64,000 nucleotides of DNA from Alphaproteobacteria bacterium (GCA_965237415.1 CBDEFM010000002.1:1408001-1472000); one strand, 5' to 3'. Numbered from the stretch's first letter, positions 1 through 64,000 are shown. Made by a program: numbers and translations. Notes: generated by a model not told the origin, from the sequence alone.

Positions 1-75
1 GCGGCAGCGCTCTTCCTGACGATCGGGAAGGCGCATGCCGAGGTCTTCCTGCTAGGCGCCTACGCGGCGTTTTGA
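1..75 (+). CDS. 3' end of an unidentified, probably membrane protein (partial)
   Basis: Open frame AAALFLTIGKAHAEVFLLGAYAAF* from the window edge to TGA at 73-75, convergent with parC; too short to identify. Confidence 0.35.
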   Translation, partial: AAALFLTIGKAHAEVFLLGAYAAF

Positions 76-106
76 CACGTCGGCATAACGGCCCGCTTCT
101 CAATCG

Positions 107-2341
107 TCAGAGAAACCGGTTGGCGGCAGGGAACCCACGCGGCGCCGCACGCCCGGCCTGACCGCGCTTGCCGCGCCATTGGTCGAGCTGGATCTCCGTG
201 CGGACGCCGGCGCCGGAGCGCCAGCGCAGCCCCTCGGCACCGTCGAAGACCTGCACGTCCGAGAGCCCGGCATCGCGATAGCGTTGCAAGATCACGCCCC
301 GGCCGCGCGCCATTGTCGGCACCTCGGCGGCAGGGAAGAGCAGCAGGCGCCGGTTGGTGCCGACGACCGCGACCGTATCGCCGGCCGCCTCGACACAGAC
401 CGCGGCCTCCGCTCCCTGCGCCACGTTGAGCACCTGCCGCCCGGTGCGGGTCTGGGCGACGGCATCGTCCTCGGAGACGAAGAAGCCGCGCCCGTCGCTC
501 GCCGCCACCAGCAACAGCCGGCCGGGCCGGTGAACGAAGAGCGCGACCGGCTCGTGGTCGTTGCCGAGGTCCACCATGAGGCGCACGGGCTCGCCGAAGC
601 CGCGCCCGCCGGGGAGGCGATCCGCCGCGAGCGTGTAAAAGCGCCCGTTGGTGGCGAAGAGCAGCAGCTTGTCGGTGGTCTCGGCATGAAAGCGGAAGCG
701 CTCGCGGTCGCCATCCTTGTAGCGCACCGCCGTCACGTCTTCGACATGGCCCTTGACCGCGCGAATCCATCCCTTGGCCGAGCAGGTCACCGTGACCGGC
801 TCGCGATCAACCAGGGCCTCCACGGGCACCGTCTGCGGCGGGGGCGTCCCGCCAACAGCGGTGCGGCGTGCGCCGAGCACAGTCTCCTGCCCGAAGCGCT
901 CGTTGATTTCCGCGATCTCGGCGAGCAGCACGGACTTCTGCCGGCGTGCGCTCTTCTCGAGTTTTTCGAGCTGGGTGCGCTCCGCCTCCAGCGCCTCGTG
1001 CTCGCGCCCGATCGCCGCCTCCTCGAGCCTGCGCAGCGCGCGCAGGCGCATGTTGAGGATCGCTTCCGCCTGCACGTCGCTGATCCCGAACGCGGCCACC
1101 AGCGCCGCCTTGGGCTCGTCCTCCTCGCGGACGATGCGGATCACCTCGTCGAGGTTGAGGTACGCGACCAGATAGCCGCCGAGCACATCGAGCCGGTGGG
1201 CGATCGCCGCCAGCCGATGGGCGGTACGTCGCAACAGGACCGTGCGCCGATGGTCGAGAAACGCCTGAAGCACCTGCTTCAGCGTCATCACGCGGGGAAC
1301 GCCCGCCGCATCCAACATGTTCATGTTGAGCCCGATGCGGTTCTCCAGCTCGGTCTGGCGGAACAGCATCTCCATCAAGAGCCCCGCCTCGACGGTGCGG
1401 CTCTTGGGCTCGAGCACGATCCGCACGTCCTCGGCCGATTCGTCGCGCACGTCGGCGAGCAGGGCGAGCTTGCGGGCCTGGAGAAGCTCGGCGATGCGCT
1501 CGATGAGGCGCGCCTTCTGCACCTGGTAGGGAATCTCGGTGACCACGATCTGGTACTGGCCGCGGCCGATGTTCTCCTTCTCCCAGCGAGCACGGACGCG
1601 GAAGCCGCCGCGCCCCGTGGCATAGGCGTCTGCGATCTGCGCGCGGGCTTCCACCAGCACGCCACCCGTGGGGAAGTCCGGTCCCGGCACGAGCGTCACC
1701 AGCGCCTCGTCGGAGAGCCTTGGGTCCTTCAGCAACGCAGTGAGCGCGTCGCAAAGCTCGCCCGCATTGTGGGGCGGGATACTGGTGGCGAGGCCGACGG
1801 CGATTCCCGCAGCCCCGTTGGCGAGCAGGTTGGGGAAGGCTGCCGGCAGCACCACCGGCTCGCTGTCGCCGCCGTCGTAGGTCTCGCGGAAATCGACGGC
1901 GTCCTCGTCGAGGCCGTTGAGCAGGGACTGCGCAACCTCTGTGAGGCGCGCCTCGGTGTAGCGCATCGCCGCGGCGTTATCGCCATCGACGTTACCGAAA
2001 TTGCCTTGCCCCTCGACCAGCGCGTAGCGCGCGGCGAAGGTCTGGGCGAGCCGCACGAGGGCGTCGTACACCGCGGCATCGCCGTGGGGGTGGTACTTGC
2101 CGATCACGTCGCCCACCACGCGCGCGCACTTCTTGAAACCCGCATCCGGGTCGAGCTTCAGCGCCCGCATGGCATAGAGAAGGCGTCGCTGGACCGGCTT
2201 GAGCCCGTCACGCACATCGGGCAGCGAGCGTGCGGTGATGGTGGAGAGCGCGTAGGCAAGATAGCGCTCGCTCAGCGCATCGCCGAACGGCACTGGAAGG
2301 ACCGCGCCTTCCGTCGCGATGTCGTCTGCGATTCGCGCCAT
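107..2341 (-). CDS. parC: DNA topoisomerase IV subunit A
   Basis: [38 protein letters not shown] catalytic Tyr; short C-terminal domain without GyrA box; adjacent to recO. Confidence 0.95.
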
Positions 2342-2372
2342 AGCCAGCGCTATAGCACAGGCAGCATGCCGT

Positions 2373-3143
2373 TTATGATTCTTGCCTCACCTGCGTAGCC
2401 GGCGACGAGGTCGCGCCAGTCTGCAGGCGATCGATGAAGCGCTCCCTGGCGGGCGGCATGCGGCCGCCCTGGCCTCCGAACACGTGTTTCTCCAGGAACC
2501 AGCCGGTCAGCCTGAGGCCCGCGACGATGTCGGCGGCGGTGGCAGAGCCGGTGTCGCCCTCCGACAGTGCAAGGAAAGGCGGCAGCGGGAGCAACTTCTC
2601 CGCATAGGGCGCGCCGGCCTCACGCGAGACCGCCCGACCGCTGCGCGGCGACACATACGCCAGCCCCTCGACCGCGCCGGTCGCCGCGCAGGCCGAGAGG
2701 TCGAGGCCGAAACCGAGCTCGCCGAGCAGCGCGAGTTCCCAGCGGACCACGGTCTCGGCCCAACGCTCATTCGCTTCGAGGGCGTCGAGCAGATGCCCGA
2801 GGGCGCGGTAAACCTGCGGATAGGGATGCCTCTCCGCCAACGTCGCCTCTGTCAGCGCGCAGACGGCGGCGAGCGCGGCAAGACGGGGCGGATCGTCCAG
2901 CAGCACGCTTGATTGTGCGCGCACGAGCTCGCACGTGTAGCGCCCGAGATGCTCGGCGAGGCGCGCCTGCCAGCGTGCCGCGAGCGTGTTGCCCGGCTGG
3001 TAGAGCCCGCGCCCCCGGCGGCCGCGCGCGCCCTGCACGAGGCCGGCATGGCGGCCGTGATGCTCGGTGAGCAACGAGACGACGGCGGCGCTCTCGCCAT
3101 GGCGGCGGGCAGAGAGGACGATCCCCGTATCGCTCCATTCCAT
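2373..3143 (-). CDS. recO: DNA repair protein RecO
   Basis: [17 protein letters not shown] start, [26 protein letters not shown] motifs; start moved to ATG at 3143. Confidence 0.93.
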
Positions 3144-3243
3144 GCCGCCTGCCCCCGAATCGGTGCCGGTGACGCGCCCGGGCCGAAACACTGCCGCGCG
3201 CCCGGCGCGCTTGCAACGCATCCGTCCCTCCGCCAATATCGTC

Positions 3244-3338
3244 GCCGCTCTGGGGGAGCCGTGCGCGGCTGAGAGGTCGGACCCACTCCGACGACCCCTT
3301 GAACCTGATCCGGTTAGGACCGGCGTAGGAAACGAGAC
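3244..3338 (+). ncRNA. TPP (thi-box) riboswitch
   Basis: GGGGAGCC...GGCTGAGAGG...GACCCCTTGAACCTGATCCGGTTAGGACCGGCGTAGGAA matches the TPP aptamer consensus; directly upstream of a thiamine-precursor ABC operon. Confidence 0.93.
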
Positions 3339-4106
3339 ATGACCTCACCAGAACACCCACACTCCGAGTCGGACCACGCTGTCCGCGTTGAAGGCGCACG
3401 ATTTGGGTTCGAGGGCACGCTCCTCTTCGACGGTCTGGAGCTCGCTCTGGAGCAGGGCCGGTGGACCTGTCTGCTGGGGCCTAGCGGCGTCGGCAAGTCG
3501 AGCCTGTTACGGGTCATCGCGGGCCTGGAGCGGCTGGAAGCCGGCAGCCTGGGCATCCCGAGCGGTGCGTCGGTCGCCTACATGGCGCAACAGGACCTGC
3601 TGATGCCGTGGCTGAGCGCGCTCGGCAACGTCTCCCTCGGCGCGCGCTTGCGCGGCGAGAAGCCCGACCGCGCGCACGCGCTCGCCATGCTGGATCGCGT
3701 GGGCCTCGGCGCCGAGGCCGACGCGCTCCCGCATACGCTCTCTGGCGGCATGCGCCAGCGGGTGGCGCTTGCCCGCACCTTGATGGAAGACCGGCCCGTC
3801 GTCCTCATGGACGAGCCGTTCTCGGCCCTCGACGCGATCACGCGGATGCGGCTGCAGGAGCTTGCCGCCAGCCTGCTCGCCGGGCGCACGGTGCTGCTGG
3901 TGACCCACGACCCGCTGGAGGCGCTCCGGCTGGGGGATCGCATCTACGTCATGGCGGGGCGCCCGGCCTCGCTGCAGAGCGCGCCCGTGCCCGACGGTCC
4001 CCCGCCCCGGAAGCCCCGCGACCGGTCCTTGCAGGCGATGCATGCAGAGCTGCTGGAACGGCTCACGGCGGCCGACGATGCCGGGGCCGACCGGCGGCCC
4101 ACGTGA
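3339..4106 (+). CDS. ABC transporter ATP-binding protein (ThiZ-like, NitT/TauT family)
   Basis: Walker A GPSGVGKS, LSGGMRQR signature, VLMDEPF Walker B; downstream of TPP riboswitch. Confidence 0.9.
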   Translation: MTSPEHPHSESDHAVRVEGARFGFEGTLLFDGLELALEQGRWTCLLGPSGVGKSSLLRVIAGLERLEAGSLGIPSGASVAYMAQQDLLMPWLSALGNVSLGARLRGEKPDRAHALAMLDRVGLGAEADALPHTLSGGMRQRVALARTLMEDRPVVLMDEPFSALDAITRMRLQELAASLLAGRTVLLVTHDPLEALRLGDRIYVMAGRPASLQSAPVPDGPPPRKPRDRSLQAMHAELLERLTAADDAGADRRPT

Positions 4107-4121
4107 TGGCGGCGGCCCGGA

Positions 4122-4862
4122 ATGCACGCCCTCAGGCTAACGACGGTCTGCGGCCTTCTGGTCCTGGTCTGGCAGGCGGTCGTCTGGCTCGCCGAGACTC
4201 CCCACTACATTTTGCCAGGGCCGGCGCGGGTGGGTGCGACCTGGTGGCACCATGCCGGGCTGATCCTGAGCCATGCCCAGACGACGGTGCTGGAAATCGT
4301 CTTGGGCCTCGTCCTCGGCACGCTGCTGGGCGTCGTCAGCGCCCTGGTGCTCACCTATGTCCGGCCGGCGCGGCTCTGGCTCCTGCCGGTGCTGGTCGCG
4401 TCCCAGGCGGTGCCCGTCTTCGCGCTGGCGCCGATCCTCGTGCTTTGGCTCGGCTACGGGATCGCGTCGAAGGTCGCGATGGCGACGCTCATCATCTACT
4501 TCCCGGTGGCCGCCAACTTCTTCGATGGCCTCCGGCGGACCGAGCCGGGCTGGCTCGACCTCGCCCGTGCCATGGGCGCGAGCCCGTGGCGGACGCTCTG
4601 GCGCATCCGCGTGCCGGCGGCCTTGCCCGCATTGGCCTCCGGCGTCCGCGTCGCCGCGGCGGTGGCACCCATCGGCGCCGTGGTGGGCGAATGGGTAGGC
4701 TCGAGCGCCGGCCTCGGCTTCCTCATGCTGCACGCCAACGGGCGCATGCAGATCGACCTGATGTTCGCCGCACTGCTCACCCTCGCGGCCTTTGCGGTGG
4801 CGATCTACTTCATCATCGACCACGTGCTGCGCCGGGCCCTTCATTGGCAACCGGACACGTAA
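4122..4862 (+). CDS. ABC transporter permease (ThiX-like)
   Basis: Hydrophobic TM segments, DLARAMGAS EAA-like loop, GAVVGEWVG. Confidence 0.88.
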   Translation: MHALRLTTVCGLLVLVWQAVVWLAETPHYILPGPARVGATWWHHAGLILSHAQTTVLEIVLGLVLGTLLGVVSALVLTYVRPARLWLLPVLVASQAVPVFALAPILVLWLGYGIASKVAMATLIIYFPVAANFFDGLRRTEPGWLDLARAMGASPWRTLWRIRVPAALPALASGVRVAAAVAPIGAVVGEWVGSSAGLGFLMLHANGRMQIDLMFAALLTLAAFAVAIYFIIDHVLRRALHWQPDT

Positions 4863-4885
4863 GTTATCAACAGGGAGAATGACCC

Positions 4886-5845
4886 ATGCGAAGAATTGCC
4901 AAGACACTGCTGGTGGCGGCGGCCCTGTGCCTGGCTGCGGCCGTGTTCGCCCCCAAACCCTCTGGTGCCACCGACAAGCTGACCCTGATTCTCGACTGGT
5001 TCATCAACCCCGACCACGCGCCCCTCTTCGTCGCGCTGGAGAAGGGCTACTTCGCGGATGAGGGGATCGAGGTCGAGCTCATCGCGCCGGCCGACCCCAA
5101 CGACCCGCCCAAGCTGGTCGCCGCCGGCAAGGCTGATCTCGCAGTCTCCTACCAGCCGCAGCTTCACCTGCAGGTGGCCGAAGGACTGCCCCTGGTGCGG
5201 ATCGCGACGCTGGTGGCGACCCCGCTGAACACGCTGCTGGTGCTCGCCGACGGGCCGGTCCAGTCGATCGCCGATCTCAAGGGCCGCACGGTCGGCTACT
5301 CGGTCGGCGGCTTCGAGGACGCGCTGCTCGGCGCCATGCTCGAGCGCCACGGCCTCGGGATCGAGGACGTGACGCTGGTCAACGTCAACTTCTCGCTCTC
5401 GCCGTCGCTGCTCTCGGGCCAGGTCGATGCCGTGATCGGCGCCTACCGCAACTTCGAGCTCAACCAGATGGAGATCGAAGGGCACGCCGGCCGCGCCTTC
5501 TACATCGAGGAGGAGGGCGTGCCACCCTACGATGAGCTCATCGTCGTCGCCCATACCGAGCGGCAGGGCGACCCGGCGATGCGGCGCTTCGTCGATGCCC
5601 TGGAGCGCGGCGTCCAGTTCCTCATCAACCACCCGGACGAGTCCTGGCAGCTCTTCCTGCGCGGCCGCGAGGAGCTCGACGACGAGCTCAACAAGCGCGC
5701 CTGGCGCGACACGCTGCCGCGCTTCGCGCTGAGGCCCGCGGCGCTCGATACCGCGCGCTACGAGCGCTTCGCGGCCTTTCTCCAGGCCCAGGGGCTGATC
5801 CCTGAGGCGCTCCCCGCCTCGGCCTACGCGGTGGAGCTGGATTAG
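4886..5845 (+). CDS. ABC substrate-binding protein, NMT1/THI5 family (ThiY-like, hydroxymethylpyrimidine)
   Basis: Signal peptide, LDWFINPDHAP, SYQPQ, GAYRNFE, YDEL motifs; TPP riboswitch context. Confidence 0.88.
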   Translation: MRRIAKTLLVAAALCLAAAVFAPKPSGATDKLTLILDWFINPDHAPLFVALEKGYFADEGIEVELIAPADPNDPPKLVAAGKADLAVSYQPQLHLQVAEGLPLVRIATLVATPLNTLLVLADGPVQSIADLKGRTVGYSVGGFEDALLGAMLERHGLGIEDVTLVNVNFSLSPSLLSGQVDAVIGAYRNFELNQMEIEGHAGRAFYIEEEGVPPYDELIVVAHTERQGDPAMRRFVDALERGVQFLINHPDESWQLFLRGREELDDELNKRAWRDTLPRFALRPAALDTARYERFAAFLQAQGLIPEALPASAYAVELD

Positions 5846-6801
5846 CCCTCCACGCCGATTCGCGCGGCAAACGCGAGCACGGCGCGGGCGAGAGCCTGCT
5901 TCTCCGTGCGCGCGGTCATCATCGTGGCCGTGACCTCGACCGCAACGCCGGATGCAGCGATCCCGGCCGCCTCGGCGCGGTCGGCCTCGTCGAGCACGAA
6001 GCCGTCGATCAGCCCGGCATAGTGGCGGGCGACGGCGGTTGCGCTCGGCGCGATGCCGCGCTCCGCCATCATCTTGGCCGTCGGCCCCTTGACCGCCTGC
6101 CCACCGATAATCGGGGAGACCGCGATCACTGGCGCCCGGCAGTCCGAGAGTGCCGCGCGCACGCCGGGGACCGCGAGGATCGGGTCGATGCTGATGTAGG
6201 GGTTGGACGGGCAGATGATGACCGCGCCGAGATCGGGCGCCGCGAGCGCCTCGAGGAAAGCGGCCGAGGGCCGTGCCTGCTCCGCCCCCTCGTGGCGGAA
6301 GTCCAGCACCTTCGGCCGGCAGCGCTCGCGGACGAAATAGTGCTGGAAGGCGAGCGGGCCTTCCGGCGTCTCGACGACGGTCGGCACCGGATCGTCGCTC
6401 ATGGGCAGGATGCGCGCCTGGATGCCGAGCCTCGCGCACAGTGCAGCCGTGACCGCGCTCAGGCTCTCGCCGGCCCGCAGTCGCCGGGTCCGCTCGACAT
6501 GGATGGCGAGGTCCTTGTCGCCGAGGAAGAACCAGGTTTCGCCGCCGAGCGCGCCGAGCGCCGCCATGAAGGCGCCGTTCTCCCCTGCCCGCCCCCAGCC
6601 GGTCTCCGGGTTCGCGAGCCCCGCGAGGGTGTAGGTGAGCGTGTCGAGATCGGGGCAGACCTTGAGGCCGAGATGCTCGAAGTCGTCGCCGGTGTTGGCG
6701 ACGATGGTGAGCCGGGCGGGGTCGTCAAGCACGTCGCAGAGCCCGAGGGCGAGCTTGGCGCCGCCGACACCCCCGGAGAGCGCCACGTAGCTGGCGCTCA
6801 T
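5842..6801 (-). CDS. cofD: 2-phospho-L-lactate/phosphoenolpyruvate transferase (F420 biosynthesis, CofD/FbiA)
   Basis: LSGGVGGAKL, NTGDDF, PDLDT, WFFLGDKDLAIH, FQHYFV, PSNPYISIDPIL, VKGPTAKMM. Confidence 0.95.
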   Translation of the reverse strand: MSASYVALSGGVGGAKLALGLCDVLDDPARLTIVANTGDDFEHLGLKVCPDLDTLTYTLAGLANPETGWGRAGENGAFMAALGALGGETWFFLGDKDLAIHVERTRRLRAGESLSAVTAALCARLGIQARILPMSDDPVPTVVETPEGPLAFQHYFVRERCRPKVLDFRHEGAEQARPSAAFLEALAAPDLGAVIICPSNPYISIDPILAVPGVRAALSDCRAPVIAVSPIIGGQAVKGPTAKMMAERGIAPSATAVARHYAGLIDGFVLDEADRAEAAGIAASGVAVEVTATMMTARTEKQALARAVLAFAARIGVEG

Positions 6802-6831
6802 GACGGAGCCCGAGCGTAAGCGCCGCGTACC

Positions 6832-7617
6832 CTAGCGGAAGAGGTCATCGGCCTCGTCGCGGATGAGGGCGGCGCCGGCGTTCCCCGGCCCTGCGGCGGC
6901 TAGACCGCGCACCACCACCACCGGCATGCCCTCGTCGGCCTCGCCCTGGACCAGCGAGGCGGCGGCGGCGAGCTCGTCAGCGAGCCCCACCTGGGTGACC
7001 TCGAGCGGGCGGCCGAAGAGGTCGTCGCGCCCCCTCAAGTCCAGCAGGGAGGGCAGCCCGGCAGCGCCGAGCGCGAGGCCCACGGTGCCCACCCGCCAGG
7101 CGCGGCCGACGCTGTCGTTGACGATGACGGCGCAATCCGCGCCGAGCCGCTCACGCAGCCCCTCCCTGATACGCCGCGCGCTGCCGTCGGGGTCGCGGGG
7201 AAGCAGCAGCACCCGCTCGTCGGTGCCCGCCGGCTCCACGTTGGAATTGTCGATGCCGGCGTTCGCCATGACGAAGCCCAGCCGATGCTCGACGATGATG
7301 ACCCCGGGGCGATGACGGACCACCCGCCGCGATTCGCTCAGGATGAGCTCAACCATGCGCGGGTCCTTGGCCGTGCGCGCGGCAAGCTCGCGCGCCTCGG
7401 CACCGGGCTCGACCGTGGCGAGGTCGGCGTAGCGCCCCTCGCTCTTGGAGACGATCTTCTGCGCGACCACGAGGACATCGCCTTCGGCAACGGCCTCGCC
7501 GGCGCGCGCTAAGCCGTCCGCGATCAGAGCCGGAAGGTCGTCGCCGGGCTGGACCATGGGGATGCCCGGCAACGCGAAGAGCGAGAGCGCACGAGGGCGT
7601 GCGGACCGCGCGGTCAT
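6832..7617 (-). CDS. cofE: Coenzyme F420-0:L-glutamate ligase (single-domain CofE)
   Basis: GDDL, AQKIVSKSEGR, ANAGIDNSN, LLPRDPDGSA, DSVGRAWR, ADELAAAA, C-terminal DLFR. Confidence 0.95.
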   Translation of the reverse strand: MTARSARPRALSLFALPGIPMVQPGDDLPALIADGLARAGEAVAEGDVLVVAQKIVSKSEGRYADLATVEPGAEARELAARTAKDPRMVELILSESRRVVRHRPGVIIVEHRLGFVMANAGIDNSNVEPAGTDERVLLLPRDPDGSARRIREGLRERLGADCAVIVNDSVGRAWRVGTVGLALGAAGLPSLLDLRGRDDLFGRPLEVTQVGLADELAAAASLVQGEADEGMPVVVVRGLAAAGPGNAGAALIRDEADDLFR

Positions 7618-8072
7618 CGCTGCGCGCCGCCTCCGCCGGCCCCGCTCCAGCTCGTGACCCGCTCGATCCTGATCGCGATCACGGGGAGCGGCGCCAGGTC
7701 CATCGCGCGATACTGCTGATACTTGGCGCGGAGGAGCCGCTGTGCGTCGTCGTGCTCGGCGCCCTCCTCCAGCAACGCCGCCCGGCCACGCACCATGACC
7801 CAGCGAAGCTTCGTCCAGTCTTCATCGTCATAGTGATCGGCGGTGAGCGTGACGTGCGGGTTTTCGGCGATGTTGCGCAGGCGCTTCAGCCGTTTGCCGC
7901 TCTTTGGCTTGCGGTCGATCGCGATATAGACGGAATCGCCACCCACGGCGAAGCAGACCGGCACGACGTGGGGAACGCTGGCGGCATCGGCCGTCGCAAG
8001 GTGGGCGACTCGCCGGCTTTCCAGAAAGGCGCGCTCGGCCGCCCCGAGGACGGCCGCCCTGCCCTCGCCCAT
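7614..8072 (-). CDS. PPOX-class probable F420-dependent oxidoreductase (Rv0121-like)
   Basis: VAHLATAD, PHVVPVCFA, IDRKPK, LKRLRNIAENPHV, DHYDDEDW...WVMVRG, KYQQY; stop overlaps the cofE start. Confidence 0.85.
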   Translation of the reverse strand: MGEGRAAVLGAAERAFLESRRVAHLATADAASVPHVVPVCFAVGGDSVYIAIDRKPKSGKRLKRLRNIAENPHVTLTADHYDDEDWTKLRWVMVRGRAALLEEGAEHDDAQRLLRAKYQQYRAMDLAPLPVIAIRIERVTSWSGAGGGGAQR

Positions 8073-8090
8073 GGTGCCCCGCCGCCGGGC

Positions 8091-8957
8091 TCAGATGTCC
8101 GCGAGCGCCTCCTTGATCCGCCCGATGGCCTCGATGTGGGCGCCCGGTGAGGCGAGGCCCGAGTTCATCGTGTTGATCGAGAAGTGGGTGGCGCCGAGCG
8201 CCTTCCAGCCCTCCGCCTCGGCACGCCACTGCTCGGGCGTCTTATCCTGCACGTCGAGCCAGGTCTCGATCCCGACCTCGGCGGGGTCGCGGCCGGCCTC
8301 GCGGATATAGCCCCGGAACTTCTCGACCTCGGCCGCGCCTTCGTCGTCCGGCGCGAAGAGCGGGAACCACCCGTCGCCCAGCCGCGCGGTCCGCCGGAGG
8401 ACGGAGTCGGCATGACCCCCGAACCAGATCGGGATAGGGCGCTGGACCGGGAGCGGGTTCAGCCCGGCATCGGTGATGCGGTGGTCCTGCCCCTCGAAGG
8501 TTATGAGCTCGTTGGTCCAGAGCAGCCGCATGACCTCGATCTGCTCCTCGATGCGCCGCGCGCGGTCCCCGAAATCCATGCCGAGCGCTTCGTATTCCAC
8601 GTGGTTCCAGCCGATCGCCACGCCGAGCCGGAGCCGGCCGCCGCAGAGCACGTCGAGCGCCGCCGCCTGCTTCGCCACCAGCGCGGTCTGCCGCTGCGGC
8701 AGGATGATGATGCCGGTGACGAATTCCATCTGCTGGGTGACGGCGGCGAGAAAGCCGAACAGCACGAACGGCTCGTGAAACGCGTCGGTGTGCTTGTAAG
8801 GCCCCCGGAGCTCGTGCGTCGCGGCATTGCCGCCCAGCACGTGGTCGAAGGCGAGCACGTGTTCGTAACCCAACGCTTCGGCCGCCTGTCCATAATCGCG
8901 CACGACCGCGGGATCGTTGCCGATCTCGGTCTGTGGAAAAACGACACCAAGCTTCAT
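8091..8957 (-). CDS. LLM-class (luciferase-like) probable F420-dependent oxidoreductase
   Basis: MKLGVVFPQTEIG, FDHVLG, FHEPFVLFGFLAA, ILPQRQTALVAKQAA, GWNHVEYEALG; same strand as cofE-cofD; start at ATG 8957. Confidence 0.88.
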   Translation of the reverse strand: MKLGVVFPQTEIGNDPAVVRDYGQAAEALGYEHVLAFDHVLGGNAATHELRGPYKHTDAFHEPFVLFGFLAAVTQQMEFVTGIIILPQRQTALVAKQAAALDVLCGGRLRLGVAIGWNHVEYEALGMDFGDRARRIEEQIEVMRLLWTNELITFEGQDHRITDAGLNPLPVQRPIPIWFGGHADSVLRRTARLGDGWFPLFAPDDEGAAEVEKFRGYIREAGRDPAEVGIETWLDVQDKTPEQWRAEAEGWKALGATHFSINTMNSGLASPGAHIEAIGRIKEALADI

Positions 8958-9090
8958 TCGGAGCCTCCATCGATCGCGGTTGTGCGCAGCCGGCGCGGCC
9001 ACGGCGCGGCATGCTATCATGCATCGTCAGCGCGGCATCCTCGGACCTCGGCGGAGTGGCCGCGCACCGGCAGGGCAAAGGAGAGACGGA

Positions 9091-9573
9091 ATGGCGGATA
9101 GCGACACGTGGCGCGGCAAGGTCGGCGGCATGACCGACGAAGAGGTCGATGAATTCCTCAAGGGGCCCCACCTCTGCCGGCTTGCCTGCCTCGACGAGGA
9201 GGGTTGGCCCTATATCGTGCCGCTCTGGTATCAGTATCGCGACGGCGGCTATTACGTCATTCCGCGCGCGCTCTCCGTCTGGGCCAAGCACATCCAGCGG
9301 GATCCTCGGATCCACATCTGTGTCGACATCTGGCAGTCGATGCAGAAGGTGATGGCCAGGGGGAAGGCCGAGATCGTCGAGGAGCCCAATACCGGCGGCA
9401 AGTGGGTCGAGATCGCGACCGAGATGTCGCTGCGCTATCTCGGCGAGAACGGCCCGAAGTACCTGGAGCCGACGCTGGTAGAGCCCCGCTGGCTCATCTT
9501 CATGCGGCCCGATTCGCAGATGACCTGGCAGGGCGTGGATTGGGCCAACCGCTACAAGCACACGGCGTGGTAG
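9091..9573 (+). CDS. Pyridoxamine 5'-phosphate oxidase-like (split beta-barrel) protein
   Basis: MTDEEVDEFL..CRLAC...GWPYIVPLWY...HIQRDPRI; RBS AAGGAG before ATG 9091; divergent from the F420 operon. Confidence 0.8.
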   Translation: MADSDTWRGKVGGMTDEEVDEFLKGPHLCRLACLDEEGWPYIVPLWYQYRDGGYYVIPRALSVWAKHIQRDPRIHICVDIWQSMQKVMARGKAEIVEEPNTGGKWVEIATEMSLRYLGENGPKYLEPTLVEPRWLIFMRPDSQMTWQGVDWANRYKHTAW

Positions 9574-9661
9574 CCGCGGCCAACGGCACGCACCGGCCGG
9601 AGCCAGCGGCTGGTCCTTAGCGCACCGCAGCGCACCGGTATCCAAGTAGACAAAAGGGCCG

Positions 9662-10603
9662 ATGACCGGCGACGCCGAAAGCCGGGCGCACGCCGCCGCG
9701 GGAGCCGCCCCGAAGATCGGCGCGCGCGCGGTCGCCTACCTGCTGTTCGCGGGCGCGCTCTACGGCTTGCTCTTCTCGATCAACAAGGTCGCGACGACCA
9801 ATGGAGTGCCGGGCCTCGCCTACGTCTTCTGGCACACGCTGGGGGCGGGGCTGATCCTGTGGCTCGGCTGTCTCGCGACCCGCACGCCGGTCCGCTTCGA
9901 CCGCGCGCATCTGCGCCTCTATTTCGTCGCCGGCGCGCTCGGCATCTCGATCCCGGTATCCCTGCTCGCCCATGTGGCGCCCAATCTGCCGGCGAGCCTC
10001 GTGGTCATGGTCACCTGCCTCTCGCCCACCTGTACCTATCTGATGGCGATGGCGCTCCGCATGGAGCGGTTCCGGCTGCTCAGTACCGGCGGGGTGGCGC
10101 TCGGCCTCGCCGGGATCCTGATTCTGGTGGTGCCGGGCATCACGTTGCCGAGCTTCGCCGAGGTGAGCTGGCTGCTGCTGGCGCTGCTGGCGCCGGTCTG
10201 CTTCGCCGCGTTCAACATCGCAGGCGCGATCCTGTGGCCGCCCAAGGCGCATTCGTTGGGGCTCGCGTGCGGCATCCAGCTCGGCGGCGCGGTCGTGCTC
10301 GTGCCCGTGATGCTCGGCACGGGCGAGACTTACCTCTTCCCCGGCCCCTTGCTCGCCGGCGACCTCGCAATCCTGGGTGCGACCGGGGTCACCGCACTGG
10401 TCTGGTACCTCATCTTCGAGATCCTCAGGCTTGGCGGCCCGCTCTTCCTCTCCCAATTCGGCTATATCATCGTGCTGACAGGGTTCGGCTGGGGGGCGGT
10501 GATCTTCGGCGAGCGCCTGAGCAGCTCGGCCTGGATTGCGGCCGCCCTGTTGCTGGCGGGCCTCGCGGTGCTCACCTGGTCCAAGCGCCGCAGGAGGGCC
10601 TAG
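9662..10603 (+). CDS. DMT/EamA family transporter
   Basis: About ten hydrophobic segments in two EamA-like halves, GPLFLSQFGY, IFGERL. Confidence 0.85.
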   Translation: MTGDAESRAHAAAGAAPKIGARAVAYLLFAGALYGLLFSINKVATTNGVPGLAYVFWHTLGAGLILWLGCLATRTPVRFDRAHLRLYFVAGALGISIPVSLLAHVAPNLPASLVVMVTCLSPTCTYLMAMALRMERFRLLSTGGVALGLAGILILVVPGITLPSFAEVSWLLLALLAPVCFAAFNIAGAILWPPKAHSLGLACGIQLGGAVVLVPVMLGTGETYLFPGPLLAGDLAILGATGVTALVWYLIFEILRLGGPLFLSQFGYIIVLTGFGWGAVIFGERLSSSAWIAAALLLAGLAVLTWSKRRRRA

Positions 10604-10623
10604 CGGGTGTGGAAGGAAAGTGG

Positions 10624-11415
10624 ATGACGATCAGACTGCTTCAGATCGACACCTTCACCGACCGGGTGCTGGGCGGCAATCCGGCTGCGGTCTGCCCCCT
10701 CGACGCCTGGCTGGACGAGGCGACGATGCAGGCCATCGCGGCCGAGAACAATCTGTCGGAGACCGCGTTCATGGTGCCGGAGGGCGAGGGCTATCGCTTG
10801 CGCTGGTTCACGCCCAATGCCGAGGTCGACCTCTGCGGCCATGCCACGCTCGCCGCCGCCTTCGTCGTGTTCGAGGAGCTGAGGCCAGGCACCGAGAGCG
10901 TCGCGTTCGAGACGCTGAGCGGCCGGCTCACGGTCACCCGCGACGGCGAGGCGCTGGTCATGAATTTTCCGGCCCAGCCGGCCAAGCCGACGCCGGCACC
11001 GGCGGTGCTCGCGCAAGCGCTCGGCGCGGCGCCGGCCGAGGTGCTTGCCGGCGCCGACTGGATCGCGGTGTTCGAGAGGGCGACGCAGGTTTCGGGCCTC
11101 AGTCCCGACCAAACGCTGCTGACGACCCTCGCCCGGCGCGGCGTGGTGGCGACCGCGCCGGGCGACGAGGGCGACGCGGACTATGTGCTGCGCTTCTTCG
11201 CGCCTAAGAATGCCGTACCCGAGGACCCGGTTACCGGCAATGTGCAGACCGCGCTGGTACCTTACTGGGCTGGCCGGCTCGGCAAGCGACGGCTCGCCGT
11301 GCACCAGCTTTCGGCGCGTGGCGGGCGGATGGTGTGCGAAGATCGCGGCGAGCGGGTGTCGATTGCAGGCCGCGCGGTGCGCTACATGGACGCGACCATC
11401 TCGGTCGGCAGCTAA
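10624..11415 (+). CDS. PhzF family isomerase/epimerase
   Basis: QIDTFT..GGNPAAV, NNLSETAF, LRWFTP..EVDLCGHATLA, EDPVTG; real start ATG 10624 inside the longer called ORF. Confidence 0.9.
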   Translation: MTIRLLQIDTFTDRVLGGNPAAVCPLDAWLDEATMQAIAAENNLSETAFMVPEGEGYRLRWFTPNAEVDLCGHATLAAAFVVFEELRPGTESVAFETLSGRLTVTRDGEALVMNFPAQPAKPTPAPAVLAQALGAAPAEVLAGADWIAVFERATQVSGLSPDQTLLTTLARRGVVATAPGDEGDADYVLRFFAPKNAVPEDPVTGNVQTALVPYWAGRLGKRRLAVHQLSARGGRMVCEDRGERVSIAGRAVRYMDATISVGS

Positions 11416-11437
11416 CGCTGAGCCGCGCCCCCGGTCG

Positions 11438-11782
11438 TCAACCGGCGCAGTCCATGCAGCGGGCGATGGTCGGGTCGATGGCGAGGCGCTTGGCCGGAAT
11501 CCGCTCTCCGCAGTCGACGCAGTAGCCGTAGTCGCCCGTATCGAGGCGGCGCAGCGCTGCATCGATGAGCGGCAGGCGCGCGCGGCGGCGCGCCTCCACC
11601 GTTTGCGCCATCGCCTGCACCTGCATGGCGTCCATGCGCGACACGCGGCCGACGCTCTGCTGATCGAGCGCGACCGGGCGCCGCTCGTCTGCCGCTGCGT
11701 CGCTCAGCGCAAGAAGATCGGCACGCTCCCGTTCGAGGCTCTCCCGAATCTTTTTCGGATCGCGCGTGGGGCGGGCGGTCAT
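11438..11782 (-). CDS. TraR/DksA C4-type zinc finger protein
   Basis: LDQQSVGRVSRMDAMQ coiled-coil tip, YGYCVDCGE..RL..P....CMDC; start ATG 11782 inferred. Confidence 0.88.
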   Translation of the reverse strand: MTARPTRDPKKIRESLERERADLLALSDAAADERRPVALDQQSVGRVSRMDAMQVQAMAQTVEARRRARLPLIDAALRRLDTGDYGYCVDCGERIPAKRLAIDPTIARCMDCAG

Positions 11783-11946
11783 GGGCGGCGTCGGCGCATC
11801 ACGGGGAGGATTGTAGACGATCGAGCGGAGCAATCGAAGGCGGCATACAAAGGCACGCATTTCAAGCGACGTCCGGGCGGCGCGCTTGACGCGCTCGCCT
11901 GCCCCGCCGCACCCTGCAAGGCGAGAGGAATAGAAGGGGGAAACCG

Positions 11947-12867
11947 ATGGCGACCGGCGCAATCGTGGTCACCGGATCGGCGGGGCTGATCGGATTCGGC
12001 GTCGCGTCCCGGCTTGCGCGGGAAGGGCGCACCGTGATCGGCACCGATCGTATCCAGCCGCGGGAGGACGGCGGGTTCCCCTCGACGGATGCGGAGCTTA
12101 CCGACGTCCACAAGCTGCACGCGATCTGCAGCGGCGATATCGCCGCGATCGTCCATTGCGGGGCGGTCTCTGGCCCCATGTTGGGCCGCGACAATCCGCG
12201 TGCGGTGATCGAGACCAACGTCGCGGGCACCGCCAATCTGCTCGAGATCGCCCGTCAGCGCGGCGTCCGCCTGGTGTTCTGCTCTTCGACATCGGCCTAC
12301 GGCAACACGGCCGCCGGCCTCGATCCGGTGCCCGAGGATGCGCCGCTCGCGGCCAACGACATCTACGGCGCCACCAAGGCTTCCGGAGACATCCTCACAC
12401 GCGCCTACGTGGCGCAGACCGGCCTCGACGCCGTCGTGCTGCGCTTCTCCTGGGTCTACGGGCCGCGCCGGCGTACCACCTGCGTCGTGCGCGAGATTAT
12501 TCAGGACGCGCAGGCCGGGCGGGCCACCGCGCTCCCCTATGGCAGCGGCTTCACGCGCCAATATGTTTATATCGACGATGTCGTGGGCGCTGTGGTCGCG
12601 GCGCTCGGCACAGGCGAGTTCGGGTCGCAGCGCGCGTTCAACATCACCGGCGGCCAGCGCCTAGAGTTCGGGGAGATCGCGGACGCCGTCAGGCGCGCGC
12701 TGCCGGAGGCGCAGATCTCGCTCGGCGAGGGCGACGACCCCGAGGACCAGAGCCACGGTCGGTTCGATATCTCGGCCGCCGCCCGCGTCCTCAACTGGCA
12801 GCCGAAGGTCGCGTTCGAAGACGGCGTGCGCGACTACGCAGCCTGGCTCGCCGAGAACCCGGTGTAG
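11947..12867 (+). CDS. NAD-dependent epimerase/dehydratase (extended SDR)
   Basis: VTGSAGLIG, CSSTSAYG, YGATK catalytic motif, VYGP. Confidence 0.88.
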   Translation: MATGAIVVTGSAGLIGFGVASRLAREGRTVIGTDRIQPREDGGFPSTDAELTDVHKLHAICSGDIAAIVHCGAVSGPMLGRDNPRAVIETNVAGTANLLEIARQRGVRLVFCSSTSAYGNTAAGLDPVPEDAPLAANDIYGATKASGDILTRAYVAQTGLDAVVLRFSWVYGPRRRTTCVVREIIQDAQAGRATALPYGSGFTRQYVYIDDVVGAVVAALGTGEFGSQRAFNITGGQRLEFGEIADAVRRALPEAQISLGEGDDPEDQSHGRFDISAAARVLNWQPKVAFEDGVRDYAAWLAENPV

Positions 12868-12932
12868 GGCGGACGCAGGCTCTGGGAGCCGTCGGCAACA
12901 ACGAAACGACAAGAATCAGAGGGAGGATCGCC

Positions 12933-13727
12933 ATGCCACGCGCAGCGGTCATCGTGCCGTTTCCCTTCGACGAGGAAGGCCTCGACTACAGGCGTGCCGA
13001 AATGGAGCAGGTCGAGCTCTCGGGCCAGGTCACCTTCGACTACAAGCCGCTCAAGGCAGGCCCGAAGCATTTTATCGGCCGCCATGACGAGATGCTGGTG
13101 GAATTCGCCATCTTCGAGGCGGGCATCGCACTCGCCGAGGAAGGCTATGACGCCATCACGGTCAACACGCTGAGCGATTCCGGCGTCCCCGAGCTGCGCG
13201 CGGTGCTGGACATCCCCGTGGTCTCGAACGGCAAGTCGTCGCTTCTCTACGCGCTCACCCTCGGCACCCGATTTTGCGTGATCGCGCAGACCGACCCGGC
13301 CTATTCGCAGTACACCGACGCCTGGCTCGCCTTTTACAAGAACCTGATGAAGAAGTTCGAGATCGCGCATTTCTGCAGCTCGATCGAGCTGTTCGAGGCG
13401 CAATCGGACATGAAGGCACTGTTCGCCGGCCGAGAGGCCGAGGTCTTCCCCAAGATGAAGGAGGCCTGCGAGAGAGGCCTCGCCAAGGGGGCGGACGTGA
13501 TCGTTCTCGGCTCCACGACTCTCTCTCAGGCGGGGCCCTACCTCTCGGAGAACCTGCCTGTCCCGGTGGTCAATCCGGGACCGCTCTCGCTGAAGATGGT
13601 GGAGATGGTGCTCGGCCTCGGCCACTGCCACAGCCCGGTGGCGCATCCCAAGCCCGCCGTGCCCCGGCCGAAAATGATCCGCGCCATGCTGGACGCCGCC
13701 CGCGCTCATCAGGATGCGGACGACTAG
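12933..13727 (+). CDS. Asp/Glu/hydantoin racemase family protein (Cys-less variant)
   Basis: EGYDAITVNTLSDSGV..LR..LDIPVV and GADVIVLGSTT, LPVPVVNP; RBS GGAGG before ATG 12933. Confidence 0.8.
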   Translation: MPRAAVIVPFPFDEEGLDYRRAEMEQVELSGQVTFDYKPLKAGPKHFIGRHDEMLVEFAIFEAGIALAEEGYDAITVNTLSDSGVPELRAVLDIPVVSNGKSSLLYALTLGTRFCVIAQTDPAYSQYTDAWLAFYKNLMKKFEIAHFCSSIELFEAQSDMKALFAGREAEVFPKMKEACERGLAKGADVIVLGSTTLSQAGPYLSENLPVPVVNPGPLSLKMVEMVLGLGHCHSPVAHPKPAVPRPKMIRAMLDAARAHQDADD

Positions 13728-13751
13728 CCGGCGCCGGGTCGCGGGGGGCGC

Positions 13752-14582
13752 ATGAGCGAACCCTTGGCCAAGGGCGAACCGGCGGGCGCCGGTGGGCCGG
13801 CGGCCTGGGATGCCGGCCTTTACGACCGCTCGTTCGGCTTCGTCTCGGCCTTTGCCACGGACATGGTCGAACTGCTCGCGCCCGAGCCGGGCGAGCGGAT
13901 CGTCGATCTCGGCTGCGGTACCGGGACGCTGACCGCGGCCATCGCCGCACGTGGCGCCGATGTGATCGGCATCGACGGCGATAAGGCGATGGTCGAGCGT
14001 GCGCGTGCGCTTCACCCGACGCTGACGTTCGAGCATGCCGACGGGCGCGACTTCGCCATTGAGGGGCACGCCGACGCGGTCTTCTCCAACGCCGCGCTCC
14101 ACTGGATGACGGAGGCGCCGCCGCAGGTCATCGCCTGCGTGGCGCGGGCGCTCAAGCCCGGCGGCCGGTTCGTCGCCGAGATGGGCGCTCACCGCAACGT
14201 TCGGATCATCACCGACGCGCTTTACCAGGCGCTCGCCGAGGAAGGCGTCCCGGCCGAGGCGGTGGACTTCCCCTGGTATTTTCCGCGCACGAGCCACTAT
14301 GTCGGCTTGCTGGAGGATGGCGGCTTCGACGTGACGCAGCTCTACTATTTCGCCCGCCCGACACCGCTCGACGACTGCCCGAACGGCCTCGCCGACTGGA
14401 TCGTCATGTTCGGCCGGAATTTTACCGACGCGGCACCGCCCGGGCGTGCGCCGGCGGTCATAGACCGCACGATTGAGCTCACCCGCGACCGGCTTCGCCC
14501 GGATGGCCGCTGGATCACCGACTACACGCGCCTTCGCTTCGTTGCCGTGAAGGCGGTCGGCGATAGCCAATTTGATGCTTGA
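13752..14582 (+). CDS. Class I SAM-dependent methyltransferase
   Basis: WDAGLY, IVDLGCGTG, DAVFSNAALHW, LKPGGRFVAEMG, PWYFP, DYTRLRF. Confidence 0.88.
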   Translation: MSEPLAKGEPAGAGGPAAWDAGLYDRSFGFVSAFATDMVELLAPEPGERIVDLGCGTGTLTAAIAARGADVIGIDGDKAMVERARALHPTLTFEHADGRDFAIEGHADAVFSNAALHWMTEAPPQVIACVARALKPGGRFVAEMGAHRNVRIITDALYQALAEEGVPAEAVDFPWYFPRTSHYVGLLEDGGFDVTQLYYFARPTPLDDCPNGLADWIVMFGRNFTDAAPPGRAPAVIDRTIELTRDRLRPDGRWITDYTRLRFVAVKAVGDSQFDA

Positions 14583-14600
14583 TGCGTGATGCGGTAGCGT
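14572..14600 (+). promoter_or_regulatory. Putative sigma70 promoter of the vapBC module with three TGATGC direct repeats (probable antitoxin operator)
   Basis: TTGATG-N17-TAGCGT; TGATGC at 14573, 14580, 14587 (7-bp period). Confidence 0.55.
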
Positions 14601-14631
14601 CACTATCCCCGTCTCGATCCGGAATCTTGCG

Positions 14632-14883
14632 ATGCGAACCACACTGAACATCGACGACGATCTGCTCTTCACCGTGAAGGAACTCGCACGGGTCGAGTCG
14701 ACATCTGCAGGCGAGGTGGTGTCGAACCTCTTGCGGCAATCCCTGGCGCGCGATGACTCGGACGGTGCGGGAGATCGCGAGCAGGACAGCCGCGCCGAGT
14801 TCGGCTTTCGTCCGTTTCCCAACCGCGGCGGCGTGGTCACCAACGAACTGCTCAACCGGCTGCGCGAAGAAATCGGCGACTGA
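14632..14883 (+). CDS. CopG/RHH-type antitoxin (VapB-like)
   Basis: MRTTLNIDDDLL..KELAR, GGVVTNELLNRLREE; overlaps the start of a PIN gene. Confidence 0.85.
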   Translation: MRTTLNIDDDLLFTVKELARVESTSAGEVVSNLLRQSLARDDSDGAGDREQDSRAEFGFRPFPNRGGVVTNELLNRLREEIGD

Positions 14884-15311
14884 TGCGGGCTTTGCCGGAC
14901 GTGAACGTCCTGATCGCCCTGCTTGACGCCGACCACCTGCATCACGAGGCCGCCCGACGCTGGCTGCGGGACAATATCCGAGAGGGGTGGGCAACCTGTC
15001 CCCTTACGGAAAACGGATGCGTACGGATCATGGCGCAACCCGCCTATCCCAACCGGCTGCAGGCCTCTCAGGTCGCTGAGCGTCTCCGCACGGCAAGCGC
15101 TACCGACCATCACCATTTCTGGCCCGACGAAGTAAGCCTTCTGAATTCGGGTGTTGTCGATTGGCGCCGGGTGGTCGGCCCGAGACAGATATCCGATGTT
15201 TATCTGCTAGCGCTTGCTGTCGCGCGGCGAGGGCGATTTGTGACGTTCGACGCCCGTATCAATCCCGACGCCGTCACCGGGGCGGGAGTCGAGAGCTATC
15301 AGGTGATCTGA
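14883..15311 (+). CDS. PIN-domain toxin (VapC family ribonuclease)
   Basis: LPDVNVLIAL, CPLTENG, QISDVYLLALA, FVTFD acidic PIN residues. Confidence 0.88.
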   Translation: MRALPDVNVLIALLDADHLHHEAARRWLRDNIREGWATCPLTENGCVRIMAQPAYPNRLQASQVAERLRTASATDHHHFWPDEVSLLNSGVVDWRRVVGPRQISDVYLLALAVARRGRFVTFDARINPDAVTGAGVESYQVI

Positions 15312-15459
15312 CTGACGGGGCAGCGGCCGCTGCCGGGGAGAGCCGCTCTCGACCGGACGCCGCAATCTCGCCACATTGACCGCCTACGCGGGGCAGTGAC
15401 AGACTTTAGGTCGATTCGCGGCACCCGCCCGAGTCTCCCCGAGCGATTGAGTAGAGCCC

Positions 15460-16212
15460 ATGGCCGGTCATTCCAAATGGGCCAACATCATGTACCGCAA
15501 GGGCGCGCAAGACGCCCGGCGGGCCAAGCGGTTCACGAAGCTGATCCGCGAAGTCTACGTCGCGGCCAGAGAAGGCGCGCCCGACCCCGACCACAATTCC
15601 AGGTTGCGCACGGCCATCGCGGCGGCAAAGTCGCATAGCGTGCCCAAGGACAATATCGAGCGCGCGCTGAAGAAGGCGGCGGGCGGGGACGGCGGCCAGG
15701 AGCGCTTCGACACCTTGAGCTACGAAGGATTCGGGCCCGGCGGTGTCGCCGTCATCGTCGATGCGATCACCGACAACCGCAACCGGACCGCAGCCGAGAT
15801 CCGCTCGATCTTCAGCCGGCACGGCGGCACGCTCGGCGAGACAGGCTCTGTGAACTATCTGTTCCAACGTGTTGGGATTATTCGTTTTCCCGCGGACGCG
15901 GCGAGCGACGACGACATCTTCGAAGCCGCGCTCGAGGTCGGCGCCGACGAGTGCGAGAGCGAGGCGGACGGGCACGAGATGATTTGCGCGCCCGAATCCC
16001 TGAGCGAGACCAACGAGGCGCTGACCGCGCGCTTCGGTGCGCCGGAGCGGGTCGAGATTGCCTGGCGCCCGCAGACGACAGTGCCGATCGACGAAGACAA
16101 GGCGGCGGCCGTCTTCAAGCTGCTGGAAGCGCTCGACGACAGCGACGACGTTCAGCAGGTATCGGCGAACTACGACGTGACCGACGATGTCCTGCACAAG
16201 CTCTCGGCCTGA
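15460..16212 (+). CDS. yebC: YebC/PmpR family protein
   Basis: MAGHSKWANI, YEGFGPGG, TDNRNRT, DDVQQVSAN; precedes ruvC. Confidence 0.95.
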   Translation: MAGHSKWANIMYRKGAQDARRAKRFTKLIREVYVAAREGAPDPDHNSRLRTAIAAAKSHSVPKDNIERALKKAAGGDGGQERFDTLSYEGFGPGGVAVIVDAITDNRNRTAAEIRSIFSRHGGTLGETGSVNYLFQRVGIIRFPADAASDDDIFEAALEVGADECESEADGHEMICAPESLSETNEALTARFGAPERVEIAWRPQTTVPIDEDKAAAVFKLLEALDDSDDVQQVSANYDVTDDVLHKLSA

Positions 16213-16227
16213 GTGGAGGTGAGCAAC

Positions 16228-16752
16228 GTGGCACGCGTCCTCGGTATCGATCCCGGTCTCCGCCGTATGGGCTGGGGCGTGATCGAAACCGTTGGCAACC
16301 GGCTGCGCCATATCGACCACGGCGTGGTCGATACCGATGCCAAGGCGAGCGTGCCGGAGCGTCTCTGCGCCCTGCACGAAGGGCTCGCGCAGATCGTTGC
16401 GCGCCACGCGCCGGACGAAGCGGCGGTCGAGGAGAGCTTCGTCAACCGGAACGCCGAGTCGACCCTCAAGCTCGGTCTGGCGCGGGGCGTTGCCCTGCTC
16501 GTGCCGGCGCTCGCCGGTCTTCCCGTCCACGAATACGCCGCGAACCGGATCAAGAAGGCGCTGGTCGGTGCCGGACATGCCGACAAGGAGCAGGTCGCCC
16601 TGATGGTCCGCCACCTGTTGCCCGGCCTCGGCGATGCACCTGCGGATGCCACGGACGCGCTCGCCGCGGCAATCTGTCACGCGCACGCCGCCGGCACCCA
16701 CGCCCGCTGGCAGCCGGCCTCGGAGCCGGCAGCGGCGAAGCCCGGCCGATGA
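16228..16752 (+). CDS. ruvC: Holliday junction resolvase RuvC
   Basis: [42 protein letters not shown]; GTG 16228 after GGAGGT. Confidence 0.95.
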
Positions 16753-17342
16753 TCGCAAAGCTGCGCGGGGCTCTCGACAGCGTGGGCGACGGCTGGGCTG
16801 TCGTCGATGTGGGCGGCGTCGGCTATCTGACCTATTGCTCCGCCGGCACGCTGGCTTCGATGCCCGCGCGGGGGCAGGAGGTGAGTCTCACCGTCGAGAC
16901 CGTGGTGCGTGAAGATCACATCCATCTCTACGGTTTCGCGAGCGAGCAGGAGCGAGACTGGTTCCGTCTGCTGCAAACAGTGCAGAGCGTCGGCGCGCGT
17001 CTGGCGCTCGCGATTCTGGGCGCCTTGCCCGCGGCGGAGCTCGCTGCCTGCATCGCGGCCCAGGATAGAGCTGGGCTCACGCGCGCGCCCGGGGTGGGGC
17101 CTAAGCTCGCGGCGCGCATCCTGAGCGAGCTCGCGGACAAGGCACCGGCCCTGCCGGGTGCGGCTCCCTCGCCCACGACCGCCGGCGGCACGGTAAACGG
17201 CGATGCGATCGCAGCTCTCGTCAACCTGGGCTACCGCCCGACGGAGGCCCACGGTGCCATCTCAGGCGCAGCGCTCACGCTCGGCGATGAGGCCTCCGTC
17301 GAGGCATTGATCCGCGCCGGGCTGAGGGAACTCGCGCAGTGA
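16749..17342 (+). CDS. ruvA: Holliday junction branch migration protein RuvA
   Basis: [43 protein letters not shown]; ATGA overlap with ruvC. Confidence 0.95.
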
Positions 17343-18385
17343 GCGAGGCCCGAATTGTCGCCGGTGCGGCGGAGCCCGAGGACAGGCTCGACAGCGGGCT
17401 CAGACCCCGCAAGCTCGACGACTTCGTCGGCCAGCGTGCAATACGAGAAAACCTGCGGGTTTTCATCACCGCCGCGGCCGAACGAGGCGAGGCCCTCGAC
17501 CACGTGCTGTTCTACGGCCCGCCGGGCCTCGGCAAGACGACCCTGGCGCAGATCGTCGCCCGCGAGCTCGGCGTCGGCATCCGCACGACCTCGGGCCCGG
17601 TCATCGCGCGCGCCGGCGACCTGGCGGCGATCCTGACGAACCTCAACGAACGCGACGTGCTGTTCATCGACGAGATCCACCGGCTCAACCCGGCGGTGGA
17701 AGAGATCCTCTACCCGGCGATGGAGGATTCGCAGCTCGACCTGATTATCGGCGAGGGGCCGGGCGCGCGTTCGGTACGCATCGATCTGCCGCCCTTCACC
17801 CTGGTTGGCGCCACGACGCGCACCGGCCTCATCACGAATCCCTTGCGCGAGCGCTTCGGCATTCCGCTCAGGCTCGACTTTTACGAAGTCCCGGAGCTGG
17901 TCGAGATCGTGACCCGCAATGCGGTGCTTCTCGACGTGACGCTCAGCGCCGATGGGGCGGCGGAGATTGCCGCCCGCTCCCGCGGCACGCCGCGCATCGC
18001 CGGCCGCTTGCTGCGCCGGGTGCGCGACTTTGCGGCGGTGGCCGATGTCGAGTTGATCGATGCCGGCATCGCAGACCGGGCGCTCAACCGGCTCGAGGTG
18101 GACCAGCGCGGCCTCGATTCGATGGATCGGCGCTATCTCGCCTGCATCGCCGAGAACTATGACGGTGGCCCCGTGGGGATCGAGACCATTGCGGCGGCGC
18201 TCTCCGAACAGCGCGACGGGTTGGAGGAGGTGATCGAGCCCTTCCTGATCCAGCAAGGCTTCGTGCAACGGACACCGCGTGGCCGGATGCTGACCCGGCA
18301 CGGCTTCGGTCACCTGGGTCTGGCGCAGCCTGAGGAGGCACCGCGCCAACTCGCCCTGCTCGACGAAGGCCATGGCAACCGTTGA
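17339..18385 (+). CDS. ruvB: Holliday junction helicase RuvB
   Basis: [39 protein letters not shown]. Confidence 0.97.
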
Positions 18386-18842
18386 ACCGGACACACCGGC
18401 GGCACCCCTCGGCGGCCGCTTCGAGGACGCGGAGCATGTCTATCCGCTCCGCGTCTACCATGAGGACACCGACGCCAGCGGCATCGTCTATTACGCCAAC
18501 TACCTCAAGTTCGCCGAACGGGCGCGGACCGAGTTGATGCGCGGCGCCGGCATCACGCACGTCACGCTGCTGGGGGACCACGATGCGGCGTTTGTCGTCA
18601 GGCGCTGCGTGGTGGACTACCGCCAGCCGGCGCGGCTCGACGACGCAATCGAGGTGCGCACGAGCATCGGCAGGGTGGCGGGTGCGCATATCGACGCGGA
18701 GCAGCGCGTCGTGCGCGAAGGAGCTCTGCTGGCCACGGTCGGCCTCAGGCTCGGCTGCGTCGGCCGCAACGGCCGCGCGGTACGCCTGCCAACGCCCTTG
18801 CGCCATGCGCTCTCTGGACTGGTGTCGGCGGATCAGCGGTAA
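18372..18842 (+). CDS. ybgC: Tol-pal-associated acyl-CoA thioesterase
   Basis: [28 protein letters not shown]; between ruvB and tolQ. Confidence 0.92.
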
Positions 18843-18853
18843 CGGGAGTAGCC

Positions 18854-19588
18854 ATGGATTCCGACCTTGTTCGCGCCGTTGAGATCGGCGCCAGTGCGGT
18901 GGCCGAGGACTTCTCCCTCTGGGGCCTGTTTTTGCAGGCCGACGTCATCGTCAAGGCCGTTATCGTGGTCCTTCTGATCGCGTCGCTCTGGAGCTGGGCG
19001 ATCATCTTCGACAAAAGCCTCCGCTACGCCCGCGCCCGCCGCCTCGCCGTCGAGTTCGAGCAGGCCTTCTGGTCCGGCGGCTCCCTCGATCAGCTCTACG
19101 ACGATCTCTCCACGAAGCGCAGCCACCCGATGACCGTGCTGTTCGCCTCGGCGATGGACGAATGGCGCCGCTTCGCGAACCGCGGAACTCACCTCTCGGC
19201 GGACCGGCTCGAAGGCCTTCAGCGCCGTATCGCCTACGCCATGGATGCCGCGCTCAATCGCGAGCTGGATCAGCTCGAGCGCTACCTCGGTTTCTTGGCC
19301 ACGGTGGGGGCAACCGCGCCGTTCGTCGGCCTGTTCGGCACCGTCTGGGGCATCATGAACAGCTTTCAGTCGATCGCGGCGAGCAAGGACACCTCGCTCG
19401 CCGTGGTTGCGCCGGGCATCGCCGAGGCGCTGTTCGCGACCGCACTCGGCCTGGTCGCCGCCATCCCGGCGGTGGTGGCCTACAACAAGCTCAGCAGCGA
19501 CCTCGACCGCTATGCCGGCCGACTGGAGGCCTTCGGCACCGAGTTCCGCGCCCTTCTTGGCCGTCAGCTTGAGGAGCGCGCCGTCTGA
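18854..19588 (+). CDS. tolQ: Tol-Pal system protein TolQ
   Basis: [30 protein letters not shown]. Confidence 0.95.
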
Positions 19589-20049
19589 TGGCGGCCGAAT
19601 GGGACGGGCCGTTGAACGGCCTGAGCCGAGGCGGGCGCGGGCGCCGCCGCCGCGCGCCCATGAGCCAGATCAACGTGACTCCGTTCGTCGATGTCATGCT
19701 CGTACTCCTGGTGATCTTCATGATCACGGCGCCGCTGCTCACTGTGGGGGTCGAGGTCGATCTGCCCGAGGCCGACACGCCGCCGCTCGCTGGAGACGAC
19801 GAGCCGCTCTCGATCACCATCACCCGCGACGGCACGACCTATCTCCAGGAAACCGAGGTTGCGCTGGAGGCGCTGATCCCCAAGCTCAGGGCGATCACCG
19901 AACGCCGCCCCGACGTGCGCATCTTCATCCGCGGCGACCGCGACATCGCCTACGGGCGGGTGATGGAGGTCATGGGCGTTCTCAACGCCGCGGGCTTCAA
20001 CAACGTTGCGCTGGTGACCGAGCCGCGCAGGTCGGTGAGCGATGAGTAA
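19588..20049 (+). CDS. tolR: Tol-Pal system protein TolR
   Basis: [34 protein letters not shown]. Confidence 0.95.
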
Positions 20050-21019
20050 GCGCGGCTGGCTCTTCTCCGCCATCCTCCACGTCGGCGTGATCGTCGCCGT
20101 GGTGCTGGGCTTGCCGGAAATGTTCGAAAGCGACGCGCTCGACCCCAGCGACCGGCCGATCGTAGTCAGCCTGGTCGAGATCGCCGATGAGGCGAGCGCG
20201 CCTGCGGCCACGCCCGAGCCTGAACCGGTTGTCGAGCCCGAGCCGGAGCCCATCGCCGAGCCGGAACCGGAACCCGAGCCCGAGCCGGAGCCGGAGGTCA
20301 TCGCCGCACCGGAGCCGGAGCCGGCCCCCGAACCGGAGCCGATTCCCGAGCCGGAGATCGTCGCCGCGTTGGACCCCGAGCCCGTCATCGAACCGGAGCC
20401 CGCGCCGGAGCCGGAGCCGCCTCCCCCGCCCGAGCCGGTGGCGGAGCCGGAACCCGAGCCGGCCCCGAAAGCGCCCGAAGCCGAGCCCGAACCTGCACCC
20501 GAGCCGGAGGCGCCGCCGCCGGTGCCGCTGGCCAAGCCGCCTCCGAAGAAGCCGAGCTTCGACAAGCTGCTGAAGGACCTCGCCCAAGAAGAGACCCCGG
20601 AGCCGCCCCAGGCGACACCGCCGGACGAAGAAGAGTCTTTCGAGGACCTGCTGGCCAGCATCGCAGGCGCCGAGGAGGAGCCGCCCACCGAGGCCGCAAC
20701 GCGCGTGCCTCTGACAGGCCCCCTGCGGCAGACCATCACCGACGCCATCAAGCGGAAGGTCGAGAGGAACTGGAGCGTTCCGGCCGGTGTTCTCGATGCC
20801 GACGAGTTGGTGGTGACGCTCAGGATCCAACTGGCGCCGGACGGTTCCGTTAGACGGGTCGAAATCGTTGACGCCGGCAGCGGCGCCAACTACCGGACCA
20901 TGGCCGAAAGCGGACGCCGCGCCGTGCTGACGGCCAGCCCCTTCGATGCCTTGACGCGCTACGTCGACAAGTATGAAGGTTGGCGCGATATCACAATGAC
21001 GTTCAGTCCGCCGGTGTAA
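20042..21019 (+). CDS. tolA: TolA-like energy transducer with Pro-Glu-rich spacer
   Basis: N-terminal TM with SxxxH (SAILH), long EP repeat, TonB/TolA C-terminal domain; position between tolR and tolB. Confidence 0.85.
20213..20510 (+). repeat. Coding low-complexity hexamer repeat (CCGGAG/CCCGAG) encoding (EP)n
   Basis: Degenerate tandem GAGCCG units within tolA. Confidence 0.8.
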
Positions 21020-21071
21020 GGTGTGAACCGCGCTTGGACCCGATCAAATTAGAGGAAGCGATGGTGCCACG

Positions 21072-22436
21072 ATGAGACGATTGCTGACACTGAGTGGACA
21101 CGTTACGCGCAAGGCTCCCTTCGCCCTGCCCCTCCCGGCCGCCATCGTCCTCTTCCTGGCGATCCTCTTGGCCGCCGCCGGCGCCAGGGCCGAGCTCCGC
21201 GTGGATATCACGCGCGGCCACGTGGAGCCTCTCCCCATCGCGCTCATCGATCTCGCTGGCGCGAATGAGGCGGACGCCACGCTCGGCCGCCAGATCACCG
21301 GGGTGATTACTCGCAATCTGGAGCGCTCGGGCCTGTTCCGCCCCATCGATTCCGCCGCCTTCATCATCGAACCCGGCGGCATGACGGTGCGGCCGCGCTT
21401 CCAAGACTGGCGCATCATCAATGCGCAGGCGCTGGTCACCGGCCGCGTTGTGCCCGGCGACCCGGGCCGGCTCGTGGTCGAGTTTCGCCTTTGGGACGTG
21501 TTCGCCGAGCAGGATCTGGTGGGCCTGAAGTTGAGCGGCGCGAGAGAGGCGTGGCGCTCGATCGCCCACACCATGTCCGACAAGATCTACGAGCGGCTGA
21601 CCGGAGAGAGCGGGTATTTCCACACCCGGATCGTCTATATCGCCGAGACCGGGCCGCCTGATTTGCGAATCAAACGGCTCGCGATCATGGACCAGGACGG
21701 CCACAACCTGCGCTACCTGTCGGACGGCAGGCACCTGGTGCTCACGCCGCGTTTTTCGCCGACAGCTCAAGAGATTACCTATCTCTCTTACGAGCGCGGC
21801 GTGCCCAGGGTCTACCTGCGCCATATCGACACCGGCCAACAGGAGCTGCTCGGAGACTTTCCCGGCATGACCTTCGCGCCACGCTTCTCGCCGGACGGCA
21901 ATCAGGTGGCTATGACGCTGGCGCAGAGGGGCAATTCGGACATCTACGAGATGGATCTGCGCTCGCGCCAAGTCAGGCAGCTCACCAACAACCCGGCAAT
22001 CGAGACGGCGCCCTGCTACTCTCCGGACGGCGCCTTCATCGCCTTCGAATCCGACCGGGGCGGCAGCCAGCAGATTTATGTCATGCGCCGCGACGGGAGC
22101 GATGTGCACCGCATCACATTCGGCAAGGGTCGCTACGGAACCCCGGTATGGTCTCCGCGCGGCGACCTGATCGCCTTCACCAACAGCTATCGTGGCCAGT
22201 TTTCCATCGGCGTCATGAGGCCCGACGGGAGCGGCGAGCGAATTCTGGCGCAAGACTACTTGGTCGAAGGGCCGACCTGGGCGCCGAACGGACGCGTGAT
22301 CATGTTCTTCCGGTCGAGTTCGCGAGATCCCGACAGCGCCGAATTAGTCTCCATCGATCTGACAGGGCGCAACGAGCGCATCCTGTTCACGAGCACGGCG
22401 GCGTCCGATCCGGCCTGGTCGCCGTTGATCCAGTAA
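21072..22436 (+). CDS. tolB: Tol-Pal beta-propeller protein TolB
   Basis: LAIMDQDG, repeated P.FSPDG / P.WSP units, ASDPAWSP C-terminus. Confidence 0.95.
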
Positions 22437-22620
22437 TGACGCAAAGCTATAGTCGCACGGCCAGCCGACGAAACCGCCGTCTCGGCGGCGGCTCAGCTTC
22501 ACGGCACGCAAGAACGCGCCGCGCCGTGCTTTGGCGCTTGACGATCGGTGGAATGTTTGCCGGTCATGGGCGGGATTCCGACGGTCCCGTCACCACTCAC
22601 TGATGAAGGGGAGCGTGTTA

Positions 22621-23172
22621 ATGCGACTGAGACTGATCTTGCCGTTGGTGATAGCGCTCGGCGTGGCGGCCTGCGAAAGCACGCCCCAGGACACCGGATC
22701 CAGCAGCGGCGCAGGAGTCGACGAGACGATTTCATCGGGCACGGATGTGACCTCCACCGACGTCATGATCGAGGAGGAGACAACCGTGGCAGCCCTCGAC
22801 CCGAGCCAGCCGCTCCCGGGATCGCAGGAGGAGCTGGTTCAGAACGTCGGCGACCGCGCCTTCTTCGAGTTTGACAGTTCGGTCCTCAGCGCAGAGGCGC
22901 GCCGGACGCTGGACCGGCAGGCCGAATGGCTAAGGCTGTTCCCCGAGATCGCGCTGGTCCTCGAGGGCCATGCCGACGAACGCGGCACGCGCGAATACAA
23001 CCTCGCGCTTGGCGAGCGCCGCGCTAACGCCGTCCGCGAATACCTGATCACTCAAGGCATCGCACCATCGCGGCTGAGAACGATCTCGTACGGTAAGGAG
23101 CGCCCTTACGCGCTCGGTCATAACGAAGAAGCGTGGGCGCTCAACCGGCGCTCCGTCTCCGTCATCGACTAG
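22621..23172 (+). CDS. pal: Peptidoglycan-associated lipoprotein Pal
   Basis: Lipobox VAAC, EGHADERGTREYNLALGERRA, SYGKERP; RBS AGGGGAG before ATG 22621. Confidence 0.95.
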   Translation: MRLRLILPLVIALGVAACESTPQDTGSSSGAGVDETISSGTDVTSTDVMIEEETTVAALDPSQPLPGSQEELVQNVGDRAFFEFDSSVLSAEARRTLDRQAEWLRLFPEIALVLEGHADERGTREYNLALGERRANAVREYLITQGIAPSRLRTISYGKERPYALGHNEEAWALNRRSVSVID

Positions 23173-23195
23173 CAGGGCGAGGAACCCGAAAAGCG

Positions 23196-24233
23196 ATGCG
23201 CGGCGGAGCATCCGCCCCGCGGAAGGGCAGCGTTCACCGTAAGCGGCGGTGGACGGCGGCGGTGCCGGCGTCCGCGCTGGCGGTGCTCGTGGCAGCGGCG
23301 GTCCTGCTGACGGCAACCGCTGTCGGCGCCCAGACCGGCGTGGATCTCAGGCCCCAGATTCGTAACCTGACCAATCAGATCGCGAGCCTTCGCGATCAGC
23401 TCGCCGACTTGGAGCGGGTGGTCCATGCCGGCGCCGCGCCGCGTGGTGCGGCAGCCGACGCGGGTTCGGACGCTGGAGCTTCTGAGCGAAACAGCCAGCG
23501 CTTGGCGGAACTCGAGACTGACATCGACGAAGCCAGAGAATGGCGACGGCGAGTCACCGGCCGTTTCGAGGAGTTCGACAACATTCTCCGCCGGCTCGAA
23601 GGGCGTATCGAACGGCTGGTCGCCGATGTGGACTTCAGGCTCTCCGCCCTCGAGCAAGGGCGAACCACCCCCCCGGGCGGCTCAGCTGCCGCTGCCGCCG
23701 GTGAGGTGCCCCTGGTGGCACCTTCGGACCAGCGCCAGGCCGGCATCGCAGATCGACAGGGCGATGTCTACGAGCCTTCCACCGCGCCTCGCTCCCTCGG
23801 CACCATACCGGCGGATGAGCCGGGCGATGGGGTGCCGCTCGCGGCGCTGACGCCCGAGGAGCAGTACAAGACGGCGTTCGGCCTGCTCGAAGAGGCGCGG
23901 CACGAAGAGGCGCACGACGTGTTCTCACGCTTCATCGACGCGAACCCCGAGCACGAGCTCGCGCAGAACGCCGCCTATTGGCGCGCAGAGAGCCTTTACG
24001 CCAGGCAGATGTATCCCGAGGCTGCGAAATCCTACGCGCTCAACCTTCGGCAGTACCCGGACGGCCGCAAGGCGCCGGACAACATGGTCAAACTCGGCAT
24101 GGCGCTGCTCAAGCTCAGGCGCACCGAGGAGGCGTGCCGGACTTTCGCACAGCTCGATCGAAACTTTCCCGACCCGCCGCTCAACATCCGCCGGGCGGCG
24201 CAACAGGGGCAGCGCCAAGCGAACTGCCCCTGA
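23196..24233 (+). CDS. cpoB: Cell division coordinator CpoB/YbgF
   Basis: Signal-like N-terminus, coiled coil, TPR region NAAYW.AES.Y, KAPDNMVKLG; follows pal; start approximate. Confidence 0.88.
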   Translation: MRGGASAPRKGSVHRKRRWTAAVPASALAVLVAAAVLLTATAVGAQTGVDLRPQIRNLTNQIASLRDQLADLERVVHAGAAPRGAAADAGSDAGASERNSQRLAELETDIDEAREWRRRVTGRFEEFDNILRRLEGRIERLVADVDFRLSALEQGRTTPPGGSAAAAAGEVPLVAPSDQRQAGIADRQGDVYEPSTAPRSLGTIPADEPGDGVPLAALTPEEQYKTAFGLLEEARHEEAHDVFSRFIDANPEHELAQNAAYWRAESLYARQMYPEAAKSYALNLRQYPDGRKAPDNMVKLGMALLKLRRTEEACRTFAQLDRNFPDPPLNIRRAAQQGQRQANCP

Positions 24234-24256
24234 GCGCAACCGGGGTCTTTCCGCGC

Positions 24257-25720
24257 GTGGCCGCACCCCGCATCGTCTCACCCACGACCGCCGATCCTGG
24301 CGCGGCGCCCATCGACGCGAACGCCTTCGAGGCGCTCATGGCGCCGCTTGGCCCATTCGAACCCGCGCCGCGCGTTGCCGTGGCGGTTTCCGGCGGCTCG
24401 GACAGCCTTGCACTATGCCTGCTCGCCGATCGCTGGGCGCGGGCGCAGGGCGGCACGGTCTTCGGGCTCACCGTCGACCACCGTTTGCGCGCTGAATCGG
24501 GGGCCGAAGCCGCCCAGGTGCGGCGCTGGCTCGCCGCCCGGGCCATGTCCCACCGAACTCTGCGCTGGACGGGCATCCGCCCTGTCTCCGGGATTCAGGA
24601 GGAAGCGCGGGCTGCGCGACTCGCGCTGCTTGGCGGCTGGTGCCGGCAGGCTCACGTCCTCCACCTGTTGCTGGGACACCAGCGGGAGGATCAGGCCGAG
24701 ACCGCGCTTCAACGACTCGTTCACGGAAGCGGCATTGACGGGCTTGCCGCCATGGCGCCGGTTCGCCTCGCGATGGAACCCGACGGCGGCGGCGTGCGTC
24801 TGTTGCGCCCTCTCCTTTCCGTGTCCCGGGACGCGCTGACCGCGACCCTGGCCCTTTGGGACCAACCCTGGATTGACGACCCGACCAACCGCGACATGCG
24901 CTATGCCCGCCCGCGGCTGGCAGCAGCGCTGGCGGAGCTCGGGCCGGAAGGGCTGAGCGCCGCGCGGCTGGCCAAGGTTGCCGAGCGCGCCGCAGAGGAT
25001 CGCGCCGCGCTGGACGGGCTCTGCTCCGACCTGCTGGCCCGCAGCGCGCACCCCGCGCCCGGCGGCTTTGTGACGCTGGACCGATGCATCTTGCGTCATG
25101 CACCGCCGGCGCTGGCGCTGCGCGCACTGAGCCGCGCCGTCACCACGGTCTCCGGCGCTCCTCATCCTCCGCGGATTGAGCGCCTGGAACGGCTGGCGCA
25201 ACGGCTGCGCGGCGATAACGTTAGGGCGGCAACGCTCGGCGGCTGTCGTGTGGTCCCGCAAAGGGATGGACGACTCGTCGTTTGCAGGGAGCCTGCGGCA
25301 GCCTCGGAGGTCCTTTCGCTCAAGGCGGGCGACAGTGCGCTCTGGGACCGCCGATTCGTCGTCTCACTCGGCTCGTCCGCCGGGTCGGGGCCATTCCTCG
25401 TGCGCCGGCTCGGCACGGACGGTCTGGCTCGGGCCCGCGCGATGGCGCGCGCCGCAGGCACGCCGCTCGGAACCGATTGCATTCCGCCGCCCGCGCGTCC
25501 TGCGTTGCCCGCGCTATTCGACCTTGACGGGCCGCTCGCCGCTCCCCACGTAGACTTCAGGCGAACATCGCACCGGAACGAGGCCGCGGCCGTAGCATTT
25601 GAGGCATCGTTCAGGCCGGCGCGTCCGTTGGCTCCGGGACATCCGGCAACGCTTGGCGTGTTGCCACTGCAGGACAAGACTGTTGACGAACGCGTTGAAG
25701 AGACTATTGATCGCCCGTGA
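24257..25720 (+). CDS. tilS: tRNA(Ile)-lysidine synthase
   Basis: AVSGGSDSLAL PP-loop, VDHRLR, HQREDQAET, RPLL, WIDDPTN; start uncertain (24230-24338). Confidence 0.92.
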   Translation: MAAPRIVSPTTADPGAAPIDANAFEALMAPLGPFEPAPRVAVAVSGGSDSLALCLLADRWARAQGGTVFGLTVDHRLRAESGAEAAQVRRWLAARAMSHRTLRWTGIRPVSGIQEEARAARLALLGGWCRQAHVLHLLLGHQREDQAETALQRLVHGSGIDGLAAMAPVRLAMEPDGGGVRLLRPLLSVSRDALTATLALWDQPWIDDPTNRDMRYARPRLAAALAELGPEGLSAARLAKVAERAAEDRAALDGLCSDLLARSAHPAPGGFVTLDRCILRHAPPALALRALSRAVTTVSGAPHPPRIERLERLAQRLRGDNVRAATLGGCRVVPQRDGRLVVCREPAAASEVLSLKAGDSALWDRRFVVSLGSSAGSGPFLVRRLGTDGLARARAMARAAGTPLGTDCIPPPARPALPALFDLDGPLAAPHVDFRRTSHRNEAAAVAFEASFRPARPLAPGHPATLGVLPLQDKTVDERVEETIDRP

Positions 25721-25842
25721 GATGATTGTCGTGTACACTGCAACAGGCGCACGAGCGGGCAGGGTGCGTGGGTCGGTCGTGAGCACGCAATTGGCGTCGG
25801 CGCAGATCGGGCGCGAACGCAGGAACAACCGGAGGCCGAACC

Positions 25843-27771
25843 GTGGGTAGCTTCGGCAAGAATCTGGCGCTTTGGATCATCATCGGCCTGGTCCTGGTCG
25901 CGCTGTTCCAAGTCTTTCAGGGGTCGTCGTCGCGGCAGACCTCTACCGATCTCGCGTTCTCGCAGTTCCTGGCCGAGGTCGAAGGCGGCCAAGTTCAGGA
26001 TGTGACGATCCAGGGCAACACGATCACCGGCCACTACACCAACGGCACCGCCTTCAACACCTACGCGCCTTACGACCCCGAACTGGTCAAGACACTCCGC
26101 ACCCACGACGTGCAGATTGCCGCCGTTCCAATCGACGAGGGCGGCCTCAGCATCGTCGGCATCCTGATTTCTTGGTTCCCGCTGCTCCTCTTCATCGGCG
26201 TCTGGATCTTCATGATGCGCCAGATGCAGTCGGGCGGCGGCAAGGCAATGGGCTTCGGCAAGTCGCGCGCGCGCCTGCTGACGGAGCGCCAGGGCCGGGT
26301 GACCTTCGACGACGTGGCCGGCATCGACGAGGCCAAGCAAGAACTCGAAGAGATCGTCGAGTACCTGCGTGATCCGCAAAAGTTCCAGCGGCTCGGCGGC
26401 AGGATCCCGAAGGGTGTGCTGCTGCTCGGCCCGCCCGGTACCGGCAAGACGCTGCTCGCGCGCGCCATCGCGGGCGAAGCCAACGTACCCTTCTTCACCA
26501 TCTCCGGCTCCGATTTCGTGGAGATGTTCGTGGGCGTCGGCGCGAGCCGCGTGCGCGACATGTTCGAGCAGGGCAAGAAGAACGCGCCGTGCCTGATCTT
26601 CATCGACGAGATTGACGCGGTTGGCCGGCACCGGGGTGCCGGGCTCGGCGGCGGCAATGACGAGCGCGAGCAGACCCTCAATCAGCTCCTCGTCGAGATG
26701 GACGGATTCGAGGCCAATGAAGGCGTGATCCTGATCTCGGCGACCAACCGGCCGGATGTGCTGGATCCGGCCCTGCTCAGGCCGGGCCGCTTCGACCGCC
26801 AGGTCGTGGTGCCGAATCCGGACGTGCTCGGGCGCGAGAAGATCCTCAAGGTGCACATGCGCAAGGTGCCGCTCGCACCGGACGTGAAGCCCCGCACGAT
26901 CGCGCGCGGCACGCCCGGCTTCTCGGGCGCGGACCTCGCCAATTTGGTCAATGAGGCGGCGTTGCTCGCGGCACGGCGCGGTAAGCGCGTCGTGACGATG
27001 GTCGAGTTCGAAGACGCCAAGGACAAGGTCATGATGGGGGCCGAGCGACGCTCCATGGTGATGACCGACGAGGAGAAGCGGCTCACCGCTTATCATGAGG
27101 GCGGCCACGCGGTGGTGGCGGCTCACCTCGAAGCCTCCGACCCGATCCACAAGGCCACGATCATCCCGCGCGGCCGCGCGCTCGGTATGGTCGTCCGGCT
27201 GCCGGAGGGCGATCGCATCTCGGTCAGCCGCGAGAAGCTGGAAGCCGACATCACCGTCGCCATGGGCGGGCGCATCGCCGAGGAGATGGTCTTCGGTTAC
27301 GAGAAGGTGACCAGCGGGGCGTCGTCCGATCTCAAGATGGCGACCCAGATCGCGCGCAGCATGGTGACCCAGTTCGGCATGTCCGACGAGCTCGGGCCCC
27401 TCAGCTACACCGAGAACGAGCAGGAAGTCTTCCTCGGCCACTCGATCACGCAGCAGAAGAACGTCTCCGAGCAGACCGCACACAGGATCGACCTCGAAGT
27501 GCGCAAGATCGTCGACAAGGCCTACGGCCGGGCCCGGGCAATTCTCTCCGACAACCTGGAGTCGCTGCATCTGATCGCGACCGCACTGCTCGAATACGAG
27601 TCGCTCAACGGCGAGGAAATCACGGCAATCCTCAAGGGCGAATCGATCGTGCGGGCGGACGACGACGAGCCGGTGGTCACGCAGGGGCGGCGCGGGACGG
27701 TGCCCTCCTCCAGCCGGCGCAAGGGCAAGACACCGCCCGATCTTGAGCCCCATCCGCAGCCGGGCTCCTAG
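25843..27771 (+). CDS. ftsH: ATP-dependent zinc metalloprotease FtsH
   Basis: Two TMs, [26 protein letters not shown] zinc motif. Confidence 0.98.
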
Positions 27772-27787
27772 CGGCACCTGAGCCGCC

Positions 27788-28903
27788 ATGCCGGCGGTAC
27801 CTCTGACACGACCGGCGGCCGAAGACGCCGAAGGTGCCCCGCCGGAGCCCCTTGCCGACGGCGTCTATCTCAGGCCCTGCAATCCAATCCCCGGTGCCGC
27901 ACTCACCTTCGACCTGGTGGACGTGCTGTTCCGCGGCATGCCGGCACGCCGGCGCGTGCAGCTGCAGCACGCCGTGCTCCTCCGCTGGGCCGAGAAGAAC
28001 GCGCCGGGCGCGGCCGACGAAATCGCGGCGCTGAGCGCCCGCTTGAGCGCGCCCCGCGGGCCGGTGTGCGGGCTTGCGCTCGACCGGCCGCGTCTGATGG
28101 GCGTCCTCAACGTGACCCCGGACAGCTTCTCCGACGGCGGCGATTTCGCCGATGAGGACGACGCCGCGGCGCACGGACTTGCCATGGCCGAAGCCGGCGC
28201 CGACATCATCGATGTCGGCGGTGAATCGACCCGGCCCGGCTCGCAGGCGCCGAGCGAGGCGGAGGAGATGCGCCGGGTGGTTCCCGTGATTCGTGCGCTG
28301 GCCGATGACGGGCTTCTGGTCTCGGTCGATACCCGCCGTGCTGCGGTGATGGACGCCGCGCTCGAAGCGGGCGCGCGGATCGTGAACGATATCAGCGCAC
28401 TCTCCCACGATTCGCAGGCGCGCGCGGTCGTTGCCCGGCAGGGCGCGTGGGTCGTCCTGAGCCACATGCAGGGCACGCCGGAGACGATGCAGCATAAGGC
28501 CCGCTACGACGACGCGAGCCTCGACGTGTTCGACGCGCTGGACGTCCAGGTCAATGCAGCCGAAGCGGCAGGAATCTCTCGCAGCCGGATCATCGTCGAC
28601 CCCGGCATCGGCTTCGGCAAGACCGCCCGCCACAATCTCGAAATCCTGCGCGACCTCGCGCTGTTCCACGGGCTCGGCTGCCCATTGCTCGTCGGCGCGT
28701 CGCGCAAGAGCTTCATCGGGCGGCTCAGCGCGGGCGAAGCGCCCAAGGCGCGGCTGGCGGGCTCGCTTGCGGCAGGGCTGCACGCGCTTGGCGAGGGCGC
28801 CCATATGCTGCGGGTGCACGATGTGGCCGAGACGCGCCAGGCGCTCGCGATCTGGCGCGGCATTCGCGATCCGGAAGCATCCACCTTGGAGGTGCGCCGT
28901 TGA
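27788..28903 (+). CDS. folP: Dihydropteroate synthase
   Basis: [44 protein letters not shown]. Confidence 0.95.
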
Positions 28904-30309
28904 GCCGCGCGACCGGCGATGGCGCCAGCAAAACGCCGCGCACCCTGTTCGGGACCGACGGCATTCGCGGCGTCGCGAACCAGGAGCCGATGACCGCCGA
29001 AACCGTGATGAAGGTCGGCGCGGCCGCAGGCAGCATCTTCGTGCGCGGCGACCACCGGCACCGCGTCGTCATCGGCAAGGATACGCGGCTGTCTGGCTAC
29101 GTGTTCGAGCCGGCGCTGACGGCGGGCTTCGTCTCGATGGGCATGGACGTGATCCTGGTGGGTCCCATGCCGACGCCGGCGGTGGCGATGCTGACCTGCG
29201 CGCTCCGAGCCGATCTCGGCGTGATGATCTCCGCCTCCCACAACATGTTTGCCGACAACGGCATCAAGCTGTTCGGGCCGGACGGCTACAAGCTCTCAGA
29301 CGAGACTGAGGCGCGAATCGAAGTCGCAGTGGACTCGGGCGTGAACGGACTGGCGGCGCCGGACGCGCTCGGGCGGGCGCGGCGCCTCGACGACGCCGAG
29401 GGCCGCTACATCGAGTTCGTCAAGAACAGCTTTCCGCAGCCGCTCGGGCTCGAGGGGACCCGCATCGTGATCGACTGCGCTCACGGCGCCGCCTACAAGG
29501 TGGCACCCACGGTGCTGTGGGAACTCGGCGCCGAAGTCATCACGATCGGTGCGGAGCCCGATGGGTTCAACATCAACCGAGGCTGCGGCTCGACCGATGT
29601 GGCGGCGCTTGCAGAGACGGTGGTGGAGCGCGGCGCCGATATCGGGATCGCTCTCGACGGCGATGCCGACCGCGTCGTGATCTGCGACGAGAACGGCGCG
29701 GTCATCGACGGCGATCACATCATGGCGCTGATCGCGTCCAGCTGGGCCGCCACGGGGCGGCTCAAGGGCGGCGGCGTGGTCGCGACCGTCATGTCCAATC
29801 TCGGCCTGGAACGTTATCTCGATGGGATCGGCCTCGCCCTGGAGCGCACCCGGGTCGGCGACCGCTACGTCGTCGAGCATATGCGGAAGCACGGGTTCAA
29901 CCTGGGTGGCGAGCAATCGGGCCACATCGTCATGAGCGACTACGCGACGACCGGCGACGGCCTGATCGCCGCACTCCAGACCATGGCGGCGCTCGCGGCG
30001 ACGGGGCGCCGGGCGAGCGACGTGACCGGCTTGTTCGACCCCCTGCCCCAAGTGCTCCGCAACGTCCGTGTGGCGGGCACCGACGCGCTCCAGACCGCCG
30101 GGGCAAAAGCGGCGATTGCCGAAGGCCACGCGCGGCTGGGCGAGCGCGGCCGCCTGGTCATCCGCCGCTCCGGCACCGAGTCGGTGATCCGCGTCATGGC
30201 CGAAGGCGACGATGAGGCCCTGGTCTCGGCGGTGGTCGACGACATCGCGGCGGCGGTCGCGAAGGCGGCCAAAGCAACGAGCGAGCACACTGGCGCCGCA
30301 GCGCCATGA
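28900..30309 (+). CDS. glmM: Phosphoglucosamine mutase
   Basis: [35 protein letters not shown]. Confidence 0.96.
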
Positions 30310-31106
30310 AGGGCCGCGTGCTCATCGCCGCCGGCTCCGATTCGGGCGGCGGCGCCGGTATCCAGGCCGACATCAAGACCGTAACGGCGCTCGGAGGCTA
30401 TGCCGCGACCGCCGTCACCGCACTCACCGCCCAGGACACGCGCACGGTGCACCGCGTTCATGCCGTGCCGGCGGACTTCGTCGCCGAGCAGATGCGCGTG
30501 GTCCTCGCCGATATCGGTGCCGATTGCATCAAGACCGGCATGATTCACAGCGTGCCGATCATCGAGGCGATTGCCGAGACAGCGGCACGGTATGGCGCAG
30601 GCGTGCCGCTTGTGGTCGATCCCGTCCTCGTGGCCAAGGGCGGGGCTTCGCTGCTGGAACCTTCGGCCATGCGTGCACTCGCAACCAAGCTCATCGGCCA
30701 GGCCGATCTCGTGACCCCCAACGTTCCGGAAGCGGAGCGCTTGACCGGGCTGACCATTTCCACCGTCGACGACATGGCCTGCGCCGCCGAGCAGATTCAC
30801 CGGCTCGGCCCGCCGGCGGTTCTGGTGAAGGGCGGTCACCTGGACTCGGACGAGATCACCGACCTGCTGAGTCATCCCGGGGGAATCGAACGCTTCCACG
30901 CCCCCCGAATCGAGAGCCGTCACACCCACGGCACCGGCTGCACCCTGGCCTCGGCCATCGCCACCGGCATCGCGCAGGGAATGAGCCTTGTCGATGCCGT
31001 GGTGCGGGCGCGGCGGTACCTCAGGGCGGCGATCGAGGCGGCACCCGGCTATGGCGCGGGCCACGGGCCGGTCAATCACGGCGTGACGGTGACGCCCACG
31101 GTGTAG
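30306..31106 (+). CDS. thiD: Hydroxymethylpyrimidine/phosphomethylpyrimidine kinase
   Basis: [49 protein letters not shown]. Confidence 0.95.
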
Positions 31107-31185
31107 GCGCGGCATTCGCCGGCAACGAGTATTCCGCTCGCCGGCCCGCCGTTGTCGTTCGACGCGATGCCGCGTGCGGTAGCGA

Positions 31186-31443
31186 TCACGTGGTGCCGTG
31201 CTTCTGAATCCAATCGCGAAGCGCCTCGTCGATTCGCGTCTGCCATCCTCGGCCGCCCGCCCTGAAGTGATCGATGACATCCGGTGAGAGACGGATTGTG
31301 GTTGATACCTTCGGCTTGGCCACCGGCGGCCGACCCCGGCGAACCGTCGCCTTGGCGAACTTCTCGGGCCAACCCTCCCCGGAAAGGTCCGGCGCGTCGT
31401 CGGGGTCAGAATCGCGGGCCGTAGAGTGCTCGTTCTCGTTCAT
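31186..31443 (-). CDS. brnA: BrnA antitoxin
   Basis: DPDDAPDL, RRGRPP, TIRLSPDVIDHFR..G.GWQTRIDEALR. Confidence 0.9.
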   Translation of the reverse strand: MNENEHSTARDSDPDDAPDLSGEGWPEKFAKATVRRGRPPVAKPKVSTTIRLSPDVIDHFRAGGRGWQTRIDEALRDWIQKHGTT

Positions 31444-31675
31444 TGGCTTTCCTCATGCTGATGATCCGGTGCGCGCCATCGCGTGGTGTCCAGACCAGAA
31501 CTACCATCGCGCCGTCGAGGAACCCGATGGTGATGAAGCGATCCTCGCCGTAGCCTCGCCGGTCGTCCTCTACGGTCAGCGTGGCGCCCGCGAACACTTC
31601 CCCGGCCCGTGCCATGTCCAGGCCCCTGGCGCTGAGGGTGGCCGCGCGCTTCGCTGCGTCGAACTCGATCAGCAT
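31406..31675 (-). CDS. brnT: BrnT toxin (DUF497 ribonuclease)
   Basis: EFDAAK, RGLD, D.R..YGE.RFITIG, VWTPR, RIISMRKANERE. Confidence 0.92.
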   Translation of the reverse strand: MLIEFDAAKRAATLSARGLDMARAGEVFAGATLTVEDDRRGYGEDRFITIGFLDGAMVVLVWTPRDGAHRIISMRKANERERALYGPRF

Positions 31676-31680
31676 AATTT

Positions 31681-31692
31681 ATGTTACTACAT
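31681..31692. promoter_or_regulatory. Inverted repeat ATGT-N4-ACAT just upstream of brnT (probable autoregulatory operator)
   Basis: ATGTTACTACAT in an AT-rich patch 5 nt before the brnT ATG; no Shine-Dalgarno visible. Confidence 0.45.
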
Positions 31693-31862
31693 TTATCCAG
31701 CTCGATCCCATAGCCACCCGAGCGCGACGGTGTTCCCGATACGGCACGGGGATCGGCTCGAAAGCGCGCGTGAGGGTCGGTCTCGGGCGTCACGGACGGG
31801 CGCAACTATCGGGTGGCCGGGCGCCAGCACGCCCCATAAGGTGGCGGCTCGGGAGGGCCGCC

Positions 31863-32750
31863 ATGACATCCACAGTCTCGGACACCTCACAGAACGCGCG
31901 CGACTACGCCCGTATCGAAGCCGCGATCCTCTATCTGGAAGAACACTTCCGCGATCAACCGGAGCTGGGCGAGGTGGCGGAGGCGGCCGGCCTCGGCCCG
32001 CACCATTTCCAGCGTCTGTTCCGGCGCTGGGCAGGCATCTCGCCCAAGCGCTTCGGCCAGTATCTCACGCTGGACTACGCCAAGGCTCAACTGGAAGACT
32101 CCGCCTCGATCCTCGATGCCGCCTATGACGCGGGCCTCTCGGGCCCCTCACGGCTGCACGATCTCTTCGTCACCTACGAAGCGATGAGCCCCGGCGCCTT
32201 CAAGCGACGCGGCGAGGGCGTGGAAATCGCTTATGGACTGCATCCGAGCCCCTTCGGCCCCTGCTTTGTCGGGCAGACGGAGCGCGGCATCTGCGCCCTG
32301 GGTTTCGCCGATGGTGGCGAAGGCAATGGCGAAGCAGTCCGTGCCGAGTTCGAGCGTCGCTGGCCCGCCGCGCACTTCCGCGAGGATCAGAACGCCACGG
32401 CGGCCGTCGCAGCGCGCATTTTCGGCGAGCGCCCAGCAGACAGCACGCCACTCCGCCTGGCTGTCGCCGGCACCAACTTCCAACTCAAGGTCTGGGAGGC
32501 ACTGCTGCGCATTCCCCCCGGCCGCATCACCTCCTACTACGCGCTCGGCCAGGCGCTGGGGCTGCCGCGTTCGGCCCGCGCGGTGGGCGGCGCCGTTGCC
32601 GCCAACCCGGTCTCCTATCTGATCCCTTGCCACCGGGTGATCCGGCACACGGGCCGCATCTCGCACTATGAGTGGGGCCGCTCCCGCAAGCGTGTCATGC
32701 TGGGCTGGGAGGCGGCGCACTTCGGGCCGGCCGCGAGCGACGGCGCATAA
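31863..32750 (+). CDS. AraC-HTH / methylated-DNA-[protein]-cysteine S-methyltransferase (Ada-like)
   Basis: HFQRLFRRWAGISPKRF HTH, GTNFQLKVWEAL, ARAVG, IPCHRV active site; start ATG 31863 after GGGAGG. Confidence 0.9.
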   Translation: MTSTVSDTSQNARDYARIEAAILYLEEHFRDQPELGEVAEAAGLGPHHFQRLFRRWAGISPKRFGQYLTLDYAKAQLEDSASILDAAYDAGLSGPSRLHDLFVTYEAMSPGAFKRRGEGVEIAYGLHPSPFGPCFVGQTERGICALGFADGGEGNGEAVRAEFERRWPAAHFREDQNATAAVAARIFGERPADSTPLRLAVAGTNFQLKVWEALLRIPPGRITSYYALGQALGLPRSARAVGGAVAANPVSYLIPCHRVIRHTGRISHYEWGRSRKRVMLGWEAAHFGPAASDGA

Positions 32751-32761
32751 GTCGAGCGCCT

Positions 32762-35224
32762 TCAGGCCTGTTTCGCCTGGGCCTCACGGATGAGGGCGCG
32801 GAGTCGGCTCGGCGGTAGCGGCAGGCTGTCGATGGTGACGCCCAGGGGCTTGAGCGCGTCCTCGATGGCGCCGGCGATCGCCGGCGGGGCGCCCATGCGC
32901 CCGCCCTCGCCGCCGCCCTTCACTCCGTACTCGGTGAAGGGGGACGGCGTCTCGACGTGGCCGACGACGATATCGACCGGCGTCTCCTTGATGGTCGGGA
33001 TCAGATAGTCGGTCCAGAGCGCGGTCGTGAGCTGGCCGGCCTCGTCGTAGCTGAACTCTTCGAAGAGCGCGGTGCCGATACCGTTCACCGTGCCGCCCCG
33101 GATGTGCCCCTCTAGCGTCATGGGATTGACCATCGTGCCGCAGTCGTGGACGGCGGCGTAGTGGAGAAACTGCACCTGGCCGGTCTCGATATCGACCTCG
33201 ATCACCGGGATGTGACAGCTATGGCCCATGATCGGATAGAAGATCCCCATGTGCCGCTCGTCGGGGTCCGGGAGCGTCGTCACCGGATGGTCGTAGACGT
33301 AGGTCGCGTCGAGCCCGCTGGTGAGGTCGAGGTCCTCGGGCATGCTGAGCCGGTAGTAGTGCGCCTTGTCGGCGAGCTCGGCGATGCTCATCTTCATGCC
33401 GGGCACGCCCTTGACGTGCACCGCGCCGTCCTCCAGCGCGAGATCGCGGACGTCGGCTTCCATGAGATGCGCGGCGAAGCGGAACAGCTTCTCGCGGATC
33501 TTGCCGGCGGCGCCGACGATGGCGCCGGTCACCATGACCGTGAAGCGGCTGCCGCCCGGCCCGGTCGAGTTGAGGCCCTGGTCGGTGTCCGAATAGGTGA
33601 TCTCGATGTCCGCAGGGTCGATGGTGAGCTGCTCGGCGAGCACCTGGGCCGCCACCGTCTCGGGGCTGTTGCCCCAGAATGGCGAATGCAGCGTGACGAA
33701 GGCCTTGCCGGTGGGGTCGATCTTGACCGAGACCGCGTCGGGCGAGCTAGTCCACTCGACGCCCGGTTCCAGATTCCACATCCAGAACTCGGTGGCGCTG
33801 AAGACGCTCCGCTCCTGGCAGGTGGCGACGCCGATGCCGATGTAGCGGCCCTCAGCCCGCGCCTCGGCCTGCTTTGCCCGCCAGCCGTCCACGTCGGCGA
33901 GCTTCAGCGTCTCGTCGAGCACCGCCTGATAGTTGCCGCTGTCGTACATGTTCCCGGTCGGGATCAGATAGGGGAACTGGTCGGGCTGGATGAAGTTCTG
34001 CCGCCGGAGCACGATCCGGTCGACACCGAGCTCGTCGGCAGCCGCGTCCACCAGCCGTTCGATGACGAAGTTCGCGACCTCGGAGCCGAAGCCGCGATAG
34101 GCGCCCTGCTGGCACTTGTTGGTCAGCACGGCGGCCAGATCGATCTCCACGCTGTTGATGCGGTAGGGACCCACGCATTGCGAGAGCGCGTTGCCGTGCT
34201 GGCCGACGCCGAACTGCAGATAGGCGCCATAGTCGTCGATGATCCGGGTCTTCAGGCTGAGCAGCGTGCCGTCCCGCTTGAGCGCGAGCTTGGCGTAGTA
34301 GACGCGGTCCGACGCGTGATTGTCGCAGCTCGTGGTGTTGTCGATCCGGTCTTCCATGAACTTGACCGGCCGCCCCGCCGCGCGCGCCAGCACCGCGGCC
34401 AGCACCGGGACCTTGTGGACGAACATCTTGCTGCCGAAGCTGCCGCCCGCCAGCGTCGGCACGATGTTGAGCTTGTGGGCCGGCACGCGGAGCGTGCTTG
34501 CGATCATCCAGCCGCAGTAGTTGTACATCGACGTATTGCACTGGATGGTGAAGCGGCCCGCGCCGTCATCGAAGCTCGCCACGGCGCCAACCGTCTCCAG
34601 CGGCTGGCCGCCCGAGCGCGGCCAGCGGAAGCGGCGCTCGATTACCAGATCGGCGGCCGCGAAATCCTCCTCCACCGGCCCGAAGGTGAGCTTGCGCTCA
34701 AGCGCGATATTGGTGTCGCCACGCGCGGGGTGCAGGACGGCATCGCCCGCAGACGTCAGCGCCTCTTCGGGGTCGACGACCGGGGGCAACGGTTCGTATT
34801 CGACCTCGATCAGATCGCACGCGTCCTCGGCGATGTAGCGATCCTCCGCCGCCACCGCCGCCACCGCCTCGCCGACATGGCGCACCCGGTCATGGGCGAT
34901 CACCGACTGGAGCACCGGCGGGCTCGCCCAGGTGGGAAGCGGGTCGCAGACTTTCGCGGCATCGGCGCCGGTCATCACGCAGAGAACGCCAGGGAGCGCT
35001 TGAGCCTTGCTCACGTCGATGGAGACGATCCTGGCATGGGCATGGGGGCTCCGCAGCACCGCCGCGTGCGCCATCTCGGGCACGTTGACATCGTCGGCAT
35101 AAATGCCCTTGCCGACGAGGAGGCGCGGGTCCTCCACCCGCTTCATGCTCTTGCCGATCCATTGCAGGTCGCCGCGCGGTTTCTCCCGCTGCCGGCTCTC
35201 GGGGATATGGCCGCGCTCGCTCAT
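32762..35224 (-). CDS. Molybdenum hydroxylase large subunit L1 (xanthine dehydrogenase family)
   Basis: RVEDPRLL, LRSPHAHA, GGSFGSK, GAYRGFG, DCGTMVNP, KGGGEGG; start MSERGH at 35224 overlapping the small-subunit stop. Confidence 0.93.
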   Translation of the reverse strand: MSERGHIPESRQREKPRGDLQWIGKSMKRVEDPRLLVGKGIYADDVNVPEMAHAAVLRSPHAHARIVSIDVSKAQALPGVLCVMTGADAAKVCDPLPTWASPPVLQSVIAHDRVRHVGEAVAAVAAEDRYIAEDACDLIEVEYEPLPPVVDPEEALTSAGDAVLHPARGDTNIALERKLTFGPVEEDFAAADLVIERRFRWPRSGGQPLETVGAVASFDDGAGRFTIQCNTSMYNYCGWMIASTLRVPAHKLNIVPTLAGGSFGSKMFVHKVPVLAAVLARAAGRPVKFMEDRIDNTTSCDNHASDRVYYAKLALKRDGTLLSLKTRIIDDYGAYLQFGVGQHGNALSQCVGPYRINSVEIDLAAVLTNKCQQGAYRGFGSEVANFVIERLVDAAADELGVDRIVLRRQNFIQPDQFPYLIPTGNMYDSGNYQAVLDETLKLADVDGWRAKQAEARAEGRYIGIGVATCQERSVFSATEFWMWNLEPGVEWTSSPDAVSVKIDPTGKAFVTLHSPFWGNSPETVAAQVLAEQLTIDPADIEITYSDTDQGLNSTGPGGSRFTVMVTGAIVGAAGKIREKLFRFAAHLMEADVRDLALEDGAVHVKGVPGMKMSIAELADKAHYYRLSMPEDLDLTSGLDATYVYDHPVTTLPDPDERHMGIFYPIMGHSCHIPVIEVDIETGQVQFLHYAAVHDCGTMVNPMTLEGHIRGGTVNGIGTALFEEFSYDEAGQLTTALWTDYLIPTIKETPVDIVVGHVETPSPFTEYGVKGGGEGGRMGAPPAIAGAIEDALKPLGVTIDSLPLPPSRLRALIREAQAKQA

Positions 35225-35703
35225 GGGCCGTCCTCCCGCATCAGGCGTGCCGCGTGCTGGATCGACTCCACGATGGTCTGATAGCCGGTGCAGCGACAGA
35301 GATTGCCGGAGATGGTGTCGCGGATATCGTCGACGGAGGGGTCGGGGTTCCGCTTCAGGAGCTCGACCGCGGTCATCAGCATCCCCGGCGTGCAGAAGCC
35401 GCACTGAAGGCCGTGCTTCTCCCAGAACGCCTGCTGCACCGGGTGCATCGCGTCGACCGTGCCGAGACCCTCGATGGTCCCGATCTCGGCGCCGTCCGCC
35501 ATTACTGCGAAGGTGAGGCAGGAGCGGGCGGTGACGCCGTCCATCATCACCGTGCAAGAGCCGCAGACGCCGTGCTCGCAGCCGACATGGGTGCCGGTGA
35601 GGCGCAGGTCGTCGCGCAGGAAGTCGCTGAGCAACCGGCGCGGCTCGACCGTGCGCTCGTAGGCCCTGCCGTTGACGGTGACGCCGATCGTCTCGCGCTC
35701 CAT
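35221..35703 (-). CDS. 2Fe-2S small subunit S1
   Basis: [27 protein letters not shown]. Confidence 0.95.
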   Translation of the reverse strand: MERETIGVTVNGRAYERTVEPRRLLSDFLRDDLRLTGTHVGCEHGVCGSCTVMMDGVTARSCLTFAVMADGAEIGTIEGLGTVDAMHPVQQAFWEKHGLQCGFCTPGMLMTAVELLKRNPDPSVDDIRDTISGNLCRCTGYQTIVESIQHAARLMREDGP

Positions 35704-35715
35704 TGCCCTACCCTC

Positions 35716-36573
35716 TCAGGAACAGCGCTCGACGGCCCGGCGCAGCGTCCGCCGGGTGAGCGCGGCGATGGCTTCGCGCCGGTAGGCGGCATCGGCGTGG
35801 CTGTCGCTGTGGGGATCGACCGCGCCCGCGGCCGCGGCTGCCGCGCGATCGAGGCTTGCATCGTCGATGGGCCTGCCGATGAGCGCCTCCTCCGCCGGCA
35901 CAAGCCGCGCCGCGTGCTCGCCGACCCCGCTCGCCACCACGCGCGCCGCCCGGCAGTGGCCGTTGGCAAGCCGCAGCGTCGTCGCGATCACTGCGATGGC
36001 GAAGTCGCCGTGCCGGTTGCTGATCTCGGCGAAGGCCCAGCCGTGGGCGCCGCGGCCGGGAATGCGAGTCTCCACCAGCATCTCGTCCTGCTGGGCCGCG
36101 GTTTCGTAGGTGCCGAGGAAGAAGTCCTCCGCCGCGACCTCGCGGCTGCCGCGCAGGCTCCGCAGCACCAGCGTGGCGCCCACGGCGATCATCACCGCCG
36201 GCGTCTCCGAGGAAGGGTCGGCGTGGCAAAGGTTGCCGCCGAGGGTGCCGCGGTTGCGCACCGTGTGGTGCGCGATGGATTCATAAGCTTCCGTCAGCAG
36301 CGGGCAGCGCGCCCCGACCAGCGGCGAATGCTTGACGTCGTTGTGCCGGGCAAGGGCGCCGATGGCGATGCCGTCGCCATCCTCCCCGATGTAGCCCAGG
36401 TCGGGAACGCGGTTGATGTCGATCAGGCAGGCGGGCTTGACGAGCCTGAGGTTCATCATGGCAATCAGGCTCTGGCCGCCCGCAAGGATCCGGGCATCGG
36501 GGTTGTCGGCTAGCGCTTGTAGTGCGTCGTCGACGCTCGCAGCGCGCAGGTAGCGGAAGCGCGGCGGCTTCAT
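35716..36573 (-). CDS. FAD-binding medium subunit M1
   Basis: MKPPRF.Y, AGGQSL, RNRGTLGGN..HADP, RHGDFA. Confidence 0.93.
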   Translation of the reverse strand: MKPPRFRYLRAASVDDALQALADNPDARILAGGQSLIAMMNLRLVKPACLIDINRVPDLGYIGEDGDGIAIGALARHNDVKHSPLVGARCPLLTEAYESIAHHTVRNRGTLGGNLCHADPSSETPAVMIAVGATLVLRSLRGSREVAAEDFFLGTYETAAQQDEMLVETRIPGRGAHGWAFAEISNRHGDFAIAVIATTLRLANGHCRAARVVASGVGEHAARLVPAEEALIGRPIDDASLDRAAAAAAGAVDPHSDSHADAAYRREAIAALTRRTLRRAVERCS

Positions 36574-37370
36574 CGAGCGAGCGCCGCGCGGACAGCGCGC
36601 TTCGCCATCACGCCGACGAGGTGCGCGCGGTAGTCCTTGTCGGCGTGCAGGTCCTCATTGAGCCCTTCGCTATCCACCGCAATGCCAGAGACCGCCTCTT
36701 CGGTGAAGTTGGCCGCGAGCGCCGCCTCCATTTCCGGCACGCGGAAGACGTGGGACCTGGCGCCCGTGACGGCGAGGCGCACCCTGCCGCCTGCCAGCGA
36801 CACCATCACCGCGACCACGGCGAAGCGCGAAGCCTGGTTGCCGAACTTGGCCCAGCCCGCGCGCTCGGGGATCGGGAAGTCGACCGAGACCACGATCTCG
36901 CCGTCCACCAGCGCGGTCTCGTAAAGCCCGGTGAAGAAGTCGTCGGCGGCAATCGTCCGCCGGTCGGTGTTAACTGTGGCCCCCAGACCGAGCAGGCCAG
37001 CCGGGTAGTCGGCCGCCGGGTCGGCGAAGCAGATCGAGCCGCCGATGGTGCCGCGGTTGCGCACCTGCACGTCGCCGATGGAACCCGCGAGCGCCGCGAG
37101 CGCGGGGATCGCCCCCCTCACCTCGGGCGATTCTGCGACCGCCACGTGCCGGGTCATGGCGCCAATCCGAATATGCCCATCCTGCCGCTCGATCCCGGCC
37201 AGCGCGTCGATGCCGTTGAGATCCACCAGGTCATCACAGGGGGCAAGGCGGAAGCGCATCGTCGGGATCAGGCTCATGCCGCCGGCGAGCAGCCGGCCGT
37301 CCGCGCTCGCGGCGAGACGGGCCTTGGCGTCGTCGAGCGAGGCGGGCCGGTGGTAGGCGAAGGGATACAT
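36570..37370 (-). CDS. FAD-binding medium subunit M2 (CoxM-like)
   Basis: MYPFAYHRP, AGGMSL, VRNRGTIGGS, DPAADYPA, ASRFA, YRAHL; start 37370. Confidence 0.92.
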   Translation of the reverse strand: MYPFAYHRPASLDDAKARLAASADGRLLAGGMSLIPTMRFRLAPCDDLVDLNGIDALAGIERQDGHIRIGAMTRHVAVAESPEVRGAIPALAALAGSIGDVQVRNRGTIGGSICFADPAADYPAGLLGLGATVNTDRRTIAADDFFTGLYETALVDGEIVVSVDFPIPERAGWAKFGNQASRFAVVAVMVSLAGGRVRLAVTGARSHVFRVPEMEAALAANFTEEAVSGIAVDSEGLNEDLHADKDYRAHLVGVMAKRAVRAALAR

Positions 37371-37381
37371 CGTGCGCCCCC

Positions 37382-37882
37382 TCAGCCGCTGGCTTCGCGC
37401 CCGCGCGCGTGGGCGCGCGACGCCTTGGCGCCGGCGGCGATGGATTCGACGATGTTGTGATAGCCCGTGCAGCGGCAGAGATTGCCTTCGAGCTCGCTGC
37501 GGATCGTCGCTTCGTCGGGCGCCTCGTGGCGGTTTGCGATGTCGATCCCCATCATCACGATGCCGGGGGTGCAGAAGCCGCACTGCAGGCCGTGATGCTC
37601 CTTGAACGCGGCCTGCATCGGGTGCAGCCCGTCCGGCCCGGCGATGCCCTCGATGGTGGTGACCTCGGCGCCCTCCAGTTGCACCGCCAGCAGCGCGCAG
37701 GACTTCACCGGCTTGCCGTCGAGGTGGACGGTGCAGGCCCCGCACTGGCTGGTGTCGCAGCCGACATGGGTGCCGGTGAGCCTGAGCTCCTCGCGCAGGA
37801 AGTGGACCAGGAGCGTGCGCGGATCGACCGCCGCCGCGACCTCCCGGCCGTTCACGGTGAAGGTGACCGACGCCTTGTCCAT
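37382..37882 (-). CDS. 2Fe-2S small subunit S2 (CoxS-like)
   Basis: [34 protein letters not shown]. Confidence 0.95.
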
Positions 37883-37910
37883 CGCTTCTCCCTCGCGACC
37901 GATCGCGGCG

Positions 37911-40280
37911 CTAGTGCTGCGCCCGCCTCGCGTCCTCGATGGCGCGCCAGATCTTCTTGGGCGTCATCGGCTGCGTGATCTGGCGCACGCCGAGATGCCA
38001 GAGCGCATCGATCACCCCGTTGCAGATGCAGGCGGGCGCGCCGATGGTGCCGCTCTCGCCCGCACCCTTGGCACCCAGCGGATTGCCGAGCGCCCTGGTG
38101 AAGTGCGAATCGAGGCCGAAGGAGGGCACGTCCTCGGCGTGGGGCACGGCGTAATCCATGAACGTGCCCGAGAGGTACTGGCCGGTCTCGGAATCGTAGG
38201 CGCATTCCTCCATCAGCGCCTGGCCGATGCCCTGGACCAGACCGCCGTGAACCTGCCCCTCAAGCACCATGGGATTGATGACCGTGCCGACATCGTCCAC
38301 CGCCCAGTAGTTGCGGAGCGTCACGGCGCAGGTCTCGGGATCGACGAGCACGACGCAGAGATGAACCGCCGAGGGATAGGTGCAATCGGCGGGGTCGAAG
38401 AACGAGGTCTCCTCCAGGCCGATCTCCAGGTCCGACGGCCGGTCGCCGGAATGGTAGGCGGCGTTGGCCACCTCCGAGAACGCGAGCCTCCTGTCCGTGC
38501 CCTTGACCGTGAACTCGCCGTCGGCGAGGTCGAGGTCTTCGGGCGCGCACTCCATCATGTGCGCCGCGAGCCGCTTGGCCTTCGCCACCACCCGGTCGGC
38601 GGCGGTGTAGACCGCCATGCCGGCGGTGGAAAGCGAGCGCGAGCCCCAGGTGCCGATGCCCATGGGCACCCGGTCGGTATCGCCCTCGACCACGTCGATG
38701 TGGTCGATGTCGCAGCCGAGGCGATCGGCGGCGATCTGGCTCCAGGTGGTTTCGTGGCCCTGCCCGTGGCTGTGGCTGCCGGCGAACACGGTGATGCGCC
38801 CGTCCGGATGGACGCGCACGCTGGCGACGTCGTAGCAGCCGACCTTGGCGCCGAGGTCGTTCATCATCTTCACCGGGCCGGCGCCGGCCATGTCGAAGAA
38901 GGCCGAGATGCCGATGCCCATCCACTGCCCTTCTGCCCTGAGCGCCGCCTGCTCCGCGCGGAGCGCATCGTAGTCGCAAAGCGCCTTGATCTTCGCCATG
39001 AGCGCGGGCGGATCGCCGGAATCGTAGGTGATGCCGAGGGCGGTCTGGTAGGGGAACTTCTCGGGGGGGATCAGGTTGCGGGCGCGGAGCTCCAACGGGT
39101 CGATGCCCATCTCCTGCGCGCCGTTCTCGATCATGCGCTCCACCTGATAGACCGCCTCGGGCCGGCCGGCGCCGCGATACGCGTCCACCGGCGTCGCGTT
39201 GGTGTAGACGGCGCGCACGGTGGTGTGGATCGCCGGGATGTCGTAGGCGAGCGAGAGCATGGTGAAGTGGTAGGCGTTGGTAATGCTCGCCTGCCACTGG
39301 CTCTCGTAGGCGCCGAAGGCGGCCAGGGTCTCGAACTTCACGCCGAGGATCTTGCCGCTCTCATCGAATCCCATGCGGCCGACCGTGTGGTGGTCCCTGG
39401 CGTGGGTGTCGCCCAGCAGGCATTCGGAGCGCGTGCCCACCCAGCGCACCGGCCGGTCGCAGACGATGGCGCCCCAGAGCACCAGCGCCTCCTCGGGATA
39501 GTGGTAGAGCTTCATGCCGAAGCCGCCGCCGACGTCCGGTGCGATGACCCTGAGCTTGTGCTCGGGGATGTGCAGCGACTTGGTGAAGTAGCGGCGCACG
39601 ATGTGCGGCGCCTGGTTGGTGGTCCACACCGTGTAGCGGTCGTTGACCCGGTCGTAGTGGCCCAGATAGCAGCGGGGCTCCATCGAGGCGGCGGTGATGC
39701 GGTTGGAGGGCACCGCGACCTCGGTCACGTGATGGGCCTTCGCCAGCGCGGCCTCGGTCTCCTCCTTGAGCCCATGCTCGGTGACCAGCACCTCGTTGGT
39801 GCCGAAGCCGGGATGCACGAGCGGGGTCTCGGGGTCGAGCGCGCTCGCGGTGAGGATGTTGGCCGGCTTCTCCTCATACGTGACCTCGACCGCCTCGGCG
39901 GCATCGAGGGCCTGATGACGGTCCTCGGCGACGACCATGGCGACGATCTCACCGACGCAGCGGACCACGCCGTCGACGCAGATGAGCGGCCGGTAGGCGG
40001 TACGGGCGTCCGCGCCGCTCCTGTCCTTGACCGGCCAGACGCCCTCGGCCTCACCATGGCCGGCTTGGGTCCAGTCCTTGCCGGTGAGCACCGAGAGCAC
40101 CCCCGGCATGGATGCGGCCCGCGACGTATCGACGCGCGTCACCGCAGCATGGGCATGGGGATTGCGGACGAAGGCGGCATGGGCAATCGGCTGGTCGAGG
40201 GTCACATCCTCGACGAAGCGGCCGCGCCCCCGGAGGAAGCGCTCGTCCTCCCGGCGCAGAATCGCCTGACCGACGTACAT
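37911..40280 (-). CDS. Molybdenum hydroxylase large subunit L2, form II CoxL-like
   Basis: [21 protein letters not shown], active-site loop [23 protein letters not shown]. Confidence 0.93.
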
Positions 40281-40320
40281 GGACCCCCTCCCTGCGCGCG
40301 TGCCGCTCTTGCCGGCGGCC
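40235..40320 (-). repeat. Repeat unit B, copy 1 (L2 upstream region and first 15 codons); copy 2 at 42463-42546
   Basis: atcgcctgaccgacgtacatgg(a)ccccctccc..gcgcgcgt.ccgctctt.ccggcggc shared with 42489-42546. Confidence 0.9.
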
Positions 40321-40608
40321 GCCCCGCGCTTGCGCCTTGCTCTCTATCGAATACCTTATCAGGATCAGTCGCTCTCGCACCACTGAGCAAGAGCACCGAA
40401 GCCGCAGAATGAGCAGCAGGGTTTCCGAGCCAGCGTTCCGGATCGTTATGACCGTCCTCGACGAAATCACCAATGACCACGCCAACAACCAGAAGGCTGC
40501 TTTAGCATCCCCCGCTCTAACCAGTCACTGGGGTCGCGGTGTCCCACGATCTCGACCTACCACACCCACTTTTTCATGCAGCTCCAACGAAAGCACTCGT
40601 GCATTCTT

Positions 40609-41397
40609 CTATTTATCCTTGTTGGTCCCAGCTTCCTTGCTCAAGATAAACACTTTGTAAGGCTCAATCTCCGCATAAGCCTTGGACAACCCAACCCACC
40701 CCTTATTGTGAAACAGGCTGCTGAGAGTGCAAAATGCCTCCCTCAAACGAAGTAGTTTCTCGCCCACAACCTCATGTTCTAAACCCGCCGCCAGTTTACT
40801 TTGGATTACTTGGAGAGCCGGATCATTCAAGACTTCATTGGAATCCAGATCAAGCTTCGTCTGTGCAGCACCAGCTCCAACAATCGGCAACTGAGTTCCG
40901 ACATATCTTTTTGGCTGCCACCAATGGTTCTTCCCTGAAAATTCTATTATCGCAAAAGGAACATCAACATTTCCTTCTGTTGGAACACCAACATTCTCTT
41001 TTGCAATTACCTTGCCCCAATCGCTAAAGTCGCCGGCTTCATTAATCTCCAAGTAATTCTTTTGCCACTCGGCCCAAATTGACTCAGGCTCATATGCATA
41101 TCTGACCTTTTCGAGCGAAGGTGCCGATTCCTCCTTTCCGAACAGAGCCTTATTGACCCGAGCCCACCCCTCCCCGAACGTCAACGATCGCGCGGAATAA
41201 TATTCATCTTTCTCGAAGCCTCCAGAAATCGCTTCAATAGCATAGGGCCCCACACAAACGTCCTGTATCAGTCCCATATTAGTTAACGAAAGGTCAACTG
41301 CCTGTTCATCCGCTACTGAAATTGCTGGTATCACCAGTACAAGGCCCATTGCCGCCCTAGCATAAATCTTGCGGAGTTCTGTTCCCAAAGCACTCAC
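40609..41397 (-). CDS. Hypothetical exported protein
   Basis: Long ORF in low-GC DNA; GTG 41397 with GGGAG RBS 4 nt after the upstream stop; signal-like RKIYARAAMGLVLVIPAISVA-DEQ; no recognisable family. Confidence 0.65.
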   Translation of the reverse strand: MSALGTELRKIYARAAMGLVLVIPAISVADEQAVDLSLTNMGLIQDVCVGPYAIEAISGGFEKDEYYSARSLTFGEGWARVNKALFGKEESAPSLEKVRYAYEPESIWAEWQKNYLEINEAGDFSDWGKVIAKENVGVPTEGNVDVPFAIIEFSGKNHWWQPKRYVGTQLPIVGAGAAQTKLDLDSNEVLNDPALQVIQSKLAAGLEHEVVGEKLLRLREAFCTLSSLFHNKGWVGLSKAYAEIEPYKVFILSKEAGTNKDK

Positions 41398-41401
41398 GGC
41401 T

Positions 41402-41803
41402 TTACTCCCGAAGCAGCTCAGAGACAAGACCTGCCACCAAATAGGTAAATGCAGGCAACATAGCTCCATATACAAAGTGCCGAACTAATGATCCCGTTCG
41501 GATTCCAAAAGCCACAATCGCCGCAAAAATTGAGGAATAAACCACAATAGCAATCAATAGATACAGCCCTAATAGATTTAGATCGATGAAGCCAATATCA
41601 ACATGCCCTTGGGCAGAGCCGACTATCACAATTGCAAAATGCAATACTAGGCATCCCCAAAGTGCCACAAGGAACCGAGAAAGAATGTTGTGGGTACTAC
41701 CGTCACCACGAAGAAACTCGACTAGAAGGCTGATCATGCTTGACGCTGTCACGTCTTGCTTCCTTGCCTCACACTTGTTATCGGTTCCCCGGACACGCCA
41801 CAC
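41402..41803 (-). CDS. Hypothetical membrane protein (about 3 TM)
   Basis: Three hydrophobic stretches; probably co-transcribed with the downstream ORF. Confidence 0.6.
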   Translation of the reverse strand: MWRVRGTDNKCEARKQDVTASSMISLLVEFLRGDGSTHNILSRFLVALWGCLVLHFAIVIVGSAQGHVDIGFIDLNLLGLYLLIAIVVYSSIFAAIVAFGIRTGSLVRHFVYGAMLPAFTYLVAGLVSELLRE

Positions 41804-42172
41804 GGGCTTACCACCTCTCCACAGCCTCCTGTGGTCGCATACATTTTCAACGTCAGTGCAAAATGCTCAGAAATATACAACGCAAATTCTAGGCTAATAC
41901 CATAAAGTTGAGAACAGTCAAAAAACAATCCCTCTGAGATTTATCCAGTCCAATTAAAGTCCTCCACACCTATTGCGAGACAATATAGCAAGACCGCCAG
42001 GAAATTCAAGCACTCGTTGTGCGTAGGACAGCTTCAAGACGAGAAGAAATAGAACTCCGCATTCCTCTGCGCCGCGTGTAACACTTGTCGCACGGATTCT
42101 GACATTTTCGCGCGGCGCTGGTAAGCGCGCGAACTGTGGGGTGCGCACCACGGTGTCGAACGGCGCCGGTAC

Positions 42173-42508
42173 TCACCCCCCGTTCGCCTCCGCCTCGCGG
42201 ATCATGCCGCGCAGCACCTTGGGCGTGAGCGGGAGCGAGTCCACCTTGACGCCCAAGGGCTTGAGCGCGTCCTCGACCGCCGCGGCGATCGCCGGCGGCG
42301 CGCCCATGCGCCCGCCTTCGCCGCCGCCCTTGATGCCGTACTCGGTGAAGGGCGACGGCGTCTCCACATGGCCCACGCGGATGTGGACCGGGGTCTCCAT
42401 CAGGGTCGGGTGCAGATAATCGCTCAGCAGCACGTTCTGTAGCTGGCCGTTCTCGTCATAGTGGAAGTGCTCGTCCGCCCAGCGCAGGATCGCCTGACCG
42501 ACGTACAT
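42173..42508 (-). pseudogene. Chimeric Mo-hydroxylase mini-gene: L2 N-terminus fused in frame to an L3-type C-terminus (111 aa)
   Basis: MYVGQAILR(WA)D matches the L2 start; EHFHYDENGQ...GMIREAEANGG matches the last ~99 aa of L3; RBS GGAGG retained. Confidence 0.88.
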
Positions 42509-42663
42509 GGCCCCCTCCCCGCGCGCGTACCGCTCTTCCCGGCGGCTGACCGACACTTGTGTGTCGTTTCTCCGTTCAACAATATCAGCGCCGGACGTCA
42601 TAGCAACATGGTTGCCTGCTACTGCCCGCGCGGCGGCCAACTGCAACAGTGTGAGGATTGGAA

Positions 42664-43182
42664 ATGGGTATTTTACTTAGACTTCTGGTTCGTGCCTTCC
42701 TCCCGACTCCGCGGCGGAATAAACGGCGCGGAGCTTCTCGCCGAACAAGAGGATTGAGGCCCGGAGCAACGATTAGTGGAAAGGCATATGTCATCGACGG
42801 CGACACGATTAGAGTCTCCGGTGAAAGGATACGCCTCTCCGGCCTCGACGCACCCGAGGTTGATCAGGTGGCGAAGCACCAGGACGGCTACTGGTTCAAG
42901 CAGGGGCAGCGCATCAAGAGCGCGCTGATAAATGAGATCGGGGGGAAGGTCGTCAGGCTCACCGTCGAGGGATACGACAAATATGACCGAGTCCTCGGCA
43001 TCGTGACCTGCGATGGCCGGGATATCGGCGAGTGGCTCGTCTGGAACGGCTACGCGATTGCCGCTTTCGGAGAGCGGTATAGACACCTGGAACTCGACGC
43101 TCAACGAGCGCAGCGCGGGATGTGGGCGCACGCCGCCCGATATGACCCGAGGGACTGGCGGCGCATGACATTGAACAGCTGA
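42664..43182 (+). CDS. Thermonuclease (SNase-like) family protein
   Basis: VIDGDTI, IRLSGLDAPE, DKYDRVLG, AQRAQRGMW, P.DWRR; start 42658 or 42664. Confidence 0.88.
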   Translation: MGILLRLLVRAFLPTPRRNKRRGASRRTRGLRPGATISGKAYVIDGDTIRVSGERIRLSGLDAPEVDQVAKHQDGYWFKQGQRIKSALINEIGGKVVRLTVEGYDKYDRVLGIVTCDGRDIGEWLVWNGYAIAAFGERYRHLELDAQRAQRGMWAHAARYDPRDWRRMTLNS

Positions 43183-43325
43183 TTGACAAGCCATCGGGAG
43201 GCTGGCGGCAAGCCGCCTGCCTCCCGCTATTGCATCGGCGCCGCCCGGTCCGGTGAACGCCAGGGGCGTCCGTGCTGGTGGAACCTGGGCGCGGAAACAG
43301 GGGCGATGGACCAAGAAAGCGGCGC

Positions 43326-43627
43326 TCAGCCCCCGTTCTGCTCCGCCTCGCGGATCATGCCGCGCAGCACCTTGGGCGTGAGCGGGAGCGAATCCACCTT
43401 GATGCCGAGCGGCTTGAGCGCGTCTTCGACGGCCGCGGCGATGGCCGGCGGGGCGCCCATGCGCCCGCCTTCGCCGCCGCCCTTGATGCCGTACTCGGTG
43501 AAGGGGGACGGCGTCTCCACATGGCCCACGCGGATGTCGACCGGCGTCTCCATCAGGGTCGGGTGCAGGTAGTCGCTCAAGAGCACGTTCTGAAGCTGCC
43601 CGTTCTCGTCATAGTGGAAGTGCTCGT
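43326..43627 (-). repeat. Repeat unit C, copy in L3 (last ~300 nt); second copy at 42173-42474
   Basis: Ungapped manual alignment, about 21 mismatches in about 300 nt. Confidence 0.92.
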
Positions 43628-45797
43628 AGAGGGCGCTGCCGATACCGTTCACGGTGCCGCCCCGCACGTGGCCGGCGAGGGTCATCGGGTTGACCATGGT
43701 GCCGCAGTCGTGGACGGCCACGTAGTCGAGGAAGTCGACCTTTCCGGTCTCTATATCCACCTCGACCACCGGGATGTGACACATGTGGCCGACGATCGGA
43801 TAGAAGATGCCGAGGTCGGAACGATCCTCCGACGGCATGGTCGTGACCGGATGGTCGTAGACGTAGGCCGCGTCGATGCCGCTGGTGAGGTCGTGATCCT
43901 CCGGCAGGTCCAGCCTGAAGTAGTGGGCGTGGAGCGCCACCTCGGCGAGGGTCTTCTCCTTGCCGGGCACGCCCTGGACGCCGATCGAGCCCGCGCGGAA
44001 TTCGAGATCGCTCGGATCCGCCTCCAGCATGTGGCTGGCGACGCGCAGCATCTTCTCCTTGATCACGTCGGCGGCGCCGCTGACGGCGCCCGCGATCATC
44101 ACCGTGAACCGGCTGCCGCCCGGCCCCGACGAGTTGAAGCCCTTGTCGGAATCGGCGTAACCGACCGAAATATCAGCGGGATCTATCTCCAGCTTCTCGG
44201 CCAGCACCTGCACCGCCATCGTCTCGGGGCTGTTGCCCCAGAAGGGCGCGTTCAGCGTGATGAACGCCTTGCCGGTGGGATCGATGTTGATGGCGACACT
44301 CTCCGGCGAGCTCGAGAGCGTGAAGCCCGGTGTCTCGTTCGGGTTCCACATCCAGAACTCGGTGGCGCTGAAGACGCTCCGCTCCTGGCAGGTGGAGATG
44401 CCGATGCCGATGTAGCGGCCTTCCTTCCGCGCCTCGGCCTGCTTCTTGCGCCAGCCGTCGTAGTCGATCATGCCGAGCGCCTCGTCGAGCACGGCCTGAT
44501 AGTTGCCGCTGTCGTACATGTTGCCGGTCGGCATGATGTAGGGGAACTGGTCCTTCTCGATCAGGTTCAGCCTACGCATCTCCACCGGGTCGATGCCGAG
44601 CTCCTCGCAGGCCGCGTCGACCAGGCGCTCGATCACGAAGTTGCCGACCTCGGAGCCGAAGCCGCGATAGGCTCCCTGCTGGCACTTGTTGGTGAGCACG
44701 GCGGTGAGGTCGACCTCGACGCTGTTGATCTTGTAGGGGCCGGTCACCTGCGCCATCGCATTGCCGTGCTGGCCGACGCCGTACTGGAAGTAGGCGCCGT
44801 AGTCGTCGATCACCTTGAGCCGCATGCTCAGCATCGCGCCGTCGCGCTTCAACGCGAGCTTGGCGTCGTAGAGGCGGTCGGAGCCGTGGGCGTCGCCGCT
44901 CGTCATGTTGTCGATGCGGTCTTCCAGATACTTGACCGGCCGGCCGGCGGCGCGGGCGAGCGTGCCGGCGAGCGTGCAGACCTTGTGGCAGAAAAGCTTG
45001 CTGCCGAAGCTGCCGCCGGCGTCGGTCGGCACGATGTTGAGCCGGTGTGGATCGACCTTGAGCGAGACCGCGATCAGCCAGCCGACGTAGTTGTACATCG
45101 ACGTGTTGGCATGGATCGTGAACTTGCCCGTGCCCCGGTCGTAGTGGGCGGTGGCGCCGACGGTCTCGATCGGCGTGCCGCCTGAGCGCGGCCAGCGCAG
45201 CCTGCGCTCGATCACGAGATCGGCGGCGGCGAAATCCTCGTCCACCGTGCCGAAATTAATCGTGCGCTGGAGCGCCACGTTGGTATCGCCGCGTTCGGGA
45301 TGGAGCACGGCATCGCCGGTCGATGTCACTGCCTCTTCGAGATCGACGACCGCCGGCAGCGGATCGTACTCGACCTCGATCAGCTCGCAGGCGTCCTCGG
45401 CGATATAGCGGCTGTCCGCCACGACGGCGGCGACCGCCTCGCCCACGTGGCGCACCTTGCCCACGGCGATGCAGTACTGCGGCGTCGGCGGGCTCGAAAA
45501 ATCCGCGCACGGCCCCGTGACCTCCGCCGCCTCGGCGCCGGTCATGACGCAGAGCACGCCGGGCAGCGCCTCGGCCTTCGACTTGTCGATGCTCACGATG
45601 CGGGCGTGGGCATGGGGGCTGCGCAGCACCGCGGCATGCGCCATGTTGGGCAGCGACACGTCGTCCGCATAGGTGCCAGAGCCGGTGAGCAGGCGGGTGT
45701 CCTCTACCCGCTTCATGCTGTGCCCGATGGCGAAGTACTTGGACTTGGGCTTCTCGCGCTGACGCGATTCGGGGATGTAATGGCGTTCGCGGGTCAT
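43326..45797 (-). CDS. Molybdenum hydroxylase large subunit L3 (paralogue of L1)
   Basis: Same motifs as L1: IPESRQREKP, NTSMYNY, NKCQQGAYRGFGSE, CQERSVFSATEFWMWN, KGGGEGG; start MTRERH at 45797. Confidence 0.93.
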   Translation of the reverse strand: MTRERHYIPESRQREKPKSKYFAIGHSMKRVEDTRLLTGSGTYADDVSLPNMAHAAVLRSPHAHARIVSIDKSKAEALPGVLCVMTGAEAAEVTGPCADFSSPPTPQYCIAVGKVRHVGEAVAAVVADSRYIAEDACELIEVEYDPLPAVVDLEEAVTSTGDAVLHPERGDTNVALQRTINFGTVDEDFAAADLVIERRLRWPRSGGTPIETVGATAHYDRGTGKFTIHANTSMYNYVGWLIAVSLKVDPHRLNIVPTDAGGSFGSKLFCHKVCTLAGTLARAAGRPVKYLEDRIDNMTSGDAHGSDRLYDAKLALKRDGAMLSMRLKVIDDYGAYFQYGVGQHGNAMAQVTGPYKINSVEVDLTAVLTNKCQQGAYRGFGSEVGNFVIERLVDAACEELGIDPVEMRRLNLIEKDQFPYIMPTGNMYDSGNYQAVLDEALGMIDYDGWRKKQAEARKEGRYIGIGISTCQERSVFSATEFWMWNPNETPGFTLSSSPESVAINIDPTGKAFITLNAPFWGNSPETMAVQVLAEKLEIDPADISVGYADSDKGFNSSGPGGSRFTVMIAGAVSGAADVIKEKMLRVASHMLEADPSDLEFRAGSIGVQGVPGKEKTLAEVALHAHYFRLDLPEDHDLTSGIDAAYVYDHPVTTMPSEDRSDLGIFYPIVGHMCHIPVVEVDIETGKVDFLDYVAVHDCGTMVNPMTLAGHVRGGTVNGIGSALYEHFHYDENGQLQNVLLSDYLHPTLMETPVDIRVGHVETPSPFTEYGIKGGGEGGRMGAPPAIAAAVEDALKPLGIKVDSLPLTPKVLRGMIREAEQNGG

Positions 45798-46279
45798 TGC
45801 CCCTCTCCCTGCATTCGTTCGGCCGCGGCCTGCACCGCCTCGACGATTGTCTGGTAGCCGGTGCAGCGGCAGAGGTTGCTCGACATCGCCTCGCGAATCT
45901 CGTCGAGGCTCGGATTGGGCGTGCTCTCCAGCAACTCGACCGCCGTCATCAGCATGCCCGGCGTACAGAAGCCGCATTGCAGGCCGTGCTTCTCCCAAAA
46001 CGCCTCCTGCAGCGGGTGCATGTCGTCGACACCGCCGAGGCCTTCGATGGTGCGGACCTCAGCCCCCGCCGCCTGGACGGCGAGCATCAGGCAGGAGCGT
46101 GCGGCCTCGCCGTTGACGAGCACGGTGCAGGCGCCGCAGACCCCGTGCTCGCAGCCGACATGGGTGCCGGTGAGCCCGAGCTTCTCGCGCAGGAAGTCGC
46201 TGAGCAGCATGCGCGGCTCGGCGTCGGCCGCGCGGCGCTCGCCATTGACGACAAGCTCGACGGTACGTGGCGTCGTCAT
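45794..46279 (-). CDS. 2Fe-2S small subunit S3
   Basis: [27 protein letters not shown]; ATG 46279 after GGAGG. Confidence 0.95.
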   Translation of the reverse strand: MTTPRTVELVVNGERRAADAEPRMLLSDFLREKLGLTGTHVGCEHGVCGACTVLVNGEAARSCLMLAVQAAGAEVRTIEGLGGVDDMHPLQEAFWEKHGLQCGFCTPGMLMTAVELLESTPNPSLDEIREAMSSNLCRCTGYQTIVEAVQAAAERMQGEGQ

Positions 46280-46291
46280 CTCCACCTCCCT

Positions 46292-47155
46292 TCAGTGGCA
46301 GCGGGAGGCGGCGTCGGCAAGCGCGCGCCGGGTCAGGCTGCGCACCAGATCGCGCCGATAGTCCGCGTCCGCGTGAAAATCTTCGCTGGGGTCGATGCTG
46401 TCCGCCGCCGCGGCCGCGGCCTGGCGAAAGGCATCGTCGCCCGGTGCCGCGCCTGCGAGCGCATCCTCGGCAGCACGCGCCCGGTGCGGCCCGTCGCCCA
46501 CGCCGGCGCAGACGATCCGCGCGCCAGTGCAGGCACCGTCCGCAAGCTCGACCGTCGCACCTACGGCCACGTAGGCGAAGTCGCCCTTGCGCGGGCTCAC
46601 CTCGTAAAAGGCCGCGCCCTGGCCGGCCGGCGCCTGCGGCACGCGGACCTCGACGAGAAGCTCGTTCGCCTCGGCTGCCGTGGAGAGCGTACCGGTGAAA
46701 AAGTCCTCGGCCCCGACGGTGCGCGTGCCGCCTGCGCTCCGCAGCACCATCTCAGCGCCGCTCGCCACGGCCACCGCCGGCATCTCCGACGCCGGGTCGT
46801 TATGGCAGAGGTTGCCGCAGAGCGTGCCGCGATTGCGGATCGGGCCGTGGGAAACATAGGGATAGGCGGCGGCCATCAAGGGCGAGGCCCCGCGCACGGC
46901 ATCCGCCTCCAGCACTGCCTTGTGGCGGGCGAGCGCGCCGATCCTGAGCTGCCCATCCTCCAGAGTCACATAGTCGAGGCCGGGCAGGCGGTTGATATCG
47001 ATCAGCACGTCCGGGTGCAGCGCCCGCAGGTTCAGCATCGGCACCAGGCTCTGGCCGCCCGCGATCACCTTGGCCGCCTCGCCGTGCTCGGCAAGCAGCG
47101 CCAGTGCCTCCTCCAGGGTCTCCGGACAGCAGTAGTCGAACGGTGGCGGTTTCAT
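46292..47155 (-). CDS. FAD-binding medium subunit M3
   Basis: MKPPPFDY, AGGQSL, IRNRGTLCGN, RKGDFA. Confidence 0.93.
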   Translation of the reverse strand: MKPPPFDYCCPETLEEALALLAEHGEAAKVIAGGQSLVPMLNLRALHPDVLIDINRLPGLDYVTLEDGQLRIGALARHKAVLEADAVRGASPLMAAAYPYVSHGPIRNRGTLCGNLCHNDPASEMPAVAVASGAEMVLRSAGGTRTVGAEDFFTGTLSTAAEANELLVEVRVPQAPAGQGAAFYEVSPRKGDFAYVAVGATVELADGACTGARIVCAGVGDGPHRARAAEDALAGAAPGDDAFRQAAAAAADSIDPSEDFHADADYRRDLVRSLTRRALADAASRCH

Positions 47156-47221
47156 CCAGTATCTCCCTTGTTCCGTCCCGCCGCCCGGTGGCGAGCCGGC
47201 TACGTTCTTCTGCCAATCAGT

Positions 47222-48454
47222 CTAGAGCAAGCCCCCGCCCTCTTCCAAGCCGAGCACCGCACGGCCGTACTGCGCACCCGCGATATCGAAGTTGAACGAG
47301 ATGTGCGCGTTGATGGCGTGGATATCGCGGAAGAACCGTTGGATCGGATTGCGCTCGTAAAGCGCGGCACCGCCGCTCGCCTCGAACAGGATGTCTACCG
47401 CCCGGCGGCATTCGCTGGCGGCATAGGCGCCGTTGCGGCGGAACCGTGTCTTCGTCGTGAAATCGGGCACCGTGCCTGCCGCCCCGTGCGCCATCGCCTC
47501 GTCGCAGGCGGCCCGCATGAGGGCACCCGCGGCCTCGATCCTGACCGCGGCCTCGGCAATCTTGATCTGGATTGGCACGTGATCGGCGACGCGGGTGCCG
47601 CTGTAGGAACCGACGCGCCGGCGGGTTGCCGCGACGTAGCCCTCCAGCGCGCCCTCCGCCGTGCCGAGGGCGCAGCCGGCGAGCACGTAGGGGAACATCG
47701 TGAAGACGGGGAGCCTGTAGAGCGCGGCATCGTTGACGGCCAGGCCAGGCCCGCGGCACCCCTTGGTCTCGTCGACCGCGAGCGTGCGGTGCGCGGGCAC
47801 GAAGACCTCCTCGGCCGCCACGTCGTTGCTCCCGGTTCCGCGCAGGGCCGTGGCATGCCAGGTATCGATGATCTCGTAGTCGCGGCGGGGGAGGATGAAC
47901 ATTCGATGCTCGGGTGGGTCGGTCTCCGCAACGATCCCGCCCAGCATCGTCCAGGCGCTGGGATCGATCCCGCTCGCGAAGGGCCAGCGGCCGGAAATGA
48001 CGTAGCCGCCATCGACCGCGCGCACCTTGCCCGCCGGGAAGATCAGCGAGGCCGCGATCAGCACGTCCGGGTCCGGCCCCCAGACCTCGTCCTGCACCTC
48101 CGGCTCGAAGAGCGCGAGCATCCAGTGGTGGGCGAGCAAATTGGTCAGGTTCCAGGAGCTGGACGGGCAGGCACGGGCGATGATGGCGCCGAGATCGATG
48201 AGAATGCCGTAGTCGAGCTCGCCACCGCCGACGCGGGCCGGCTGGAGCACGCGGAAGAGCCCGTTCTCATGGAACGCGGCCTCGGTCTCGGCCGGCAGGC
48301 GGCGCAGCGCTTCGGTCGCAGCGGCACGTTCGCACAGGCTCGGCAACAGTGCCTCGGCCCGCTGCAGAACCGCGTCTCGCGCATCGGCACGCGCGGCATC
48401 CGGGGTATCCGCGCGCGCGGCATCCGGACGATCCGTCGCCATGCTTTCGTTCAT
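47222..48454 (-). CDS. Acyl-CoA dehydrogenase-fold flavin-dependent monooxygenase (HsaA/C2-hpaH-like oxygenase component)
   Basis: LFRVLQP..GG.E, ACPSSSW, SGRWPFASG, DTW...LRGTGS, QRFFRDIH...HI. Confidence 0.85.
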   Translation of the reverse strand: MNESMATDRPDAARADTPDAARADARDAVLQRAEALLPSLCERAAATEALRRLPAETEAAFHENGLFRVLQPARVGGGELDYGILIDLGAIIARACPSSSWNLTNLLAHHWMLALFEPEVQDEVWGPDPDVLIAASLIFPAGKVRAVDGGYVISGRWPFASGIDPSAWTMLGGIVAETDPPEHRMFILPRRDYEIIDTWHATALRGTGSNDVAAEEVFVPAHRTLAVDETKGCRGPGLAVNDAALYRLPVFTMFPYVLAGCALGTAEGALEGYVAATRRRVGSYSGTRVADHVPIQIKIAEAAVRIEAAGALMRAACDEAMAHGAAGTVPDFTTKTRFRRNGAYAASECRRAVDILFEASGGAALYERNPIQRFFRDIHAINAHISFNFDIAGAQYGRAVLGLEEGGGLL

Positions 48455-48597
48455 GATGCCGCCCGCTGTCGTGGAAAAGCCCGAGGGCAGGGTTCGGCTC
48501 TATGCCCCTTTGCGGAGATTGGCACTGTCGGGCGTCCAGATTTGCCGGTCGCGGACGGCGCGGCCCGCCGCCGGCACAAGCCAGAAGTTGCGATCGC

Positions 48598-48674
48598 TGG
48601 TCGGAGTGAGTGGACTTGAACCACCGACCCCCGCCTCCCGAAGACGGTGCTCTACCAAGCTGAGCTACACTCCG
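48598..48674 (-). tRNA. tRNA-Pro (anticodon CGG)
   Basis: Minus strand CGGAGTGTAGCTCAGCTTGGTAGAGCACCGTCTTCGGGAGGCGGGGGTCGGTGGTTCAAGTCCACTCACTCCGACCA: cloverleaf, TTC loop, encoded CCA. Confidence 0.96.
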
Positions 48675-48829
48675 ACCGGTGACGCGCGCGGGAGGCTGCG
48701 ACACCCCCAGCGCGCGCCCCTTATAGCGTGAGGGGCCGGTGGCCGGCAAGCAATGCGGCGGGGGCGAGGCCCTTCTCGACCGCGGAGATCGCGAGCTGCC
48801 TATCGCGACCGATAAGACGCCTTATCGCT

Positions 48830-49666
48830 TTAGTGCGGCACCGCTCGGCAGAGAAGCTCGATCGGCACCGCGCGGCGCTCCTTCAACGCGCGCGCCGAGT
48901 TCGCCGCCGCTTCCTCGGCGAGTGCGCCGTGGACCAGCGAAATGGCACGGTGCAGCGGCTTTCCACCCGCCTCGACCAATGCGCGCGAGCGGGCGCCATA
49001 GGCAAGCGCCGCCTCCGTCGTCTCACGCAGGCTCTCGATCGCGAACCCGCAGGCCTCGAGGCTTTCGCGGGTCTCGGCCTCGGTCGCGAGAAAGCTCGAC
49101 GAGGCCGTCCGCGCCCAGGGCGTCGGGTAGTCCGGCGCGCGCCCCGGCCCTTGCGTGACTTCCGACAGCATGAGCCAGGCGCCGGGCTTGATCACGCGGT
49201 GGATTTCCCGATAGAGCGCGCGCTTGTCGGCGATGTTCATCGAGACGTTCATCGAGTAGGCACCTTCGAACGCCGCGTCGCCGAACGGCATCGTCAGCGC
49301 ATCGCCCTGCCGGATGGAGACGCGCTCCTCAAGCCCGAGATGTGCCGTCAGGTGGCGCGCGACGTCGCAGAATTCGGCCGTCAGATCGATCCCGCTGACA
49401 CGGCAGCCGAAGCGCCGGGCCAGGTAGCGCGCGGGCCCGCCGAGACCGCTGCCGACATCCAGAATATGGTCGGTCACGGCGACCCGGAGCAGCGCCGCCA
49501 TTTCCTCGGTCGCCTCCAGGCCCCGGCCGTGGAAATGATCGTAGGGTGCCAGGACCTCGGCGGTCGCGCGCGACGGATCGACCCCATCCTCCCGCAGCTG
49601 CGCCTCGAGCCGGGCCAGCAGATCGCCGCTCGTGTAATGATCGGTGATGTCGCGCGCGTGGCTCAC
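48830..49666 (-). CDS. Class I SAM-dependent methyltransferase
   Basis: DHFHGRG, ILDVGSGLGGPAR, GIDLT, GDALTMPF, HRVIKPG; GTG 49666 after AAGGAG. Confidence 0.88.
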   Translation of the reverse strand: MSHARDITDHYTSGDLLARLEAQLREDGVDPSRATAEVLAPYDHFHGRGLEATEEMAALLRVAVTDHILDVGSGLGGPARYLARRFGCRVSGIDLTAEFCDVARHLTAHLGLEERVSIRQGDALTMPFGDAAFEGAYSMNVSMNIADKRALYREIHRVIKPGAWLMLSEVTQGPGRAPDYPTPWARTASSSFLATEAETRESLEACGFAIESLRETTEAALAYGARSRALVEAGGKPLHRAISLVHGALAEEAAANSARALKERRAVPIELLCRAVPH

Positions 49667-49895
49667 TGACAACTCCTTCCCGCCGAGCCCGCAGCCTGCT
49701 TCGGCGGGCACGACATCGAACCGTAAGAGCAAAAGACGCAGCAATCGCCCGGAAGCGGCTTCAGCCGCACGCCGCACCCCGCGCACTCATGGAAGAACAG
49801 ACACGAGTCGTCCGCATTTCCTCTCGCGCCTCATGCCCGCAGGTCGGACAAGTGAGAAGGGAGTAGCGCTCGACAGTGGACGGGGCTAGCGACAT
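49663..49895 (-). pseudogene. GDCCVxC-domain Cys-rich protein with a 1-nt frameshift
   Basis: Frame 1 SLLTCPTCGH..EEM; after a shift near 49813, DDSCLFFHECAGCGVRLKPLPGDCCVFCSYGSMSCPPKQ; span of 233 nt is one base short of a whole number of codons. Confidence 0.85.
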
Positions 49896-49960
49896 CGCGA
49901 CCTCCGTGGCGGACAGCCTGGGGATATGACCGGCAATCGCGGCGGCTCGGATAACGGGAT

Positions 49961-50674
49961 TCAGGCGGCGCTTCCCGCCGCGCCCTCCGGCCGGTAGCCG
50001 GGCAAGAGGTTGCGCTTGGTTTCCTCGTCCCACTCCATCTTGAGCTTGCCGAGCTCCTTGCCGGCGTCATAGCCGCGCCGCAGCGCCGGCCGCTGCTGCA
50101 GCGCCTTGTACCAGCGCTTCACGTTGGGGAACGCGTCGAGGTCGACCTTCTGCCCCTTGTAGGTGATCACCCAGGGCCAGCAGGCCATGTCGGCGATGGA
50201 GTACTCGTCGGCAATATAGTCGCGGCCCTCGAGCCTTCGGTCGAGCACGCCGTACAGTCGGAGCATCTCGCTGAGATAGCGCTCGATGGCGTAGGGAATG
50301 GGCTCCGGCGCATAGAGCTTGAAATGGCCGGCCTGGCCGATCATCGGCCCGAGGCCGCCCAGTTGCCACGAGAGCCATTCGAGCACGGTCTTGCGCCCGC
50401 GCAGGTCCGTCGGCAGGAAGCGGCCGGTCTTTTCGGCCAGGTAGATCAGGATGGCGCCGGACTCGAACACCGCGAGCGGCCCGCTGCCGTCCGACGGATC
50501 GTGATCGACGATCGCAGGCATCCGGTTGTTCGGGCTGATGGCGAGAAAGTCGGGTTCGTACTGTTCGCCGCGATAGATGTTGACGGGGACGATGCGGTAG
50601 TCGAGATCCATTTCCTCCAGGGCGATGGAGATCTTCCATCCATTGGGCGTCGGCCAGTAATAGGCGTCGATCAT
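49961..50674 (-). CDS. Glutathione S-transferase family protein (YfcG/Nu class)
   Basis: WPTPNGWK, ISPNNRMPAIVD, FESGAIL, GLGPM.GQ..HF, YSIADMA. Confidence 0.92.
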   Translation of the reverse strand: MIDAYYWPTPNGWKISIALEEMDLDYRIVPVNIYRGEQYEPDFLAISPNNRMPAIVDHDPSDGSGPLAVFESGAILIYLAEKTGRFLPTDLRGRKTVLEWLSWQLGGLGPMIGQAGHFKLYAPEPIPYAIERYLSEMLRLYGVLDRRLEGRDYIADEYSIADMACWPWVITYKGQKVDLDAFPNVKRWYKALQQRPALRRGYDAGKELGKLKMEWDEETKRNLLPGYRPEGAAGSAA

Positions 50675-50973
50675 GGGCCGCCATCCTCCACAAACAGTGT
50701 TCCCGATGTTCGGGCGAACGTAGCCCCAAGGTGGGGCAATTGTAAGCGCGCGGCGTCGCCGCCTTGCCGGTGAGGTGGCCTCGCCCTGAAGGAATGGGCG
50801 CGATCATGTTGGTGACGTTCCCGATGCTTCCAAAATTGGTGTGCGGGCACGCGCGGGGTGGCATGCGACAATGGCCGGACGGGGAGCCGGGCACTATGAC
50901 GTGAGCCGCGGCGCCCGCGCCGCCCGGCTCAGATCGACGAAGGGAGCAGCGGCCGCTCCGCCGCCGCGATCGC

Positions 50974-51948
50974 ATGGTGGATATTCGCTGGGATGCCCAT
51001 AGCTGCGTGCCGCTCAAGGCGGACTACGATCTCGCCTCCCTGAAGCGGCACCGGGACGCGGGCTTCGACTTCGTCTCGATCAATGTCGGCATGGACATGA
51101 CGCCGATTGCGGACGTCGTCTCCATGATCGCGTCCTTTCGCGAGCAGATCGCACGCTGCCCAGAATTCCTCCCGGCTCGCTCCATCGAGGATGTGCGCGC
51201 GGCGGCGAAGCAGAACAAGCTCGCAGTCGGCTTCGACCTGGAGGGCGCAAAGCCGCTCCTGGCCAACCCGTCGACGGTTGCCCTCTACGCCGAGCTGGGC
51301 GTTCGGCAAGTGCTGCTCGCCTACAACCGCGCCAACGAGGCTGCCGGCGGGTGCTACGAGGCGGGCGCCCCCTTGACGGAACTCGGTGCCGAGTTCGTGC
51401 GCGCCTGCGAGGAGGCGGGCATCGTGGTCGATTGCTCGCACATGAACGAAGAGACGGTGATGCGAATCATGGAGATCGCGCAGAAGCCCGTGGTCTTCAG
51501 CCACTCCAACGCGCGCGTCCTGAACGGCAATTTGCGCAACATCACCGACGACATGATCGACGCCTGCGCCGGGCTCGGCGGCGTCATCGGCGTCAACGGT
51601 GTGAGCGTGTTCATGCCGGGCGGGGAGGCCGAGGCCGACGCGATGATCCGGGTCATCGACTATCTGGCCGAGCGCGTCGGCACCCGCCATGTCGGGATCG
51701 GGCTCGACTACGTCTACGACCTGGAGCTCGAGGAGCTGCCGGAAGGAACCGACCCCGCCTACTGGTTTCCGCCGGAGCACGGATACGACGAAGACTCATT
51801 CAAGAGCCTCGGTTTTGTCTCGCCGGAAGCAGCCGGCGGCCTGAGCACGCGGCTGGCGGAGCGCGGTTACGGCGACGACGACATTGCGGCCATCATGGGG
51901 GGGAACTTTCTCCGCGTGGCCGAGCAGTGCTGGTTCCGGCGATCGTGA
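50974..51948 (+). CDS. Membrane dipeptidase (peptidase M19) family protein
   Basis: WDAH, FDLEG, VDCSH, FSHSN, RNITDD, HVGIGLD, MGGNFLRV. Confidence 0.88.
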   Translation: MVDIRWDAHSCVPLKADYDLASLKRHRDAGFDFVSINVGMDMTPIADVVSMIASFREQIARCPEFLPARSIEDVRAAAKQNKLAVGFDLEGAKPLLANPSTVALYAELGVRQVLLAYNRANEAAGGCYEAGAPLTELGAEFVRACEEAGIVVDCSHMNEETVMRIMEIAQKPVVFSHSNARVLNGNLRNITDDMIDACAGLGGVIGVNGVSVFMPGGEAEADAMIRVIDYLAERVGTRHVGIGLDYVYDLELEELPEGTDPAYWFPPEHGYDEDSFKSLGFVSPEAAGGLSTRLAERGYGDDDIAAIMGGNFLRVAEQCWFRRS

Positions 51949-52014
51949 CCGGCAGCGGCCCTTGAGGCCCTGATCGAGCCGCAGGGGCGGCGCAGCGGAC
52001 GGGCCGCGCTGGGC

Positions 52015-52659
52015 CTATGCCGCTGCGGAGTCCGGGCTCCGGCACGCCTCCATTGCGGCCAGCACTTCATCGAGCGAGCGGCGTGCGCCGGTCTGCAGGT
52101 ACTCCATGGCTCTGAGCGCAGCCTCGTGTGCCTCCTCGCTCGAGCCTCCGACGCAGTCCTCGATCACCCGGCAGAAATAGTCGGACTGGTGAGCGTCGAC
52201 GAAGGTGTAGTGCACGCACACGTCGGTCAGTCCGCCGCAGAGCAACAACGTGTCGACCTTCAATCCGCGCAGCAGAATCTCGAGGTCCGTGCCGAAAAAG
52301 GCCGAGTACCGTCGCTTCTTGATGAGGTAGTCGTCCGGGCGAAAGCCCGTCTGCTCGACGGCAATCGCGGTGTTCGGGTCGTCTTCGAGACAGTGGACGT
52401 CCTCGTCACCGTCAAGCTCGCGGCCGAAATCGACAAGGTCCGGACGGTGGACCTCCTGAATGAAAATCACCGGGATGTCCTGTTCGCGCGCCTTGTCGAT
52501 CAGACGACGCGCTTTGAGCATCCGTTCCTTGTAGCCCGGCATGTTGGGGATCGCCCTGTGCCGGATGGTTTCGTCGAAGGTCAGTGCCTGGATGTCGACA
52601 ACGATGAGGGCGGGGCGGCCCTCGATGACGCGGCGCGTGCGGGCGGAGAGGTTTTCCAT
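52015..52659 (-). CDS. Cysteine hydrolase (isochorismatase family)
   Basis: ALIVVDIQ, KRRYSAFFGTDL, TDVCV (Asp-Lys-Cys triad); ATG 52659 after GAGGAGG. Confidence 0.9.
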   Translation of the reverse strand: MENLSARTRRVIEGRPALIVVDIQALTFDETIRHRAIPNMPGYKERMLKARRLIDKAREQDIPVIFIQEVHRPDLVDFGRELDGDEDVHCLEDDPNTAIAVEQTGFRPDDYLIKKRRYSAFFGTDLEILLRGLKVDTLLLCGGLTDVCVHYTFVDAHQSDYFCRVIEDCVGGSSEEAHEAALRAMEYLQTGARRSLDEVLAAMEACRSPDSAAA

Positions 52660-53080
52660 GCGCGTTCCTCCTCGAAATGACTTGTCGCGGTCGGCCATCG
52701 AAACCGGCGGTCCCGCACAGGGGGCACGTCCAGTTCTCCTCGATCCGAACCATAACGGTGGACCGACCCAATGGGGAAGGACCGACGGGTTGCCCCTGAA
52801 TCCGCTGCGATGTGGTAGAAGGCTGCCATAACGCAACTGTCCTCGTTTCCCACCGTCGTACGGGCCTCGAAACGCCGACACGCGCGCGCTTGGATGCGCT
52901 CAGATGCGAGTGCTGTCGTATGCGTGGTGAAGTTTCAACGTACCGCGACCGGGATCGGTCCGAGACTGCCTCTTTCAGTCGTTGGCGTCACCACAAGCCT
53001 TTGATCGAATGAGGATCAAGGAGCCGAACGAGCCTCGCAACCATCCTATTCGCCGATTTCACGAGGAGCACCGCGCGGCC

Positions 53081-54907
53081 ATGGACTTGCGCAACATCGC
53101 CATCATCGCCCATGTCGATCACGGCAAGACGACCCTGGTCGACGGTCTGCTGCGTCAGAGCGGCACGGTGCGGGCGAACCAGCCGATGCAGGAGCGCGCC
53201 TTGGATAGCGGCGAGCTCGAACGCGAGCGCGGCATCACGATCCTGGCCAAGTGCACCGCGATCGACTGGCACGGCGTGCGCATCAACATCGTCGACACCC
53301 CCGGCCACGCGGATTTCGGCGGCGAGGTCGAACGGGTGCTCGGGATGGTCGACGGGGTGCTCGTCCTCGTGGACGCGGCCGAGGGCCCGATGCCTCAGAC
53401 CAAATTCGTCGTGGACAAGGCGCTCAGGCTCGGCCTGCGACCCATCGTTGCGATCAACAAGATGGATCGCGCGGATGCCAGGCCCAAGATCGTGCACGAG
53501 GCGGTCTTCGATCTGTTCGACGCTTTGGGAGCGACCGACGAGCAGCTCGACTTTCCGCTGGTGTACACCTCTGCGCGTGACGGCTGGGCCTCGCACGACC
53601 CGGCCGCCGCCGGGACCGACATGACCCCGCTCTTCGAGACTGTTATCGCGCACGTCCCGGCGCCTGCGACGGATCGGGATGCCTCGTTCCGCATGTTGAT
53701 CAGCCTGCTTGAGGCCGACCCCTTTCTCGGCCGGCTTGTGAGCGGCCGCGTGCTCTCCGGCCGGGTTGAGGCGAACCAGACCGTGACGGTGCTCGGCCCG
53801 GACGGCGCGGTGGTCGAGGTGACCCGCCTCACCAAGCTTCTACGCGCACGCGGGCTGGAGCGAATCCCGGTCGAGCGTGCCGGGGCCGGTGAGATCGTGA
53901 CGCTCGCCGGCCTCAAGACCGCCTCTGTGGCGGACACCGTCGCGGTCTCCCAGAGTTGCGCCCCGATCCCGGCCGAGCCGATCGACCCGCCGACGATCGC
54001 GATGGTGTTCTCGATCAACAGCTCACCGCTCGCGGGACGCGAGGGAACGCAGCTCACCTCGCGCATGATCGGGGCGCGCCTCGCACGCGAAGCCGAGGGC
54101 AATGTCGCGATCCAGGTGAGCGACATGGCGGAGGAAGGCGCCTTCGAGATCGCCGGCCGCGGCGAACTTCAACTCGCAGTGCTGATCGAGACGATGCGCC
54201 GCGAGGGCTTCGAGCTCTCGATCGGCCGCCCGCGGGTGCTGATGCGCGAAGACCCGGCGGGTGGCACACCGCTGGAGCCCATCGAGGAAATCCAGATCGA
54301 TGTGGACGAAGCCTTCGTGGGCGATGTGGTGACTGCGCTCGCCGAGCGGCGCGGGGAGCTGATCGAGCTGCGGCCCTCAGGGCGGGACAAAGTCCGCGCG
54401 CTGTTTCACGGCCCGTCGCGCGGCCTGATCGGTTTCAACGGCGAGCTGCTCACGGTGACCCGGGGCACGGCGATCATGCATCGGCTATTTCACGGCTATG
54501 CGCCGTTCAAAGGCCCGCTGCCGGGGCGGCGGACCGGCGTGCTGATCTCGAGTACCGCGGGCAGAGCGGTCGCCTACGCGCTCTGGAACCTGGAGCAGCG
54601 GGGGACGCTGTTCGTCGAGCCGGGGGTACCCGTCTATGGCGGCATGATCATCGGCGAGCACACGCGGCCGCAAGACCTCGACGTCAACCCACTGAAGAAC
54701 AAGCAGCTGACCAATATCCGGGCCGCCGGCAAGGACGATGCCGTGCGCCTGAGCCCGCCGCGGCCGATGCCGCTCGAAATTGCGCTGGCCTATCTCGCGG
54801 ACGACGAACTGCTCGAAGTGACGCCGGCGTCGATCCGCCTTCGCAAGCGGCTCCTCGACCCGCATGCCCGCCGGCGCGCCGCACGCGAGAACGCGCGGGC
54901 GCGCTGA
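53081..54907 (+). CDS. typA: Translational GTPase TypA/BipA
   Basis: [52 protein letters not shown]. Confidence 0.96.
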
Positions 54908-55079
54908 TTGCCCGCCGGCGCGGCCGATACCGTTTCGCGCCACTCACACGCGCCGCCCCCGACATTGCCCCGGCGGGCAACCCGAACTAGCGTCTGCGCG
55001 CAGACCGGGGCTAGCGCGGAGAATGTCTCCTTAGCCTTGGGCGTAAGTGGATCGTTGGACAGAGGACGGAGCGGGGTCG

Positions 55080-56081
55080 ATGGAGCAGCTACGTGTGGGA
55101 GTGATCGGGGTTGGCTGGTTCGGGACGGTGCATTGCCGGGCCATCGCCGACCATCCGCAGCTTGAGCTCGCCGCGCTTTGCGATGCGTCGGAAGAGCGCC
55201 TCGCGGAGATGGCGCGCGAGCACGGTGTCGCCCGCACCTGCACGGACTATCGCGAGCTCGTGGACGACCCGGAAATCGATGCGCTCGCCGTCGTGACACC
55301 CTGGGACCACCACGCCGCCCCGACGCTGGCCGGGCTCGCGGCCGGCAAGCATGTCCTCGTCGAGAAGCCGATGGCATCGACGGTGGAGGATTGTCAGCGC
55401 ATGTGCGACGCCGCGCGCGATGCCGAAGCCATCCTGATGGTGGGCCATATCTGCCGCTTCAACCCGCGCTACGCTTCGGCCAAGCGCGAGATCGATGCGG
55501 GCCGGATCGGCAAGGTGGTCGCGATCAACGCCCGGCGAAACGTGCCGGCGCAGTGGGTCATCGATCAGCTCGAGACGATCGGCCCCATCCTGCACACCTG
55601 CTCCCACGACACCGACATGATGCTCTGGCTGACCGGCGCCAAGGTCGTGAGCACCTACGCGCAGACCGTCAACATACTCGGTCTCACGCATGACGACATG
55701 GCCCAGCTGATGTATCGCTTCGACAGCGGCGCAACCGCGATCTACGAGGGCGCCTGGTGCATGCCGGACACCTCGCCCTTCGAACTCGACGAGCGCATGT
55801 CGGTGATCGGCACCGAGGGTTTCATCCACATCCAGGACACCTTCCCCAATATCGGCGTCTGCTCGAAGGAGGGCTTCAAGAGCCCGGACACGACCTATTG
55901 GCCCGAGCTGCACGGCATCACCGGCGGCGCGCTGCGCGACGAATGGTCCTACTTCGCGCGCTGCATCCTCGAAGGCACACGGCCTGCGCTGATCACGCCG
56001 GAGGAGGCGATGGAGGCCGTGCGGACCGTGCTCGCCGCGCATGAATCCGCGACCAGCGGCGCGGTGGTGATGGTCCAGTGA
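55080..56081 (+). CDS. Gfo/Idh/MocA family oxidoreductase
   Basis: VGVIGVGWFG, GKHVLVEKPM, GH..RFNP, HDTD. Confidence 0.9.
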   Translation: MEQLRVGVIGVGWFGTVHCRAIADHPQLELAALCDASEERLAEMAREHGVARTCTDYRELVDDPEIDALAVVTPWDHHAAPTLAGLAAGKHVLVEKPMASTVEDCQRMCDAARDAEAILMVGHICRFNPRYASAKREIDAGRIGKVVAINARRNVPAQWVIDQLETIGPILHTCSHDTDMMLWLTGAKVVSTYAQTVNILGLTHDDMAQLMYRFDSGATAIYEGAWCMPDTSPFELDERMSVIGTEGFIHIQDTFPNIGVCSKEGFKSPDTTYWPELHGITGGALRDEWSYFARCILEGTRPALITPEEAMEAVRTVLAAHESATSGAVVMVQ

Positions 56082-56121
56082 CGCGCGCCGCGCGGACCAT
56101 GATCCTGGTAAGAAATGCGGG

Positions 56122-58146
56122 CTAGAGACGCACGTCGTGCAGCGGCCGGCTCCAGTTCCGGGCGCGTTGCTCGACGCTAGCGATGTCCTCTTCCAGCATC
56201 AGGCCGTCGGCGACCAGGCGTTTTGCCGCCTCGACGATAGCGGCGACGTAGGCGTCTGCGTCGCCATAGCGCTGCCCGATCGATGGCCGCGGGTCGCCGG
56301 TGGCGGCCCGTGTCGATTCCGTTTCAGGCAAGGGGATCGTGCTGCCCGTGAACTCGTGCATGGCGCCCTCGCCCTGGCCTCTGCCGCGCAGGTTCCAGCC
56401 GGTGTAGGTGGCAAGCGGCGCCTCGACCATCGGCACCCGTACCCCGGCGATGTCGTTGCCGTCCGCGTCGACCGCCGGCACCAGCACGGCGTAGCCGTCG
56501 GGATCGACGAGGTCGGGCGGCAGCGTGCTCTGAATGCCGCCCCCCGCCTCCGGCCCGAAGTCGAAGAGCGGCAGCGCGTTGGGCCCGCGCGGGGTGGCGA
56601 CACCGGGGATGTCGGGGAACTGTGTGCGCCATTCGTCCATGCCGACGAGGCTGCCGTCGTCCCGCCTGGGGATACGGCTTGCCGGCGGCGCAACATCGTC
56701 GCTCGCCCACCGGTCCATCGCGTCGAGCAGCGCGCGGAACAGCATCGAGGTCTGAACGACGTTGCTCAAATTCTGGCAGACGCCCCAAACCGGCGCGCCC
56801 TGGTTCGGATCGGCCACATGCGGTGCGCTCGACCAGAAGTAGACCCGCACATTGTCCGGCTGTTCCAGATCGTTGCCCCTGGTGTCGGTATGCACGAGCG
56901 AGCCGCGCCGCTGCCAATATTCCGTCGCACTTTGGCTGTGGAATATGAGCGGGTCGGTCTCGGGCCGCGTGCAGATTGCGTCAGACCTGCCGGTCAAGTG
57001 ATCCGTGCACTCGGCATAGGAGAACGGGAATCTGTCGGCGGCGTTGTCGTGGTCTTCGTATTGCTGACCCGCCGGCACGACGACATTGGCGAAGCGGTGA
57101 TTCATCCACATGCGCCCGCAGCCGGCGACGTGCGCCAGCACGCCGTCGAACACCTTGCGCCCGGTCGCATCGGCGTTGAAGCCGCGATATATCGCATCGC
57201 GGATGCAGCGCCCCGTCTGCGAGCGGCCGAAGGCATAGGCCTTCTCCATCGGCCCGCCGTCGGCCACCGGATTGGCGCGACCCTCGCTGTCGAATTCCTC
57301 GTACCTCAGGAAACTCACGAGGTCGCGCACCGCCACGTAGCCCAAGCCCAGAACGAGCGGATCGCGGCCTTCGTAGACGAGCTCATAGATCCAACCGGGC
57401 TCGAACCCGCCCGGCATATATATGTGGGTGTCGGACTCGATAATCGCCTGCTCGGTGCCTTGGAAATCGAGGCCCATGCCGGTTTCGACGCGCGCGAACC
57501 GCCACGCGTCCGGCGCAATCTCGACGCGTTCGTCGTCCGGGTAGCGGCGCCGTGTCAGCCGGGCCTTCGAAGGATCGCGTGAGACCGTGGGGTGGCTGCG
57601 GGTGGAGACCCAGCCGCTCAGCGGCAGCGTAGTCTGACCTTCGTGAGCGACGATAAACTCGGACCGCACCAGGCCGGTGAGCGGTGCGGCACCGTCGGTT
57701 GCGACGGGCAGGGTCATTACCATGCGGCCATCGCCCGGCAGGAGGTCTCCCTGCCAGGCGCCCCACACCACCGTATAGCCGCGGCGAAACAGATATCCGT
57801 TGCCGGCGTGCTCGCGTGTCGCCGGATCGTTGCAGGCCGGCGCATCGCTAAAATACTGCACCGCCCGCTTGTTGCCGCGGTTGCCGTAGTCGAAGAAGAG
57901 CCGCCTGTTGCCGCGGGCCGGATCGACCGGTTTCAGGATGCAGAGATCGGCGGCGAACTCGACCAGGCCATCGCGATTGCGCGGCGCCTTGTCCACGTCG
58001 ACGATGCCAGCCTGCGCAGGCGCGTCGGGATCGACGGCGAACCGGGCGAGCCCGATCAGCCGCTCGTAAGCGCCGACTTCGGCGAATGCGTGACCGCCGG
58101 CAAAGGCCGTCCGTTCGTGGATGTCGATCGCGATTCTGTTGCTCAC
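56122..58146 (-). CDS. Large alpha/beta-hydrolase-domain protein of unknown function
   Basis: NRGNK, GYTVVW..WQGD, nucleophile elbow FGRSQTGR, EYWQR..SL.HTD, VDADGN..AG, TYTGWN. Confidence 0.75.
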   Translation of the reverse strand: MSNRIAIDIHERTAFAGGHAFAEVGAYERLIGLARFAVDPDAPAQAGIVDVDKAPRNRDGLVEFAADLCILKPVDPARGNRRLFFDYGNRGNKRAVQYFSDAPACNDPATREHAGNGYLFRRGYTVVWGAWQGDLLPGDGRMVMTLPVATDGAAPLTGLVRSEFIVAHEGQTTLPLSGWVSTRSHPTVSRDPSKARLTRRRYPDDERVEIAPDAWRFARVETGMGLDFQGTEQAIIESDTHIYMPGGFEPGWIYELVYEGRDPLVLGLGYVAVRDLVSFLRYEEFDSEGRANPVADGGPMEKAYAFGRSQTGRCIRDAIYRGFNADATGRKVFDGVLAHVAGCGRMWMNHRFANVVVPAGQQYEDHDNAADRFPFSYAECTDHLTGRSDAICTRPETDPLIFHSQSATEYWQRRGSLVHTDTRGNDLEQPDNVRVYFWSSAPHVADPNQGAPVWGVCQNLSNVVQTSMLFRALLDAMDRWASDDVAPPASRIPRRDDGSLVGMDEWRTQFPDIPGVATPRGPNALPLFDFGPEAGGGIQSTLPPDLVDPDGYAVLVPAVDADGNDIAGVRVPMVEAPLATYTGWNLRGRGQGEGAMHEFTGSTIPLPETESTRAATGDPRPSIGQRYGDADAYVAAIVEAAKRLVADGLMLEEDIASVEQRARNWSRPLHDVRL

Positions 58147-58230
58147 CCCATGCTCCTAGCCGTCGCCTCCTCCTAGATCGGCGGTGTGCGCCCAGCCCAC
58201 GGACGGAAGGCTTCCAGCGCGGCACCGCGC

Positions 58231-59037
58231 TCAGCGTCTGGCGTCGCGCCAGGCGATGGCGGCGCGCAGGCCTTGCGTCCGCGCAATCTCGAGGAACTCG
58301 CGCTTGGTCGCCGTGCCCTCGGCCTCGATCAGGAGGTCCTGTTCGAGCGCCATGTCGAGCGCCGCGTCGAAGCCCATCATGCGGTACATACGGTTGATCG
58401 TGGCTTTGGTGCGCTTGAGAAGCGCCGGCTCGGTGGCGGCCATGCGGCGGGCGAGCGCGAGCGCGGTCTCCACCTCGTCGCCGGCGGGCACGACGCGGTT
58501 GACGAGGCCGATCTCGTAGGCACGTTGGGCTCCAATCTCGTCCTCGCCGGAGAGCAGAATTTCCTTCGCGTGCTTGGGCCCGGTGAGCCAGGGCATCAGC
58601 ATCACGACGATGCCGGCGCCGAAGCGCAGTTCGGGCTCGCCGAAGCGGGCATCCTCGGCCGCCACGGTCACGTCGCAGGCGAGCGCGAGCTCGCAGCCGC
58701 CGGCGAGGGCCGGGCCCCGCACCGCAGCGACGGTCGGTTTCGAGAGATGCCAGAAGCGCATCACGGTGTCGAAGTCGTCCCGCAGCACCTCACGCCAGGC
58801 GGCGACGCCTACAGGCGGGGCTGCGGCCTGCTCCTTGAGGTCGAAGCCCGAGGAGAAGGTGCCGCCCGCGCCGGTCACGACGAGCGCCCGGATCGTCTCG
58901 TCAGCCTCGACCGCATCGCACGTCGCATTGAGCTCGGCCAGCATGGTCCGGTCAATTGCATTGGCTCGTTCCGGCCGGTTGAGCGTGAGGAGCCCGACCG
59001 CCTCCCGCCGTTCGAACGTGATGCATCGATGATCCAT
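58231..59037 (-). CDS. Enoyl-CoA hydratase/isomerase (crotonase) family protein
   Basis: LNRPERANA, FSSGFDL, ALAGGCELALACD, FGEPE, GLVNRVVP; start ATG 59037. Confidence 0.9.
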   Translation of the reverse strand: MDHRCITFERREAVGLLTLNRPERANAIDRTMLAELNATCDAVEADETIRALVVTGAGGTFSSGFDLKEQAAAPPVGVAAWREVLRDDFDTVMRFWHLSKPTVAAVRGPALAGGCELALACDVTVAAEDARFGEPELRFGAGIVVMLMPWLTGPKHAKEILLSGEDEIGAQRAYEIGLVNRVVPAGDEVETALALARRMAATEPALLKRTKATINRMYRMMGFDAALDMALEQDLLIEAEGTATKREFLEIARTQGLRAAIAWRDARR

Positions 59038-59149
59038 CGCGGGTCTCCCGCCGGCTCCCGACGCCGTCAGAATAACGCCGACGGCGTGTGGACGAGATAC
59101 AAGGTGGGGCGACAGCCGGGTCCGGCGTGGGCTCCGTTGGCGCCGACCC

Positions 59150-60553
59150 TCAAAGCGCCGGCCGGCGGTCGGCCCAGGGGCGCGCCTGCTCGAAGGCACG
59201 CGCGGCCTGCAGCACCGTCAGGTCGGCGAAGCGCTTGCCCACGATTTGCAGCCCGACGGGGAGCCCTGCATCGGTGAAGCCGCAGGGCACCGAGGCGGCA
59301 GGATTGTGGCTGAAGTTGAAGGGATAGGAGAACTCGGCCCACATGATCCAGTCCCACGGATGCGACGGCCAGTGCTCGGGCTGCAGCCGCTCGGCCGGGA
59401 ACGCCGGTACGGAGACGGCCGGAGTGAGCAGCAGGTCCCACTCCTCGAAGAAGCGATGCACCGCCTCCACATAGGCGAGCTTGCGCGCCCGCGTCTCCAG
59501 ATAGGTCGCGCCCGTCACCCCATCCGCCGCGCGGATGCAGGCGACGAGGCCGGGGTCCATGCGGTCCCCGAACTCGGCGAGCAAGGGGCGGTAGGCGTGG
59601 AGGTGGATGGGCCATAGCAGGCGGATGATCTCCGGCCCCTCGGGGCCGAAGGGCAGCGCCGGGCTCTCCACCGTGCAGCCGAGGGACTGAAACGCCTCGG
59701 CGGCGCTCTGCACCAGCACCGCGACGTCCGAGTCGACGCGCGCGTGCCCGAGGTCGGGGCTGAAGGCAACCTTGAGGCCCGCGATCCCGTCGTCGAGCCT
59801 GGCCGGGTAGTCGGCGGGCCCGGCCTCCAGGCTGGTGTGATCCCACGGGTGCGGGCCCGCCATCGCCTGCAGCATCAGCGCGGCATCGCCCACGGTGCGG
59901 GTCATCGGCCCGACATGGGAGATCTGGTCGTTGTTCGGCACCGGCCAATTGGGCACCCGCCCGTAGGTCGGCTTGAGGCCGAAGATGCCGCTGAAGTGCG
60001 ACGGCATGCGGATCGACCCCGCGCCGTCCGAGCCCTGGTGCAGCGGCCCGTAGCCCGCCGCGGCGGCCGCTCCGGCGCCGGCGGAGGAGGCGCCCGTATT
60101 GTAGCCCTGCTTCCATGGATTGGAGGTGATGCCGGTGAGCGGGCTGTGGCTCACGCCCGACCAGCCGAACTCCGAGGTGGTGGTCTTGCCGAGGATGATG
60201 GCGCCGGCGTCTTCCAGCCGCGGAATCACCGGCGCGTCCACCGTCGGCACATGGCCCTTCAGCGAATGGGTGCCCCGCTCGGTGGGGATCCCGGCGGTCT
60301 CGGTCAGATCCTTGATGGTGACGGGCAGGCCGCAGAGCGAACCCGTGGCGTCGCCCTGCATCAGCTTGGCTTCTGCGCTGCGGGCGGCATCGCGGGCGCG
60401 CTCGGCGGTGAGCGTGGCGAAGGCGTTGATGCGGGGCTCGCAAGCCTCGATGCGGGCCAGCACGGCGTCGATCAGCTCGACCGGCGAGAGCTCCTTGCGC
60501 CGGATCAGCGGCGCAAGCTCGGTGGCGGGCGTGAAGCAGAGATCATCGGTCAC
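59150..60553 (-). CDS. Amidase signature family protein
   Basis: VTIKD, GKTTTSEFG, GASSAG, GSDGAGSIR, GLKPT.GR, GLPVGLQ. Confidence 0.92.
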   Translation of the reverse strand: MTDDLCFTPATELAPLIRRKELSPVELIDAVLARIEACEPRINAFATLTAERARDAARSAEAKLMQGDATGSLCGLPVTIKDLTETAGIPTERGTHSLKGHVPTVDAPVIPRLEDAGAIILGKTTTSEFGWSGVSHSPLTGITSNPWKQGYNTGASSAGAGAAAAAGYGPLHQGSDGAGSIRMPSHFSGIFGLKPTYGRVPNWPVPNNDQISHVGPMTRTVGDAALMLQAMAGPHPWDHTSLEAGPADYPARLDDGIAGLKVAFSPDLGHARVDSDVAVLVQSAAEAFQSLGCTVESPALPFGPEGPEIIRLLWPIHLHAYRPLLAEFGDRMDPGLVACIRAADGVTGATYLETRARKLAYVEAVHRFFEEWDLLLTPAVSVPAFPAERLQPEHWPSHPWDWIMWAEFSYPFNFSHNPAASVPCGFTDAGLPVGLQIVGKRFADLTVLQAARAFEQARPWADRRPAL

Positions 60554-60614
60554 CGGCGACTCCTCGGCGGTCGTGGACGGGGGCCCGGATCATGGCGGGC
60601 GCGGGCGGTAAGGG

Positions 60615-61064
60615 CTAGAGAAGGTCGCGCAGCACGGGGATCAGCGGCGCATCGGCCGGCGGCATCGGGAAATCGCGGAGCCGCGCCGGCCGCACCCAGC
60701 GGAGCTCCTGCCCCTCCTTGGGCACGACAGTGCCGCTCCACACCCGGCAGACGTAGAGCGGCATGAGGAGGTGAAAGTCATCGTAGCCGTGGGAGGCGAA
60801 GGCCAAAGGCGCGAGGCAGCTCTGCTCCGTGTCGATTCCGAGCTCCTCGCGGAGCTCGCGGATCAGCGCCTGCTCTGGCGTCTCGCCGGCAGCGAGCTTG
60901 CCGCCGGGGAATTCCCAAAGTCCTTCCATCGCCTTGCCCGGCGGCCTGCGCGCCAGCAGCACGCGGCCGTCGGCATCCACCAGCGCGACGGCAACCACGA
61001 GAACGATCGGCGTCGCCCCCGCAGGGGCGCCTTCGGGAGCCCCCTCAGGAGCGGTAGTCGGCAT
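60615..61064 (-). CDS. mutT: 8-oxo-dGTP diphosphatase MutT (Nudix)
   Basis: WEFPGGK...ETPEQALIRELREELG Nudix box, FHLLMPLY; follows argJ. Confidence 0.9.
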   Translation of the reverse strand: MPTTAPEGAPEGAPAGATPIVLVVAVALVDADGRVLLARRPPGKAMEGLWEFPGGKLAAGETPEQALIRELREELGIDTEQSCLAPLAFASHGYDDFHLLMPLYVCRVWSGTVVPKEGQELRWVRPARLRDFPMPPADAPLIPVLRDLL

Positions 61065-62280
61065 TGATGTCGATGTAGCCGTGGGTCAGATCACAGGTCC
61101 AGACGGTCGCAGCGCCTGGGCCTGAGCCGATCTCGACGGCGATCTCGACCTCCTGCCCCTTCATGTGGCGGGCCGTCGCCGGCTCGTCGAAGGCCGGGTC
61201 CGCCACGCCATTCGTCGCCGCGCGCTCGGCGCCGATCCAGATCGAGAGCTGAGCCTGATCGAACGCCACGCCGGCCCGGCCCACCACCGCAACGATCCGC
61301 CCCCAATTGGGGTCCTCGCCGGCGATCGCGGTCTTTACCAGCGGCGAGTTTGCGATCGCGAGGCCGAGCTTGCGGGCCGCCGCCTCCGAGGCCGCACCGC
61401 GCACCGCGATCGAGACGAGTTTGTGGGCGCCTTCCCCGTCCCGCACGATCTGCCGGGCGAGATCGGTCAACACCGCCTCGAGCGCGGTGCGAAAGGCGTG
61501 GAGCCGCGGGTCGCCGGTGCGCGCGATCCGCCGGTGCCGGGCGGCGCCCGTGGCGAAGAGGAGGCAGGTGTCGTTGGTCGACGTATCGCCGTCCACCGTG
61601 ATGGCGTTGAAGGAGCGGTTCACGCCGCGCCGGAGCAGAGGCCCCAACGCCGTCGCCGGCAGGTTCGCATCGGTGAATACGTAGGCGAGCATCGTGGCCA
61701 TGTTCGGCGCGATCATGCCTGAGCCCTTGGCGATGCCGTTGATGACGACCGGCACACCGTCGATCTCGGCCCCGGCCGAAGCGCCCTTGGGGAAGGTGTC
61801 CGTGGTCATGATCGCGGCGGCGGCATCGGGCCACGCACTATCCGAGAGGCCCGAGTGAAGCCCCGGCAGGGCCGCGGTCAGGCGCTCGACCGGGAGCTGC
61901 TCGCCGATCACGCCGGTCGAGCAGACGAAGACCTCGTCCGCGCGGCATCCGACGGCGGCCGCCGCCGCATCCGCCGTCCGGCGCACCGCGACGTGGCCCT
62001 GCTCCCCGGTCGCGGCGTTCGCATTCCCCGCATTGACCACCAGCGCGCGCGCGGTGCCATGAGCCTCATCGAGCAGCGCCCGGCACCACTCGACCGGCGG
62101 TGCCGCCGTGCGCGAGCGCGTGAGCGTGCCTGCCACCGCGGTCTCCGGCGCAAAAGACGCGAGCAGGAGGTCGGGGCGGCCCCGGTAACGCAGGCGCGCC
62201 TCGGCAGCGGCAAGGCGAACGCCGAGGACCGGTGGCAGGTCGGGGAAGCGCGCGGGCGCGAGGGGGGATATCGCGGTCAT
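61045..62280 (-). CDS. argJ: Bifunctional ornithine acetyltransferase/N-acetylglutamate synthase
   Basis: [58 protein letters not shown]; start ATG 62280. Confidence 0.96.
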
Positions 62281-62351
62281 CGACCTCTCCAGATGGCGAG
62301 CCGCGCCAACCATACCCGCGGACCGGGGGGAAACGAATTCCGAAGGTCGCG

Positions 62352-62380
62352 TTGACACGACCGGGGCTCGCGCCTATCTC
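62352..62380 (+). promoter_or_regulatory. Putative sigma70-type promoter of secA
   Basis: TTGACA-N17-TATCTC about 55 nt upstream of the secA ATG. Confidence 0.55.
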
Positions 62381-62435
62381 TCGGTCACTGCCGTCGCCGC
62401 GGGCGGCGGCGGGCGTTGGCTGTCGGGAACACACC

Positions 62436-64000
<1,565 letters not shown>

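Follow-up and report, generated by a model that had tools for sequence, protein, structure and literature searches.

A probable integrase-free cassette hotspot, doubled by one microhomology join, between two molybdenum-hydroxylase genes of uncultured Alphaproteobacteria

Introduction

The minimal mobile elements (MMEs) of Neisseria have no mobility genes of their own, and in the passages of PMC3082526 that treat them their spread is ascribed to homologous recombination in the flanks, with the definition credited there to Snyder et al. 2007 and Saunders & Snyder 2002. Homology-facilitated illegitimate recombination (HFIR) has been described in S. pneumoniae, A. baylyi and P. stutzeri; in the sections of PMC3240628 devoted to it, the junctions typically show 3–10 bp of GC-rich microhomology beside homologous sequence, and the recipient usually loses a stretch about as long as the one it gains. 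HFIR is also proposed, in the relevant part of PMC5361080, for the orphan immunity genes of Vibrio cholerae T6SS clusters and for orphan Rhs 3' ends, which form sequential displacement arrays. The core defence hotspots (cDHS) of Pseudomonas aeruginosa span 1–224 kb (median 26 kb), and the portion of PMC10250203 drawn on here proposes transfer via conserved flanks and poses the construction of such hotspots as an open question.

Here we analyse a locus in a 64-kb stretch of alphaproteobacterial DNA (64,000 nucleotides, hereafter the window). Its flanks, L3 and L2, are paralogous molybdenum-hydroxylase large-subunit genes, carried on a core chromosome in a group of uncultured Alphaproteobacteria. 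Set against the systems above as the cited passages present them, it is probably a two-slot locus of a known hotspot kind, set apart by a chimera that doubles the slot from flank to flank and by a conserved block. It shares with MMEs the adjacent conserved flanking genes and the differing whole-gene cassettes devoid of mobility genes. By comparison with Neisseria, the host is an uncultured alphaproteobacterium, the slot states are compared across species representatives rather than strains, and a promoter-like block in all filled alleles as well as the slot-doubling chimera are additional. The proposed addition of foreign DNA via one illegitimate join at short microhomology near homology is reminiscent of HFIR, except that this is a natural product in which both arms are duplicated and no accompanying deletion is seen. 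As in displacement arrays, a module is added while the old one is kept, 3' fragments of the upstream gene are left behind and an array builds up; the modules here, however, are not effector–immunity pairs, and the scar fuses the start of the downstream flank to the end of the upstream flank, copying both arms. Consistent core flanks, lower GC, defence cargo and the lack of an obvious single mobile-element class are shared with the cDHS, in contrast to which single cassettes of 1.4–2.2 kb are found here, with clear defence genes in two of six relatives' cargos.

Results

Overall architecture of the locus

Read along the minus strand, the locus runs from L3 through an SNase nuclease, a chimera of the L2 start and the L3 end, and a low-GC two-gene cargo to L2. 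Both flanking genes are intact in the window, and every NCBIfam match of L3 lies under its equivalog cut-off. The flanks and homology arms are as follows.

43326..45791, minus strand: L3, molybdopterin-hydroxylase large subunit of the CoxL/XdhA family (Pfam Ald_Xan_dh_C, MoCoBD_1, MoCoBD_2), upstream flank of the slot
37911..40280, minus strand: L2, second molybdopterin-hydroxylase large subunit (Pfam, NCBIfam), downstream flank of the slot
43320..43627, minus strand: original copy of the L3 3'-end repeat, the left homology arm, including microhomology 43616-43627 (repeat 92%, alignment)
40235..40332, minus strand: original copy of the L2-start repeat, the right homology arm, including microhomology 40235-40246 (repeat comparison)
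42463..42559, minus strand: copy of the L2-start repeat in the chimera, the right arm of slot A (repeats 88% and 84%)

The L3-end repeat pairs 42167-42466 with 43320-43619 (300 nt, 92%) and reaches 6 nt beyond the L3 stop. The L2-start repeat consists of two parts offset by a 1-nt indel, pairing 40235-40292 with 42463-42520 (58 nt, 88%) and 40284-40332 with 42511-42559 (49 nt, 84%), and together these span about 97 nt, covering L2 codons 1–15 and about 52 nt upstream. The repeat comparison upheld the original observation that the unit of L3 end, cargo and L2 start occurs twice, in this order and at these coordinates. GC falls to 0.44–0.53 over about 40350-42150, between flanks of 0.64–0.73, and this stretch, with the adjoining 42601-42900, is the sole part of the window with a 300-nt-scale GC below 0.58.

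A Pfam scan of 41 window ORFs (some short intergenic gaps lie outside it) turned up neither an integrase nor a transposase domain, in agreement with the claim that none is visible. There is no tRNA at the insert border; the nearest, Pro-CGG at 48598-48674, lies about 5 kb off the slot. A tRNA-targeted genomic island was rejected on the strength of this distance and the lack of an integrase in the scanned ORFs. Small cassettes in tandem at one site are also a feature of integron cassette arrays, an assignment rejected because the 41 scanned ORFs contain no intI, no attC-like structure is present and the left ends lack conservation.

Two unrelated cargos occupy the two slots

42658..43182, plus strand: cargo A, SNase/thermonuclease-family nuclease, antisense to the operon (Pfam SNase, 9e-13)
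43183..43325, no strand: spacer separating L3 from the nuclease gene, which converge on it; contains a GC-rich hairpin of 13 bp
40333..42172, minus strand: cargo B insert, GC 0.49
41982..42009, minus strand: predicted sigma-70-like promoter of cargo B (consensus scan)
41402..41803, minus strand: cargo B gene 1, hydrophobic protein of at most 133 aa, no known family
40609..41397, minus strand: cargo B gene 2, 262 aa, no known family, N terminus resembling a signal peptide

The cargo A nuclease matches PDB 1snd_A (E = 3.8e-4), and its PADLOC match is weak (SNc+LTD, 7e-7). A homologue occupies the same place in the related locus L016 (72% aa, dN/dS 0.19), and homologues 40–43% identical occur on 2412 plasmid records. 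The hairpin in the adjacent spacer is terminator-like without a T run, and the spacer folds at -72 kcal/mol (z = -3.19; 0 of 200 shuffles as good).

Cargo B is a very rare two-gene cassette, with gene 2 homologues in 6 clusters among 5.8e9 proteins and 9 representatives among 1.84e9, and gene 1 homologues in 8 clusters; GC3 is 0.44 for gene 1 and 0.47 for gene 2. Gene 1 (ORF133) has no Pfam, PADLOC or NCBIfam match, gene 2 (ORF262) has no PADLOC match, and the cargo has no plasmid or Rfam match. Its predicted promoter comprises TTGAAT, 16 nt and TATATT, with TG ahead of the second hexamer.

The junction is non-random and in frame

42173..42508, minus strand: chimeric ORF, 111 aa, an in-frame fusion of L2 codons 1-13 with the 98 final codons of L3
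42463..42474, no strand: junction microhomology, ACGAGCACTTCC on the minus strand, 6 + 5 nt exact with L2

The chimera is 111 aa long from its ATG, which is preceded by the Shine-Dalgarno-like GGGGAGGGGG, and 157 aa from a TTG further upstream. Pfam recognizes in it a MoCoBD_2 fragment, below threshold. On the plus strand the junction motif reads GGAAGCGCTCGT at 40235-40246 in L2 and GGAAGTGCTCGT at both 42463-42474 in the chimera and 43616-43627 in L3, bearing out the common fusion motif of the original observation. Identity of at least 11/12 is reached by 170 of 5,791,345 L2 × L3 position pairs (2.9e-5), and between the first 60 nt of L2 and the last 400 nt of L3 the junction is the sole such pair of 19,061. 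The HFIR-type illegitimate junction at 3–10 bp of microhomology is thus present, in the form of a 12-nt match with 6 + 5 exact bases, and these statistics support a microhomology-mediated illegitimate merger of two slot alleles, as originally proposed.

The L3 piece of the chimera looks like a functional allele, and the genome's own L3 is not its sister. Compared with that L3 it shows dS 0.26 and dN 0.023, and against 13 functional L3 ends its dN/dS is 0.03–0.11, enclosed by the range of 0–0.155 among 78 functional L3-end pairs. Unique sites number 3 of 285, with 0–8 in functional orthologues. The window's L3 pairs with that of L015 (support 93/94) and the chimera piece falls outside; this placement and the signature of purifying selection further support a two-allele merger. 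The two window L3 ends are 6–8% different, with differences starting about 28 nt from the junction and spread over the full 300 nt; the variable sites of L3 ends form a reticulate pattern with no clear crossover. The 13 L2-derived codons carry 3 differences, 2 of them non-synonymous.

The window's chimera protein equals P0153 exactly, and ORFs with the same junction are encoded on five other public contigs. Four of them, P0159, P0161, P0031 and P0151, keep the full 111 aa and the fifth, P0053, has a frameshift; no two of the five share a contig, and the junctions fall into two sequence types. Further L3' orphan ORFs, some decayed, are P0035, P0063 and P0118. The recurrence indicates that the chimera is no assembly artefact, that it is not restricted to this genome and that the merge is older than, or recurrent beyond, this genome; the merge therefore need not be the source of the present low-GC cargo.

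The slot varies among relatives

L3 is followed by L2 in 12 of 76 related loci, with L3 at least 88% identical at the amino acid level in all. Six of these slots are empty (38–62 nt) and six are filled with six unrelated cargos of about 1.4–2.2 kb without mutual nucleotide similarity (GC 0.47–0.48 in five, 0.65 in one). L002 carries an NsnA/PD-T4-2_A-like GmrSD_N (4e-66) with HEPN, L004 a GmrSD (PADLOC Orf5 3.5e-131), L009 HigB/HTH/Phd (a HigBA toxin–antitoxin pair) and L014 a VHL-domain gene; no family is assigned for L001 and L013. Clear defence genes thus occur in two of the six, plus one toxin–antitoxin set, placing known defence genes among the alternative cargos (L002, L004, L009) as in anti-phage defence hotspots; with the two window cargos included, three of eight have no known family. 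Integrase and transposase domains are absent from the 10 cargo ORFs of the relatives and the 3 of the window.

Together with the nuclease-only state in L016, where L2 is missing, these states agree with the predicted variable cassette slot. The 'low-GC cassette only' allele that had also been predicted, a single unit of L3, low-GC cargo and L2 that could serve as donor, was not seen among the 12 relatives. In a flank tree, empty slots are scattered among filled ones. The left ends of the cargos show no conservation, some cutting into the final L3 codons, and L015 has group II introns directly after L3. By sliding identity the nearest relative stays the same over 7.4 kb from L2; as even the closest relative reaches just about 94%, no recombination breakpoint is detectable in L2 or downstream of it.

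A conserved block marks the L2 side of filled slots

42579..42608, minus strand: promoter-like block A, before the chimera: TGTTGCTA, 12-nt gap, CTGATATTGT (alignment)
40353..40382, minus strand: promoter-like block B, before L2: TGGTGCGA, 12-nt gap, CTGATAAGGT (alignment)

The block is found at the L2-side end of all 8 filled units and in none of the 6 empty slots. Its pattern is absent elsewhere in the window, with 0.01 matches expected per shuffled 64 kb for a motif derived post hoc, and in about 400 kb of close loci its 10-nt core is confined to the slot, bar one match in L012. The block contains no conserved hairpin or inverted repeat, the sole conserved stem being 5 bp and present in empty slots too; it has no Rfam match, and the cargo ends carry no inverted repeats. 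Judged by its sequence, it is a predicted promoter that may keep L2 expressed. The suggestion that the slot lies inside an operon stands for empty alleles but not for filled ones, in which the promoter-like block precedes L2.

Discussion

We consider it probable that the L3–L2 spacer is an integrase-free, recombination-driven hotspot of the MME type whose slot was doubled by one microhomology join. Related species would swap alternative small cassettes, often low-GC and often defence-type, by recombining within the conserved flanks. A single illegitimate join, in frame and at the 12-nt microhomology, would have linked L2 codon 10-13 to L3 codon -100 and copied both homology arms, namely the L3 end, and the promoter block with the L2 start. 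With both arms duplicated, one slot would have become two adjacent slots, the present occupants being the SNase-family nuclease in slot A and the two-gene low-GC cassette in slot B. Possible routes to the join are HFIR of incoming DNA, an excised circle via single crossover, or unequal sister exchange. Cargo exchange by homologous recombination may continue at both slots, and at slot B every such event would replace the L3' arm by working-L3 sequence. Against this reading count the lack of a single-unit donor allele among the 12 relatives, the reticulate L3-end pattern without a clear crossover, and the absence of a detectable breakpoint and of the deletion usual in HFIR. Random illegitimate entry also leaves two things unexplained, the one conserved L2-side block in all 8 filled units and the first linkage of new low-GC genes to the arms.

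The locus keeps a legible scar of one hotspot-building step, in which the join leaves the old allele in place beside the new one and doubles the arms on which later exchange depends, and so illustrates hotspot growth without a dedicated insertion enzyme. With the scar on several public contigs, a small slot and highly conserved flanks, the model is directly testable, and the slot is a compact place for finding new candidate defence genes. More speculatively, and in our view rather doubtfully, flank-to-flank chimeric joining might be a general self-extension route of integrase-free hotspots, forming an array of independently exchangeable slots in which the resident promoter block keeps the operon expressed and the inner L3' arm would never decay because each exchange rewrites it from the working L3. 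If so, such arrays would be a recombination-only functional analogue of the integron, and the chimera types on several contigs their population-level footprint.

The confinement of the block to filled units and, bar the L012 match, to the slot could also mean that it is the site of a site-specific recombinase encoded elsewhere, integron-like or other, rather than a promoter. Uniform cargo size, uniform GC in five of six cargos and the group II introns of L015 fit such an enzyme, which we nevertheless find improbable: the block lacks a conserved hairpin, an inverted repeat and an Rfam match, left cargo ends are unconserved and sometimes inside the last L3 codons, the 41 scanned ORFs include no integrase, and the chimera is a gene-to-gene microhomology join not located at the block. 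Selection on the 111-aa chimera itself, for instance as a small protein of the CoxL C-terminal segment, would account for its intactness in five of six sequence variants, the window's included, its own promoter-like block and Shine-Dalgarno-like sequence, and its low dN/dS. Repeated overwriting from functional L3 genes explains the low dN/dS equally well, however, and the frameshift in P0053, the decay among the L3' orphans P0035, P0063 and P0118, the two non-synonymous differences among three in L2-derived codons and the sub-threshold Pfam fragment make selection on the chimera very unlikely. Misassembly of two co-occurring strains with different slot alleles is hardly credible: L3 ends 6–8% apart would suit two strains or species of one sample, but the join lies within 6 + 5 identical bases, far under any assembler's overlap or k-mer length, is in frame, and recurs in differing sequences on five other contigs.

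A within-genome tandem is a possible, if somewhat doubtful, origin: unequal sister-chromosome exchange at the microhomology would have given two equal cargos, one of which would later have been swapped through homologous crossovers in the L3' arm and in L2. Such a tandem is a variety of the slot-doubling model favoured here and departs from it solely over the participation of foreign DNA in the illegitimate event. In favour of the tandem, the derived L2 part 'RWADE' is common to the window, P0159 and P0161, and their L3' parts differ at 3 residues, indicating that the chimera predates the present L3' sequence. Against it, divergence from the genome's own L3 sets in about 28 nt past the junction, so the replacing crossover would be confined to a very short stretch, and a genome with two identical cargos was not seen. 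Also in its favour, the other chimera contigs (112,755; 21,258; 17,235; 12,382; 4,685 nt) match in size none of the 262-aa cluster contigs listed (15 of 17). This mismatch is, in itself, a weak hint that the slot B cargo differs among chimera-bearing contigs.

Two filled slots joined by a chimeric ORF

The window represents core chromosome, with parC, recO, ruvC, ruvB, tolB, ftsH, folP, thiD, typA and argJ recognized by Pfam, a GC content of 68% and two tRNA genes. Three molybdopterin-hydroxylase clusters lie on its minus strand, and each large-subunit gene (L1, L2 and L3) contains three CoxL/XdhA domains by Pfam, while none reaches an NCBIfam equivalog cut-off. The 981-aa mechanical ORF for L1 (32762-35707) overlaps the small gene S1 in a different frame; its Pfam domains begin only at residue 199, so the true start lies ~170-190 codons further in, and L1 is no fusion protein.

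Genes of the three clusters and the interval between L3 and L2, in the order of transcription
47222-48454, minus: acyl-CoA-dehydrogenase-like gene, L3 cluster
46292-47155, minus: M3, L3 cluster
45794-46285, minus: S3, L3 cluster
43326-45791, minus: L3, large subunit
143 nt after the L3 stop: spacer with a strong hairpin (folding)
42658-43182, plus (opposite to L3 and L2): SNase-family nuclease gene (Pfam)
from 42608, minus: promoter-like block A, before the chimera
42173-42508, minus: chimeric ORF, L2 start fused in frame to L3 end
1.84 kb, 49% GC: low-GC insert carrying two genes in the same orientation, neither of a known family
41402-41803, minus: ORF133 gene, low-GC cargo
40609-41397, minus: ORF262 gene, low-GC cargo
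from 40382, minus: promoter-like block B, before L2
37911-40280, minus: L2, large subunit
37382-37882, minus: S2, L2 cluster
36570-37382, minus: M2, L2 cluster
35716-36573, minus: M1, L1 cluster
35221-35715, minus: S1, L1 cluster
ending at 32762, minus: L1, L1 cluster

In the sense of transcription, the L3 stop codon is followed by the hairpin spacer, the nuclease, a block, the chimera, the low-GC cargo, a second block and L2. The final 300 nt of L3 (through 6 nt beyond its stop) recur at 42167-42466 with 92% identity, and the first 15 codons of L2 together with ~52 nt upstream recur at 42463-42559 with 84-88% identity. The chimera is in frame, with 13 L2-type residues followed by HFHYDENGQ and onward to the L3-type stop. 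At the junction, the coding strand reads ACGAGCACTTCC in the chimera, ACGAGCACTTCC in L3 and ACGAGCGCTTCC in L2. Matches of at least 11/12 occur in 2.9e-5 of all L2 by L3 position pairs, and when the first 60 nt of L2 are compared with the last 400 nt of L3, no pair other than the junction reaches this level (1/19,061 pairs). Given the repeats and this unique match, the observation is real and far beyond chance. The original observation of two cargos in tandem around a microhomology chimera holds at the coordinates first given for it, with the alignments of repeats and junction in agreement, and its interpretation proved largely right.

The slot is variable among relatives

A scan of relatives with L3 as query, taking one genome per species, returned 76 loci, in 12 of which the L2 orthologue is the next large-subunit gene, all with L3 protein identity of at least 88%. 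The slot, that is, the L3-to-L2 spacer, is empty in six of these loci (L003, L005, L008, L010, L011 and L019), where 38-62 nt with a GC content of 72-81% separate the L3 stop from the L2 start. In the other six, the gap measures 1.4-2.2 kb and is filled with cargos that show no nucleotide similarity to one another or to the window cargos by all-against-all blastn.

Cargos of the filled slots in six related loci
L001: 379-aa protein of no family
L002: GmrSD_N protein (PADLOC NsnA 4e-66, PD-T4-2_A 2e-45) and RiboL-PSP HEPN protein
L004: GmrSD enzyme in two ORFs (PADLOC Orf5 3.5e-131)
L009: HigB, HTH antitoxin and Phd-like protein, 65% GC
L013: 343-aa protein of no family
L014: protein with VHL beta domain

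Except for that of L009, these cargos have a GC content of 47-48%. Filled and empty genomes are intermixed in a tree of flanking genes (4450 columns). The slot thus proves to be a genuine hotspot, just as had been anticipated from the window, and the further expectation of integrase-free cargos is borne out by the 10 cargo ORFs scanned in the relatives, none of which carries an integrase or transposase domain. The GmrSD-type gene of L004 (12612-14494) is broken into ORFs of 145 and 468 aa, which could reflect a frameshift, an internal stop or an assembly error.

The left ends of the cargos share nothing conserved among the filled slots, and in L002, L004, L013 and L014 they change the last codons of L3. 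In two of the empty junctions (L010:12466-12480 and L011:12469-12483), CGACTGATCC immediately follows the L3 stop, and these 10 nt recur in the spacer of window block B (40363-40375), so that some empty slots may have arisen from filled ones by deletion.

Cargos of the two window slots

The nuclease is assigned to the SNase family (Pfam 9e-13) and matches staphylococcal nuclease structures (E 3.8e-4), and it keeps aligned DGDT, D-x-PE and DKY-x-R motifs, which we take to be catalytic. Comparison of the window gene (42658-43182) with its homologue in the related locus L016 (12582-13085) gives a dN/dS of 0.19, in line with purifying selection. The dS of this pair is 1.04, as against ~0.28 between the L3 piece of the chimera and the L3 end of L016, indicating that the nuclease alleles either predate their flanks by far or were separately acquired. 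Homologues with 40-43% identity, annotated as 'thermonuclease family', occur in 2412 plasmid records, 1695 of them conjugative. A plasmid origin of the region itself was rejected: megablast of 36000-47200 against PLSDB yielded distant 2Fe-2S and large-subunit matches in 16 records, none covering 80%, and among plasmids the low-GC cargo has no DNA match and ORF262 no protein match.

The two low-GC genes have GC3 values of 0.44 (ORF133) and 0.47 (ORF262), as against 0.92 for L2 and L3, and neither matches Pfam, PADLOC or NCBIfam. Their homologues are rare, with 8 clusters for ORF133 and 6 for ORF262 among 5.8 billion proteins, and 9 representatives for an ORF262 profile among 1.84 billion proteins. 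A single 1,914-nt contig of the same source is listed for one homologue of each (protein database entries P0172 for ORF133 and P0005 for ORF262), suggesting that the two genes move as a pair. On visual inspection, the N terminus of ORF262 resembles a signal peptide and ORF133 is hydrophobic. Under the start codons tried, the nuclease and ORF133 have no exact database entry.

A promoter-like block precedes L2-type starts in filled slots

All eight filled units (six in relatives and two in the window) contain a block ~75-100 nt upstream of the L2-type ATG, which is absent from the empty slots. It takes the form T/G-G-G/T-TGC-N, a gap of ~12-13 nt and CTG-A/C-TA-W-N-S-T, with variants in L013 and L009, and is readable as a -35-like hexamer (TTGCTA, TTGCCA or GGTGCC) separated by 16-17 nt from a -10-like hexamer with a TG extension (TATTGT, TAAGCT or TAAGGT). 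The pattern matches the window exactly twice (42608 and 40382, minus strand), compared to 0.01 matches expected per shuffled 64 kb; since it was written post hoc from these sequences, independent information lies solely in its absence elsewhere. When ~400 kb of sequence from close loci were scanned, matches to the full pattern and to the 10-nt core fell only in the slots of L001, L002, L004 and L014, with one additional match of the core in L012. The cargos are antisense to the operon in six of the eight units. We infer that the block is a putative promoter, which would maintain transcription of the L2 cluster in genomes with a filled spacer.

A generic sigma-70 scan raised no flag at the block. 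An attC-like or other conserved structure was rejected, as RNAalifold recovers only a 5-bp stem with no covariation, which falls in the part shared with empty slots; a structured RNA or riboswitch was likewise rejected, with no Rfam match up to E = 1 in 40000-43700.

The junction recurs on other contigs

We searched the 111-aa chimera among 5.8 billion proteins and in cluster listings. The exact window protein is entry P0153, on a 4,035,330-nt contig, a length also given for the contig of P0020, which belongs to the ORF262 cluster (P0001 and its members). The same junction is present on five other contigs.

Further contigs with the chimeric junction
P0159: 112,755-nt contig, same start as the window chimera
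P0161: 21,258-nt contig, same start as the window chimera
P0031: 17,235-nt contig, second start type, common to P0151
P0151: 12,382-nt contig, start type of P0031
P0053: 4,685-nt contig, P0031 type, frameshifted

The identical junction on these five contigs rules out a one-off misassembly, and indicates that the join either is older than this genome and has diversified, or formed repeatedly at this one microhomology. The L3 parts of P0159 and P0161 carry D, I and Q as in the window's own L3, not H, V and A as in the window chimera. RWADE, in which two of the 13 codons derived from L2 carry non-synonymous changes, is common to three contigs with differing L3 parts, which suggests that the junction is older and that its L3' arm may have been exchanged since. 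Several shorter ORFs, P0035, P0063 and P0118 among them, are L3 3' fragments without the full gene, and these three are visibly decayed; P0154-P0156 and P0163 are 86-aa orphans of the L3' end. Judged by length, none of the other chimera-bearing contigs is among those listed for the ORF262 cluster (15 of 17 members listed), a weak hint that the second slot of the other carriers holds different cargo.

The 300-nt L3 piece of the chimera differs from the resident L3 end at 21 sites, distributed 5/1/15 by codon position, which correspond to 16 synonymous and 3 non-synonymous codons (dS 0.26, dN 0.023). When it is compared with 13 functional L3 ends, dN/dS amounts to 0.03-0.11, within the range of 0-0.155 (median 0.062) seen for the 78 pairs of functional ends, and it has private substitutions at 3 of 285 sites, compared to 0-8 in functional orthologues. 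Its identity is 93.7% to the window L3, 94.4% to L015 and 94.0% to L003, and in a 285-nt tree the window L3 pairs with L015 (support 93/94), with the chimera outside, in a polytomy. The dN/dS range and tree position point to an ordinary working allele from the L3 pool of the species group; judged by its sequence, the piece is evidently no decaying copy of the resident gene. A merger of slot alleles from different lineages predicts such a piece, as does, equally, later overwriting by recombination. The table of variable sites at the L3 end is reticulate, and sliding identity along L2 to L1 reveals no donor breakpoint.

Formation of the tandem and comparison with known systems

One illegitimate, in-frame join at 6 + 5 nt of microhomology linked the L2 start to the L3 end, duplicating the L3-end arm and the block-plus-L2-start arm and thereby placing two cargos in tandem. 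Three routes each yield exactly this product. Incoming linear DNA could have undergone homology-facilitated illegitimate recombination (HFIR), with one homologous crossover located in L2, or in L3 for the mirror arrangement, and an illegitimate join at the opposite end; a microhomology of 3-10 bp is given as typical of HFIR junctions in PMC3240628. Alternatively, a slot allele might have been cut out as a circle through this microhomology, a single crossover within the block-plus-L2-start homology then inserting it, or an unequal sister exchange might have been followed by allele replacement. An older junction with continuing exchange is favoured, as it would account at once for an L3' arm that is fresh, L2-derived codons that have drifted and the existence of several chimera types.

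Neither an integron nor a tRNA-linked island accounts for the slot: the scanned window ORFs include no intI, there is no attC-like structure or conserved left end, and the nearest tRNA lies ~5 kb away. The slot agrees with the minimal mobile element definition that PMC3082526 quotes. In its behaviour it also resembles the P. aeruginosa core defence hotspots, at a much smaller scale; how those are constructed is left open by their authors (PMC10250203). The displacement arrays that have been proposed at T6SS clusters of V. cholerae and at Rhs loci (PMC5361080) resemble the present locus in that a module is added, not replaced, and a 3' fragment of the upstream gene is kept. A narrow literature search found no description of a downstream-flank::upstream-flank chimera doubling such a slot. 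The locus offers a concrete, testable building step for integrase-free hotspots.

The L3 flank in loci without L2

Five close loci (L006, L007, L015, L016 and L018) have no L2 within 10 kb. In L016, the nuclease homologue lies directly behind L3, oriented as in the window, and the sequence beyond it corresponds to what lies past L1 in the window (from 32749 downward). All of L2, S2, M2, M1 and L1 are missing from L016 (10001-14200), and a deletion between paralogous L3 and L1 ends is one possibility. The L3 match of L016 is split near residue 520, possibly by a frameshift or a sequencing error.

Behind L3, L015 carries genes for two group II intron reverse transcriptases in tandem (13390-14874 and 15301-16785), together with a DDE transposase of the IS6 type and a pair of istA/istB-like genes of IS21. 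Between L015:7147-22457 and window 43337-48643, only a 5.3-kb block from the acyl-CoA-dehydrogenase-like gene through M3 and S3 to L3 is common (96.5% identity). This homology starts inside the tRNA-Pro(CGG) gene of the window (48598-48674), which has no intact counterpart at that edge in L015, and extends as far as the L3 tail; the block looks as if it had been transferred into surroundings rich in mobile elements.

Even without a downstream L2, the 0.6-0.7 kb behind the L3 stop are low in GC (0.47-0.53) in L006:12501-13200, where they hold small ORFs of 87 and 97 aa, L007:12501-13200 and L015:12501-13100, indicating that the L3 3' flank attracts foreign DNA in further contexts. At the other end of the L3 cluster, the acyl-CoA-dehydrogenase-like gene that separates tRNA-Pro from M3 occurs in the window, L006, L007, L009 and L015, and was not found by tblastn in L001-L005, L010-L014 and L019; it is a second presence/absence polymorphism beside the same clusters.
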